From the IMG/VR virus record IMGVR_UViG_3300032883_000203: a DNA stretch of 39,624 nucleotides. One strand, given 5' to 3'. The DNA is from a virus. Made by a program: the position numbers and the translations under genes. The notes below the pieces were generated by a model, which was given only the letters and a program-made list of their open reading frames with translations, was not told the origin of the DNA and made no database searches. Shown in pieces: positions 1 to 39,624 of the stretch. Every line of letters begins with the position of its first letter. The first letter of the stretch is position 1.

Positions 1-123
1 AACAGTTGATGCGCCGCTGTGCCGTGATGGCCCAGGACTCGGACTTGGTGCCTACGCCGAAAAGTTGGACGCGCACATTACCCCCGCGGGAAGCCGTCCA
101 TGTAGATGTTGTAGGTGGCATTG
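1..123. repeat. Terminal direct repeat identical to 39502-39624; signature of a circularly closed or terminally redundant assembly (unit length 39,501 bp)
   Basis: Base-by-base comparison of both window ends (aacagttgatgcgccgctg...gtaggtggcattg). Confidence 0.95.
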
Positions 124-809
124 CTGCGGCTCACTATGGACGGGTCGAACTCGGCCACCATCTCCTTGATGTTCGCCCTCTTGATGTTCCCCTTCGCCTC
201 TGCCGCGTTCTGCACAAGCCGCGCATAGGACTTCTCGTCCAGCAGCACGGGGAAGCCGGCGCTCTGCATGTCCAGCGCGAGATTGAGCACGTAGGCCCGC
301 TCATACCCGACCGGCAGGGACAGCGCCGTGGTGAGAACGGAATAGTCCACCTGGTCGGTAGTGGAGTTATAGAACACCGTGTAGCCGATCAACGGCACCG
401 GAAATACACTGATGACGCCCAGCGGGTACTGGCTCGAGTAGAACAGCATGTCCGGTATCTGGCTGGTGATGCCCTTTTCCCCGATGTCGTCCCACTCCTG
501 CTGCGTGATCACCCGCATGGGGTAATCGTTGGCGTTGCTGTCGCGCAGGAACGCGCTGATGATGTCGTATGGCCGAGTGGCGTTGATCATGCCGCCAGTC
601 CCGATGGTGTAGTTCTGCGTCCCTGCCACCAGCGGGAAGCTGCGCTGCAGGATCACGTAGGACATCAGCGACTCGTTCGACCATGAGTCCAGCAGCCGGT
701 TGAAACAGGACAGACCATCGGTAGCATCTGCCGCAGACATGACCTCTGTGCGCCCCAAATAACCCAGGGCACGTGCTGATGCTGTGATGATGTCTGCGGC
801 GGTTGTCAT
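78..809 (-). CDS. Head-to-tail adaptor / tail accessory protein (P22 gp4-like position), 243 aa
   Basis: ORF track. N-terminal DIITASARALGYLG...FNRLLDSWSNE resembles gp4-type adaptors. Its TAA is followed after 1 nt by the GTG of the gp10-like gene across the circular joint. Confidence 0.5.
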   Translation of the reverse strand: MTTAADIITASARALGYLGRTEVMSAADATDGLSCFNRLLDSWSNESLMSYVILQRSFPLVAGTQNYTIGTGGMINATRPYDIISAFLRDSNANDYPMRVITQQEWDDIGEKGITSQIPDMLFYSSQYPLGVISVFPVPLIGYTVFYNSTTDQVDYSVLTTALSLPVGYERAYVLNLALDMQSAGFPVLLDEKSYARLVQNAAEAKGNIKRANIKEMVAEFDPSIVSRSNATYNIYMDGFPRG

Positions 810-3008
810 TTAGGCTGCCTCCGGGGGTTTCTGTGCCTGTGTGAGATGCGTATGGAAGTTACCCTGCCATCCCTTGATGCCGTAGTGGCCGAACGCGATG
901 TTCGGATAGATCCACGACTCGACCCCGATCTCCTGCATCCTGAGGCCGAATACACGGTCTTCGCCCCAGCGCAGTGATGTGCCGTCCGGGCTCACCTTGC
1001 GCTCGCAGACGAAGAACTCGGTGTACAGGCGCTCTGGATAGCTCGGGTCTGCACCCATGTCGTGGTACACATAGTCTTTGTAGTGGTCCTTGTACTTCTG
1101 CAGGGCAGCACGCTTGATGCGCAGGAAGCCGCCTGCCAGATACTGGGCTTTAAGGAGCGCAGAACCGTCCGGCAGGATGCGACCGACGGGATGGAACGTG
1201 CCTTCCTTGTCTGCCGATGGTTCGAGATGTGGGCGTGCCGTGAATGTCTCCCACATGTTCTTCTGTGGGTACGAGCCCTGCACGATCTCCTCGGGCTGCA
1301 TCAGCATCTGGATGAAGCCGTTCGGATCCCATTGCATATCCGAATCGATCATAAAGATGTCAGTCGCGAACGGGTCTTCGAGGAACTTGTTGAATAGCGT
1401 GTTCTTCGCCCTGTCCACGTAGGAATCCCCTGACAGTTCCCAGAACTCGTGCTCGATGCCGTTACGGGTCAGTATCTGGATGGTCTGCACCAGGCTCGCT
1501 ATGTAGGGACTGAAGCCGCGCATCTCGTAGAACGGCGTGGCGATGATGACCTTCATCCTCGGCTGGTAGTACGGCAGCTTCGCATCGTAATAACGCTGTT
1601 TCAGCTTCCTGCCCTCTGCCTGGTCAAGTATCGACTTGTTGCCATCGTGGATGCGGGTGTGCGTCAGTGACTCTTCTATGACATGGATGTTTTCGCGCTG
1701 CAGGAGCCGCAAATACATCTCGAAGTCGGTCAGAACACCGTGTTCTGCGTTCCAGCCGCCGAGGTCGAGCAGCACCTTGCGGCGGTACATTCCGACCCCG
1801 AAGTACTGGTTGCCGTAGTACATTTGCCGAAGCCACTCTTCCCTGGGCTTGTTCGCTGCCTTCTGGATGTGCTTGAACGTGTGGTCAGCGGCGTACGGGT
1901 TGCCGTCCTTGTCTATGAAGTCCGTCTGTGTCGCCACGAACTCAAGCCAGGGATCGCGCACGAACTCGTTCACCATGCGCTCAATGGTGCTGGGATCTAT
2001 CAGGTCATCGGCGGCAAGGGACACGAACCATTCACCCGTCGCCATGGCCGCCATCTGGTTGATGGCCGCTACAGTTCCCCGGTTTTCGTCGAACTGGAGG
2101 AACCGGATACGGTTGTCGGAGAAGTTCTGTATGACCTTGACCGATTCATCCGTGCTCGCGTCATCCAGAACCAGCACCTCAATATCCTGGTATGTCTGAT
2201 TAAGTGCCGACTCAATCGCATTGGCAACGTACCCGGCCATGTTGAAGTTCGGGATCCCTATGCTGACCTTCCCTGTCGTGGGCGGGAACGGGATCGGATG
2301 TCTCTCCCGCACAAGCGCCATGTCGGCCGCAAAGCGCTCCGCCTGGCCCTCGTGTGGCGCTGTAAGCCTCGTGTCGGGTTGGTCAGCATCTGCAAAGCGG
2401 TACGGCAGGATGCGGCCTTCGTACTTCTCGAAGAAGCGCACGAACCATTCGAGATCGGACGGACCGAACAGTGCGGGGTCGAACCCGCCGATGTCGGCAT
2501 AGCACTCGCGCCGCATCAGCATGGACGCCCCACCGATGGGGATGTTCTCCAGGCGCACGAGCGTGCGAATCCACGCCTCACGCGTCCTGTTGTGCGCTCT
2601 CAGGGCGAACTGTTCCCACGTGGGGCGCTCGCCCATGCCCATCTCGGACTTGCCCGGCAGGCCCCACACACAGCCGATATTGGCGTGCGAGTCCAGATAT
2701 TCGACCTGCACGGCCAGTTTGTCGGGCGATATCCACTCGTCAGCAGACAGCGGCTGGAGATAGTCTCCAGAACTGTGCGCCATCGCGTAGTTCAGCCCGT
2801 GAGGGATTCCTTGATTTACATCAAAACGGTGGACAAGGATTCGTGCGTCGTTGAACTCGTTCACCACCGCGGCAATGTCCTCGGTGGACCCGTCGTCGAC
2901 AATGAACAGGTCCCAGTCGGTGAACGTCTGGGCACGCACGGACTCGATCATCCTCTTGAGATAGCCGGACTGATTGAGCACCGAGGTGCAGATGCTGACC
3001 CGGCTCAC
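810..3008 (-). CDS. Three-domain glycosyltransferase (two GT2-type GT-A domains plus a third GT-A-like domain), 732 aa
   Basis: Domain 1: SICTSVLNQSGYL...FIVDDGSTED. Domain 2: SIGIPNFNMAGYV...LVLDDASTDES...LAADD. Domain 3: KVIIATPFYE...IDSDMQW...GEDRVF. Confidence 0.8.
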   Translation of the reverse strand: MSRVSICTSVLNQSGYLKRMIESVRAQTFTDWDLFIVDDGSTEDIAAVVNEFNDARILVHRFDVNQGIPHGLNYAMAHSSGDYLQPLSADEWISPDKLAVQVEYLDSHANIGCVWGLPGKSEMGMGERPTWEQFALRAHNRTREAWIRTLVRLENIPIGGASMLMRRECYADIGGFDPALFGPSDLEWFVRFFEKYEGRILPYRFADADQPDTRLTAPHEGQAERFAADMALVRERHPIPFPPTTGKVSIGIPNFNMAGYVANAIESALNQTYQDIEVLVLDDASTDESVKVIQNFSDNRIRFLQFDENRGTVAAINQMAAMATGEWFVSLAADDLIDPSTIERMVNEFVRDPWLEFVATQTDFIDKDGNPYAADHTFKHIQKAANKPREEWLRQMYYGNQYFGVGMYRRKVLLDLGGWNAEHGVLTDFEMYLRLLQRENIHVIEESLTHTRIHDGNKSILDQAEGRKLKQRYYDAKLPYYQPRMKVIIATPFYEMRGFSPYIASLVQTIQILTRNGIEHEFWELSGDSYVDRAKNTLFNKFLEDPFATDIFMIDSDMQWDPNGFIQMLMQPEEIVQGSYPQKNMWETFTARPHLEPSADKEGTFHPVGRILPDGSALLKAQYLAGGFLRIKRAALQKYKDHYKDYVYHDMGADPSYPERLYTEFFVCERKVSPDGTSLRWGEDRVFGLRMQEIGVESWIYPNIAFGHYGIKGWQGNFHTHLTQAQKPPEAA

Positions 3009-3739
3009 TGGAAAGGCCCCTTGTGACCCACGAACAGACTACCCTCACGATTCGCCATCGGCATCTCCTCGAAGTTGACTACACGCTTCCAGTCGTTCTT
3101 CTGTGACCACATCGGCACGCCAATCTTGTTGAAGTGGTCATAGATCTCGTGTGCATTGGTCCCGTTGCGGACCTCGAGCACGCAGTCCATGTGAGCACAG
3201 TCATCAGCCGTCATGGTCTTGCACAGTTCAGCCTCGTTGCCTTCGCTGTCGATCTTGGCGAAGTCAGTGCCGGGCCAGAGATCCTTGCAGTCCACTACCT
3301 TGACCACAGTTTTCTCGGTTGGTCCATAGCTGTGCTTGAACCCTTCCAGATGATTGCCGGTCAGGTTGTTAAGCACCCGAACGAAGCTCGCATTCCCGTT
3401 CTCGGTGGATACCGCATAGTTGAATGGTCTAACCCTGTTGGCACTGTTGGCCGCTAGGTTCTCAAGCAGTTTCGGAAAGTGCTCCGGGTCGGGCTCGTAG
3501 CACCTGACATCCCAGCCCATCCTGGCCATGCAGATGGAGTGCAAACCAAGGTTCGCGCCGATGTCCAGCACGTGTTTCCAGCGGTGCTTGTTCTGTGCGT
3601 ACATGGCAAAGATCATCAGCTCGGTATCGCCGAACAGGTGAAGACTGTCGATGTTCCCCATCTTGACGTAAGGGAACTTGATGGGTCCGAATGGCCCGAA
3701 ACAGTCTGTAAGCACCTGCTGCGCACGGGCGCGGCTCAC
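3005..3739 (-). CDS. FkbM-family SAM-dependent methyltransferase, 244 aa
   Basis: LDIGANLGLHSICMARMGWDVRCYEPDPEHF motif block. 4-nt overlap with the downstream glycosyltransferase gene. Confidence 0.7.
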   Translation of the reverse strand: MSRARAQQVLTDCFGPFGPIKFPYVKMGNIDSLHLFGDTELMIFAMYAQNKHRWKHVLDIGANLGLHSICMARMGWDVRCYEPDPEHFPKLLENLAANSANRVRPFNYAVSTENGNASFVRVLNNLTGNHLEGFKHSYGPTEKTVVKVVDCKDLWPGTDFAKIDSEGNEAELCKTMTADDCAHMDCVLEVRNGTNAHEIYDHFNKIGVPMWSQKNDWKRVVNFEEMPMANREGSLFVGHKGPFQ

Positions 3740-4053
3740 TCAATCCCCGCCATTTGTCGGTCTTCCTTGTAGGTTCCAGCCTGCACGTTGTCTCCTTCGA
3801 TGGTTGCGATGATGGATTTTTCCCGCAGCACCACCAACATTTCCCCGTTCACTGTCGTGATCTGGTGTCCGTTGGTGGAGAACAGGATCTTGTCTCCGGC
3901 CTTGACCGAGGTTGCCTTCGGACCTGACGCAACAACCGTCCCGATGTCCTCGCGGTAATCCTCAGACCATGCCAGGAGAATACCGCCAGCCGAAACCTCT
4001 GCAGGCTCCGACCGGCGGATGACGACCACATCTCCAAGAGGGGAGATGTTCAT
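3736..4053 (-). CDS. GroES/Cpn10-like co-chaperonin, 105 aa
   Basis: ISPLGDVVVIRR...AGGILL...IGTVVASGP...VKAGDKILF...GEMLVVLREKSIIATIE follows the GroES consensus (PLgDRVlV...GGI...G.VvAvG...vkvGD.Vlf...DIlA). Confidence 0.75.
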   Translation of the reverse strand: MNISPLGDVVVIRRSEPAEVSAGGILLAWSEDYREDIGTVVASGPKATSVKAGDKILFSTNGHQITTVNGEMLVVLREKSIIATIEGDNVQAGTYKEDRQMAGIE

Positions 4054-4301
4054 GCGGCAACCGTGGAGCAGGCAATCAGCCCCAGGTTGTTGAGCGCGAT
4101 GGCGATGGAACTTGCCAGAGCACCCGAGCTTTGCGACAGAGATGCGAAGCTCGAACCAGAACCGAGCAACACGGTGCCGACCTTGGATACTGCCGTGGTC
4201 ACACCATAGAACCCGATCAGGTCCGAGGGGCCGGTTCCCAGCAGGGTTCCGACCGCGTTACCGTCACTGAGCTGACGGAAGGCTGTTGAGGTAATAGGCA
4301 T
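4050..4301 (-). CDS. Small hypothetical protein following the coat gene, 83 aa (possible capsid accessory protein)
   Basis: ORF tightly packed between the coat and GroES-like genes (overlapping stop/start); Gly/Ser/Ala-rich. Confidence 0.5.
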   Translation of the reverse strand: MPITSTAFRQLSDGNAVGTLLGTGPSDLIGFYGVTTAVSKVGTVLLGSGSSFASLSQSSGALASSIAIALNNLGLIACSTVAA

Positions 4302-4303
4302 GA

Positions 4304-5500
4304 TTACGCACCTCCCAGACGGGTAGCGAGTTCATCGTAGTACACGGTCGACCCATACAGAATGTCGATCCGCGTCGGGAACACGTCGTTGTTGATGTCG
4401 TATGCCCGGATGACGCGCATGCTGATGTTACGGTAGGTCTCGCGGGCAGCGAAGTCCACCCCTTGCGGGATCTCCATCGGCACCATCACCAGACCGAATG
4501 CATCACGGGTGAACGCGATGTTCTGCGGAGAACCGATTTGCGTGTTGGTCGTGCCAGTCAGCCAGGTAACGGTCGTTGCAACCGCCATGGCGCCCGTAAC
4601 GTTCTGGTAAGGGCCAGAAGTAACGATTGCCGGGCTGAACGTGAGGATGGTGGTCGATGCAGCGGCACTCGTGGCCGTCAGCGTGAAGTTCTTCAGCACG
4701 CCGGTCGACTGGCGGGACTGCGGATTCACGTTGAACACGCCGTTGACCGTGAACACTTCACCGATGGCGTAGGTATCCGCAGGCGTTCCACCGAATACGC
4801 TGGTGGTGTTGCCGTTACCCTGGGCCGTGGTGATGACCGCGGTCAGCGAGGTATTGTGCTGCGCACCAGCCAGAGCCTGGATGTTCTGGTCCATGTAGAC
4901 CTCGTAATTACCGATGGTCGCAAGGTAGCCTTTGACCAAGGCATCCTTTGCGGTCGGCATCACGAACAGACCCGTTTGACCACCGGCCAGGCCCCAGTAC
5001 CCGTTCGGGTTCAAAACCAGCGTCCGGTTGTCTTGAGGTGCCGAGTTGTCATCCATGCGGCGCCCGGTCAACTGCACCGAGCTGGAAAACGCCACAGGGT
5101 TGACCGTGGGCGTGCCCACGTAGTTGCTGATGCCCGTGACGTTGGTGAGTACGTCAAAGTCCACTTGGTTCGCCAGAGAGGCCATGGAAGGCTTCAGGTA
5201 GCGCTCGGAGAACTCCTCGACCGTCAGCGTCAGGTCTTGGGACGTGAACTGGAAGTCGACGTGCTTCTGTTGGTTGACTGTGATGGTGACCGACGGTTCT
5301 GCAATGTTCTGGACTTGCAGGCCCGCGCCCGACGCAACCGTGAACTTGTTCGGCTTCCTGATCGTGAGAGCGTTACCGATCTTCACGAACTGGTTCTCGA
5401 ACTTGCGGTTGATGCGGTTGGCGGCCACCAGGTTGTTCTCCAGGATCACCAATGATTCCTTGGTGATGATCGTAGGAGTAAGCAGTACCTGGGTAGACAT
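4304..5500 (-). CDS. Major capsid (coat) protein, 398 aa, resembling the family annotated P22-coat-like
   Basis: N-terminus LTPTIITKESLVILENNLVAANRINRKFENQF..GNALTIRKPNKF. AAGGAG 7 nt upstream of the ATG. Position after the scaffold gene. Confidence 0.8.
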   Translation of the reverse strand: MSTQVLLTPTIITKESLVILENNLVAANRINRKFENQFVKIGNALTIRKPNKFTVASGAGLQVQNIAEPSVTITVNQQKHVDFQFTSQDLTLTVEEFSERYLKPSMASLANQVDFDVLTNVTGISNYVGTPTVNPVAFSSSVQLTGRRMDDNSAPQDNRTLVLNPNGYWGLAGGQTGLFVMPTAKDALVKGYLATIGNYEVYMDQNIQALAGAQHNTSLTAVITTAQGNGNTTSVFGGTPADTYAIGEVFTVNGVFNVNPQSRQSTGVLKNFTLTATSAAASTTILTFSPAIVTSGPYQNVTGAMAVATTVTWLTGTTNTQIGSPQNIAFTRDAFGLVMVPMEIPQGVDFAARETYRNISMRVIRAYDINNDVFPTRIDILYGSTVYYDELATRLGGA

Positions 5501-5515
5501 GGTAGGGCTCCTTCG

Positions 5516-6556
5516 TTAGTGCCTGGCACCTCGTCCCCAATCGGCCTTGCGCTTGGCTGCGTACTCTTCCATGGACATGTCCTCGAGGGACTTGCTCACG
5601 GTGTCGCTGCCTGCTGCGATGGGCTTGATGGGTCGCGGTGCGGCGGATACAGGGGGTTTGGTTGCTGCAGGTGGAGTTTGATTCGCCAGCTTGTCGCCAA
5701 TTTTTCGCAATGCATAAACCTGCTCAAGTATGTTCGGAACAATTTCCATTTGACGTGTATTCGGGTTGAACAACGTCAATGTCATGTTCGAAATTCGAGC
5801 CGCTTCTTCAGGATGACTCCCAAGGTAATGCTGAATATCAACACCGTGTTCGTTCTGCTTGATCTCTTCTGCCATGGGCCTTGAAACAGTAACGTCGGGC
5901 CTTCTCGCGACTTCATCGAAATCGGGATACCTTTCCACGGCTTTACTGACTCTCAACGCATAGGCTTCATCAATCGTACGTTGTTGTTCTTCAATTACCC
6001 TTGCTTGTGCTTCCCGCATTGCTTCAAAACGAGCTTTCTCGATTTCCCTTCGGGCTGTCCATGCGGCCTTGGCCTCGGTGTGAAAGTCCATGGCAGCGTC
6101 ATAGGCATCCGGATCGGAAAAATCGTGGCGCGATGGCCTGACGGGCTCCGAATCGTCGCGCTGTGGTGCCGGCGCCGGCGGTTCCTCGGGATTACCCGAA
6201 GCCCTTTCCAGTGCGGCCAACGCTTTGGCAAGTTGTTCGCTTGCCTGTCGCTCTCGTTCCCGTCCTTCTCGTTCCTCTCTTAACTGCTGACGCAACTCCG
6301 CGAGTGCTTTTCCAACACCACGGGGCTTTTCTTCTCCCGCCTGTTGTCCGGATTCCTCTTCCGTCGCAGGGGTCGCCGATTCCCCCGGTTGTTCCGCCTG
6401 AGCTTCAGGTTCTGCTTCAACCTTGGCAGGCTCGGCCGCTACAGAGTCTGGCTTTGTCTCTACCACCGGCATGTCATTGGTGGAAGACAATGGCGGACTC
6501 TGCTGGTCCAGCAGGTCAAGGACGGCAGGTTGCTCGACTACTAGTGCATCAGACAT
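5516..6556 (-). CDS. Scaffolding protein, 346 aa
   Basis: Acidic, Ala/Glu/Pro/Arg-rich and apparently helical; sits immediately upstream of the coat gene. Confidence 0.6.
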   Translation of the reverse strand: MSDALVVEQPAVLDLLDQQSPPLSSTNDMPVVETKPDSVAAEPAKVEAEPEAQAEQPGESATPATEEESGQQAGEEKPRGVGKALAELRQQLREEREGRERERQASEQLAKALAALERASGNPEEPPAPAPQRDDSEPVRPSRHDFSDPDAYDAAMDFHTEAKAAWTARREIEKARFEAMREAQARVIEEQQRTIDEAYALRVSKAVERYPDFDEVARRPDVTVSRPMAEEIKQNEHGVDIQHYLGSHPEEAARISNMTLTLFNPNTRQMEIVPNILEQVYALRKIGDKLANQTPPAATKPPVSAAPRPIKPIAAGSDTVSKSLEDMSMEEYAAKRKADWGRGARH

Positions 6557-8289
6557 GTGGGCGATCCCTTCCTATGGTGAAAAAAAAACTGTGCCATCTC
6601 CATGATGACCTCTTCGTCATCCTCTTCCTCGATGTGCTCGACCAGCGCGTTGATGCGCTCGGTCAGTGCGTCAGCACGGGCGATGTATGCATCAGCCGTT
6701 GCCGGGGTCGGGACTTCCTCGATGAAGGTATCGACCTCTTTCACCACCTTGGCAATTCGCTTGGCCTCGGCCTTCGGGAGAATGCCCATCTCGATGCGCA
6801 GCTGCTTCATGCGCTCGAGTTCCTCGGCCTTGTCCTTCAGGTCGCGATACCACCAGGGGCGGCGGGTGCCATCGAAGCCTTCGTAGCCCCACCATGCGGG
6901 CGCACCGCCGGACGGGGCTGGTGGAGCAATGGGCGTGGCGCCGCTAAGACCGGATGCTGCCGCCTGGAGCGCCTTGAGGGAGTCGACGCTGTAGCCGCGA
7001 GCACCGACAGCGCCGAACGCCTGTGTCTGGAGAGCCCGCAGCGTGTCGACGGCACCGGTCACGGAACCGGAACGACCCGTTGCCGTGTCCGTCAGGGGGC
7101 GCAGCGTGCCGGCAGCGCCGCCTACCACGAGATTGCTGCTGACCGTGCCGCCGGCATTGGTCAGCAAGGCGCGCAACGTGTCCTTGGCGCCCGTAATCGC
7201 GCCGGCAAGGCCCGTCGCCGCTTCGTTGAATGCGCGCAGGGTATCGGTCGTTCCGGCGGAGTAACTGACCGTGCCGCCGGACAGGTTCGTGAGGTGCTTG
7301 AGCGTATCCGTGCCCCAACCGATATCGCTCAACTGCCCGGAAGCGGTCGCAGTAATGGGCTTCAACGTATCCCTGCCGCTGCCGATGTCTGCAATGGCGC
7401 CAGTCGCGCTCGCGGTCAACGGCTTGAGCGTGTCCTTTGCCCCCGTCAGCGCACCGCTGGCACCGGTTGCAGTCTCGGTCAGCGCCCGCAGGGTGTCGGT
7501 CGTGCCGGCTAGAGCACCTGCAAGACCGGTCGCCAGTTCGGTGAGCGGCTTGAATGTATCGGCGCCGCCGCCGGTCGCATTTGTGACGCCACTGGGAGCA
7601 TTTACGTAGATTTGTGGTTTCCTGGGCGGAAACAACGACCACGGGTTCTGATGCAGCTGAAAAATCTCCGAATCCGTGAGGACGCGGTAGAACACATAGA
7701 CAAGGGCAACGCCACCCGTTAAGAACGTGGCGCCACGCTTGCCAATGAACAGGTTCTGGCTGCTCGTTATGCTTCCAGTAGCGCCGGTGGCATCGGTCGC
7801 TTTCCTGCCATCGGCGAAGAATGACAAGGTGGGACCTGTGAATCTGCCGGTAAAGTGATGGAATTGGCCATCGTTGAATCCGGTGATCGTGCCAGTCGGC
7901 AAGATGGACCCACTCGACTGTGAACGAGCCCCCATTGCTCCAGGCGTAGCGCCGAGTCCACAAGCGAGTTCGAATCCGGCTGTGCCGGTACTTGACCGAC
8001 TGGAGATAAAGAACGAATCCGCCTGCGAGCTTTGTGCTATGACCCCGAATGTAACCGTGGAAGTGACAAGCGCTGCTCCGAGGTCTGTCGACTGCGAGGA
8101 ACTCGCCGTATAACTGCCGGCAATGACCTGTCCTACGACAGAAGTGCCGAAGCCGTTCTGATATCTGGGCGGGAATGTCGTCGAGTTGACGGGCGTCCAG
8201 AGCAGCGTAGGCGCTCCGAAAGGCCCGTTGTATATCTGCCCTGATATGCCGAGCGGCTGTACATCTCTTTTGCCAGGCAGGAGGATCAT
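6541..8289 (-). CDS. LamG/concanavalin-like lectin-domain protein with ten 21-aa repeats and a helical acidic C-terminus, 582 aa
   Basis: N-terminal GQFHHFTGRF...LSFFADG...NLFIGKRG...VYVFYRVLTDSEIFQLHQNPW (Laminin_G_3-like). Repeats have the form DTL[KR]xLTxxAxGxxGxxxG. C-terminus WWGYEGFDG...KAEELERMKQLRIE...EEEDDEE. Confidence 0.65.
   Translation of the reverse strand: MILLPGKRDVQPLGISGQIYNGPFGAPTLLWTPVNSTTFPPRYQNGFGTSVVGQVIAGSYTASSSQSTDLGAALVTSTVTFGVIAQSSQADSFFISSRSSTGTAGFELACGLGATPGAMGARSQSSGSILPTGTITGFNDGQFHHFTGRFTGPTLSFFADGRKATDATGATGSITSSQNLFIGKRGATFLTGGVALVYVFYRVLTDSEIFQLHQNPWSLFPPRKPQIYVNAPSGVTNATGGGADTFKPLTELATGLAGALAGTTDTLRALTETATGASGALTGAKDTLKPLTASATGAIADIGSGRDTLKPITATASGQLSDIGWGTDTLKHLTNLSGGTVSYSAGTTDTLRAFNEAATGLAGAITGAKDTLRALLTNAGGTVSSNLVVGGAAGTLRPLTDTATGRSGSVTGAVDTLRALQTQAFGAVGARGYSVDSLKALQAAASGLSGATPIAPPAPSGGAPAWWGYEGFDGTRRPWWYRDLKDKAEELERMKQLRIEMGILPKAEAKRIAKVVKEVDTFIEEVPTPATADAYIARADALTERINALVEHIEEEDDEEVIMEMAQFFFHHRKGSPTCLMH
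6940..7572 (-). repeat. About 10 tandem coding repeats of about 63 bp (21 aa) inside the LamG-like gene
   Basis: Units such as TTDTLRALTETATGASGALTG, AKDTLKPLTASATGAIADIGS and GRDTLKPITATASGQLSDIGW, read from the translation. Confidence 0.8.
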
Positions 8290-8292
8290 TGC

Positions 8293-8772
8293 TTACGCCA
8301 CCGTATACGTCACGCCCGTATAGACGGCGGTGAAGTTGGCTGCGGTGGAATTGAGCGCGAATCCACTTCGATTGCTGATGACGAAACCCCAGGCCGCGGG
8401 CATGAACCCGAGCGCCTGTGCAACGGATACCTCGTCCCGGTATATGGTGGTCGCTGCAGGGGTGTTGATGATGTGCGCCTGCACGAGGTTGGTGGGTGAA
8501 TCGAGCGTGATGCCAATGTCCGTGCTGACGTTCTCCGTGCGACTGCCATTCCACATGATCCCGTCGAGGGACTCGTACAGGTAAATCTGGCACGCCTTCA
8601 GGTCCACGGGCGCGTTGGTGCTCGTCTGCACCTCGATGTGCAGGATGGCATCGTCGTATCGCGTGGTCGTGTTGTAGACCGGCGTGCTGCCACGGGCGCT
8701 GCTCGCTGCCAGCGTGGACATGGTGCAGGTGATGGCGCTGGTTACTGCATATTGGGGTTGTATGGTCGCCAT
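8293..8772 (-). CDS. Hypothetical protein (putative virion-associated), 159 aa
   Basis: ORF in tight operon packing (ATG directly follows the upstream stop); beta-rich, Thr/Ser/Ala-rich. Confidence 0.5.
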   Translation of the reverse strand: MATIQPQYAVTSAITCTMSTLAASSARGSTPVYNTTTRYDDAILHIEVQTSTNAPVDLKACQIYLYESLDGIMWNGSRTENVSTDIGITLDSPTNLVQAHIINTPAATTIYRDEVSVAQALGFMPAAWGFVISNRSGFALNSTAANFTAVYTGVTYTVA

Positions 8773-9210
8773 TTAGGGCCCCGCTGCGTAGTAGACATCG
8801 TAGAACCCGACCAGCGTACCGATCCCGAACAGCACCTCGCCCCGGCTTGCCTGCTTGAATTGCAGCGCAGCGAGGTTGGAACGCGTCGCCGCGGCGCTGC
8901 TCGTGTAGACAGCAAGCGCCTGCGCCTTGATGTTCGAGCTGTTGATGGCTACAGAGCCTTGAGCTGCCGTGATGATGGCTTGCCACAGGTCACGCTGCTG
9001 CTGGTTGAGCGCCAAGTACTCCGAAGCTACCACCGCGTTCTGCAGGTCCTGGGCGTTCACATAAGCAACGCTGGTGCTCTGCCCGTTCGCGGGGTTGTTC
9101 AGTACGTCGGCGATGCCGGACCAGTTCTTGGCAGCGACGAGCGCGGCATATCCGAGCGCGTTCGGGTCGCTCTGTATCTCCACCTTGAGCAGCTGCGTGA
9201 CGATGGCCAC
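8773..9210 (-). CDS. Hypothetical protein, 145 aa
   Basis: ORF tightly packed between flanking ORFs; no motif recognised. Confidence 0.5.
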   Translation of the reverse strand: MAIVTQLLKVEIQSDPNALGYAALVAAKNWSGIADVLNNPANGQSTSVAYVNAQDLQNAVVASEYLALNQQQRDLWQAIITAAQGSVAINSSNIKAQALAVYTSSAAATRSNLAALQFKQASRGEVLFGIGTLVGFYDVYYAAGP

Positions 9211-9212
9211 GA

Positions 9213-9617
9213 TCAGTGCTCCGGCAGGATCAGGACGTAGCTGGTGACGGAGACGCTGGCACCCTGGGCGAAGTTGTTCGTGTTGAAGTTCATGTCCGAG
9301 GCTGCCGTGCTGATGCTGCCGTCGATCTGGACCACCCGGCTGGACGACACGGCCCGATAGAACAGCGCAATGCCGGAGCTGGTCGCCGTGGTGGCCGTGA
9401 TGGCGTTGGCGGTCCAGGTGCTCGAGGCCGCGGTGCCGGCTGTACCACCGAATGCAAGCTCGGCCAGCAGGAAATGGCTTGCCGTGGTGTTGGTGTTGGC
9501 ATCCGCGGGCTGGCTGGATCCCGCATAGATGTCGATGAATCCGGAGTTCAGTTGCACACCGATGGCGGCCAGCGCTGTCGATGCACTGGTGTTGCTCTGA
9601 AACAGGTTCGATGGCAT
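9213..9617 (-). CDS. Hypothetical protein (putative virion-associated), 134 aa
   Basis: ORF; Ala/Thr/Ser-rich and beta-rich (IDIYAGSSQPADANT...LAELAFGG...ALFYRAV...IDGSIS). Confidence 0.5.
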   Translation of the reverse strand: MPSNLFQSNTSASTALAAIGVQLNSGFIDIYAGSSQPADANTNTTASHFLLAELAFGGTAGTAASSTWTANAITATTATSSGIALFYRAVSSSRVVQIDGSISTAASDMNFNTNNFAQGASVSVTSYVLILPEH

Positions 9618-9722
9618 TTACTTGGCCTCCTCTTTCATCTGGCGAAGGTTGGAAGCCCCGCCACCCACAATTGGCACCGGTACTGGTGCGGGTTGCTCTG
9701 CTGGCTTCTGTTCATCGCTCAT
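9618..9722 (-). CDS. Possible micro-ORF, 34 aa (MSDEQKPAEQPAPVPVPIVGGGASNLRQMKEEAK)
   Basis: Its ATG overlaps the portal stop (ATGA) and its TAA abuts the next ATG, so it fills the portal-9617 gap exactly. Below the ORF-track length cut-off. Confidence 0.3.
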   Translation of the reverse strand: MSDEQKPAEQPAPVPVPIVGGGASNLRQMKEEAK

Positions 9723-12094
9723 TGCACTGTCGTCCTTTTCACCCGCTTCGCCTTGGCAATGCGGTTGGTTTTCGGGTCACGCTCGAAATGGATCTCGATG
9801 TCGTTCATGTCCTTCATGCGAGCCTCGAGTTCCTTCACCTGCGTGTGCAGCTTCTCGTTTTCCTTGTCGTACTTGGTGAGATCAGGCTCCTTGCTGGCCA
9901 TCTCCCGAGCCTTCATGTCCTGTTGCATCTGGGCTATCTGCAAATCCTTGCCCATCTTGAGCAAGTCGGTATGGAACTGCAGTTGCATTTGCGCCACCTT
10001 GGCCTCGAAGTCGGCCTGCACCTTGGCAAGCTGGTGCTCGGTATGCGCACCCTGTCCGTTGCCCTCTGCCATCTTTACCTGCAGCGCCGCTATCTTTGCC
10101 TCGAAGTCCGCCTGGACCTTGGTCATCTTGGCTTCGTAGTCCTTGGCGATGGACTCGCGGTCGTTCATGACGCTCATGCGGTCGATCTCTCGGTCCTTCT
10201 CTTTGTCGCCCAGCATGGCAACAGCCTTGTCGTGCTCCTGCTTCAGTTGCTGCATCTGCTGCATCAGGGAGGAAACAAGGGCTTTCGCTTCGGGCGGGAG
10301 CTGGTCGAGCTTCTTGTCGAGCAGGTGCGGCGGCAGCATGGAAGCCAGGCGCGAGCCAATTTCCTCAGCACCCGGCCAGTCCATATTCTTGGCAATCAGG
10401 TCTCCAATGAGCGGCCCGGACTGTGGCACGGCCTTCATGAACGCTAGCATGGAGTCGGCTGCTTCAGCCCGCTTGGTGGCAAAGCTGGGACCGACCGTCA
10501 CGGCCACGTCGTAGTCGCCGAGCTTAGGGTTGTAGAGGCGCTCGAGCCGGCCGTCATGGGTCTGGCGCTGCCCGTGCGGTGTCTGCAGGTTGGGGTCGAC
10601 CTTCACCCGTTCTTCAGATCCGTCCTCTCGCAGGATAGTAAGAACCCTGGGGGTGTCGTAAATCTTCGGGATAAGATCAATGAGAATCCGTCCGGTATGT
10701 TTAAGACTTCGGGAAAGGTTGTCGACGTAGTGAAAATTTCCCAGGTCCCCGGTCCGCTTAAGCTCACGTAGTGCTCGTCCAGATTCATCGTAGGTGCGCT
10801 CCTGCAAAGTGGCATCGAACCTGATACCGGTCGTTGCCTGCATGTCCTGAGCGGCGCTGATCTTGGCTTGTACAACACCAGCAGGCGGGCCAGCGAACTG
10901 CTGACGCTGCGGGGGCGGCGCAGGCTTGCCGGCCAGGTTCACGCCCTTGTAGAGCAGGTAGGGCAAGGACTTGTTGTTCGCTTCCTTCCACCGTTGCTCG
11001 TGTCCTTCTATCTGGCCCTCTTCCATCACCCACGGGGCTTTCGGGGCAAGGGCAATCAGCTCGGTCTCGCTGGTCACCCAGAAGTTGTACATGCGCTGGG
11101 CATCCTTGGCGTCACGGATCAAGCCGGCAAGGTTGGTCTTGCCCTCGATGTCGATCTCGTCGCCGATGACCTTGACGATAGGTATCCATTTGCCGGGCCA
11201 GTCCTGTTCCTCGAGGATCTCCTTGGCGGTGAGCTTGTACCACTTGATCTTGCGCTGCTGCACGTCACGCTCATCGACCCGCTCGGCATCCTTCAGGGAC
11301 TCGTCCAGTTCATCCTCGAATCCCACGTGACCGTTCGCGAGGTGGACGAGCTTCCGTTCCTCGTTCTCCACGCAGAAGTATTCAGCGATGCGGATGTGGC
11401 TCGAGGTTGACCAGTTCTTGTACTCGTCGCCGATGCCGCCCTCTTCCCATGGATAGTCATGGGCATCGGGGAACATTTCCTTGAACTCTTCCCGCGGGAT
11501 CATGTCGCTGATGAATCCCCACTTGGCGTCAGAGCCGTCTGGCTCCTCGCTGTCCGTGTCCAGGTAGACCCTGAACGGGTTCTTGATGCGGGCAATCTTC
11601 ACGACCTGGTCGAAGGTGTCGTCGTCTTCGTAGTCGGTCAGGATGCGCCAGTAGCCCCAACCATTCGATACGGCGTTGTCGAACGCGGTGTCATACGCAA
11701 CATCGGCATTGCACTGGCGCTCGATCTGCCGGATCAGGCCCTTGAGCATCTGCGCTGTCTCTGGGTCGGACTTGTCACCGACCGGGCTCACGTTGATGGC
11801 TGGACGGTTCTGCCGCTGGTCGTTCGTTATCTGGTGCACGAACGTCTTCATCTTGTTTATGGTGAGGCACGGGCGCTTCTCGAGCGTGCGGCTGGCCCTC
11901 ACCTGCTCCGGCCACTGGTCCCCGGCCTTGAAGCGAAGGTCTTCCACGGCCATCTGCCGGTTACGCGACTCCTGGGATTCGGCACGGTTGAAGCGCTTGA
12001 CGATCTTCGCAATCTTGACGTCCTGACCCTGCTCGGTCTTCTCGTCGTAGTCGTCCTCGTCGGGCTTGCGGTCTGTCTGTATCGGTCCGGCCAT
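9719..12094 (-). CDS. Portal protein, 791 aa, with a long C-terminal coiled-coil extension
   Basis: VEDLRFKAGDQWPEQVRASRTLEKRPCLTINKMKTFVHQITNDQRQNRPAINVSP...SNGWGYWRIL portal-type block. Position after TerL. C-terminal about 150 aa is helical with a duplicated KVQADFEAK unit. Confidence 0.85.
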   Translation of the reverse strand: MAGPIQTDRKPDEDDYDEKTEQGQDVKIAKIVKRFNRAESQESRNRQMAVEDLRFKAGDQWPEQVRASRTLEKRPCLTINKMKTFVHQITNDQRQNRPAINVSPVGDKSDPETAQMLKGLIRQIERQCNADVAYDTAFDNAVSNGWGYWRILTDYEDDDTFDQVVKIARIKNPFRVYLDTDSEEPDGSDAKWGFISDMIPREEFKEMFPDAHDYPWEEGGIGDEYKNWSTSSHIRIAEYFCVENEERKLVHLANGHVGFEDELDESLKDAERVDERDVQQRKIKWYKLTAKEILEEQDWPGKWIPIVKVIGDEIDIEGKTNLAGLIRDAKDAQRMYNFWVTSETELIALAPKAPWVMEEGQIEGHEQRWKEANNKSLPYLLYKGVNLAGKPAPPPQRQQFAGPPAGVVQAKISAAQDMQATTGIRFDATLQERTYDESGRALRELKRTGDLGNFHYVDNLSRSLKHTGRILIDLIPKIYDTPRVLTILREDGSEERVKVDPNLQTPHGQRQTHDGRLERLYNPKLGDYDVAVTVGPSFATKRAEAADSMLAFMKAVPQSGPLIGDLIAKNMDWPGAEEIGSRLASMLPPHLLDKKLDQLPPEAKALVSSLMQQMQQLKQEHDKAVAMLGDKEKDREIDRMSVMNDRESIAKDYEAKMTKVQADFEAKIAALQVKMAEGNGQGAHTEHQLAKVQADFEAKVAQMQLQFHTDLLKMGKDLQIAQMQQDMKAREMASKEPDLTKYDKENEKLHTQVKELEARMKDMNDIEIHFERDPKTNRIAKAKRVKRTTVQ

Positions 12095-12474
12095 CAGCGG
12101 GCTTCCTCATCAAATACCACGCGCCCGTTCGGCAATACCAGCTTGTTACCCTGCCACGCAGGAGCGCCGGGCATGGCCCACTGTGATTCGTTGCTGAACG
12201 TCTTGTGATATGGAGTCTTCCAGATGTCCGGGTAGTGAATGGCATTGTCCACAGGATTGATGGCAGACACTGCACGCGGGTCCTGCTCCTGAAGCGCCTT
12301 GTAAAACCCTCGCATGTCGTAATCAGCAACAGTATCGGCAGGGTTGAATGGCACCTTGTTGGCCTTCACCCATTGCTGGAACGCAACCTCGGCATCCGGT
12401 GACAAGACAGTGGTGTACTGACCCTGCGCCGCATACTTCTTGTTGCGTTGCATGTTGGCTCGAAGCTCGCTCAT
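12094..12474 (-). CDS. Hypothetical protein, 126 aa (start taken at MSELRANMQ; ORF-track start 12546 overlaps the upstream gene)
   Basis: ORF; its stop overlaps the portal ATG by 1 nt. Confidence 0.45.
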   Translation of the reverse strand: MSELRANMQRNKKYAAQGQYTTVLSPDAEVAFQQWVKANKVPFNPADTVADYDMRGFYKALQEQDPRAVSAINPVDNAIHYPDIWKTPYHKTFSNESQWAMPGAPAWQGNKLVLPNGRVVFDEEAR

Positions 12475-12484
12475 GTATTTGTCG

Positions 12485-12718
12485 TCAGCCAATCTCGATC
12501 TCATGTGGTTGAACCTTGGACGCCAGGCAGCCGAGCACGTAGTCACGGAAGGCTTCGCGGCGCTCCCGGTTCTTGCTGCCGGGCTTGTTCTCGATGTCGG
12601 CAGAGAACGTGCCCTCGGGCGTGGTGGCCATCATGCGCAGGGCATCGCGGTCGTTCTCGATGTCGTAGAACTCGTAGTCACTGAAGCGAACGAAGTAGGT
12701 CTCGGTCATCCCATCCAT
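12485..12718 (-). CDS. Hypothetical protein, 77 aa
   Basis: ORF between TerL and the next gene; acidic. Confidence 0.4.
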   Translation of the reverse strand: MDGMTETYFVRFSDYEFYDIENDRDALRMMATTPEGTFSADIENKPGSKNRERREAFRDYVLGCLASKVQPHEIEIG

Positions 12719-13977
12719 GCGACCCCCTCATCACCCTTGCTGTAGGCCAGCACACGGACTTCTGGCTTGGCTACCTGCTTGCGCGGCAGGCCGATGCATT
12801 CACCGAGCGTGCGCAGCGCATCGGCAGCATGGGAGTTGTCATCGTGCAACGGCTCCTTGGCCCACTGCCCGTGCTCGTTGATGTCGTACCGGTAATGGCG
12901 CAACGCCTGGAGCCCGTCCTTGCAGTGCTGCTCATCGAACCATAGGCGGTTGAACAGGGACTTGGTGGCGTTGATGCCGAGCTTCTTGTCGGGAATGCGC
13001 TGGACCGTGACGACCTTGTGGCCGACGTCCTTCATCTGCTTGGAGATGGACGGCGCCGCCAGGGTCTCATGGTCGGCATCGTGTGGCAGGTAATGCTCGG
13101 CGTAGACATAGCCGCGGTTCTGAATCTTCTCGAGGTAGTGCGAGAGCTTCTGCAGCCGGTTCTGGTAGAAGTCGATGATGTGATAGTCGAAGCCTACCTT
13201 CTGCGCGAACCAGATGGACGTGCAGTCGCTGAACCCCAGGTCCCAGAAGGTGTGCACGGGAACGCGATGGTCGTAGGCAACCCGGGTGATGCGCCCCTCG
13301 TCGGTGGCCTCGCGCAGCTCGGTGGCGTAGATGGCGCCATCCAGCGTGACGCGGCAATGACCCTCCCAGATGTTCAGGTACGCATCTGGGTCGCGGTTCT
13401 TGAGTGTCTCCATCTCTTCACGGAGCACATCAGGAAACCAGGGATTGTCAGACCAGTTGACCTTGGCCACGAACGTATGCGGGGGCGGGTTGAGCACGAA
13501 GCGCTCGTATGTCTCGTCGCTGTCCAGCTCGGGGTTGAACGTGACCCATATCTCGGAGCTGGCCTTGCGGATGGTCGGGATCAGCGTCTCCCAGCTCGAC
13601 TTGCTCACCGTCTGGGCTTCCTCCACCCAGCAGCGATCCACGCCCTCGTAGGACTTGATCTTGTTGACGTTGTGGCGCAGGCCCTCGAAACTGAACTCGG
13701 TGCCGTTGGCGCCCTTGATGCTGTTGAGCGTGATCTCGTAGAAGTCCTCGAGGCCCAGGGCATAAACCTGGTCGGCAAGGAGCTTGTGCACGCTGTCCTT
13801 GATGCTGGACTGGAACTCACGGGCACAGAGGATACGCAGCGGGCTGCGCCATCCCTGGAACAGCAGCGCCCGGGCACAGGCCCAGGACTTCGCACCCCCG
13901 CGGCCGCCGTACGCTACCTTGTAGCGATGGGACTGGAGCAGGAACTCAAGGCGCTTTGGTAGTTGCAACGTCAGCAT
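12706..13977 (-). CDS. terL: Terminase large subunit, 423 aa
   Basis: RYKVAYGGRGGAKSW Walker-A block; CWVEEAQ (Walker-B-like); C-terminal nuclease-like HYLPHDADH...DDNSHAADAL; upstream of the portal gene. Confidence 0.85.
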   Translation of the reverse strand: MLTLQLPKRLEFLLQSHRYKVAYGGRGGAKSWACARALLFQGWRSPLRILCAREFQSSIKDSVHKLLADQVYALGLEDFYEITLNSIKGANGTEFSFEGLRHNVNKIKSYEGVDRCWVEEAQTVSKSSWETLIPTIRKASSEIWVTFNPELDSDETYERFVLNPPPHTFVAKVNWSDNPWFPDVLREEMETLKNRDPDAYLNIWEGHCRVTLDGAIYATELREATDEGRITRVAYDHRVPVHTFWDLGFSDCTSIWFAQKVGFDYHIIDFYQNRLQKLSHYLEKIQNRGYVYAEHYLPHDADHETLAAPSISKQMKDVGHKVVTVQRIPDKKLGINATKSLFNRLWFDEQHCKDGLQALRHYRYDINEHGQWAKEPLHDDNSHAADALRTLGECIGLPRKQVAKPEVRVLAYSKGDEGVAWMG

Positions 13978-14209
13978 TGACGAACTCCACTACTGCCCTG
14001 AGTTCGACAGGCTGATCAGGGTCGCCCGTATGCTCAATCGATGACAATTCAGGCAAAGTACGCTTCAGAAGTATCTCGATTGCCTTGATTTGAGTCGATG
14101 AGAGTTCAATTTTGTCACTGATATGATCTTGCAATCGATTTATCAGCTGACTTGTCTGAATCTTGGCCCGTACCTCGTCCTGGTGATGGGCGCGGATACG
14201 GGCAGCCAC
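13946..14209 (-). CDS. Putative terminase small subunit, 87 aa
   Basis: Immediately upstream of and overlapping TerL. VRAKIQTSQLINRLQDH...SSTQIKAIEILLKRTLPEL resembles small-terminase N-terminal regions I recall. Confidence 0.5.
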   Translation of the reverse strand: MAARIRAHHQDEVRAKIQTSQLINRLQDHISDKIELSSTQIKAIEILLKRTLPELSSIEHTGDPDQPVELRAVVEFVNADVATTKAP

Positions 14210-14210
14210 A

Positions 14211-14447
14211 TCAGCCCCGAATCTTCTGTGTGTTCTTTGGGTAGCTGCCGGTCAGCTTGCCCGATCCCTGCTTCATGATGGCAGCCTGTGGGGTGGGCTT
14301 GCTACCGCCGCTGACGCCGCCCATGCCGGCGATCTTATAGCCCTCACCTGACCGGTTGGCTGATGGATCGTTGGGCGCATCAGGGTCCTGGCTGTTGCCG
14401 ATGGGCTGGCCGAAGTAGTGGGTGAACGTACCGTTGCGCTTGCTCAT
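14211..14447 (-). CDS. Small basic Gly-rich protein, 78 aa
   Basis: ORF; C-terminal ...KNTQKIRG shares the NTQKIR motif with the 14683-14895 product. Confidence 0.5.
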   Translation of the reverse strand: MSKRNGTFTHYFGQPIGNSQDPDAPNDPSANRSGEGYKIAGMGGVSGGSKPTPQAAIMKQGSGKLTGSYPKNTQKIRG

Positions 14448-14680
14448 TTCTTCTTCCCCTGCTTGCTGGCGAGCCAGGCGGCATCCAGTTTGGCTTTGCC
14501 TGCCTTGGCTCGTTCGTCGTACTCGGCTTGGCTGATCTGCTTCCCGATGCCGCGGGTAGGTGCTGCAGCAACCTTCGTTGGCGCAGCTGGCGCCTTGCCG
14601 CCCACGTCTTCAGCAGTCATCGCACCGGACTGGACAAGTCCTTTCTTGGTGCGGGCTGATACACCGTCAGGGCGAGCCAT
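14444..14680 (-). CDS. Small Lys/Ala-rich basic protein, 78 aa
   Basis: ORF; 4-nt overlap with the downstream gene. Confidence 0.5.
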   Translation of the reverse strand: MARPDGVSARTKKGLVQSGAMTAEDVGGKAPAAPTKVAAAPTRGIGKQISQAEYDERAKAGKAKLDAAWLASKQGKKK

Positions 14681-14682
14681 GA

Positions 14683-14895
14683 TCAGCCCTTGTTGCCGGT
14701 GCCTTCGGTGCTGTTGCTGGGCCGGATCTTCTGGGTATTGACCGGGTTGCTGGACTCGATGTTGTACTTGCCACCCTGGGGGCGGGAGCCGGAACCGACA
14801 GCGTAGCCGATCATGGCTGACTTGCCGCCGCCATTGGCTTTCTGGCTGACTGTCTTATTGCTCACGCCGACACCCTGTGATTTGCTGGGTTTCAT
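14683..14895 (-). CDS. Small basic Gly-rich protein, 70 aa (internal start MKPSKSQG of the 201-aa track ORF)
   Basis: AAGGGA upstream of ATG 14895. The upstream part of the track ORF runs through the AT-rich non-coding region. Confidence 0.5.
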   Translation of the reverse strand: MKPSKSQGVGVSNKTVSQKANGGGKSAMIGYAVGSGSRPQGGKYNIESSNPVNTQKIRPSNSTEGTGNKG

Positions 14896-14897
14896 GT

Positions 14898-15053
14898 CTA
14901 TTTCCCTTTCTTGGGTTTGGACTGATGTTTCGGAGGTTTGCCGGTAGCGAGTGCCTGACCGGTACTGGCCTGACAAATGGCGGCAGCAGATCCCCTGCTG
15001 TGGGTCTGCTTCACTTTCTGATAGCAGCGGTCGACTTTCGTCCCTGTCGGCAT
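14898..15053 (-). CDS. Possible small basic protein, 51 aa (MPTGTKVDRCYQKVKQTHSRG...KPPKHQSKPKKGK)
   Basis: GGAGAA 4 nt upstream of ATG 15053; stop 2 nt before the next ATG; composition similar to the following small proteins. Below the ORF-track cut-off. Confidence 0.35.
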   Translation of the reverse strand: MPTGTKVDRCYQKVKQTHSRGSAAAICQASTGQALATGKPPKHQSKPKKGK

Positions 15054-15068
15054 TGTGTTCTCCGGCTG

Positions 15069-15088
15069 TTGACCCTATGTAAACCTGT
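15069..15088. repeat. 20-bp direct repeat copy 1 (TTGACCCTATGTAAACCTGT)
   Basis: 18/20 identical to 15201-15220; overlaps the -10 of the candidate late promoter. Confidence 0.8.
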
Positions 15089-15104
15089 TTGTGTGAAGTG
15101 TCAA
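15076..15104 (-). promoter_or_regulatory. Candidate sigma70-type promoter for the late operon (-35 TTGACA, 17-nt spacer, -10 TACATA)
   Basis: Read on the minus strand directly upstream of the first late ORF. The -10 is weak, so an activator may be needed. Confidence 0.3.
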
Positions 15105-15165
15105 CTGGTCGTGTGATCATACAAATTGCCGATTGTTCACACACATTATGTTTACTCGGGGAGAA

Positions 15166-15196
15166 GTTCATACAAAACCCTGTCAATAGTATGAAC
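15166..15196. promoter_or_regulatory. Inverted repeat GTTCATAC-N15-GTATGAAC in the AT-rich spacer
   Basis: Perfect 8-bp arms read directly. Confidence 0.6.
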
Positions 15197-15200
15197 CCCC

Positions 15201-15220
15201 TTGACCCTATTAAAACCTGT
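15201..15220. repeat. 20-bp direct repeat copy 2 (TTGACCCTATTAAAACCTGT)
   Basis: 18/20 identical to 15069-15088, 132 bp away. Confidence 0.8.
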
Positions 15221-15358
15221 CTATCAATCAAGTAATTACGGTGTAAGACGAATATTTTATTCGTAATACGCAATTCTGGGGTTAGCATCTGTTTATGGGT
15301 TTCGCTTCGCTCGCTTTCGCTCGCTATGCACCGGAACCCAGCTACAGACCCAGTGAGT

Positions 15359-15396
15359 GCGGGCCTGTGGAGCCACCCAAGCTCAGACAGGCCCGC
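15359..15396. other. Perfect 10-bp-stem hairpin (GCGGGCCTGT-N18-ACAGGCCCGC) in non-coding DNA
   Basis: Arms are exact reverse complements; the loop contains a nested GAGC/GCTC stem; no U-tract on either strand. Confidence 0.7.
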
Positions 15397-15451
15397 TCAG
15401 CACAGGGTCATGAGCATGTTTGAGTGATGAGCAACAACATGGTCCTGCGCA

Positions 15452-15492
15452 GTGCCCTCGCCTCTGAGCCTTGTGGGCTCCAGGCGGGGCAC
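15452..15492 (-). other. Long imperfect hairpin (about 16 bp in three stacked segments) 14 nt downstream of the 15506 stop
   Basis: GTGCCC/GGGCAC, CGCCT/AGGCG and GAGCC/GGCTC segments read directly. No U-tract, so it may be an RNA stability/processing or factor-dependent termination element. Confidence 0.5.
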
Positions 15493-15505
15493 ACGCTGAA
15501 CCTGG

Positions 15506-15811
15506 TTATGGGTTTGGGTTCAGGGGTGGGGGTGCAGGGGGAGGGGATTTTTTGGCTGTTAGCCGGTAGCGCTCGCTCGAGCGTTTCCATTCCCGGACCT
15601 TGTCGGGGTTTTCCCGCTTGTACTTGTTGACGGCCTTTTTGATTCTGGCCTTGTTCTTCTGGTAATACTCCCGCTGCTTGGCCCGTACCTTTTCCCTGTT
15701 GGCCAGGTAATAGGCCCTCATGTACTCGGCCTTCTCGGACTTGCCCTCTTCCTGAACGATCCTCCTTGCTCCCTTAATGGGCGGGTGCATGGGGTAGAAC
15801 AGGTCGCGCAT
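15506..15811 (-). CDS. Basic protein with tandem YY..N.EK-type repeats and a Pro-rich tail, 101 aa (putative nucleic-acid-binding regulator)
   Basis: AAGGAG 5 nt upstream of ATG 15811; AYYLANREKVRAKQREYYQKNKARIKKAVNKYKRENPDKVREWKR. Confidence 0.55.
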   Translation of the reverse strand: MRDLFYPMHPPIKGARRIVQEEGKSEKAEYMRAYYLANREKVRAKQREYYQKNKARIKKAVNKYKRENPDKVREWKRSSERYRLTAKKSPPPAPPPLNPNP

Positions 15812-15831
15812 GTCAGCTCCTTGGCGGGACG

Positions 15832-15872
15832 AAAAAAAGCCCCTCAATCGCCGGGAGGGACGGCAGAGGGGC
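15832..15872 (-). terminator. Candidate intrinsic terminator (GCCCCTC-N20-GAGGGGC followed by T7) at the 3' end of the Cro-like gene
   Basis: 7-bp GC stem plus a U7 tract on the minus strand; the stop codon lies in the 3' arm. Confidence 0.5.
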
Positions 15873-16053
15873 TGGAATCGGTCGTGCTGACCCGAGGGAG
15901 GGACTGACTGGCGCCCATCCTATCCCTGAGCTGATAGACGCGCAACTCGGGCACGGTCCCTTTCCACAAATACGTGGCTTGTGTGGTAATTCCCAGCAGC
16001 TTTGCCAGCTCCCGCCTCGAGCCGGCCAACGCTATCGCTTCGTCTGTGTTCAT
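15844..16053 (-). CDS. Cro/YdaS-like helix-turn-helix DNA-binding protein, 69 aa (start at MNTDEAI)
   Basis: AIALAGSRRELAKLLGITTQATYLWKG..VPE HTH pattern; first gene of the leftward transcript. Confidence 0.6.
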   Translation of the reverse strand: MNTDEAIALAGSRRELAKLLGITTQATYLWKGTVPELRVYQLRDRMGASQSLPRVSTTDSSPSAVPPGD

Positions 16054-16059
16054 GAGCCC

Positions 16060-16087
16060 ATGATACACGAACAAAGAATAATTGCAA
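16060..16087 (-). promoter_or_regulatory. Candidate leftward promoter (-35 TTGCAA, 16-nt spacer, -10 TATCAT), giving a near-leaderless cro-like mRNA
   Basis: The -10 ends 6 nt before ATG 16053. Confidence 0.4.
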
Positions 16088-16090
16088 AAG

Positions 16091-16114
16091 GTGCTTGACA
16101 AGGCACTCAAGCAC
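16091..16114. promoter_or_regulatory. Operator-like inverted repeat GTGCTTGA-N8-TCAAGCAC
   Basis: Perfect 8-bp arms between the divergent promoters, overlapping the rightward -35. Confidence 0.45.
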
Positions 16115-16123
16115 GCTTACGGT
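16095..16123 (+). promoter_or_regulatory. Candidate rightward early promoter (-35 TTGACA, 17-nt spacer, -10 TACGGT)
   Basis: Perfect -35 and a weak TAnnnT -10, about 60 nt upstream of the first plus-strand ORF. Confidence 0.35.
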
Positions 16124-16185
16124 TCAACCGTGCACTTCGCACCAGCAAGCAGGCCCTGAAGGGCCATACAAACAGGAACCGGACC

Positions 16186-16404
16186 ATGGACAACGATCTT
16201 TCTTATGACGACATCACCCTGATTGCGGATGCAATGGACTTCCGCAAGATCCTGACGGTCTACGACCGGATCGGATTCGAGGCCGCCTGCGACGAGCTCG
16301 CTGCCCAGTTCGACAAGGCACGCGAGGAACTCCCCGAACCCGATGACACCGAGCACTGGCTTGACAATGTCAACCGTGCTCGCGACATGAATGCGGAGCG
16401 TTGA
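16186..16404 (+). CDS. Highly acidic early protein, 72 aa
   Basis: First ORF of the early arm; AGGAA RBS; by my count about 20 D/E versus 8 K/R. Confidence 0.55.
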   Translation: MDNDLSYDDITLIADAMDFRKILTVYDRIGFEAACDELAAQFDKAREELPEPDDTEHWLDNVNRARDMNAER

Positions 16405-16595
16405 TCATGAGCTACGCAACGGTGCAATTTCATCACGTGACGTCGGTCGAGTTGGACAAGACCGTATGGGAGAACGGGCAGGCGTACTTGTCCATCTCCG
16501 TGAAGGACAAGGACGGGCAGAGCATGGACATCATGCTCTACGCCATGACGTCCGAGCCGTTCGATGTTTTGTGTCCCGACAAGGAGGAAGTATGA
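16401..16595 (+). CDS. Hypothetical protein, 64 aa
   Basis: ORF with an ATGA overlap to the upstream gene. Confidence 0.5.
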   Translation: MIMSYATVQFHHVTSVELDKTVWENGQAYLSISVKDKDGQSMDIMLYAMTSEPFDVLCPDKEEV

Positions 16596-16855
16596 GCAAG
16601 CACACACCGGGACCGTGGAATCTCGCCCCAAAGGCAGTAAATCACCAACTCCTGTATGGCCCGGTGCCGGGTCTGATTGCGGACATTCACAAAGATGAAG
16701 ACGCTCGCCTGATCGCGGCAGCGCCGGATCTGCTGGCGGCGCTGCAGCATCTGCTGTTGACGATTGGCAGCGACCCCGAACTGGAAGAATACTTGGAAAC
16801 CGGATCGGCTCTTGCCCGCGCCGCCATCGCCAAGGCTACGGGGGAGACACCATGA
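16592..16855 (+). CDS. Hypothetical protein, 87 aa (start MSKHTPGPW)
   Basis: AAGGAGGAAG immediately upstream of ATG 16592; the PGPW...AAAPDLLAALQ pattern is common in small phage proteins. Confidence 0.55.
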   Translation: MSKHTPGPWNLAPKAVNHQLLYGPVPGLIADIHKDEDARLIAAAPDLLAALQHLLLTIGSDPELEEYLETGSALARAAIAKATGETP

Positions 16856-16953
16856 ACGAGTACTTCATCCACCCAGCCCTCGCCATCCTCCTCATGTTCA
16901 TCGCATGGCTCGCCGGCATGATCATGGGCGCTGTACTGCTGGTAGGCGGCTAG
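16852..16953 (+). CDS. Micro membrane peptide, 33 aa (MNEYFIHPALAILLMFIAWLAGMIMGAVLLVGG)
   Basis: ATGA overlap with the upstream stop; one hydrophobic helix. Confidence 0.4.
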   Translation: MNEYFIHPALAILLMFIAWLAGMIMGAVLLVGG

Positions 16954-17042
16954 TGTGCTGGCTCATCGGCGCCCTGATTTACCTCGCGCTGATGGTCATC
17001 ACGCTGGCCCTGTTCGCAATCAACAAACGAGAGGATGACTGA
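16953..17042 (+). CDS. Micro membrane peptide, 29 aa (GTG start; CWLIGALIYLALMVITLALFAINKREDD)
   Basis: GTG overlaps the upstream TAG; one hydrophobic helix. Confidence 0.3.
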   Translation: MCWLIGALIYLALMVITLALFAINKREDD

Positions 17043-17253
17043 CATGAAGCCCATTCACACAGTCGGCGGTCCGTTGTCCGAACTGGTCAAGACGCCCCAG
17101 ACCTATCAAGCCCATCCCCTGTATTACCCCTTCCAGCTGCAGCCATTCACCACCCTGGCAGACCGCAACGAGGCGAAGCGCCAGAAGGCCATCGCCTGGC
17201 TGGGCACCCGCTGGATACTCCACCCGCAGAACAAGGTCGCGAGGATGCCATGA
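17035..17253 (+). CDS. Hypothetical protein, 72 aa (alternative start ATG 17044 has better GAGAGG spacing)
   Basis: ORF track. Confidence 0.45.
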   Translation: MTDMKPIHTVGGPLSELVKTPQTYQAHPLYYPFQLQPFTTLADRNEAKRQKAIAWLGTRWILHPQNKVARMP

Positions 17254-17372
17254 CCATGCTGATCATGATCGTTGTCTGGTTCGTGTGTCTGTTCGCCTTC
17301 CCGCCGCTGGCCGTGGTACTGGGCATCTTCTGGGCCGTCATGCTGCTGTTCAGGAGCGAGTCCCATGAGTGA
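17250..17372 (+). CDS. Micro membrane peptide, 40 aa (MTMLIMIVVWFVCLFAFPPLAVVLGIFWAVMLLFRSESHE)
   Basis: ATGA overlap upstream and an 8-nt overlap downstream; strongly hydrophobic. Confidence 0.4.
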   Translation: MTMLIMIVVWFVCLFAFPPLAVVLGIFWAVMLLFRSESHE

Positions 17373-17943
17373 GCAACAGCACATCGCGACCTACGAACTC
17401 GAGCACCGCATCTGGTCAGCACTGGATGCGCTCAGTACCGGGACATGGACCCCGGAAGATCTGTCCATGATTCGCTACAGCACCGGCCTCAACTACCAAC
17501 CACCTGAAAGGAACATGAACGTGCCTAATCTCTCGGAAATGACCGGCGGAAAGTATCTCAAACAGCAAGATTTTCCAGCCCCCAAATTGCTGACTTTGAC
17601 CCATTTGACCAAAGAACAAGTGAATCGCGATGATGAGCCCGTAGTAGTTAAGTGGGTAGGTTACTTCAAGGAAACTGACCGCGGACTTGTGATGGGGACA
17701 ACGAAGCTCAATATGCTCGCTGCCATTTTTGGGTCAACCGTTTCCGAAGACTGGCACGGCCCAATCGTGGTCTATACAAATCCGAACGTAATGTTTGGCG
17801 CAAAGGTTACTGGAGGTCTGGAGATTCGCGCTCCCAAGAAGCAGACCGCCCCGGAGAAGATTGCCGAGGTAGCTGCTCGGGAACAGGCGAAGAAGCCCAT
17901 CGCTGCTTTTGACGAAGACGACCTCGATTCGATTCCTTTTTAG
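17365..17943 (+). CDS. Putative ssDNA-binding / replisome-recruiting protein with an SSB-type acidic C-terminal tip, 192 aa
   Basis: C-terminus ...AAFDEDDLDSIPF resembles the bacterial SSB tail (DFDDDIPF); a flexible Lys/Ala/Glu linker precedes it; sits next to the Gp157-like gene. Confidence 0.45.
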   Translation: MSEQQHIATYELEHRIWSALDALSTGTWTPEDLSMIRYSTGLNYQPPERNMNVPNLSEMTGGKYLKQQDFPAPKLLTLTHLTKEQVNRDDEPVVVKWVGYFKETDRGLVMGTTKLNMLAAIFGSTVSEDWHGPIVVYTNPNVMFGAKVTGGLEIRAPKKQTAPEKIAEVAAREQAKKPIAAFDEDDLDSIPF

Positions 17944-17945
17944 AC

Positions 17946-18452
17946 ATGGCCAACTCACCCGCTTTGTATCAGTTATCGGATCAGTACCTGCACGACCTGG
18001 AAGCCCTCCATGACTCCGACTTGCCTGATGTGGTGGTACAGGACACGCTTGCTGGTCTGGCGGGTGAGCTTGAGGATAAAGCTACCGCTGTTGCTATGTT
18101 TGCTCGCAATCTGGAAGCTGCGGCTGAAGCTATCAAGCTGGCGGAGGGCAAGATGGCCGAGCGCCGCCGAGCCATGGAACGCCGGGCCGATGCCATCCGC
18201 AAGTACCTCAAGGACAACATGGAGCGCACGGGCATTTCCCGCATCGAGTGCCCGTACTTCACGCTCAAGATCGCCCGCAACCCGCCCGCGGTAGTGGTGG
18301 ACGATGCCCACGCCATCCCCGCCGACTTCTGGGTACAGCCACCGCCACCACCGGTACAGCTCGACAAGAAACAGGTCGCAGCCACCATCAAGGCCGGTGC
18401 CCAGGTGCCCGGGGCGCATCTCGAGCAGGGCACCCGGCTGGTGATCGAGTGA
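17946..18452 (+). CDS. Siphovirus Gp157-like protein, 168 aa
   Basis: ALYQLSDQYLHDLEAL...coiled coil...ISRIECPYFTLKIARNPPAVVVDD...IPADFW pattern of the Gp157 family as I recall it. Confidence 0.55.
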   Translation: MANSPALYQLSDQYLHDLEALHDSDLPDVVVQDTLAGLAGELEDKATAVAMFARNLEAAAEAIKLAEGKMAERRRAMERRADAIRKYLKDNMERTGISRIECPYFTLKIARNPPAVVVDDAHAIPADFWVQPPPPPVQLDKKQVAATIKAGAQVPGAHLEQGTRLVIE

Positions 18453-19159
18453 ATGAGCTGGCTCTTTTCGCGGGCGCTGGTGGAGGCATCCTTGGCGGGC
18501 ACCTACTGGGATGGCGGACCGTCTGCGCCGTCGAGGTCGATCCCTACGCAGCAAGCGTACTTGCCTGCCGACAGAATGAAGGCATTCTCCCGCCTTTCCC
18601 GATTTGGGATGACGTTCGGAGTTTTCGAGGAGAAGTATGGCGAGGCATTGTTGACGTGGTATCTGGCGGCTTTCCCTGCCAGGACATCAGCATCGCCGGA
18701 AAGGGCGCCGGAATTGACGGCGAGCAGTCGGGACTCTGGTCTCACATGGCGCGGATCATTGGCGAGGTTCGACCCCGCTATGCGTTCGTGGAAAACAGTC
18801 CAGCTCTCATTACTCGCGGACTCGGACGAGTGCTCAGTGATTTGGCCGCGCTCGGGTATGACTGTAAATGGACAGTGCTGGGAGCTGATGCCTGCGGATT
18901 TCCTCATCACAGAGCCCGATTGTGGCTGGTTGCCAACTCCAAGCGGAGTGAACGGCGGGAGGAATCACACGATGGGCCGCGTGGACGAATGGGGAGGGTC
19001 AAGCAACCCGCTTCGGGGAACAGAGATTGGCAAAGCGTTATCACCCAATTTCGAGGAGATCGTTATGGGCTTCCCGATAGATTGGACCGCACTGACTGCA
19101 TTCGAAACGCACAAGTTCCGCTCGTGGCGGCAACAGCATGGCGACTGCTGACGTCATGA
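18449..19159 (+). CDS. DNA (cytosine-5) methyltransferase, short type, 236 aa (GTG start)
   Basis: Motif I LFAGAGGG; motif IV GGFPCQDIS; motif VI FVENSP; motif VIII PHHRARLWLVA; C-terminal GLPDRLDRTDCIRNAQVPLVAATAW (motif-X-like). GTGA overlap upstream and ATGA overlap downstream. Confidence 0.8.
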   Translation: MNELALFAGAGGGILGGHLLGWRTVCAVEVDPYAASVLACRQNEGILPPFPIWDDVRSFRGEVWRGIVDVVSGGFPCQDISIAGKGAGIDGEQSGLWSHMARIIGEVRPRYAFVENSPALITRGLGRVLSDLAALGYDCKWTVLGADACGFPHHRARLWLVANSKRSERREESHDGPRGRMGRVKQPASGNRDWQSVITQFRGDRYGLPDRLDRTDCIRNAQVPLVAATAWRLLTS

Positions 19160-19482
19160 AGCTCCACAAGTACGGCGCCGTGCGTACCCAGGTGGATGGC
19201 ATCAGCTTTGCCAGCAAGGCCGAGGCAGCGCGCTACAAGGAACTGAAGCTGCTCGAGAAGGCCGGCGAGATATTCGGTCTACAGATGCAGCCCCGCTTCC
19301 CGATTGATGTTAACCAGGTTCATATTTGTGATTATGTTGCCGACTTCAAATACCACAGGTACCTGGACTCAGGCCATCAAGTGAATGTGGTCGAAGATGT
19401 GAAGGGAGTTAAAACGCCCGTGTACCGGCTCAAGAAGAAACTTGTGCTTGCCCTCTACGGAATCGTCATCAAGGAGATATGA
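19156..19482 (+). CDS. DUF1064-like protein (restriction-endonuclease-fold, putative junction resolvase/nuclease), 108 aa
   Basis: KYGAVRTQVDGISFASKAEAARYKELKLLEKAGEI..L..QP.F...ICDYVADFKY...VEDVKGVKT.VYRLKKKL. Confidence 0.6.
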   Translation: MKLHKYGAVRTQVDGISFASKAEAARYKELKLLEKAGEIFGLQMQPRFPIDVNQVHICDYVADFKYHRYLDSGHQVNVVEDVKGVKTPVYRLKKKLVLALYGIVIKEI

Positions 19483-19661
19483 CCATGCGCACCATCATCA
19501 TTGCACTTGCCATGTTTGCGGCCCCCGCACTGGCGCAGCAGGACAGCTGGACCTGTACCCAGACCGGCAACGTCATCACGTGCCAGGGCTTCCAGAACGG
19601 GCGCTGGGTCGTCTGCCAGACCACGCGCATCGGCAACCAGACCAATACCCAGTGCTGGTGA
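19479..19661 (+). CDS. Small secreted four-Cys protein, 60 aa
   Basis: Signal-peptide-like MTMRTIIIALAMFAAPALA|QQ, followed by four Cys in about 40 residues. Confidence 0.5.
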   Translation: MTMRTIIIALAMFAAPALAQQDSWTCTQTGNVITCQGFQNGRWVVCQTTRIGNQTNTQCW

Positions 19662-19662
19662 C

Positions 19663-19905
19663 ATGATCGACACCAAGGCAGTGCGGTCGCTGCTAACCAG
19701 CACAGAGACTTTTGTAGATGGTGCAGAGGTTGAACTCGGCAAAGCCCTTCGCCAATGCGCGGACGAGATCGACGCGCTGAAGAGGGCCATTGAACAGTGT
19801 ATCGCCATGGCAAACGGCAGGGAAACGGAATGGGGCGAGCGTGCGGAGTCAGCATTCGAGTTTCTACACGAAGCCATCGATCGCGCACGGAAGGGGACGA
19901 CATGA
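19663..19905 (+). CDS. Hypothetical protein, 80 aa
   Basis: ORF (internal ATG of a track ORF) starting 1 nt after the upstream stop. Confidence 0.45.
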   Translation: MIDTKAVRSLLTSTETFVDGAEVELGKALRQCADEIDALKRAIEQCIAMANGRETEWGERAESAFEFLHEAIDRARKGTT

Positions 19906-20123
19906 GCGAGAAACTATGGCCGGATGTTCACATGGCTGAATCAGTGCCGGCGAGCAGTCAAGTCTATCTGGCAGACGAGGCTGACGAGATCATCCGGGCA
20001 CTGCGCTCCGAACGCGACACCCTGCGCGAGTTGGTGCGGGAGGCTTACGAAGAAGCGGACTTAGGCTGGCTTGGAACCAAGTGGGACGAGCGCGCCGAGA
20101 AGGCACTGAATGCTGACCGCTGA
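19902..20123 (+). CDS. Hypothetical acidic protein, 73 aa
   Basis: ATGA overlap with the upstream gene. Confidence 0.45.
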   Translation: MSEKLWPDVHMAESVPASSQVYLADEADEIIRALRSERDTLRELVREAYEEADLGWLGTKWDERAEKALNADR

Positions 20124-20308
20124 ACGATTGCGCGATGTGCTGGAATATGACCCGTCTGGGGGTGAGCAAAAGACCATCCGGAAAATGGATCTGTCGAATC
20201 GTTGTTGCCGGCGCTTCGGTACACATCGGAACCTTTCCAACCGCTGAGGCCGCACATGCTGCCTACGTGTACGCCAAGCGCACGCATCATAAGTACGGGA
20301 CACTCTGA
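20110..20308 (+). pseudogene. Decayed HNH/AP2-type homing endonuclease: N-terminal leader plus AP2-like DNA-binding tail in two frames, nuclease core deleted
   Basis: Frame 1: MLTAERLRDVLEYDPSGG..., stop at 20247. Frame 2 from GTG 20162: VSKRPSGKWICRIVVAGASVHIGTFPTAEAAHAAYVYAKRTHHKYGTL. The frames meet at a G5 run. Confidence 0.55.
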
Positions 20309-22314
20309 TGCTCGTGTATTTATTCGACGGAACTCATACCGGCCTGTTGGTCGCATCGAACGTGATGCCGCTGGCCATCGGGCTGATCGGGGCCAACATC
20401 AGGCGTGAGATCCCCGAGGCCCGCGTGGAACTGTTCAAGTACCCGGATGACCTCGACGCCGCCCTTGCCCGCAAAGTCCCCGACGTGTTCGGCATCAGCA
20501 ACTATTCATGGAACTGCGAGCTGGGCAACGCCTACATGGCCCGCATCAAGCACCGCTGGCCCCATGTGGTCTGTATCGCAGGTGGCCCCAACTACGACAA
20601 GGAAACTGCTCATGAGTACTTCGAGCGCTACCCCGCCACGGACTTCTACGTATTCGAAGAAGGTGAGCTTGCCGTTGTGCAGCTGCTTCGGGTTCTTGCT
20701 GAACGGGGTTTCGCAACTCATGGAGTGCGAGTGCCAGGCTGCCACTACATGGAGGGAGGCAAGCCCGTACAACCGGAGAACCTTCCACGTCTGCGATCCC
20801 TCGACGATCTCCCGAGTGCATACACATCAGGATTGATGGACAAGTTCTTCGATGGCGTGCTGATACCCATGACGCACACCACCCGCGGCTGTCCGTTCTC
20901 CTGCACCTTCTGCACCGAGGGCAACAGCAACTGGAACCGTGTAGCGAAGCGAAGCACCCTGTCGGACGACCTCGAGTACATCGCACCCAGGGTCGGCACC
21001 ATCCGCGACCTGTACCTGTCCGATGCAAACGTGGGCATGTTCAGCGAGGACAAGGACAAGGCCCGCGCTATCCGCTCCGTGCAGGACCGCTACAAGTGGC
21101 CCGAGTACATCCACTGCTCAAGCGGCAAGAATCACAAGGAAAGAGTGCTGGAGTTTGCCGAGATCGTCGGCGGCAAGATGGCTGTCAGTGCTTCCATGCA
21201 GTCCACGAACAAGGCTGTGCTACAGAACATCAAGCGCGAGAACATCAGCGTAGAGCAGCTCGTGGACGTGGCCAGGGCCGGCAGCAAGATCGATGCGAAT
21301 ACCCATGCCGAGATCATCTTGAACCTGCCGGGCGACACGCTGGAGGCCCATATCCAGAGCCTGAAGGATGCCGTTAACTCGGGCGTGTCCTACCTGCGCA
21401 TGTATCAGTTGATCATGTTGCCTGGCACGGAGATGAACAGTCCGGAGACCCGGGCAAAGTACGGCATCCGCACCCACTGGCGCGTCATGCCGCGCTGCTT
21501 CGGTCGCTATCACTTCCAGGGAGAGTCCTTTGACTGCGCAGAGATCGAGGAAATCGCCACTTCTCAAGCAAGCCTCCAATTCCCACAGTATCTCGACGCT
21601 CGCGAATGGGCTCTTACGGTCGAGATATGCCACAACGCGAACGTATTCCGTGAACTCTTCGGGCTCTGTGCTGTTTCGGGACACGAATGGTTTCTACTAC
21701 TCACTCGCTTCCATGAACGACGGCGGGACCATCTACGTGAACTGTACGACCAGTTCCGACAGGAAACCGTCGCCCCCCTCTGGGAAACCCACGAAGAAGC
21801 CCTGAAGTTCGCGTCCACCCACATCGACCAGTACCTGACCGAAGCCCTGGGCGTTAACGAGCTGTTCAACGCCAAGGCGGTTGCGTTCTTCGAGCTACAA
21901 GACAAGGTGCACGACGCCCTGTATGGCGAGGCCATGCGGCTCATGCCCGAATATGGAGAGTACCTTGAGCAAGCAAAGAGTTTCAGCCTTCAAAGGAAGC
22001 AGCGCCTCCTGGACCCTGAGCCGGGACGAGTCGAAAGATACGACTACGATTTCGCTGCGCTACTCGAGTCAGACTTCGCCGGAGATCCTCACAGCCATCG
22101 ACGCCCTGTTACGGTTGGTTTCTTCCACGACGCCGATCAGCGGGACTACATAGACCAGCTCGTGCACCAGTACGGGACCACCAACACGGGCCTCGGCCGC
22201 ATCCTGCTGCGCTCGCACGTCAAGAAGTTGTTCCGCAAGGTCCAGATCAATGGGGTGGAGACCGAGCGCGGGTTCGAGAACCAGTACAGACGCAGTACCA
22301 ACCTCGGTGACTGA
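20308..22314 (+). CDS. B12-binding-domain (class B-like) radical SAM enzyme, 668 aa
   Basis: N-terminal Rossmann-like ...VVCIAGGPNY...TDFYVFEEGELAV; radical SAM cluster motif CPFSCTFC (CxxxCxxC, nt 20890-20913); long helical C-terminal extension. Confidence 0.75.
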   Translation: MLVYLFDGTHTGLLVASNVMPLAIGLIGANIRREIPEARVELFKYPDDLDAALARKVPDVFGISNYSWNCELGNAYMARIKHRWPHVVCIAGGPNYDKETAHEYFERYPATDFYVFEEGELAVVQLLRVLAERGFATHGVRVPGCHYMEGGKPVQPENLPRLRSLDDLPSAYTSGLMDKFFDGVLIPMTHTTRGCPFSCTFCTEGNSNWNRVAKRSTLSDDLEYIAPRVGTIRDLYLSDANVGMFSEDKDKARAIRSVQDRYKWPEYIHCSSGKNHKERVLEFAEIVGGKMAVSASMQSTNKAVLQNIKRENISVEQLVDVARAGSKIDANTHAEIILNLPGDTLEAHIQSLKDAVNSGVSYLRMYQLIMLPGTEMNSPETRAKYGIRTHWRVMPRCFGRYHFQGESFDCAEIEEIATSQASLQFPQYLDAREWALTVEICHNANVFRELFGLCAVSGHEWFLLLTRFHERRRDHLRELYDQFRQETVAPLWETHEEALKFASTHIDQYLTEALGVNELFNAKAVAFFELQDKVHDALYGEAMRLMPEYGEYLEQAKSFSLQRKQRLLDPEPGRVERYDYDFAALLESDFAGDPHSHRRPVTVGFFHDADQRDYIDQLVHQYGTTNTGLGRILLRSHVKKLFRKVQINGVETERGFENQYRRSTNLGD

Positions 22315-22315
22315 C

Positions 22316-22519
22316 ATGCGGTTACGAACGCCACGACGGTACAAGCCCAACATCACTTTTAAACGACATGGCAGCAGATACGAAGCTGTCGTGGTACTGG
22401 CAGAAACGCCGCGTTCATCCTCACCAATAATTGTCGAAGGGTTCGGCAAATCCATGATTGAAGCTGCCCGCAATGCCAACAACGCGCTACAGCGTTTCCT
22501 CAGAGCTAATCGGTACTGA
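22316..22519 (+). CDS. Small basic protein with a dsRBD-like signature, 67 aa
   Basis: YEAVVVLAE......IIVEGFGKSMIEAARNANNALQRFL matches the dsRNA-binding-domain C-terminal pattern (G.G.S...A...AA..AL..L). Confidence 0.35.
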   Translation: MRLRTPRRYKPNITFKRHGSRYEAVVVLAETPRSSSPIIVEGFGKSMIEAARNANNALQRFLRANRY

Positions 22520-22522
22520 CAA

Positions 22523-23452
22523 ATGAAAATCCTGCTCACTGGCGCAGCCGGCTACGTCGGCTCTGCGCTACATCACAAGCTTCTGGATGCTGGCCATGAA
22601 GTAACCGGCATAGATACCGAATGGTTCGGGCGAAGCGAATGTGATGTAGAAAAGTTCGATGTCCGCAAGCTCGACCAATCCAGATTAGACAATCTGGGAG
22701 GTTTCGAGGCCATCATCCACTTGGCCGCCATCAGCAATGACCCGTCGGTGTCGCATTACCCGCGGCTGTCGTGGGAGACCGGGGTACTGGCTACACAGCA
22801 GCTCGCGCAGATGGCATCCAAGACGGGTTGCCGGTTCATCTATGCCAGCTCGGTGAGCGTGTACGGAGCCGACCGCGGGCAAGTCGTGGAGGACATGGAC
22901 CTGCACCCGCTGTCGGACTACAACAAAACCAAGATGTGCGCCGAGCGAGTGTTGCTCAGTTACCCGGAGATCCGCCCCCAGATCATCCGCCCGGCCACCA
23001 TCTGCGGACTGTCACCCCGCATGCGGCTCGACCTCACTGTGAACCTGTTCACCATGCAGGCGCTGATGAACGGCGTCATCACGGTGCACGGTGGGCAACA
23101 GTACCGGCCCAGCATCCATATCGACGACATGACGGATCTTTACCTGTTCATGCTCGACCATCCGGAACTGACGGGCATCTACAATGCCGGATTCGAGAAT
23201 CACCAGCTGATCGAGATAGCCCGGACCATCGGCCACATGACCGGCGCAAAGGTGGTGGTGACCGAGCAGAAGGACACGCGCAGCTACAGGGTCAACTCCG
23301 ACAAACTGCTGGCGACCGGCTTCAAGCCGAAGAAGAACATCCGCATCGCCATTGCCGAGCTCGTCATCGCATGGGAGGCCGGCACCCTGCAGGACCTGCC
23401 GCAGTGGACGAACCTCACCTGGATGCAGCACCTGGGGATCAAGGATGAATAA
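22523..23452 (+). CDS. Extended SDR (NAD-dependent sugar epimerase/dehydratase family), 309 aa
   Basis: ILLTGAAGYVGS Rossmann motif; ASSVSVYG; catalytic YNKTK. Confidence 0.8.
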   Translation: MKILLTGAAGYVGSALHHKLLDAGHEVTGIDTEWFGRSECDVEKFDVRKLDQSRLDNLGGFEAIIHLAAISNDPSVSHYPRLSWETGVLATQQLAQMASKTGCRFIYASSVSVYGADRGQVVEDMDLHPLSDYNKTKMCAERVLLSYPEIRPQIIRPATICGLSPRMRLDLTVNLFTMQALMNGVITVHGGQQYRPSIHIDDMTDLYLFMLDHPELTGIYNAGFENHQLIEIARTIGHMTGAKVVVTEQKDTRSYRVNSDKLLATGFKPKKNIRIAIAELVIAWEAGTLQDLPQWTNLTWMQHLGIKDE

Positions 23453-24122
23453 GACCTGCATTGTCCTCGGCTCCGGCTCCGACATCATGGGCAACCTCGA
23501 GCCCTTCCTGCGCCGCTCCTACAAGATTCACGAATGGAAGCGCGGCGAGTCCCTGCCGCTCGATGACTGGGACCTCGTCATCTGCTCAGTGGGCACTGTT
23601 GCCCCTGTCGGGCTGTGGCACAGCGTCGATGAGATCGAGTGGCTGCACAGCATCGAGTCCAACCTGATCACGCCCTTCCGGCTGCTGCAACGGCTGTGGC
23701 CCACGCACAACCCTGGCGCGTCCGTATGCTTCATGGCCGGCAGCAACCCCCAGATGGTGATGAGCGGCTACAGTGCCTACAACACGGGCAAGATGGCGCT
23801 CCTGAAGATGGTCGAGCAACTGGACCACGAGAGCCCCGATGCCAAGTTCTTCGCATTAGGCCCCGGCACGATCCTCACCAAGATCCACAAGCCCACCATG
23901 GACGCCGGATGGGACAATCCGAAGCTCGCCGCGGCGCTGGCCAAGGACGAGGCCCGCGAGCTGAAGATTCGCCAGGTCTACGAGTGCCTCATGTGGGCAA
24001 TCGACCAGCCGAAGGATGTTATTGGCGGTCGCAACATCTGCGTGAGTGACCAGTGGGGGCCGGGCCTTGCCTGCATGCTCAAGGCTGACCCGTGGATGTA
24101 CAAGTTAAGGCGCGTCGAATGA
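23445..24122 (+). CDS. Atypical short-chain dehydrogenase/reductase-like protein, 225 aa
   Basis: CIVLGSGSDIMG dinucleotide-fold start; YSAYNTGK (YxxxK); 8-nt overlap with the upstream gene. Confidence 0.55.
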   Translation: MNKTCIVLGSGSDIMGNLEPFLRRSYKIHEWKRGESLPLDDWDLVICSVGTVAPVGLWHSVDEIEWLHSIESNLITPFRLLQRLWPTHNPGASVCFMAGSNPQMVMSGYSAYNTGKMALLKMVEQLDHESPDAKFFALGPGTILTKIHKPTMDAGWDNPKLAAALAKDEARELKIRQVYECLMWAIDQPKDVIGGRNICVSDQWGPGLACMLKADPWMYKLRRVE

Positions 24123-24796
24123 CCGCCCCCGTCATTATCGGCAATGCCACGCTGTACCTGGGCGATTGCCTTGAAATCCTGCCGACGCTAGGGAAGGTGG
24201 ATGCGGTCATTACCGACCCGCCGTATGGGATTAGAGCCAACGAAAACCCCGTGCGTGGGCGTTGGGGCGCTTCTGTGGAGGCTGGCGGGGCGTGGGATAG
24301 GGAAAGGCCAACCGAGGCGCTGTTGGCTCTCGTGGTGGCTTCTGGAGCTAAAGCCTGCATTTGGGGCGGCAACTATTTTGCCGATATGCTTCCACCAACA
24401 ATGGGTTGGCTGATTTGGGACAAGATTACGCGGGATTTCAGCCTTGCAGACTGCGAATTAGCGTGGACTTCGGAAAATAGGGCTTCGCGGATATTTACAA
24501 AGTCTCGTAATCCAGACGACAAATGGAAGGGGCATCCGACCCAGAAGCCCGTCAGTTTGATGGAATGGTGCGTGGCACAATTAGGTAATCCAGAGACCAT
24601 CCTCGACCCCTTCATGGGCTCCGGCACCACAGGTGTCGCCTGCATGAACCTCGGCCGCAAGTTCATAGGCATCGAGATCGAACCGAAATACTTCGACATC
24701 GCATGTGAGCGGATTGAGAACGCACAACGGCAGGGGACGTTGCTGGATGCCTACGATTCGACGGACAGGAGTCACGAACAGGTGAAGTTGCTATGA
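24119..24796 (+). CDS. N6-adenine / N4-cytosine DNA methyltransferase (beta class), 225 aa
   Basis: LYLGDCLEILP...VDAVITDPPYG (motif IV) precedes HPTQKP...DPFMGSGTTGVA (motif I); ATGA overlaps on both sides. Confidence 0.8.
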   Translation: MTAPVIIGNATLYLGDCLEILPTLGKVDAVITDPPYGIRANENPVRGRWGASVEAGGAWDRERPTEALLALVVASGAKACIWGGNYFADMLPPTMGWLIWDKITRDFSLADCELAWTSENRASRIFTKSRNPDDKWKGHPTQKPVSLMEWCVAQLGNPETILDPFMGSGTTGVACMNLGRKFIGIEIEPKYFDIACERIENAQRQGTLLDAYDSTDRSHEQVKLL

Positions 24797-25365
24797 AAGT
24801 CGCTGAAGCAGTGGCACGCTTCCTGCAAGAAAAGGGACTGACCCACGTGTTCGGCGTGAACGGCGGGGCCAACCTTCACTTGATCCATGGAGTCTGTGAT
24901 GTCACCACGATCCAGTTCATCCCCGGCACGCACGAGTGCAACTCCGGCTTTGCGGCTGATGCCTACGCTCGCGTGGCTGGTCTTGGCTGCGCTATGGCTA
25001 CAAGTGGCCCTGGGGCAACCAACCTCATCACCGCCATCGCTACGTCCTATTACGATTCCGTGCCAGTACTATATATCACCGGAAATGTTGCCACCTTCCG
25101 ATTCGGATCTCGTCTAGGCGTTCGGCAGTACGGGTTCCAGGAGACCCCGATTGTCGACATGGTCAAGGACATCACCAAGTACGCCAAGCAGGCGGTGAGG
25201 GCTGACGATGTCATCCCCCTTCTGCAGATTGCCATCGAGTGGATGAACACGGGGCGCAAGGGACCGGCGCTCATCGACATACCCGACGACATACAAAGAG
25301 CCGACACTGGATGGTCACCGGAACTGTCGTGGATGGTCGAGCCTACGGAGCTGGTGGACGAATGA
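24793..25365 (+). CDS. ThDP-dependent enzyme, N-terminal pyrimidine-binding domain only (acetolactate-synthase-like), 190 aa
   Basis: VFGVNGGANL...THECNSGFAADAYARV...ATSGPGATNL...PVLYITG. Confidence 0.75.
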   Translation: MKVAEAVARFLQEKGLTHVFGVNGGANLHLIHGVCDVTTIQFIPGTHECNSGFAADAYARVAGLGCAMATSGPGATNLITAIATSYYDSVPVLYITGNVATFRFGSRLGVRQYGFQETPIVDMVKDITKYAKQAVRADDVIPLLQIAIEWMNTGRKGPALIDIPDDIQRADTGWSPELSWMVEPTELVDE

Positions 25366-26495
25366 ACCAGATACATGAAGTAGCCGACCTGCTGGTCGAG
25401 GCCCGTCGCCCGGTCTTCATCTGGGGAGCCGGCATCCGTCCGTATGCAGCAGAGGCCCTGTACCTGGCCCGCAGGCTGATGGTCCCGGTCGTGACTACAT
25501 GGGGCGCCATCGACCTGATTCACCACGATGATCCACTGATGGGAGGCGGCTTTGGAACACACGGAACTCGCGCAGCTAATTTCACGGTGCAGAACAGCGA
25601 CCTCGTTGTGTCCATCGGATCAAGACTCGATACTAAGGCTACTGCAGACCCCAGAACCTTTGCCCGCGGAGCACGCATCGTTATGGTCGATGCCGATCGT
25701 GCGGAGATTCACAAGTTCGATCAGCTCGGACGGACCATAGATGTACCGCTGTGCATGGACGCGGGTCAGTTCATCAAGCAACTTACCGAGGCAATCACCC
25801 TCTGGTCAGACAAGCTCGCATGGGTGCGGCAGGTCCATGACTGGCGCAAGCGCTATGACACGCCGACCGTGACATGGCCGGGCGTCAATCCCTACGAGTT
25901 CATGAAGGAGTTGGGCAAATGGACGACACCCGTGGATACGATTGTTTCGGATACTGGTACTGCGTTGGGCTATCTGATGCAGTCCTTCCCATTCAAAGGG
26001 GAACGGATGATCCATGCCTTCAACATGACCCCGATGGGCTACGGGCTGGCCGGAGCAGTTGGAGCGGCCTTCGCGACGAACAGGCGGGTGATATGCATCG
26101 TCGGGGACGGTGGAGCGATGATGTCATTGCCCGAACTCGCGACCATTTCCAGATGGAACCTGAACGTGAAAGTGATCCTGTTCAACAATCACGGCCACAA
26201 CATGTGCCGGCAAACTCAGCGGCAATGGCTCGGTGGGAAAGAGTATGCGACGAGTATTGAAGGCGGTCTCGGTTTCCCCGACTTCCATCTGACAGCACGG
26301 TCCTTTGGTATTCCGTCGTGGACCGACATCCATTACCTGTTCATGGACGACAAGCCCGGCTTCATGGAAGTCGAGATCCACAAGGATGCGCACCTGATAC
26401 CGCAGGCACGGTTCGGCAAGCCCCTGGAGGATGCCGAACCGGAACTGCCGCGGGACGAGTTCTACAGGCAGATGATCATCAAGCCGATGGCATGA
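25362..26495 (+). CDS. ThDP-dependent enzyme, middle plus C-terminal diphosphate-binding domains, 377 aa
   Basis: ARRPVFIWGAGI (middle domain); GDGGAMMSLPELATISRWNLNVKVILFNNHG (GDG-x24-NN ThDP-Mg motif); ATGA junction with the N-domain ORF. Confidence 0.75.
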   Translation: MNQIHEVADLLVEARRPVFIWGAGIRPYAAEALYLARRLMVPVVTTWGAIDLIHHDDPLMGGGFGTHGTRAANFTVQNSDLVVSIGSRLDTKATADPRTFARGARIVMVDADRAEIHKFDQLGRTIDVPLCMDAGQFIKQLTEAITLWSDKLAWVRQVHDWRKRYDTPTVTWPGVNPYEFMKELGKWTTPVDTIVSDTGTALGYLMQSFPFKGERMIHAFNMTPMGYGLAGAVGAAFATNRRVICIVGDGGAMMSLPELATISRWNLNVKVILFNNHGHNMCRQTQRQWLGGKEYATSIEGGLGFPDFHLTARSFGIPSWTDIHYLFMDDKPGFMEVEIHKDAHLIPQARFGKPLEDAEPELPRDEFYRQMIIKPMA

Positions 26496-26660
26496 ATGAC
26501 CCCGAAAGAGTTACTCGCCAAGGCAAAAACACTTGACATCGAGACAGCCGTGCTCATCACGGTACTGCCCGACGGCAAGCTCTATTGCCTCAGCACAGAA
26601 CTGGATTACGAAAAGCTGATGGACATCATCCGCCGGTTCCTGAAAGACCTAGATACGTGA
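26496..26660 (+). CDS. Hypothetical protein, 54 aa; last gene of the early arm
   Basis: ATG directly after the upstream TGA (TGAATG). Below the ORF-track cut-off. Confidence 0.35.
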   Translation: MTPKELLAKAKTLDIETAVLITVLPDGKLYCLSTELDYEKLMDIIRRFLKDLDT

Positions 26661-26661
26661 A

Positions 26662-26862
26662 TCAGGTCAGGCGCGACTGAGCCTTGGCAATGGCCGCATC
26701 GAGCGTGCTGAAGGCTGCCGCCCAGCGCGGGTCACCATCGGGCCAAGCCTCGGCCTGCGCCTGCTTCAGCACCGCTGTGGCCGCATTGGCTGCGGCGATG
26801 GACTCAAGCGCCACGGAAAGCAGGTTGCTGATGGCTGAAATAGCTGCGACGGTTCCCATCAT
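26662..26862 (-). CDS. Hypothetical Ala-rich protein, 66 aa; last gene of the late/lysis operon
   Basis: ORF; 4-nt overlap with the upstream gene. Confidence 0.45.
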   Translation of the reverse strand: MMGTVAAISAISNLLSVALESIAAANAATAVLKQAQAEAWPDGDPRWAAAFSTLDAAIAKAQSRLT

Positions 26863-27188
26863 TTCACCCCTTTCGCTGTCAGGTAAACGGCCAACTGGTT
26901 GAGGATCGACTGAGCCGCCTGGATGCTCGCCTGCGCGTCCGTGGTCTTGCCGGCGACCGCCAACGCCTCAGCCTGCTTGTAAGCAACGGTGGCCTGGCCC
27001 AGGATCTCCTTTGCCTTGTCGTAACTGGCACCCGTGAGCTTTCCGGAGTCGTGCAGGTCAGCCACCGAGTTGGTGGCGCCTACCAGCGTCCAGCCGGCTG
27101 CGTAGATGGTTTGCGTGGTACCCACCGGCTTGGTGGCACAGGCGCCCAGCAGCGCAACAGCAATCAGTAGTGCGTAGAGTGTTTTCAT
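26859..27188 (-). CDS. Lipoprotein, 109 aa (candidate o-spanin-like or other outer-membrane lysis/exclusion factor)
   Basis: Signal peptide plus lipobox MKTLYALLIAVALLGAC; ATGA overlap with the upstream gene. Confidence 0.6.
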   Translation of the reverse strand: MKTLYALLIAVALLGACATKPVGTTQTIYAAGWTLVGATNSVADLHDSGKLTGASYDKAKEILGQATVAYKQAEALAVAGKTTDAQASIQAAQSILNQLAVYLTAKGVK

Positions 27189-27352
27189 TTGGTGGCGATC
27201 CCGTTGCGAAGCGCGGCCAACCCGAGGCCGGTCAGGGCCTGGTCGACTGCACTGATGAGTGTCAGGTCACCGTGAGCCCATGCACCCACGGCAGTGAGCA
27301 GTATCCCGATGGATACCATGTATGTTTTGCTTCCAGACATGAAATTACCCAT
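27185..27352 (-). CDS. Small membrane protein, 55 aa, holin-like (start MGNFMSGSKTY)
   Basis: AAGGAAG RBS; hydrophobic KTYMVSIGILLTAVGAWAHG...LTGLGLAALRNG. Confidence 0.45.
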   Translation of the reverse strand: MGNFMSGSKTYMVSIGILLTAVGAWAHGDLTLISAVDQALTGLGLAALRNGIATK

Positions 27353-27413
27353 TTTGCTTCCTTTCGGCACGCAAATCGCGCTGGTTATGAATTGCTGAAT
27401 CGTTCTATGGGAG

Positions 27414-27812
27414 TCATGAACATTCTTGGCTAACGAGCAGTTCAAAGGATGGGCGGTTGTTGGCCCAGGTCAGGAAGGCAGCGAATGCCGCACGGGAGTT
27501 GACCACCTCCAGTGCATCGCCTGTGAGCGCGGTGCCAGTTCCGAGCAGCACGCAGCCCTCGGAATCCGCATTGGTGTTACCCGGATGAAACAGTATTCCC
27601 GAATGACCCTCCACGCCCATGATCTCGTAGGTCTGGAACGGGAACCCCTTCGAGAGCCGATGCAGCCCGCGGATGCAGGTATAGGTTCCCGCTGGCACTG
27701 CCGGCTTCAGGTCGAAACTGTGCTCGAGCGTGAAGAACCGCGGCACGTCATCGAGGAACAGCACCGAGAAGATGCCATCCACCCTGCTTGCGAGTCGCTG
27801 CAGCTTGTTCAC
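27414..27812 (-). CDS. DUF5675-like protein (YkuD/L,D-peptidase-like His...Ser-x-Gly-Cys motif); candidate endolysin, 132 aa from the GTG start
   Basis: FTLEH...AVPAGTYTC......YEIMGVEGHSGILFHPGNTNADSEGCVLLG...NSRAAFAAF; its GTG overlaps the upstream TGA (GTGA). Confidence 0.55.
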   Translation of the reverse strand: MNKLQRLASRVDGIFSVLFLDDVPRFFTLEHSFDLKPAVPAGTYTCIRGLHRLSKGFPFQTYEIMGVEGHSGILFHPGNTNADSEGCVLLGTGTALTGDALEVVNSRAAFAAFLTWANNRPSFELLVSQECS

Positions 27813-28051
27813 TTGAAATGGTCCTTGAACGCTTCCCAGATTGCGATGCTGGCAGCTCCAATACCGCCGATTACCCATACGACACCAGCAGCGAATCCCC
27901 GGTATTTTGTCAACTCTGTGGCCAGCATGTCGATGCGCTGAACGATGGTTTCCTGTCCTTTCATGAGGGACTCCATGCCAGCTTCCAGAACGGCAATGCG
28001 CTGGCTTTCCTCGGATGGTCCTCTACGCTCGTTTCCGTTCCAGTTTGCCAT
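27809..28051 (-). CDS. Membrane protein with a coiled N-terminus and a C-terminal TM helix, 80 aa (holin or spanin-like)
   Basis: FAAGVVWVIGGIGAASIAIW hydrophobic helix; first gene after the tail fibre. Confidence 0.45.
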   Translation of the reverse strand: MANWNGNERRGPSEESQRIAVLEAGMESLMKGQETIVQRIDMLATELTKYRGFAAGVVWVIGGIGAASIAIWEAFKDHFK

Positions 28052-28057
28052 GGTGAA

Positions 28058-29386
28058 TTATGAGTAAAACTCGATGATTGCTATTTGTCCGGACCCGCCA
28101 TTGCCGCCAGACTGACCTCCCGCACCACCACCAGCACCGCCTGCGCCTACCGCATACGCGTAACTCGATACTCCGGATACTGGCGAACTGAAGAATTTTT
28201 CCACGTAGCCGCCAGATCCGCCACCAGCGCCAGTATTGGCTGCGCTTTGGCCACCACCACCACCACCGCCGCCCGTTCCTGCAGCGGCACTACTTCCGTT
28301 CGTTACGGAAGCCCCTCCAGTTCCTGTGCCTCCAAAATAACTTCTACCGCCATCACCGCCAGCAAAGAAAGCAAATACGCCCGCGCCGCCAGCCCCTCCA
28401 CGCGCTCCGACAACATTTACATCCCCCCCCGAAGCACTACCGCCCGCACCGCCCAGGCCAGTTGGTATGCCGCCCAATCCTCCACCGGCATTAAGATTGC
28501 CAAATGTTGTGGCTGCCCCAGTGCTACCAGCATTTGTGGTAGAAGCGCCGCCGCCGCCGCCGCCGCCCACCATGCGCACCCAAATGAATAAAGAGTCAGT
28601 GGGTATCGTATAAGTGCCAGTTGTAACGACTGTAAAAGTCGTAACCGACGGCGGTTTACCAATGGTAAAACTTCGGTCGGCAACACTAACTGTTCGCTGC
28701 GTAGAGCTGGCGAATTGGTTGATGTTCAACGCCAGCAACTTTGTGGTATCGGACGACGCGGCAATACGGAATTGCCCGTCTGTCTGGCGTGGACTGCTGA
28801 TGTTGATGGAACTCAACAGACCATATTGGACAGCAGACAGGCCGGAATCGAGCACGCCGGAATCGTTGCTGGTGTAGACGGTGGTCGAGCCGCTGGCAAA
28901 CGTATCGGCGACGATGGTTCCGTAGACCGTCCCGCCCGTGTTCGTGGTTTTGACCCGCCTGCCAACCTGGAACGTGTTGGTCTGGTCGCCGGACAATGTG
29001 AAGCTGGTCGTGGCAACAAAGGTAGGCGTGGGGCCGGTGATCCACTCGTTACCCGTCTGGGCCGCCACATCGTTCATGCCAGCAAGATTGTCCTTGGTCC
29101 AATACGGGGACACGGGCGGGTCGCTGTCGGTCCAGGGACAGAACTTGCAGGTGAAGGTTTGCCCGCTCGGGAACCAGACCTGTCCGCCGCTCGGGATGTT
29201 GCCGCCCGAGTCGAGGATGATGGGATTGGTATGCGCCACCCCGCCCACGTTGTCCTTGTAGACGGTCTGCTTGGTGCTGGTGCCACTTACATAGAAGAAC
29301 AGTTTCGCGCCGTTGGCGGGCGTGTTTCCACCCGGGATAAAAAAGGTGGACTGAACAGAATTCGGGGCGAGATAGCACGTTGTCAT
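28058..29386 (-). CDS. Tail fibre/spike protein with a glycine-rich C-terminal domain, 442 aa
   Basis: N-terminal FFIPGGNTPANGAKLFFYVSGTSTKQTVYKD..G.AHTNPIILDSGG (common fibre N-terminus); C-terminal G7/G8 runs and GxGG repeats. Confidence 0.7.
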   Translation of the reverse strand: MTTCYLAPNSVQSTFFIPGGNTPANGAKLFFYVSGTSTKQTVYKDNVGGVAHTNPIILDSGGNIPSGGQVWFPSGQTFTCKFCPWTDSDPPVSPYWTKDNLAGMNDVAAQTGNEWITGPTPTFVATTSFTLSGDQTNTFQVGRRVKTTNTGGTVYGTIVADTFASGSTTVYTSNDSGVLDSGLSAVQYGLLSSINISSPRQTDGQFRIAASSDTTKLLALNINQFASSTQRTVSVADRSFTIGKPPSVTTFTVVTTGTYTIPTDSLFIWVRMVGGGGGGGASTTNAGSTGAATTFGNLNAGGGLGGIPTGLGGAGGSASGGDVNVVGARGGAGGAGVFAFFAGGDGGRSYFGGTGTGGASVTNGSSAAAGTGGGGGGGGQSAANTGAGGGSGGYVEKFFSSPVSGVSSYAYAVGAGGAGGGAGGQSGGNGGSGQIAIIEFYS

Positions 29387-29393
29387 GGGTCAC

Positions 29394-30683
29394 CTACCAG
29401 TGCGGGCATTCCTCGTAGCCGAGGGCATGTAGTGTCGGGAGTTGTTTCTCCAGGCGCTTGCCGATGTCGTCACGGACGATGCGGTTCGCGAACTTGATGC
29501 GCTCAATGGTCGAGTACACCTGCGGTATCGCATCGTGTACGTCGGGCGCCAATGCCAGAGCGACACATGGCATGCTGCCGGTACTCAGGTACTGATCCTT
29601 GGCCAGGCGCATCTGCACGGGCGCGATGTTGCCCCACTGCTCCTCGATGCCGGAGATCAGCAGGCCCTCGGACTTGTGCTCCTCGTCCGGGTACGGAAAC
29701 GGGGGTGCTGCCATCACCACGCCGATAGCGGTGCGCTCGTCCACCTCGAGCGTGTCCTTGCCGGTCAGGCAATCCTTCATCCACTTGACCGGGTCGCCCT
29801 TGTGGCAGTGGTACAGTATGGGCGTGCTCGGGAACCCGAAGCGCGTGGTCCACTCCAGCACCCAGGGGGTCCCTTTGTCGTCGATGATGCAGTTAAGGTC
29901 CACATCGCCGATGTGCTTCAGCTCCACGAGCAAGTCTTCCATGGGCTTCAGCACCGTGTCAGCGAGCTTGCTCTGCGAACTGTACTTGCAGACGGTGCCC
30001 ATCTCGCCCGTGGCAGGACCGTAGTCACCGGGCATCAGCTTCTTGAACTCGAAGTTGATGTTCCACGTGGAACCGATGAAGCCCTTGCTGCCCATCCAGC
30101 CGGACACGCCGACCTCGATGCCTTCGATGAATTCCTGCATCATGCACGGACCCTTCAGCGTGAGGCCCTGCTGTATCCATGACTTGATGCGCCAGGTCAT
30201 GTCGGCACTGCCCGAGCTGACGTAGGACATGGACTTGTCCTCATCGTCGCCCAGGGTCTTGAACACGAGCTTGCGGTCTTCCTTGGCAGCGTAGGCCATG
30301 GCCGCCTGCAGGGTCGGGAAGGTCTGATATTCCGGCACCTGGATGCCTTTCGCCTGCAGCGCCTTCATGCCCTGCTCGCGCTTGATCTCGAGCGCCGCTG
30401 ACTTGGCAGACGGACCGAACACGGGGAAGCCGAACCCTTTGTAGCGGTCTAGCTCGGCAGTAACCGGACCGTTGAACATGTTCACGATGAGCCCGGACTT
30501 TGCCCATGCCATCTCGGTCTTCCAGGACTCCACTTTAGTGATACCCGGGAAGCCCTCGCAGTCGCGTGATTTGCCGCCCGTCTTCGGCTTCGGCTGCCAC
30601 AGCCTCACGTCGTGACCCGCAGCGCTGGCACGGTAGGCCAGATCCTGCCCGGACATGTCGGAGTCGATCAGGAGGATGTTCAC
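29394..30683 (-). CDS. ATP-grasp ligase related to PurD (glycinamide ribonucleotide synthetase-like), 429 aa
   Basis: MNILLIDSD...; FEFKKLMPGDYGPATGEMGTV aligns with PurD QDHKRL.DGD.GPNTGGMG; VLEWTTRFGFPSTP aligns with VLEFN.RFGDPETQ. Confidence 0.65.
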   Translation of the reverse strand: MNILLIDSDMSGQDLAYRASAAGHDVRLWQPKPKTGGKSRDCEGFPGITKVESWKTEMAWAKSGLIVNMFNGPVTAELDRYKGFGFPVFGPSAKSAALEIKREQGMKALQAKGIQVPEYQTFPTLQAAMAYAAKEDRKLVFKTLGDDEDKSMSYVSSGSADMTWRIKSWIQQGLTLKGPCMMQEFIEGIEVGVSGWMGSKGFIGSTWNINFEFKKLMPGDYGPATGEMGTVCKYSSQSKLADTVLKPMEDLLVELKHIGDVDLNCIIDDKGTPWVLEWTTRFGFPSTPILYHCHKGDPVKWMKDCLTGKDTLEVDERTAIGVVMAAPPFPYPDEEHKSEGLLISGIEEQWGNIAPVQMRLAKDQYLSTGSMPCVALALAPDVHDAIPQVYSTIERIKFANRIVRDDIGKRLEKQLPTLHALGYEECPHW

Positions 30684-32920
30684 TCGCGATCCTCCGGACG
30701 GCGCAAGCCTAGCATTGGCGACACACCCAAATACGTTTTGCCAACAGCTTTCGGCAAGTCGCTCAATCTGACTTTGTTCTGGTTCTGCCTGAGCCGTTCG
30801 CTCGATTTGATGTCCGCGTTCAGTTCCGTGATGGACCTTGCTGGTCTGGGCGGAAAGTTCAGCGCCTGCTCTGTTGCGGCAGTAGCCGTATGCGACTCCA
30901 CCATCCCCTTGGCGAGCTGGTGCATGCCGGGGACGTTGAAGATGTGTTTCTTCACACCCTCGAGCGCTGCCATCGCCATCAGGTTAGGCGTGGTCGTGGA
31001 CCCTGCCTTGTTGGGCGGCATGGTCTTCACGTCCTGTGCGAATTTCAGAACGTTATCCAGTTCGGCCAGACCGGATTTGCCGAGGAGCAGTTCCAGTTGC
31101 GGACGTCCGATCCTGTTCATCGCATTCTTCATCTGGGACGGGCTGACAACCTTGTTGCCGCTTGCATCAGGGGCGATTCCCTTGGTCGCCTCTTCCTTGA
31201 TGTAATCCACGCTGTTGGCAGACAGGTCACGCCATGCCTTGCGTCCTGCATCACGTACCCGCCTGTCAGTTGAACTCAGCAAGGTTTCGCGAACCCGCTG
31301 AAGGTCTGCAATCGAGCCGCCGATGACGGTCTTGTGCCACACGTCCTCGAGTGCCACCTTTCTATCTGTCCTGCTTCTGGAGTCCAGCAACTGAGCGATG
31401 GCGCGAGGTTCCTCGAACTCCATGGCGTGTGCTTTCCGTGCAGCACGCGCACCCTTGTAGAAGTCTCCCCCGGCACCCTCAGTCGTCCTGTCGATGACGC
31501 TGCGCAGTTCGCCCATGAAATGTCCGTCCGCACCGCCATTCTTGCCGAGCACATTCGTTTTCTTGCGCAACTCTTCCATCTCGCCAATGGTCAATTGCCT
31601 AACGGCTACAGGGTTTCCTGCAGCGTCCAGTTTCATGGCGCCCCACTTCTTGAGCTGGTTCTCCATGGACTCGATGGACTTGGCACTTGCTGCAGATGCG
31701 TTGTTCTCGGTCAGCCAATCAATGACAGGTTTGGGATCAACCGGCATGTTGTTTTCCGGAGATGCGCGCACCTGGTCGTACAACTTGTTGACGCGGTCGG
31801 CAGACTTGCGCTCTTTCATGGCAAGCGCGCCCTCGATGCCCGTTCTTTCGCCCGCAGGCTTTTCTCCGGCAACACGGCGCCCGATATCCTCGAGCTTTAC
31901 TGACTTCGGCCCTGCACGACTCTTCAGGTCTTCAAGGTTCTCTATGATTGCCCGGTTCTGTTCCACGTGCAGATCACGTATGGCCTTGCCTTCCTTGGTC
32001 CCGGATAGCAATTCTTCCTGCCTGAGCAGTTCAGGGTCACGCGTTGCCTGACCTTTGGTGAGCGCTGTAGGCGCTTCTGCCACAACACCACCTGGCTTGA
32101 TGGGCTGACGCTGTACCGTGAGTCCTGCAGCGCGGTTGATGCGCTCCTGGGTCAGCTGGTCAAGCGGAATGCTCGCGGGTTGTTGTGCTTCAGGAGCCGC
32201 TTCTGGAGCCGCCGCCTCAGGTTCAGGGGGGCCGCCGTAGCGTTTATCCAATGCCGTACCTGGAACAAGTGTTGCCTCTGGAACATCTGGCACAGCCGGG
32301 CGTGCGTACTTGGCATCTAGCGCGGAAAGCTCGGAAGGGCTGAATCCCTCAAGCGGCCCTGGCCGTGGCGGACCTTTCAGGCCAATGCGGGGAATGGCAC
32401 CGGCAACGCGTCCCGAGAGTAAACTGATCAACGTATTTCCTGTTCCCTCGCCAAGAGCGCCGACGTATGGCGCCGCTGGCGATGTCAACTCCGATAACAG
32501 CATCTTGTCCGTGAGCCATTGGCTGCCCTCATGTATCCATCCTGCCACTTTGCGCGGTCCCCACGTGGCAGCATCCACCATTGTCTGCGCGCCCTCGGAG
32601 CGCGGCCGGAATGTGAGTCCTTGGGCAACCTCGTCCATATAGCGCTGACCCTGCCCGGACTCACCTGGAAGTGCAGCACCAGCAGCGCCGGCGCCAAGGG
32701 CCATGAATCCAGCAGGCACCATGGTTGCCAGTGACATGCCGGCAGCACCAACCTTGCCTAGCGTGCTCTCCTCTGACTGTCTGAGTGAGCGTTCATAGGG
32801 CGATAATCGCTCGGGCTGCGGAGCCGGTGCCGGCTCTGGCTGCGGTTCCTCTTTCTGAGCGTGCTCGAGTTCCCAGCGACGGCGAAACTTGAATCTCTGC
32901 TCCTGCGTCAGTTCAGCCAT
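30680..32920 (-). CDS. Internal virion / ejection protein (large), 746 aa
   Basis: Position equivalent to P22 gp16/gp20; hydrophobic Gly/Ala segment (VGAAGMSLATMVPAGFMALGAGAAGAAL); long helical regions. Confidence 0.5.
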   Translation of the reverse strand: MAELTQEQRFKFRRRWELEHAQKEEPQPEPAPAPQPERLSPYERSLRQSEESTLGKVGAAGMSLATMVPAGFMALGAGAAGAALPGESGQGQRYMDEVAQGLTFRPRSEGAQTMVDAATWGPRKVAGWIHEGSQWLTDKMLLSELTSPAAPYVGALGEGTGNTLISLLSGRVAGAIPRIGLKGPPRPGPLEGFSPSELSALDAKYARPAVPDVPEATLVPGTALDKRYGGPPEPEAAAPEAAPEAQQPASIPLDQLTQERINRAAGLTVQRQPIKPGGVVAEAPTALTKGQATRDPELLRQEELLSGTKEGKAIRDLHVEQNRAIIENLEDLKSRAGPKSVKLEDIGRRVAGEKPAGERTGIEGALAMKERKSADRVNKLYDQVRASPENNMPVDPKPVIDWLTENNASAASAKSIESMENQLKKWGAMKLDAAGNPVAVRQLTIGEMEELRKKTNVLGKNGGADGHFMGELRSVIDRTTEGAGGDFYKGARAARKAHAMEFEEPRAIAQLLDSRSRTDRKVALEDVWHKTVIGGSIADLQRVRETLLSSTDRRVRDAGRKAWRDLSANSVDYIKEEATKGIAPDASGNKVVSPSQMKNAMNRIGRPQLELLLGKSGLAELDNVLKFAQDVKTMPPNKAGSTTTPNLMAMAALEGVKKHIFNVPGMHQLAKGMVESHTATAATEQALNFPPRPARSITELNADIKSSERLRQNQNKVRLSDLPKAVGKTYLGVSPMLGLRRPEDRE

Positions 32921-34781
32921 TGGGATGCTCCTTCACCCATTGCTGGTACAGCTTTTCCTCGTCTTCTTTCCATCCCCAGTTCTTGGTGTTCTTCGGCCCT
33001 TCCTTTGCTTTTCTCTGCTCTCGTTCCAGTTCTGTGAGCGCCCTTCCGGCAGCGACCCGTGCGCCCTGCAGTTCAGTCTCGCGCATCTTGCGTTTCTGTT
33101 CTATAACTCCCGGACCGTCTGATGGCATGGGAATGTAGATTTCCTGCAGCAACTTGATGTTCTCGTTCGTGATCCGCGCACCAGATTTGAGGTGTCCTGC
33201 ACCTTCCAGATATGACCTTGCTGCCTGATACAACTGCTGCTGGTCTTCGGTGAGCAATGAATTTCGTCCAGTCCTGTCTATGGCGCTCAGATAACCCCTC
33301 GAATCACGCTCCACCGTGGACAGCCATCCAATGTTCTTGACCGTACCTCTTTTGTAGATTGCTTCCATGACATCATTCGCCCGCTTCATGGTCGAATAAT
33401 TCAAGGCTGCTTTACGTTCAGCTTCCGGAATGGGTCGTTCGCTGCCGCCCTTGCCATAGCCCTCAGCGCCGGTTATCGGGGTCACACTAGGCTTGCCACC
33501 ACCTTGCGGTGCGCGGACAACAAGAGGCGGCTTGTCCGGTTCACCTGGTTGCGGATACAGGATCTGAGCAAGCGAATAATCCGGATGCGTGGTGAGCTTG
33601 TTGATCATCGCATCCCAGATTTTGCGTCGTTCCGACCCTGGCGCAGCTTTATCCCGCTGTGCTATGGCGTAGTTCAGATCATTGCTCTTTTCCTTCTGAT
33701 TCTGGAGTTCAATATCGCGCTGCTCCGCGGTGTCTTCCTCATGGGCACGCAGTCGCAACTTGTCTGCTTCGGCCATCGCTTCCTTGGCCTGCCCGGTCCA
33801 GTAAGGGTCTTTCATGGCCTTGTATGTCTCGGCCTTGCGCTCGAGGGCATCGGCCCTGTTGCGATACTCGTCGCCAAGGCGACCTTGCACTCCATCTTTA
33901 ATGTTCGCTGGTGGTGCGTCCGGTACTTTCGTTTGCTGCTTGCCCTCGACTTCCGTGATGATGCGTCGCTGATTGACCTCTTCCAAGCGCTTGTCGCGTT
34001 CTTCCGGGGTGATCAGCTGCTTGTCCGAGTCATCGTTGATCTTGTCGCGTTCCCGCTGATACCGAGCCATTTTCTGCGCATATGACTCACCGCCCTGAGT
34101 CTCGTCGATAGGACCGGCAACAATGGGCTCACCTGGCCCGCTTGGCTTGATCTCTGGCCCGCCGGGCCCTGCCTTGCTGATGTCCGACAAAGGCACCGTT
34201 TGCGGTGTCCCTTCAGGATTCTTGCGAGCCGACAGCGCGGTGCTCTCTTCCTTGCGCGGGGCCACATAGATCTCGGCATCGCTCATGCTGCGACCCATGA
34301 TCTCCTTGATCTTCTGCTCGTTCATGCCAAGCTCGCGCAGTCGTCCGCTGGTCCTGCGGTCCTCGATGGCTTTCTGCAGCGAACCCATGTACTTCTGGGT
34401 GGCCTCTTCCGGCGTATTGGCAGAACGCGCCTCGCTGATGGCCTGGATGTACATGTCCTGGGTTTCCTTGTCGGATTCCTCGGTCATCTTCGCGAGCGTG
34501 GCCATGCGAGTCTTTGCCGCTTCATCGGTCCGAAGAACGTACTGCGCACGGTTATCAGCAAACTGCTGTGCCATCGTGGGGTCTATCTGAGACAGCCTGA
34601 TAAGCGCCCCGTCTGTCGGCTGTCCATTGATGAACATGCCGGGAATCTGGGCAAGTTGCAGCACAGCCTGCTGCTTCCTCTGCTGCTGGCCGAGCTGATT
34701 CAACGCAATGGCCTGCTGTGGGAACTGTTGCAGGGACTGTGTGGGCGCGAAGCCCATTCCAATGCTGGGATCGATTGCCAT
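32913..34781 (-). CDS. Internal virion / ejection protein, 622 aa
   Basis: Position; Gln-rich N-terminus; charged helical body. Confidence 0.5.
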   Translation of the reverse strand: MAIDPSIGMGFAPTQSLQQFPQQAIALNQLGQQQRKQQAVLQLAQIPGMFINGQPTDGALIRLSQIDPTMAQQFADNRAQYVLRTDEAAKTRMATLAKMTEESDKETQDMYIQAISEARSANTPEEATQKYMGSLQKAIEDRRTSGRLRELGMNEQKIKEIMGRSMSDAEIYVAPRKEESTALSARKNPEGTPQTVPLSDISKAGPGGPEIKPSGPGEPIVAGPIDETQGGESYAQKMARYQRERDKINDDSDKQLITPEERDKRLEEVNQRRIITEVEGKQQTKVPDAPPANIKDGVQGRLGDEYRNRADALERKAETYKAMKDPYWTGQAKEAMAEADKLRLRAHEEDTAEQRDIELQNQKEKSNDLNYAIAQRDKAAPGSERRKIWDAMINKLTTHPDYSLAQILYPQPGEPDKPPLVVRAPQGGGKPSVTPITGAEGYGKGGSERPIPEAERKAALNYSTMKRANDVMEAIYKRGTVKNIGWLSTVERDSRGYLSAIDRTGRNSLLTEDQQQLYQAARSYLEGAGHLKSGARITNENIKLLQEIYIPMPSDGPGVIEQKRKMRETELQGARVAAGRALTELEREQRKAKEGPKNTKNWGWKEDEEKLYQQWVKEHPNG

Positions 34782-34783
34782 GA

Positions 34784-35752
34784 TTATGGGTAAGCCGCGG
34801 GAAGTTGAAGACCAAGACCGCTGCCACCATTACCGGCAGTCAATCCCAGACCACCGCCGTAAGGGTCCAGCCCTTGTCCGGCGCCGTATCCCATGCCGTA
34901 AGATGGCGTTGAACCGTAGTTCCCTTGCTGCATGCCCTGCAGGTACTGCTGATATCCCGCAATACCAAGCCCTGCGCCGCTTAGCGCATTGGTGGCGCCC
35001 ATCAGTCCACCTGCCTGGGCGGCTGCACCGCCGGTCTGGTAATTACCAGCCTGATTCACAGCACCGGAACCGAATCCGCCCATGCCAACCGCGGCGTTCT
35101 GACCGCTGCCGGACAGCCCGGCCAGCATGTCGTATTGCTGTCTCTGCTGCTGCGTGTACTGCTGGTAGGCGTTATTGAAGTCCGTCTGTGCCAGCCCCTG
35201 ACCATACTTGCCCAAATCCTGCAACGTCTGCGGTGCGTACAGGTTTCCCCGAGCGGCAGCGCCCTTGTCGATGGCCGCCTGACCCTGCTGGAGTTGCCAT
35301 TGGTAACCCGGCGATTCGTGAAACTTGTCGGCAGTGAACGGCGCGAGCAGGGAGCCCTGCTGCATGCCGCTGCCCATGGCACCTTGATAGCTTTGCTGCG
35401 CTGCAAGGTTCTTCTGTACAGCCGCTGCAAGGGCCGATGCATCGGGCATCTGACCGGGACGCTGCCGCTGATAGTCCGCAATGAGCGATTGCCGTATCTG
35501 GTCGGCTGACTGTCCGGCTACGTTGGCTCCTGCCAGCCCGCTGGGTGACTGTCCCGTGCCGAGCGCGAGCTGATTGAGCGCCGTTTGACCCGTCTGCATC
35601 CACGGCTGAAGATTGCCCGCTGTCTGCTGGTACATGGCCATCTGCTGCTGCGCGGCTGCCTGTGCTGCCTTGCTCTGCTTGTTGGCCCCGAAGATGGATG
35701 CGCCAGCACCCAGAACACCCGCGCCTGCGATTGCTGTTCCCGCCCAGGTCAT
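34784..35752 (-). CDS. Internal virion / ejection protein, Gly/Gln/Ala-rich, 322 aa
   Basis: N-terminal hydrophobic AIAGAGVLGAGASIFG; low-complexity Q/G/A body; position equivalent to P22 gp7. Confidence 0.5.
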   Translation of the reverse strand: MTWAGTAIAGAGVLGAGASIFGANKQSKAAQAAAQQQMAMYQQTAGNLQPWMQTGQTALNQLALGTGQSPSGLAGANVAGQSADQIRQSLIADYQRQRPGQMPDASALAAAVQKNLAAQQSYQGAMGSGMQQGSLLAPFTADKFHESPGYQWQLQQGQAAIDKGAAARGNLYAPQTLQDLGKYGQGLAQTDFNNAYQQYTQQQRQQYDMLAGLSGSGQNAAVGMGGFGSGAVNQAGNYQTGGAAAQAGGLMGATNALSGAGLGIAGYQQYLQGMQQGNYGSTPSYGMGYGAGQGLDPYGGGLGLTAGNGGSGLGLQLPAAYP

Positions 35753-36216
35753 GTCAACTCCTTCATGTCAAAGTGCTCGAATGTCGGAGCAATCACGATC
35801 TCTTCGAGCTTATCAAGATCGGTATGGTTATCAGGATTATGGTGAATCGTAGTCCAGACCGTTTCTTCCAGCACGTGAACGGTGCGTTTCGTGCCCGGTT
35901 CAGACACCATCGTGCAGGGGCCTTCAAGTTCCTCGAGGCCACCTGATTCGGTAAACACCTGAACTCGTCCGCGTGAAATGAAGTTTAGGTGCTGCTCGCG
36001 ATGAATCTTTCCCACCAGGACAGCGCCAGCCGGCAAAGTTATTTCACGAGCATAGATACCGGGCGTGAAGATGTGTTTCAGCGGGAAACAATCGCCCTCC
36101 ATGTGCCCTTCGAGTTGCCGCATGGACATTTCGAAGCCGATGATGAGACTGCGCGCTTTCACAATCTGGGGCGCTCCCAGGTCGACGATGGCGCTAAACT
36201 GTCTAAGGTCGCTCAT
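35749..36216 (-). CDS. Cupin-like beta-barrel protein, 155 aa
   Basis: GKIHREQHLNFISRGRVQV...PGTKRTVHVLEE resembles the two cupin motifs loosely. Confidence 0.4.
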   Translation of the reverse strand: MSDLRQFSAIVDLGAPQIVKARSLIIGFEMSMRQLEGHMEGDCFPLKHIFTPGIYAREITLPAGAVLVGKIHREQHLNFISRGRVQVFTESGGLEELEGPCTMVSEPGTKRTVHVLEETVWTTIHHNPDNHTDLDKLEEIVIAPTFEHFDMKELT

Positions 36217-38141
36217 CTCAACCTCATGGCAAAGAGTTGCGTTGCAGTACTACCAGCAGGATTCTGCCACGACTGCGCACGCACGAACGTGCTCCCGCCA
36301 CCGACATCAGCGGTCACGTCCAGGGTGATGCTGGTGACCGCTCCGGACGAGAACACGCCAAACATGTCCACGGACGAATACGAACTCACCACGGCATTGA
36401 TGTCGGTCTGAGACATGGAGAAGTTGGTCGTGCCGCTGTTCAATCTGGCCGAAAAACGCGCAGACGTTGCCACGTTGCAGCCGCAAAGCGCTTGTCCCAT
36501 GACCAGGTAAACGCCGGTGCTGACCGATATGGTCGCCACCGTGGTGTATACGTTGGTGGACATGGTGATGGTGGTGCCAGGAACCGTACTTACATAGTTC
36601 ATGGCCTGGTAACCGCCGATGGTGATGGTCCCCGCCGCTGAACTGATAGGCGAGCTGGAGACCACGATGCCGAGAATGTTGCTCGAGACCGCCACCGAGC
36701 TGACCGCGCCCCCGGTGATGTTGAACGTGCCCGTCGCACTGCTGACCGTTGCGCTGATGGTGATGCCATAGGCGCTGCTGGACAGGATCACGGAGGAAAT
36801 GGCACCGCCTGTGATCGTGAAAGTCCCAGCGGCGCTGCTCACTGTGTTGCTGATGGTAATGCCGTATGCACTGCTGGACAGGACCACCGACGAGATGGCG
36901 CCACCGGTGATGATCATGATGCCGGATGCGGTGCTGACGGTCTGGCTGCTGACCGCGATCCCGTAGGCCGTGCTGCTGATGGTGGCCGATGTGACCCCTA
37001 CCGAACCCGTCAGGGTTTGAGTGCCCGTCGCCGATGAGACCGTCGGGTTAGTGACCGCCAAGCCCACCACGGCACTGGAAAAGGTGATGGAGCTGATGGC
37101 ACCGCCGTTGATGGTGACCGTTCCAGGCCCAGGAGCCGTCACCGGGGAATTGGCAATGGTGAGCCCGTAAGCGTTGCTGGACAGGGCTACCGAGGTGATC
37201 CACTGGTTCCCTGTCAGCGTCTGGGTGCCTGTTGCGCTGCTGATTACCGGATTGGTCACCGACAGGCCCGTGATGGCACTCGACAGGACCGCAGAGGAGA
37301 TAGCTCCGCCACTGATGGTGAACGTCCCTGAAGCGCTGCTGACCGTCTGGCTGACGATGATGCCGTAAGCGCTCGAGGATACTGTGGCAGAACTGATGGC
37401 CCCGCCGCCCAGGGTAATGGTGCCGGAAGGGGCGCTGATCGGGCTGCCTGCTGCCACCGTGATCCCGTAAGCGGTACTGCTCATGGCAACCGCTGCCGAG
37501 GTAATCCACGGATTGCCGTTGATGGTGAACGTGCCAGTCGTGCCCGTCACCGGAGACCCTGCGATGGTCATACCAGTGATGCCGCTGGACAGGGCCACGC
37601 TGGTCAGGGTGCCGTTGCCGAATGGCCCGCCCGTCAGCGTGAATGTCCCCGCGGCGCCGGTCACTGGACTCCCGGCCACAGAAAGTCCAGCAACAGCACT
37701 GGAGAGGGCTACGCTGGTCAGCGTACCGGACCCGAATGGGCCACCGTTGAGCGTTATGGTGCCACCAGCACCCACGACAGGGCTTCCAGAGACCGTCAGG
37801 CCCGAGACGGCACTGCTCAAGGCAACGCTGGTCAGGGTGCCGCTACCGGCTCCTGCTGGCTGCCACGTGACCCACGCATCCGGATTGGTGCTGGCCAGGA
37901 AAATGGCGCTCGACAGGGACGTGTCGAAGTACGGCATGCCGATATACCGCCCGTCCATGGTGGACGTGGGACGGCTTGACGTGGGTCCGCTGCGGCTCGC
38001 ATTGAACGTGACGTTCTGCAGGGAATGGAAGAAGCTCGCCCACTCCTGCTTGACCCCAATAATTTTGCCCTGGGCGTCAACAATGAGCATGTCCGACAAC
38101 GAGGCCGGCATCTGGATGCGTGGCCCCGTGATCCCGGCCAT
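36213..38141 (-). CDS. Tail fibre (P22 gp26 position) with 12 tandem repeats of about 31-38 aa, 642 aa (start MAGITGPRIQ)
   Basis: Its ATG overlaps the gp10-like TGA (TGATG). N-terminal SRPTSTMDGRYIGMPYFDTSL resembles the common fibre motif RP...G..YFDTTL. Repeats have the form TSVALSS..G[LI][TS]V..SPV....GT[FI]T[IL].GG. Confidence 0.7.
   Translation of the reverse strand: MAGITGPRIQMPASLSDMLIVDAQGKIIGVKQEWASFFHSLQNVTFNASRSGPTSSRPTSTMDGRYIGMPYFDTSLSSAIFLASTNPDAWVTWQPAGAGSGTLTSVALSSAVSGLTVSGSPVVGAGGTITLNGGPFGSGTLTSVALSSAVAGLSVAGSPVTGAAGTFTLTGGPFGNGTLTSVALSSGITGMTIAGSPVTGTTGTFTINGNPWITSAAVAMSSTAYGITVAAGSPISAPSGTITLGGGAISSATVSSSAYGIIVSQTVSSASGTFTISGGAISSAVLSSAITGLSVTNPVISSATGTQTLTGNQWITSVALSSNAYGLTIANSPVTAPGPGTVTINGGAISSITFSSAVVGLAVTNPTVSSATGTQTLTGSVGVTSATISSTAYGIAVSSQTVSTASGIMIITGGAISSVVLSSSAYGITISNTVSSAAGTFTITGGAISSVILSSSAYGITISATVSSATGTFNITGGAVSSVAVSSNILGIVVSSSPISSAAGTITIGGYQAMNYVSTVPGTTITMSTNVYTTVATISVSTGVYLVMGQALCGCNVATSARFSARLNSGTTNFSMSQTDINAVVSSYSSVDMFGVFSSGAVTSITLDVTADVGGGSTFVRAQSWQNPAGSTATQLFAMRLR
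36612..37844 (-). repeat. 12 tandem coding repeats (about 93-114 bp each) within the tail fibre gene
   Basis: Read from the translation; units such as SVVLSSSAYGITISNTVSSAAGTFTITGGAIS. Confidence 0.8.
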
Positions 38142-39577
38142 CAGAACCCCGCCACCGTTATCTCGGCACTCGCCCCGGTAATGACGCGCTGCACGGGGTC
38201 GGTAATGCGCAACTTCAGCACCCAGTCGCGGGCAGCACCCAGCGAGCGCCACTTCACCCGCTGCGTGTACTCGCCTATCTGTCCCATGCTCGAGTAGCCA
38301 ACACTGAAGAACGTATTGCCGCCGTCCTTCGATACCTGCAGATCCATGACTGGGATAGAGCCCTGACCGGTCACCAGCCCGACACCCGACTGAACATCAA
38401 TCTGGATGTCATTTATGCCTAGGAATTTGTCGTCATTCCAGATGTGCTTGCTCCAGATCTCCATGGGCAGGATGGAGCCGGAGTCGGTATTCGTATGCGG
38501 GTTCATCACGTACAGCGCGCCGCTTCGGTAATCTGCCACGATGATCTTGTTCTGGAACAGGGCGAACTTCTGTCCCCAGAAACGGGTGCCGTCGCTCGCC
38601 TGTACTTCGCTCCAGACATTCGTGAGACCGTCATACATCCATGTATCGTCTCCCGTTGGCAGGTTCAGCAGATACATGGGGTGACCATCGAACATGAACC
38701 CGAACCCCAGGGCATCGGTCGTGGTCATGTAATTGCCGAGAATCTCGTCAATGTCGTGGTCCGATATTTTCTGCAGGTTGAAGCCCTGCAGGCGCGCCAC
38801 CTGAACACCGCCCATCTTGTTCCTGAACAAGCCCACCACGGAGTTATCGAACTTCGCGAGCGAGAACGAGGCATTCAGCCCGAACTCCTGTGACGAACCC
38901 GGAATGAGCGCAAACGGAAAGTCAGGCGTTCCCTGGTTCTGCCAGAACTCCGTGTAGACATCGCCGAACAGGTTCAGGATGGAATGGTCCGACATGCAGC
39001 CCTGTAGCGAACCGGCACCGGAACCCGCGAAGTTGATCTGTATCGCAGGCCATATGGTCGGGTCCACGCTCGGAGTGATCTGGCTCAACTGGAACTGACG
39101 CCCCGTGCCGCTGGTGACGATGAAATAGCTGTCTTGCCACGTCACCATTTCCGGAGTGGTCGTGAAATTCCCGTCCGTGATACGGTTGACCCCAGCCGGC
39201 ACCGACATGTTGTAGACGTATCCGTTCGCGCCATCCACAATCACGAGGAACTTCCCATCGTCGGCCATGGATACAGGTCCGGTCGAAGTCAACAAAGTAC
39301 CGATGGCCGTGACAACCCCGGAATTGTTGATGGAGTACACCGCCTGTCCATGAACCGTGAACAGAAGCGGTTGCGTCAATGTGTTGACGGCCCACAGTCC
39401 GCGACTTGGATTGACACCGAGGGAACTGATGAACGGGTCGAGTCCCGGCCTGCCTACCAGGGCATATTCGGTGCGGTCAGGTTCCTTGCGCAGCTCGGCG
39501 AAACAGTTGATGCGCCGCTGTGCCGTGATGGCCCAGGACTCGGACTTGGTGCCTACGCCGAAAAGTTGGACGCGCAC
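38141..39577 (-). CDS. P22 gp10-like tail hub / packaged-DNA stabilisation protein, 478 aa (GTG start; track ATG 39622 would overlap the adaptor gene)
   Basis: C-terminus RVKWRSLGAARDWVLKLRITDPVQRVITGASAEITV resembles the P22 gp10 C-terminus as I recall it. Size is 478 aa against 472 aa. GGGGG lies upstream of the GTG. Confidence 0.6.
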   Translation of the reverse strand: MRVQLFGVGTKSESWAITAQRRINCFAELRKEPDRTEYALVGRPGLDPFISSLGVNPSRGLWAVNTLTQPLLFTVHGQAVYSINNSGVVTAIGTLLTSTGPVSMADDGKFLVIVDGANGYVYNMSVPAGVNRITDGNFTTTPEMVTWQDSYFIVTSGTGRQFQLSQITPSVDPTIWPAIQINFAGSGAGSLQGCMSDHSILNLFGDVYTEFWQNQGTPDFPFALIPGSSQEFGLNASFSLAKFDNSVVGLFRNKMGGVQVARLQGFNLQKISDHDIDEILGNYMTTTDALGFGFMFDGHPMYLLNLPTGDDTWMYDGLTNVWSEVQASDGTRFWGQKFALFQNKIIVADYRSGALYVMNPHTNTDSGSILPMEIWSKHIWNDDKFLGINDIQIDVQSGVGLVTGQGSIPVMDLQVSKDGGNTFFSVGYSSMGQIGEYTQRVKWRSLGAARDWVLKLRITDPVQRVITGASAEITVAGF

Positions 39578-39624
39578 ATTACCCCCGCGGGAAGCCGTCC
39601 ATGTAGATGTTGTAGGTGGCATTG
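39502..39624. repeat. Second copy of the terminal direct repeat (identical to 1-123)
   Basis: Exact identity with the window start. Confidence 0.95.

Follow-up and report, generated by a model that had tools for sequence, protein, structure and literature searches.

A three-domain glycosyltransferase and an FkbM-family methyltransferase in the head-gene block of an uncultured P22-type phage as candidates for virion-protein glycosylation

Among the described viral systems, the closest analogs of the locus analyzed here appear to be the enzymes A111/114R and A064R of chlorovirus PBCV-1 and the virion glycosylation systems of mycobacteriophages. PBCV-1 A111/114R, with three glycosyltransferase (GT) domains, and A064R, with a GT-GT-methyltransferase arrangement, build the capsid-protein glycan (PMC7826918), each domain contributing a single residue to the glycan of the major capsid protein, in the cytoplasm and without host machinery (PMC7826918, PMC9614988). 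The window, i.e., the whole analyzed stretch of DNA of 39,624 nucleotides, resembles this system in encoding one viral polypeptide with several GT-A-type domains and, as we propose, a methyltransferase (MT) acting on its product; in addition, PBCV-1 A64R is found among the structural matches of domain 3 of the window GT, and domain 2 of A111/114R was modelled on K4CP, the solved relative of domain 2 of the window GT (PMC7826918). In contrast, PBCV-1 is a eukaryotic giant virus with N-linked glycans and a double-jelly-roll capsid protein, and its MT is fused in A064R, whereas that of the window is a separate FkbM-family gene; none of our results shows a detectable sequence relationship to the PBCV-1 enzymes. 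In the mycobacteriophages Che8, Corndog, and Myrna, phage-encoded GTs glycosylate virion proteins, as summarized in two reports (PMC12363180, PMC12619734). These phages are siphoviruses or myoviruses of Actinobacteria with single-domain GTs, whereas the window GT is a fusion of three domains with a fixed place between coat and adaptor genes in P22-type podophages; Mycobacterium was absent from 10 of the 13 organism names attached to the 133 records found by tblastn with the window GT (E<=1e-5). Freeman et al. reportedly described mycobacteriophage virion glycosylation in 2023 (Che8 gp110, Corndog gp38, and Myrna).

The window is a complete circular genome of a P22-type phage (~39.5 kb). An earlier note on this DNA had suggested that the GT and MT encoded at 810-3739 serve virion glycosylation, with remodelling of host surface glycan as the alternative. 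The genes of this region are as follows.

78-809, minus strand: probable head-tail adaptor, 243 aa, in the position of P22 gp4 and the SU10 adaptor (assigned by position; phrog_12985)
810-3008, minus strand: three-domain GT, 732 aa, GTG start (Pfam GT2 twice; domain 3 by AlphaFold2 (AF2) and Foldseek)
813-1568, minus strand: GT domain 3, aa ~481-732, predicted A197-like GT-A (AF2 and Foldseek)
~1569-2288, minus strand: GT domain 2, aa ~241-480, GT2 (Pfam)
2289-3008, minus strand: GT domain 1, aa ~1-240, GT2 (Pfam)
3005-3739, minus strand: FkbM-family SAM-dependent MT, 244 aa, GTG start (TIGR01444; PF05050; phrog_8156)
3736-4053, minus strand: GroES/Cpn10-like co-chaperonin, 105 aa (PF00166, E 5.5e-15; phrog_3188)
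4050-4301, minus strand: Ser/Thr/Gly/Ala-rich protein, 83 aa, 27% Ser plus Thr, directly after the coat gene
4304-5500, minus strand: P22-type major coat protein, 398 aa (PF11651, E 3.8e-35; phrog_283, E 3.4e-70)

The earlier note had correctly located the 732- and 244-aa ORFs, which share 4 nt (3005-3008), and their placement inside the head-gene block; however, it had overlooked the 83-aa ORF and the Cpn10/GroES gene, which lie between the coat gene and the MT. From coat through 83-aa ORF, GroES-like gene, MT, and GT to the adaptor-like gene, all on the minus strand, the gaps are +2, -4, -4, -4, and 0 nt; the GroES-like ORF overlaps each neighbor by 4 nt, and the adaptor-like ORF starts immediately after the GT stop codon. 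These six genes form one tightly coupled, probably late head-morphogenesis unit. Promoter- and terminator-like sites in positions 1-9800 were no more frequent than expected by chance. The adaptor-like ORF is followed, across the circular junction, by a gp10-type gene, and a Phage_stabilise (gp10-like) gene always comes next after its counterparts. Its PHROG match is to a family without a function label; precomputed PF24175 (SU10_adaptor) matches exist in orthologs or homologs from L052 (weak), L092, and L093, and the MW202573 homolog is annotated as 'tail adaptor'. The L052, L092, and MW202573 proteins align with ORF 78-809, whereas the 339-aa L093 protein does not. We counted it against a virion-protein acceptor that operon position is circumstantial.

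PF00535, treated here as equivalent to CAZy family GT2 (GT-A fold), matched the GT in two separate stretches (E 5.8e-57; 192.7 bits, cut-off 23.3; best aa 249-413), while PF10111, spanning aa 6-196, and PF13641 also exceeded their cut-offs. Domains 1 and 2 are paralogs that have an insertion in common (26% identity over ~200 aa, E 9e-22). The VDDGS and ADE motifs of domain 1 (D38-D39, D90-E91) and the DD..D and ADD motifs of domain 2 (D282-D283, D287, D334-D335) are invariant in 28 diverse homologs, the metal-binding motif of domain 1 being ADE, not xDD. The protein has no transmembrane segment (maximum Kyte-Doolittle 19-residue mean, 1.00).

Of the three GT-A modules recognized by the earlier note, the HMM family check placed two in GT2, whereas domain 3 (aa 480-732, with IDSDMQW) had no Pfam match, its sole family match being phrog_1574, which carries no function label, and its sequence profile found nothing in the PDB; here the assignment comes from the predicted fold. 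The AF2 model of aa 480-732 (mean pLDDT 92.7, pTM 0.90) gave 77 Foldseek matches in the PDB at E<=0.001, the best being STIV A197 (PDB 2c0n; E 1.7e-8, TM 0.62 on the target), followed by, among others, the human LH3 GT domain, mimivirus R655, SpsA, beta4GalT7, and PBCV-1 A64R; several of these are viral or protein-glycosylating enzymes, nucleotidyltransferases of the same fold class ranked lower, and BFVD matches comprised phage GT-A proteins (TM 0.70-0.79). As modelled, domain 3 is an A197-like glycosyltransferase of GT-A fold, a call independently made in the annotation of the MW202573 homolog. A197 likewise is a viral GT-A protein of small size that carries a DxD motif, but it comes from an archaeal virus, has 191 residues and 15% identity to domain 3, and the TM-score is only moderate; we know of no acceptor for it. 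The domain 3 motifs GDSYV.RA.N, D555-x-D557, and GED are invariant in 28 full-length homologs, and DSD (D76-S77-D78 of the domain, i.e., D555-S-D557) is invariant in 60 stand-alone and fused homologs. The family, for which Pfam has no model, takes in 17,070 representative clusters at E<=0.001; one distant member reached 21.6 bits with PF00535, below the cut-off of 23.3. Across 120 homologs, the metal- and nucleotide-binding motifs of the three domains show at least 95% conservation, and all three domains look catalytically intact.

The FkbM assignment of the earlier note held above the curated cut-offs of both TIGR01444 (68.2 bits, cut-off 37.7) and PF05050 (25.9 bits, cut-off 22.7). FkbM-family enzymes include both sugar and non-sugar O-methyltransferases. 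We infer that the substrate here is a sugar hydroxyl from the adjacency of the GT and from a 788-aa uncultured-phage protein in BFVD, named 'Methyltransferase FkbM', which has the same GT-A fold as domain 3.

More than 466 metagenomic homologs have the three-domain architecture, all of them, among the matches listed, on contigs of at most 44.5 kb. Every one of the 30 related loci spanning this entire region has the order scaffold, coat, small ORF, GroES, (cargo), GT, (cargo), adaptor, gp10-like, with GT identities of 51-82%. The earlier note had called this slot empty in P22-type synteny, and indeed the coat-to-adaptor GT is missing in Xanthomonas phage PBR31 and Rhodoferax phage P26218, the nearest cultured relatives, and in the metagenome-assembled EBPR podovirus 1; cultured relatives infect Proteobacteria. 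Stand-alone domain 3 homologs occupy the coat-to-adaptor interval in the distant P22-like phages L092, L093, L094, MW202691, and MW202573. In cyanomyophage ACG-2014f, a domain 3 homolog lies among tail-collar fiber genes, adjoining another GT and a nucleotide-sugar epimerase. The homolog of Rhodobacteraceae phage LS06-2018-MD06 lies among replication genes, which we counted against a virion-protein acceptor.

Genes beside or fused to the GT also recur by type. An FkbM MT adjoins it in the window and in L001 (73% identical, same place), class-I MTs in L052, L074, and MW202573, and B12-radical-SAM (rSAM) genes are immediate neighbors of the stand-alone GT in L092 and L093; the GT of MW202691 is extended by a weakly MT-like C-terminus, L071 has a neighboring NDP-sugar 4,6-dehydratase (E 1.8e-53), and L052 an RmlD-like reductase. 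Judging from these partners, the glycan would be methylated and possibly contain deoxy-sugars. In relatives, unrelated genes (M15 peptidase, endonuclease VII, small membrane proteins) also occupy these intergenic slots, which indicates a permissive insertion site; this, too, was counted against a virion-protein acceptor.

The 83-aa ORF belongs to a family in which, across distant phages, an N-terminus of the form ..QLSDGN..GT.LG....D.IGFYG, a Ser/Thr-rich middle, and a C-terminal ..LGLI recur, and 126 homologs share contigs with the GT. The family is present in eight of nine loci with a GT in the head block and in one of six P22-like head modules lacking it, the sampled genomes not being phylogenetically independent. 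MW202520 has the small ORF without the GT, and the GT-bearing L094 has no detectable family member, so the pairing is not obligatory. The GroES gene sits between small ORF and GT in all related loci reaching that far. AF2 gave no confident fold for the 83-aa protein (pLDDT 52.7). We regard this protein as a candidate capsid-associated glycan acceptor; its uninformative model and the non-obligatory pairing were entered on the opposite side of the account.

A second set of genes concerns the possible source of the sugar, which the earlier note had sought in the cassette at 20308-26495.

20308-22314, plus strand: B12-binding radical-SAM enzyme of the class B methyltransferase type, 668 aa (PF02310 and PF04055)
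22523-23452, plus strand: NAD-dependent epimerase/dehydratase, SDR-type, 309 aa (PF01370, E 1.8e-35)
23352-24122, plus strand: short-chain dehydrogenase, SDR-type, 256 aa (adh_short)
24793-25365 and 25239-26495, plus strand: acetolactate-synthase-like ThDP-dependent enzyme in two overlapping frames (TPP_enzyme_N; TPP_enzyme_M and TPP_enzyme_C)

This link proved weak: the cassette contains no nucleotidyltransferase, and the rSAMs of L092 and L093 are just 23-25% identical to that of the window. The rSAM, epimerase, and SDR genes of the cassette co-occur with the GT in one other genome. A 67% identical rSAM ortholog shares a contig with the GT locus L005, and in L103 the epimerase and SDR orthologs come, non-contiguously, after the rSAM ortholog. 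The rSAM matches the KedN5-family model partially, at 138.6 bits, far below the cut-off of 700. Tentatively, the rSAM could possibly take part in glycan tailoring and the two SDR-type genes in NDP-sugar tailoring, while a tie of the ThDP-dependent enzyme to glycan synthesis is speculative.

Taken as a whole, virion-protein glycosylation is the best-supported reading of the GT/MT block, with a probability of roughly 0.5: the phage probably decorates a protein of its own particle with a short methylated sugar chain. The GT motifs are intact, and the gene is translationally coupled with head genes and syntenic across relatives; the distribution of the small ORF and the PBCV-1 and mycobacteriophage precedents also count in favor of this reading. 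The 732-aa protein would work in the cytoplasm as a soluble enzyme whose three GT-A catalytic domains (the GT2 paralogs and the A197-like domain) most likely each transfer a single sugar from a nucleotide-sugar donor; a sugar of the product would then be O-methylated by the FkbM enzyme, and the glycan would most likely be built on a phage-particle protein during head assembly. The best acceptor candidate may be the Ser/Thr-rich small protein encoded after the coat, with the coat protein or Ser/Thr-rich repeat fibers as alternatives. The earlier note's proposal gains in its link to particle assembly, which is strengthened by the fixed gene order, the distant stand-alone GTs, the MT and NDP-sugar cargo, the lack of a membrane segment, and the lack of a close relative among 185,579 cellular genomes. 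Its further suggestion of a tri-glycosyl unit capped by methylation becomes simply the plainest reading, given that the best solved relative of domain 2 is the polymerizing K4CP.

Conversion of O-antigen by a gtrABC-type system was considered and rejected. The window shares with such systems a phage-encoded GT2 domain, which PHROGs groups as 'GtrB-like', but GtrB associates with the membrane, has GtrA and GtrC as partners, and is expressed from a prophage lysogeny region. Here the GT lacks a transmembrane segment and lies in the head operon, no partners or integrase were found among the ORFs scanned, and 185,579 species-representative cellular genomes yielded neither a close relative nor a prophage copy. 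Together with the short contigs (at most 44.5 kb among the matches listed), these observations argue against lysogenic serotype conversion.

A broader possibility is remodelling of host envelope glycans, in which the soluble GT and MT would act at the cytoplasmic membrane face on undecaprenyl-linked or growing LPS, CPS, or EPS, producing a late surface change that, for example, blocks adsorption of progeny or competing phages to infected cells and debris. The nearest named families of domains 1 and 2 are cell-wall and exopolysaccharide GT2s (top matches TuaG, PgaC, EpsE, WcaA, and K4CP), PHROGs places the GT2 parts with 'GtrB-like O-antigen conversion' families, and the JGI product name is 'glycosyltransferase involved in cell wall biosynthesis'. 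Soluble GT2 enzymes usually use lipid-linked or growing polysaccharide acceptors, and that the named matches are enzymes acting on such substrates was counted against a virion-protein acceptor. Nevertheless, we consider envelope remodelling unlikely: the protein lacks a membrane segment, the scanned ORFs revealed neither a flippase nor a polymerase nor a partner of the GtrA/GtrC type, the gene lies in the head block and not in a lysogeny or moron module, in distant phages as well, integrase, prophage copies, and larger contigs are lacking within the scopes given above, and late expression would leave little time for a surface change.

Quite unlikely is an alternation of domains 1 and 2, in the manner of bifunctional glycosaminoglycan synthases, that yields a repeating polysaccharide instead of a defined trisaccharide, with domain 3 priming or capping, FkbM methylating, and the polymer free or particle-attached. 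The paralogy and shared insertion of domains 1 and 2 fit this arrangement, as does the closest solved sequence relative of domain 2, the E. coli K4 chondroitin polymerase K4CP (PDB 2z86; E 7.3e-24), which has two tandem GT-A (GT2) domains in one soluble polypeptide; heparosan synthase matches too. However, the K4CP match is limited to the nucleotide-binding half of one domain (aa 248-379), export or anchoring machinery is absent, and in the viral multidomain precedents each domain adds a single sugar (PMC7826918). K4CP polymerizes capsule polysaccharide and comes from a bacterial capsule locus, in contrast to the three domains, phage head-operon setting, and adjoining MT of the window.

The 83-aa ORF could also encode a RiPP-like precursor peptide, with an N-terminal recognition part and a variable Ser/Thr-rich core, modified by GT, MT, and B12-radical-SAM enzymes into a product not necessarily belonging to the capsid. 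Such a small ORF, conserved at its N-terminus and variable in the middle, lies directly upstream of GT, MT, or rSAM in many lineages, it has no autonomous fold in AF2, and the rSAM and GT weakly match RiPP C-methyltransferase models and SunS-type peptide glycosyltransferases, respectively. Those matches are far below cut-offs, though, a protease and an exporter are missing, the ORF lies 2 nt downstream of the coat gene, to which it is translationally coupled, and the C-terminus is conserved too, as expected of a structural accessory protein, which makes a RiPP very unlikely. Glycosylation of modified genome bases against restriction, as in T-even and other phages, is extremely improbable, for although phage GTs are classically DNA-modifying (PMC9614988, PMC12619734) and the genome encodes DNA methyltransferase-like proteins, the scanned ORFs include no dCMP/dUMP hydroxymethylase, thymidylate-synthase homolog, or other base-hypermodification gene, the GT lies in the head block and not the replication block, and its companions are sugar-nucleotide enzymes and O-methyltransferase-type genes.

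Beyond glycosylation of a virion protein as such, a wider and distinctly more tentative view, which we hold possible but doubtful, is that the window represents an uncultured P22-type podophage radiation with a dedicated capsid-glycosylation module fixed in the head block. Its core would be the A197-like GT-A family without a Pfam model (>17,000 representative clusters), its substrate a purpose-built, intrinsically disordered Ser/Thr-rich protein encoded after the coat, and individual lineages would have fused GT2 domains and recruited unrelated MTs (FkbM, class I, B12-radical-SAM) and NDP-sugar enzymes. We know of no earlier example of such a system beyond actinobacteriophages and giant viruses. 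If this view is true, glycan-coated phage capsids would be common in groundwater, soil, and freshwater viromes.

The first 123 nt of the window (1-123) recur exactly at 39502-39624, so the record is a circularly assembled complete genome of ~39.5 kb, with a GC content of 55-64% per kb. The coordinates, ORF sizes and 4-nt overlap that the earlier note gave for a three-domain glycosyltransferase (GT) gene and an FkbM-type methyltransferase (MT) gene proved correct when the ORFs were rechecked. Both genes lie within the head genes as described, but an 83-aa ORF and a GroES gene between the coat and MT genes had been overlooked. The late genes are arranged as follows:

12706-13977 (-), large terminase
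9719-12094 (-), P22-type portal (phrog_156, E 3e-140)
9213-9617 (-), 134-aa virion protein
6541-8289 (-), 582-aa Laminin_G_3/repeat protein, between portal and scaffold
5516-6556 (-), scaffold
4304-5500 (-), P22-type coat (PF11651, E 3.8e-35)
4050-4301 (-), 83-aa ORF
3736-4053 (-), GroES/Cpn10 homologue
3005-3739 (-), 244-aa methyltransferase
810-3008 (-), 732-aa glycosyltransferase
78-809 (-), 243-aa ORF
38141-39622 (-), gp10-like gene, spanning the junction
beyond 38141 (-), fibre, ejection-type and further genes

From the coat gene to the 243-aa ORF, the intergenic distances are +2, -4, -4, -4 and 0 nt, and promoter- or terminator-like sites in 1-9800 were no more frequent than in shuffled sequence; therefore, the block reads as one translationally coupled unit. 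The gp10-like gene comes after the 243-aa adaptor-like ORF, across the circular junction. A profile search of the PDB with that ORF gave no informative match, 'Head to tail adaptor Gp50' (E 0.72) being the best relevant one.

According to Pfam, the 732-aa protein contains GT2 twice (PF00535, E 5.8e-57, in two stretches; PF10111 on aa 6-196). Domains 1 and 2 are paralogues with a common insertion (26% identity, E 9e-22), and among solved structures K4 chondroitin polymerase comes closest to them, through domain 2. Domain 3 (residues ~481-732) matched no Pfam model, its sole family match being phrog_1574, to which no function is assigned, and its sequence profile found nothing in the PDB, even at E<=10. 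The domain was aligned with 59 homologues, mostly stand-alone proteins, and modeled with AF2 (pLDDT 92.7, pTM 0.90). A Foldseek search of the PDB placed STIV A197 at the top (E 1.7e-8), followed by the human LH3 glycosyltransferase domain, mimivirus R655, SpsA, beta4GalT7 and PBCV-1 A64R. Among predicted viral structures, the best matches were GT-A proteins of uncultured tailed phages (TM 0.70-0.79), and the same fold occurs inside a 788-aa viral protein named 'Methyltransferase FkbM'. In alignments of homologues, a D-S-D motif (D555, D557) and a WGED motif are invariant in domain 3; the latter presumably resembles the WG.EDD of beta4-galactosyltransferases, which we regard as a lead. Since the nucleotide- and metal-binding motifs of all three domains are kept in 120 homologues, the three GT-A modules claimed in the earlier note were confirmed, two by Pfam GT2 matches and the third by AF2 and Foldseek, and judging from this conservation selection seems to maintain activity in each of them. 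No hydrophobic segment was found in the 732-aa protein (maximum 19-residue Kyte-Doolittle mean 1.00). The FkbM assignment also holds, with MT passing the curated cut-offs of TIGR01444 (68.2 versus 37.7) and PF05050; a sequence search of the PDB with MT gave a chance match only (E 0.15).

The place of these genes was compared in 45 related loci from IMG/VR and metagenome assemblies, 30 spanning the whole stretch and 15 truncated. Scaffold, coat, small ORF, GroES, GT, adaptor-like and gp10-like genes follow in the same order in 30/30 full-span loci, and in the truncated ones as far as each reaches. Cargo varies in the slots between GroES and GT and between GT and the adaptor-like gene. Many loci have none; the window and L001 carry an FkbM MT, L052 and L074 a class-I MT, and six loci a 239-aa protein in which the MT signature is weak. 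An RmlD-like reductase is found in L052 and an NDP-sugar 4,6-dehydratase in L071 (GDP_Man_Dehyd, E 1.8e-53), and the unrelated cargo comprises M15 peptidase, endonuclease VII and small membrane proteins. The slots flanking GT are thus an insertion hot spot (L052, L069, L072, L074, L088, L063). The M15 peptidase gene is preceded by a 100-aa ORF with a membrane-anchored look, and further slot ORFs comprise a lipoprotein-like 154-aa ORF, membrane-anchored-looking ORFs of 165 and 83 aa, and the endonuclease VII gene. In L002, L003 and L068 an FkbM gene lies elsewhere, upstream of the terminase gene. L002 and L003 also encode, beside the three-domain GT, an additional stand-alone A197-like GT (8918-9691, 257 aa) between the small ORF and GroES, 29% identical to the protein of phage MW202691.

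Megablast of window positions 1-8000 against 50,697 phage records returned no match, so none of them is a close sequenced relative. Among cultured phages, Xanthomonas PBR31, Rhodoferax P26218 and Vibrio VvAW1 come closest in portal sequence (40-45% identity), and the metagenome-assembled EBPR podovirus 1 ranks with them; PBR31, P26218 and EBPR podovirus 1 carry no GT between coat and adaptor, and in PBR31 the GroES gene is positioned ahead of terminase. In metagenomes the three-domain GT is common, with more than 466 homologues at E<=1e-5; the 120 listed have 699-774 aa, are 54-100% identical and lie on contigs of up to 44.5 kb, many of 39-44 kb. A scan of 185,579 bacterial and archaeal species (one genome each) with exact peptide patterns, which rules out close prophage copies but not distant ones, yielded nothing but generic GT2 relatives, whose matches to parts of domains 1 and 2 reached 40% identity at best; therefore, the three-domain fusion is no common prophage gene.

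In far more distant P22-like phages, the corresponding genomic place is taken by stand-alone homologues of domain 3 (~230-260 aa):

L092, L093: coat, small ORF, GT, B12-radical-SAM, further genes, SU10-type adaptor, stabilisation protein
L094: coat, small ORF, GT, adaptor-like
MW202691: coat, endonuclease, 68-aa ORF, 425-aa GT with a weak MT-like C-terminus, gp4, gp10
MW202573: coat, 78-aa ORF, class-I MT, 'A197 transferase', 69-aa ORF, tail adaptor

When 1.84 billion proteins were searched with a profile of domain 3, 17,070 representative clusters matched at E<=0.001 and 1,442 at E<=1e-30. The family comprises stand-alone, two-domain and three-domain architectures, and the fusion partners sampled include GT2 domains on either side, a class-I MT and sub-threshold MptE-like regions. 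Given its stand-alone occurrence and these varied architectures, the A197-like domain looks like the core of the island, and the GT of the window like an elaborated version of it. Homologues were also found among replication genes of Rhodobacteraceae phage LS06-2018-MD06 and among tail-collar fibre genes of the cyanomyophage ACG-2014f, where the homologue adjoins a second glycosyltransferase and a nucleotide-sugar epimerase; here an unrelated lineage of phages may possess a comparable island for fibre glycosylation. In the same Synechococcus phage (L102, NC_026927.1 218149-221696) the homologue adjoins a '26-residue repeat surface protein'. A GT-less P22-like relative (L101, MW202483.1 17298-17909) has another enzyme embedded in its head block, a putative 2OG-Fe(II) oxygenase immediately upstream of the scaffold-position and coat genes.

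The ORF directly after the coat gene belongs to one family in the three-domain clade and in distant phages alike. Both termini of the protein are conserved (N-terminal ..QLSDGN.QGT.LG.S.TDLIGFYG, C-terminal ..LGLI), and the middle between them is variable, with many Ser, Thr, Ala and Gly residues. Ser and Thr make up 23-32% of the protein in the three-domain clade, more distant members have Thr runs, and in the middle segment close relatives share several serines without exception. The 126 homologues detected (72-84 aa) lie on the same contigs as GT, and the longest contigs of the two sets are often equal in size. The family HMM was present in 8/9 loci with GT in the head block and in 1/6 P22-like head modules without it (MW202520), with no match in PBR31, P26218, EBPR podovirus 1, MW202674 or MW202483, counts that ignore phylogeny and are suggestive of a non-obligatory association with GT. 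A tblastn search of the phage collection with a distant member found no match, the probable cause being a short, low-complexity query. The AF2 model of the 83-aa protein (pLDDT 52.7, a single helix, no confident fold) would fit a disordered or partner-dependent protein and is neutral on a capsid role.

The earlier note suggested that the donor sugar may come from a cassette at 20308-26495 (+), which encodes:

within 20308-26495 (+), B12-binding radical-SAM enzyme (matching the KedN5-family C-methyltransferase model in part and below its threshold)
within 20308-26495 (+), NAD-dependent epimerase/dehydratase
within 20308-26495 (+), short-chain dehydrogenase
within 20308-26495 (+), DNA-methylase-like protein
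24793-25365 and 25239-26495 (+), acetolactate-synthase-like ThDP enzyme, split over two frames

No nucleotidyltransferase was found in the cassette. ThDP-dependent branching (YerE-type) and B12-radical-SAM C-methylation of NDP-sugars are known, so it is plausible, as a lead, that the cassette tailors sugars for GT. On the contig of GT locus L005, orthologs of the radical-SAM enzyme, epimerase and short-chain dehydrogenase keep this order without being contiguous. The radical-SAM pattern scan found one ortholog-bearing contig, which also carries GT (flanks compared up to 10 kb); a scan for the ThDP enzyme was negative. In L092 and L093, B12-radical-SAM genes unrelated to that of the window directly flank the stand-alone GT. 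The N-terminal TPP domain of the ThDP enzyme lies in one frame and its middle and C-terminal parts in the other (overlap 127 nt); a frameshift or a sequencing error could account for this, as could a gene that is truly split.

Elsewhere in the genome, the 582-aa protein (6541-8289, -) combines an N-terminal Laminin_G_3 (concanavalin-like) domain with nine 21-aa repeats bearing a D(T/S)(L/F)(K/R) motif (aa 244-456), and the end of its gene extends 16 nt into the scaffold gene; in L002 and L003 a collagen-repeat protein takes its place. The 582-aa protein may serve as a head fibre or as a further glycan acceptor. The 679-aa product of 36213-38252 (-), probably a variable tail fibre, contains 30% Ser+Thr and ~30-aa repeats (..GTLTSVALSSAV.GL.V.GSPV..), matches no Pfam or PHROG family, and is conserved in relatives only over its N-terminal ~100 aa. 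A 429-aa PurD/GARS-like ATP-grasp ligase (29394-30683, -; TIGR00877 E 3.5e-28, under its cut-off) is kept at the end of the ejection-protein block, an odd location for a purine-pathway homologue, at 57-77% identity in several relatives (L005, L052, L053, L078-L080, L083), and might join an amino acid to a sugar or protein. The early region 17946-19482 (+) has genes for a Mu Gam-like end-protection protein, a DNA-methyltransferase-like protein and a RusA-type resolvase. Neither a DNA polymerase nor an integrase or tRNA gene was detected in the scanned parts of the window, and PADLOC returned only generic methyltransferase and radical-SAM matches.

The best reading, to which we give a probability of about 0.5, is that a short methylated oligosaccharide is built on a particle protein during head assembly. 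The island would act as a cytoplasmic, probably late-expressed glycan assembly line, with the small Ser/Thr-rich protein as the best candidate acceptor and the coat or the Ser/Thr-rich fibres (36213-38252, 30% S+T) as alternatives. The earlier interpretation is partly supported: the motifs are intact, and the conserved head-block synteny speaks for a connection with particle assembly. Operon position is circumstantial for a virion acceptor; with flanking slots evidently permissive for unrelated cargo, it is the weakest point of the reading. Remodelling of host-envelope glycan, favored by the nearest named GT2 families, seems unlikely in view of the soluble GT, its missing partners, the head-operon position and the lack of prophage copies in the species genomes scanned. 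We consider it less likely still that GT polymerises a chain instead of working stepwise, and somewhat more doubtful again that the small ORF undergoes RiPP-like maturation to a non-structural product. DNA glycosylation is very improbable, with no base-hydroxymethylase or base-modification gene among the scanned ORFs, and gtr-type serotype conversion was rejected, its defining features being absent.

Multidomain glycosylation machinery encoded by a virus is of a kind already known. The best reading has precedents in PBCV-1 A111/114R and A064R (PMC7826918; PMC9614988) and, as two citing papers summarize it, in mycobacteriophage virion glycosylation (PMC12619734, PMC12363180). What is notable in this system is its head-operon place, fixed across a large clade of uncultured P22-type podophages, the lack of a Pfam model for its core GT-A family, and a co-located candidate acceptor. 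To our knowledge, the only phages shown so far to glycosylate their own particles are a few mycobacteriophages, and the only other viruses are giant algal ones. The very large Pfam-less GT-A family (17,070 representative clusters) is now tied to a solved structure, STIV A197. The 83-aa protein offers a defined candidate acceptor, and nt 810-4301 (~3.5 kb: small ORF, GroES, MT and GT) a compact expressible cassette, with or without the coat gene. If the preferred reading of particle glycosylation is true, capsid glycans would be common in environmental podophages whose cultured relatives infect Proteobacteria, which would matter for how particles adsorb, stay stable, aggregate and are recognized by antibodies or lectins, and for the reading of 'auxiliary metabolic' glycosyltransferases in viromes.

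Follow-up and report, generated by a model that had tools for sequence, protein, structure and literature searches.

This locus raises the question of what a phage makes with a coupled run of genes for a B12-type radical SAM enzyme, two SDRs, and a ThDP enzyme, and of which acceptor receives the product. The stretch of DNA analyzed (hereafter, the window) is 39,624 nucleotides long and carries a 123-bp terminal repeat, and was therefore taken as a complete genome. The phage is small and P22-like, is known from metagenomes alone, and probably has a Gram-negative host. Its cassette occupies 6188 of ∼39,500 bp, which agrees with the one sixth of the genome given in the initial annotation.

Operon layout and inserted genes

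The ORFs from the radical SAM gene to the end of the ThDP genes lie where they had been annotated, and their overlapping or abutting junctions were borne out by direct reading of the sequence. TGATG at 20306-20310 precedes the radical SAM ORF, whose stop codon at 22312-22314 is followed by an ATG at 22316; ATGAATAA at 23445-23452 forms the overlap of the extended and short SDR genes; ATGA overlaps occur at 24119, 24793, and 25362; and TGA plus ATG at 26493-26498 lead from the ThDP gene into an abutting 54-aa ORF (26496..26660, plus strand), which had no significant match in a Pfam search and no counterpart in the relatives. Start and stop codons linked in this way are usual in phage operons and unremarkable alone. 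Pfam and NCBIfam profile searches confirmed six of the seven domain calls made earlier, the exception being a small ORF (22316..22519, plus strand) that had been labeled dsRBD-like.

This label found no support (i) in Pfam, with no match at E<=1, (ii) in PHROG, with no match, or (iii) in the PDB, with neither a dsRBD nor any other meaningful match. The ORF, for which a start at 22316 (67 aa) is likelier than one at 22250, has a GC3 of 0.52 against 0.65-0.86 in the neighboring genes, and a homolog is absent from every fetched locus; at the same radical SAM/SDR junction, some relatives have no insert or a gap, and others an HNH endonuclease. We regard the ORF as doubtful as a real gene, or as foreign, and place it outside the pathway.

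The N6/N4 DNA methyltransferase of the CcrM/phrog_67 type (24119..24796, plus strand; N6_N4_Mtase 1.7e-24, phrog_67 6e-55) had been counted as a member of the system. Since it is missing from the cassette in all seven phage relatives in which the cassette is conserved (L006, L008, L009, L010, L011, L019, and L179), it is not a pathway component, and its 90% cluster has one member. By comparison of these sequences, the methyltransferase and the 67-aa ORF appear to be window-specific inserts unrelated to the pathway.

Three genomes nevertheless have DNA-modification genes inside the cassette or next to it, namely the methyltransferase here, a Mom-family gene in the closest relative (L179), one junction from the methyltransferase site, and a methyltransferase gene in L012; the window also has a C5-MTase gene at 18458-19159. 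These genes would fit a cassette for DNA hypermodification, with an exotic sugar on phage DNA evading restriction. Known phage C5-MT, TET/5mYOX, and glycosyltransferase (GT) clusters do attach heptose and other sugars to 5hmC, with GTs paired with sugar-nucleotide enzymes as they are here (bioRxiv 10.1101/2023.12.21.572611). However, those clusters need a 5hmC-forming enzyme, and the ORFs scanned here yielded no homolog of TET/5mYOX, dCMP/dUMP hydroxymethylase, or thymidylate synthase. Moreover, the embedded modification genes vary between relatives and are missing from most, and the GT of this phage is a late head-block gene, not an early replication-linked one, whereas the GTs of the known clusters lie outside the head operon. 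Because no 5hmC/5hmU-making enzyme was found among the ORFs scanned and the GT sits in the head operon, we disfavor this alternative, which the initial annotation had raised, as very improbable.

Predicted sugar-tailoring enzymes

The radical SAM enzyme (20308..22314, plus strand; 668 aa) is of the cobalamin type (class B), as had been proposed. It contains B12-binding (1.5e-7) and Radical_SAM (2.3e-7) Pfam domains, and its PDB sequence matches are two B12 methylases only, TokK (3e-42) and CysS (5e-25); its top NCBIfam match is the KedN5 family (2e-40), at 138.6 bits against a cut-off of 700 bits. The cysteines of its CPFSCTFC motif (C195, C199, and C202) are invariant in 28 homologs, and its orthologs include ∼50 in phages (54-92% identity) and many in bacteria (43-53%). 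TokK, ThnK, CysS, and KedN5 act in antibiotic biosynthesis. The phage enzyme shares their B12-binding and radical SAM architecture but has its own C-terminal region of ∼280 aa, and its resemblance to methylases lies mainly in the generic B12 and radical SAM core (residues 57-475). We predict a C-methylase, possibly an iterative one; class B chemistries other than methylation are possible.

The extended SDR (22523..23452, plus strand; 309 aa; Epimerase 1.8e-35) carries a YASSVSVYG...YNKTK motif and lacks the Asp-Glu pair of 4,6-dehydratases. Its top matches in both NCBIfam (ADP-heptose 6-epimerase, 8e-22) and the PDB (6vo6, 8e-27; the next, 5e-19) are heptose-nucleotide enzymes, and it has an SPRMRLDL motif in common with 6vo6, which we take to be Cj1427. 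By analogy with Cj1427, it is predicted to be a nucleotide-heptose dehydrogenase giving a keto-sugar acceptor, with oxidation at C4. In Campylobacter jejuni, capsular heptose is modified by the C4-dehydrogenase Cj1427, a 4,6-dehydratase, epimerases, and C4-reductases (PMC10680097). That pathway likewise tailors a nucleotide-heptose starting with C4 oxidation, and a 4,6-dehydratase-like SDR occurs in the phage relatives; it differs in using GDP-heptose and in having redox and epimerase steps only, without ThDP branching or a radical SAM step. Orthologs of the extended SDR adjoin HldE-like or PfkB genes in bacterial loci L176 and L174; identity is as high as 55% in the Reyranella locus (L103).

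The short, divergent SDR (23445..24122, plus strand; 225 aa; adh_short 4e-6, adh_short_C2 2e-7) matches, in L176, L003, and L174, only the adh_short genes that adjoin FkbM and ThDP genes (33-38% identity), and none of the other SDRs there. It is predicted, by analogy with YerF, to be a ketoreductase for the added branch.

The ThDP enzyme is encoded as two polypeptides, which together would form a YerE-like carboligase. The N-terminal (Pyr) domain subunit (24793..25365, plus strand; 190 aa; TPP_enzyme_N 2e-30) has its top PDB match in 5ahk (4e-37), presumably PpYerE. The subunit with the middle and C-terminal (PP) domains (25362..26495, plus strand; 377 aa; TPP_enzyme_M 1e-28, TPP_enzyme_C 1e-27) contains the expected GDG-x24-NN motif and matches the YerE-like JanthE (8rph) at 4e-45, as against 6e-36 for Escherichia coli AHAS I. 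Both halves are thus closer to JanthE or 5ahk than to any true acetolactate synthase in the PDB, which supports the YerE/YerF-type nucleotide-sugar tailoring suggested at the outset. The N-terminal subunit is a separate ORF in L006, L008, L009, L010, L011, and L179, and the split is kept wherever a phage relative has the frame intact, whereas the bacterial homologs are fused (L001, L003, L174, L175, L176, and L105).

YerE-like enzymes give rise to branched sugars of bacterial LPS, namely yersiniose A (through YerE/YerF), erwiniose, and caryophyllose (review PMC12247030). The scheme that we propose for the phage is the same, i.e., an SDR-made keto-sugar nucleotide, acyl addition from a 2-oxoacid by an AHAS-like ThDP enzyme, and a ketoreductase. 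The phage differs from YerE/YerF in (i) its two-polypeptide ThDP enzyme, (ii) its added B12 radical SAM enzyme and FkbM protein, (iii) a sugar that is probably ADP-heptose and not CDP-3,6-dideoxyhexose, and (iv) genes that are phage-borne. We consider it quite probable that the cassette tailors a sugar nucleotide and adds a YerE-type branch; judged by homology, the core of the pathway would consist of the TokK/CysS-like B12 radical SAM enzyme, the Cj1427-like extended SDR, the short SDR, and the YerE-like ThDP carboligase.

Relatives, bacterial counterparts, and the probable heptose substrate

When ∼10 contigs of related phages and 11 loci of bacteria were compared, the cassette proved not to be peculiar to this phage; it marks a whole metagenomic phage clade and mirrors a widespread bacterial module. 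ThDP enzymes (full length) accompany the bacterial radical SAM gene in all five contexts picked for long contigs, and FkbM in four, along with SDRs and methyltransferases; these five are polysaccharide loci with GT2 genes, some with Wzz, a flippase, or other GTs. No ThDP enzyme was found within 10 kb of the radical SAM gene in L094-L098 and L103, and PDH-E1-type genes occur in L095 and L103.

The initial annotation had remarked on the lack of a nucleotidyltransferase. Indeed, the window is without any heptose-activation gene, an absence now explained by the relatives, in which profile searches detected GmhA (gmhA 1e-18), a PfkB kinase, and a heptose-1-P adenylyltransferase (rfaE_dom_II 3e-29); a further SDR, dTDP-glucose-4,6-dehydratase-like (5e-57), is present in 7/7 relatives and absent from the window. 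Bacterial orthologs adjoin HldE-like genes (L003, L094, L103, and L176), a PfkB kinase with a separate CTP_transf gene (L174), or HddA/HddC-type genes (L001). Overall, we lean toward a heptose as the substrate. Because the additional genes of the relatives encode GmhA, an HldE-type kinase and adenylyltransferase, and the 4,6-dehydratase-like SDR, the substrate is most likely ADP-heptose, which this phage would take from its host. The earlier proposal of an unusual branched or C-methylated sugar is supported as to tailoring, with a probable heptose in place of yersiniose's 3,6-dideoxyhexose.

The window pathway may also differ from that of its relatives or be incomplete. It lacks four genes of the 92%-identical L179 (the dehydratase-like SDR, kinase, adenylyltransferase, and GmhA), and its identity to L179 is mosaic, at 69-92% from gene to gene. 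Given these losses, the cassette could be a decaying or rewired remnant that no longer makes the clade's sugar, or could yield a soluble metabolite that affects host physiology or defense (e.g., a modified ADP-heptose). However, all remaining ORFs are intact with conserved catalytic motifs, the GC3 of the neighboring genes is normal, the FkbM and GT genes are kept, and a Gram-negative host would supply ADP-heptose; we hold this alternative to be quite unlikely.

In the proposed pathway, ADP-heptose would come from the host, related phages making their own with GmhA, the PfkB kinase, and the adenylyltransferase. The Cj1427-like SDR would oxidize it to a keto-sugar, and the two-subunit ThDP enzyme would decarboxylate a 2-oxoacid, e.g., pyruvate, and place the acyl unit on the keto carbon, creating a carbon branch and a tertiary alcohol. 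The short SDR would then reduce the branch ketone, while FkbM and the radical SAM enzyme, which may act more than once, would add O- and C-methyl groups.

Late genes and the probable acceptor

The late operon contains an FkbM-family methyltransferase (3005..3739, minus strand; fkbM_fam 1e-18, over cut-off) and a 732-aa GT with three GT-A domains (810..3008, minus strand), flanked by a Cpn10/GroES-like gene (3736..4053, minus strand; Cpn10 5.5e-15). A P22-type coat protein gene lies at 4304..5500 (minus strand; P22_CoatProtein 4e-35). The downstream boundary of this late sugar-gene island is a head-to-tail adaptor-like gene (78..809, minus strand; phrog_12985, with a weak SU10_adaptor match in the L177 ortholog).

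FkbM orthologs lie within the cassette, directly 3′ of the ThDP gene, in L010, L011, and L019 (61-67% identity), and adjoin ThDP and adh_short genes in L003 and L176 (42-47%). Because the short SDR, ThDP, and FkbM genes are side by side in these three phage loci and in three bacterial ones (L003, L176, and L174, the last with an FkbM fragment only), the late FkbM of the window is tied to the cassette, and it is predicted to methylate the same sugar. Further, in at least nine relatives the GT and cassette genes are on one contig, and 12 GT/radical SAM homolog pairs report a longest contig of equal size. The tailoring genes of the island vary, with FkbM in the window, a class-I MTase and RmlD-like reductase in L177, and an MT23-like gene in L189 and L194. 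The previously suggested link to the late GT/FkbM pair is thereby strengthened, and functional coupling of the cassette to both genes seems probable.

The GT has two Glycos_transf_2 domains, and its AF2 model (pLDDT 91) has K4CP (8e-31) and PmHS2 (4e-19) as top Foldseek matches, suggesting an enzyme built like the K4CP polymerase. Its C-terminal domain is a GT-A with a conserved IDSD; the nearest solved structures, STIV A197, LH3, and Mimivirus R655/R699, are a protein-glycan GT and GTs from viruses whose particles are glycosylated, and its BFVD matches are phage GT-A proteins, one fused to FkbM. We predict that the GT moves the modified sugar, along with others, onto an acceptor; late in infection, it would use the modified donor and ordinary host sugar nucleotides to form a short glycan or polymer.

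That acceptor could be the host envelope (LPS core/O-antigen or capsule primer), with the same sugar pathway; the phage would then remodel the infected cell surface so as to block superinfection or prevent adsorption of progeny to debris. Homology links the cassette to modules of bacterial surface-polysaccharide loci, the second GT domain is labeled GtrB-like by PHROG, and both K4CP and PmHS2 extend capsule chains anchored to lipid, in equally good accord with an envelope acceptor; LPS-type genes of pelagimyophages have been interpreted as host cell-surface remodeling (PMC7029224). Against this, the GT has no predicted transmembrane segment, the phage encodes no flippase, polymerase, or transporter, and the GT gene, located midway in the head operon, is expressed late in the lytic cycle. 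Nor was an integrase found among the scanned ORFs, which argues against classic lysogenic conversion. We judge the host envelope unlikely.

The virion, i.e., the capsid, is the likeliest acceptor, although we propose it tentatively, at somewhat less than even chances. The GT is soluble and its gene lies within the head-morphogenesis block, between coat/GroES and adaptor, a position between Cpn10 and adaptor that is kept in 27/27 IMG/VR loci with coat proteins of >=68% identity. The solved structures nearest its third domain, noted above, and the failure to find an integrase in the ORFs scanned also favor the virion. The Ser+Thr fraction of the coat protein, a candidate acceptor, is 0.19 in the GT-bearing clade versus 0.17, a difference confounded by phylogeny. 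Mycobacteriophage GTs, as summarized in PMC11256854 from Freeman et al. 2023, are proposed or shown to attach sugars to capsid proteins. The likeness is that of phage-encoded GTs, with glycosylation putative here; in that account, mycobacteriophages use host sugar donors in actinobacterial hosts, whereas the present phage has its own multi-step donor pathway and probably a Gram-negative host.

In summary, the operon appears, from gene content and homology, to be a trimmed copy of a module held by many bacteria in surface-polysaccharide loci. We found no description of this module in the searchable literature, and the sugar and gene set are uncharacterised both in phages and in many bacteria having the gene set. 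We give about even odds to the reading as a whole, in which an early tailoring operon would supply a modified sugar for use by the late GT and FkbM, with the virion as its likeliest acceptor.

Enzymes of the early cassette

All of the open reading frames and coupled junctions that the initial annotation described for the early plus-strand operon (20308-26495) were present, namely TGATG at 20306-20310, ATGAATAA at 23445-23452, and ATGA at 24119, 24793, and 25362. Profile searches upheld six of its domain assignments, through matches to (i) B12-binding plus Radical_SAM, (ii) Epimerase, (iii) adh_short, (iv) N6_N4_Mtase, (v) TPP_enzyme_N, and (vi) TPP_enzyme_M plus TPP_enzyme_C, but the seventh, a "dsRBD-like" reading of a small ORF, failed: this product gave no Pfam match at E≤1, no PHROG match, and no relevant PDB match, its only PDB hit being a weak one to uL22 (0.056). 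The small ORF most likely starts at 22316, giving 67 aa; its GC3 is 0.52, versus 0.65-0.86 for the neighboring genes, and none of the fetched loci contains a homolog. Coupling extends to both ends of the operon, with a 57-aa AP2-domain ORF (20135-20308) before it and a 54-aa abutting ORF after it, and promoter and terminator scans within it returned nothing exceeding chance.

The radical SAM protein carries the motif CPFSCTFC (CxxxCxxC), whose three cysteines (C195, C199, C202) are conserved without exception across 28 homologs. It scored 31.6 against the Pfam Radical_SAM profile (cut-off 29.5) and 31.7 bits (E 1.5e-7) against the B12-binding profile, which has a cut-off of 32.1, and its alignment with TokK begins at residue 57. 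Only two PDB sequences were matched, TokK (3e-42) and CysS (5e-25), and the best NCBIfam match was the KedN5 family (NF033712, 2e-40). This last alignment covers only residues 19-389 and scored 138.6 bits against a cut-off of 700, so that on sequence criteria the enzyme is a relative, and not a member, of the KedN5 family. TokK, CysS, and KedN5 are B12-dependent C-methylases able to act repeatedly on one substrate. Approximately 50 phage homologs of the window protein, at 54-92% identity, all lie on contigs of ≤45 kb.

Two of the phage orthologs, P0023 and P0034, are ∼930 aa long and contain HNH_3 and Intein_splicing domains, which indicates that an intein interrupts this B12-type gene. More distant B12-type radical SAM proteins, 25-35% identical, are encoded on hundreds of additional viral contigs (IMG/VR loci L013-L088); many lie near epimerase-type SDRs and cytidylyltransferase-like genes, with no YerE-like enzyme in the fetched flanks. 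The pairing of class B radical SAM enzymes with neighboring sugar genes may thus extend more widely among phages.

The ThDP enzyme is distributed over two polypeptides, an N-domain subunit (ThN, 24793-25365) and a subunit with the middle and C-terminal domains (ThMC, 25362-26495), which together provide the N, M, and C Pfam domains, the GDG-x24-NN motif, and the catalytic Glu of the N domain. The best PDB match of ThMC is JanthE (8rph), a YerE-like, ketone-accepting carboligase, at 4e-45 versus 6e-36 for E. coli AHAS I, while that of ThN is 5ahk, which we take to be PpYerE, at 4e-37 versus 2e-27 for a true AHAS. Both subunits are thus closer in sequence to YerE-like enzymes than to acetohydroxyacid synthases, and a keto-sugar nucleotide is the predicted acceptor. 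YerE-like enzymes add 2-oxoacid acyl units to keto-sugar nucleotides, after which a reductase acts on the branch (PMC12247030). The ThDP enzyme is encoded by two ORFs in every phage relative with an intact reading frame (six relatives), and its bacterial homologs are fused; the split is real and conserved among phages. A phosphonate pathway was rejected on the grounds that there is no PEP mutase and that the ThDP enzyme retains its middle domain.

The extended SDR contains the motifs TGAAGYVGS, ASSVS, and YNKTK. It lacks the Asp-Glu pair of 4,6-dehydratases, and a true 4,6-dehydratase role was rejected on this ground. Its best NCBIfam match is ADP-heptose 6-epimerase, and its best PDB match is 6vo6 (8e-27, eight orders better than the next), presumably Cj1427, the GDP-heptose C4-dehydrogenase of C. 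jejuni, with which it has the segment SPRMRLDL in common. The C. jejuni enzyme has been described (PMC10680097). These features place the extended SDR in the Cj1427-type family, with a predicted role in the C4 oxidation of a nucleotide-heptose. The short SDR matches solely the adh_short genes that lie beside FkbM and ThDP genes in three bacterial loci (L176, L003, and L174), and no other SDR there.

Cassette homologs in phages and bacteria

A gene neighborhood survey, which the initial annotation had suggested, found the cassette conserved in a phage clade, which it marks, and a homologous module in bacterial polysaccharide loci. Seven phage relatives were read (L006/L007, L008, L009, L010, L011, L019, and L179). 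Their common order is radical SAM, extended SDR, second extended SDR, short SDR, ThDP-N, and ThDP-MC, with FkbM, adenylyltransferase, PfkB kinase, and SIS isomerase genes as optional 3' additions. In profile searches, the products of the extra genes matched (i) heptose-1-phosphate adenylyltransferase (rfaE_dom_II, 3e-29), (ii) GmhA (1e-18), (iii) a PfkB kinase (ribokinase or rfaE_dom_I, 1e-13), and, for the second extended SDR, (iv) dTDP-glucose-4,6-dehydratase (5e-57). GmhA/HldE-type heptose genes are present in L008, L009, L010, and L179 and partly in L006 and L011. The window has none of the four, and the absence of a nucleotidyltransferase remarked on in the initial annotation was thereby borne out, there being no GmhA, HldE-type kinase, or adenylyltransferase gene. 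With the activation genes and the dehydratase-like SDR lost, the window phage may make a product that differs from that of its relatives, or its pathway may be impaired.

The N6/N4 DNA methyltransferase gene (24119-24796) was confirmed in its family by profile match, yet its inclusion in the pathway did not survive comparison, because none of the seven relatives carries a DNA methyltransferase within the cassette. In the closest relative, L179 (92% radical SAM identity), a Mom-family gene lies one junction off. Such differing inserts among relatives suggest that the operon junctions are landing sites for small unrelated genes, the methyltransferase being one of them.

Three related phages thus have differing DNA-modification genes in or beside the cassette: the Mom-family gene in L179 (14118-14552), a methyltransferase homolog in L012 (∼6532-6783), and the N6/N4 methyltransferase in the window. 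These are probably anti-restriction genes inserted in the early operon, and their recurrence is notable. Full HNH_3+AP2 homing endonucleases occur at the radical SAM borders in L179 (9308-9814) and L008 (12268-12744), and the AP2-only plus-strand ORF just upstream of the window's radical SAM gene looks like an endonuclease remnant.

In three further phage loci, L194, L195, and L205, the tail of the cassette lies on the terminase strand, just upstream of the terminase gene, with ThDP-MC in L195 and L205 and FkbM next in L194 and L195. Unlike these, the window cassette is convergent with the tail genes. The differing orientation indicates a rearrangement, within the clade, of the cassette with respect to the late genes.

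Bacterial orthologs of the radical SAM protein are 43-53% identical to it. In all five contexts of a first set, which include Binatia, Leptospira, Nitrospina, and Chlamydiota MAGs, a full-length ThDP enzyme is encoded within 10 kb, together with SDRs, class-I methyltransferases, and, in four of the five, FkbM. HldE-type activation genes are fused in L003 and L176 and occur as separate PfkB and CTP_transf genes in L174; L001 has heptose-activation genes of the GHMP-kinase and NTP-transferase type, and none were seen in L175. PDH-E1 genes and Zn-ADH are often present, and the contexts are polysaccharide loci with GT2 genes and, in some, Wzz, a flippase, or other glycosyltransferases. A second set, from GTDB, showed a tighter core: two adh_short genes come after the radical SAM gene, HldE-like, PDH-E1, and related genes lie in the vicinity, and only some of the loci have a YerE-like enzyme.

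The short SDR, FkbM, and ThDP genes lie side by side in the phages L010, L011, and L019 too, and this recurring adjacency in bacteria and phages argues that the three genes, with the YerE-like enzyme as the ThDP member, are a conserved unit. In the window, the FkbM gene (3005-3739, minus strand; fkbM_fam, 1e-18) is in the late operon, and by family and context we assign it as the third member of the unit, relocated in the genome.

Late glycosyltransferase and the acceptor

The same 123 bp recur in direct orientation at the two termini (1-123 and 39502-39624), a sign that the assembly is circularly closed and represents a complete genome of ∼39.5 kb; GC content is ∼59%. The window encodes P22-like podovirus proteins (P22 coat, P22 portal, Terminase_3, scaffold, ejection protein, and head-closure protein), and its best portal matches, at 43-45% identity, are from freshwater viromes, Xanthomonas phage PBR31, and Rhodoferax phage P26218. 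The host is probably a Gram-negative proteobacterium. Megablast of the cassette against INPHARED gave no match and GenBank holds no similar phage; tblastn of the radical SAM, ThDP, and glycosyltransferase proteins against INPHARED gave distant matches or host-contaminant records only. No integrase was found among the ORFs scanned in the window, and lysogenic conversion was set aside on this ground; a GTDB scan returned no prophage, the closest cellular radical SAM protein there being 45% identical.

Two other features of the genome were noted. A PurD-like ATP-grasp protein (29394-30683, minus strand; GARS_A 1e-10, GARS_C 1e-7), encoded amid the tail genes and ∼78% conserved in phage relatives, is a candidate for a role in purine metabolism or as a ligase modifying protein or glycan. 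On the plus strand, two long ORFs in different frames overlap across ∼700 bp (18453-19159): the frame at 18458-19159 matches a C5 cytosine DNA methylase (Pfam, 1e-31) and has a low GC3 of 0.56, and that at 18453-19151 (232 aa, GC3 0.68) matches phrog_1008, "DNA methyltransferase" (6e-17). This could reflect dual coding or a PHROG family made from wrong-frame gene calls.

The initial annotation had tied the cassette to the late glycosyltransferase/FkbM pair, and the tie is strengthened by FkbM's place inside the cassette of three relatives and by the contigs shared with the glycosyltransferase (732 aa; 810-3008, minus strand). This protein has >120 full-length homologs at ≥54% identity, all on phage-sized contigs, and in the window, as in at least nine relatives, its gene shares a contig with genes of the cassette; for a further 12 pairs of glycosyltransferase and radical SAM homologs, the size of the longest contig is identical. 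The fetched flanks measured 10 kb, and the two loci lie ∼14 kb apart. All 27 IMG/VR loci with a coat protein of ≥68% identity have the order coat, Cpn10, optional tailoring gene(s), glycosyltransferase, and adaptor (4304-5500 and 78-809 for coat and adaptor in the window), and in more distant relatives the glycosyltransferase match is weaker or missing. The tailoring genes are FkbM in the window, an RmlD-like reductase plus a class-I methyltransferase in L177, and MT23-like genes in L189 and L194, a variation which suggests that sugar-tailoring genes move between the early cassette and the late island. A Cpn10/GroES homolog (3736-4053, minus strand) directly follows the coat gene and is kept across the clade.

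An AF2 model of the glycosyltransferase (pLDDT 91) has three GT-A domains, and Foldseek matched it best to two polymerases with dual GT-A domains, K4CP (8e-31) and PmHS2 (4e-19). A conserved IDSD motif is found in the third domain, whose nearest solved structures are STIV A197, the LH3 glycosyltransferase domain, and Mimivirus R655/R699 and whose nearest BFVD entries are GT-A proteins from uncultured phages, including one FkbM fusion. No membrane segment was found in the protein. The glycosyltransferase is soluble and keeps a fixed place among the head-morphogenesis genes, and the genome looks lytic; these three points favor the virion as the acceptor, a reading that we hold plausible though somewhat short of an even chance, over the host envelope, a serious rival to which we give a low probability. 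The evidence here for virion glycosylation comprises the position inside the head block and the fold resemblance; Ser/Thr enrichment of the coat protein in the glycosyltransferase-bearing clade is weak and confounded by phylogeny. The DNA hypermodification raised as an alternative in the initial annotation would make DNA the acceptor, and phages do attach heptose to 5hmC (bioRxiv 10.1101/2023.12.21.572611), but such glycosylation is unlikely here because neither a TET/5mYOX enzyme nor a hydroxymethylase, the makers of 5hmC and 5hmU, is present among the scanned ORFs.

Proposed sugar and its implications

The cassette would oxidize, branch, reduce, and then methylate its substrate, which in the window phage would be host-supplied ADP-heptose. 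We tentatively propose, as a scheme that may well not hold in full, that a Gram-negative P22-like clade makes a chemically undescribed sugar, a heptose with a YerE-type branch, a radical SAM-derived C-methyl, and an FkbM-derived O-methyl, that a three-domain head-operon transferase coats the phage's own capsid with it, and that the module specifies an unrecognized, widespread bacterial surface sugar. Its carriers, proposed jointly with this capsid-coating reading and just as tentatively, would include Leptospira, Nitrospina, Binatia, Omnitrophota, Methylophilaceae, Reyranella, and others.

Each enzyme type is already known, as are phage-encoded sugar genes, and pelagimyophages have been reported to carry LPS-type genes and radical SAM cassettes, with no mechanism proposed (PMC7029224). 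Searches of the open-access literature found no phage system of this composition, in keeping with the initial annotation, and no account, for phages or bacteria, of heptose activation together with a Cj1427-like SDR, a reductase, a split YerE-like carboligase, a TokK/CysS-like radical SAM enzyme, and FkbM. Nor did they find a description of the coupling of the cassette to a three-domain head-operon glycosyltransferase or of its correspondence to a widespread bacterial module.

If the proposal is true, a 39-kb podovirus devotes one sixth of its genome to an exotic sugar, made by B12 radical chemistry and ThDP-dependent carbon-carbon bond formation, a combination that we did not find described for any virus. 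The naturally split YerE-like carboligase and the new class B radical SAM enzyme are on offer for biocatalysis. The finding would also point to a conserved, uncharacterized bacterial glycan module of radical SAM, SDRs, a YerE-like or PDH-E1 enzyme, FkbM, and heptose-activation genes, whose product could be solvable through a compact, easily cloned phage operon. For the phages themselves, it would provide a candidate example of virion glycosylation in a group other than the mycobacteriophages, which is relevant to receptor masking, to immune recognition, and to the stability of phages.
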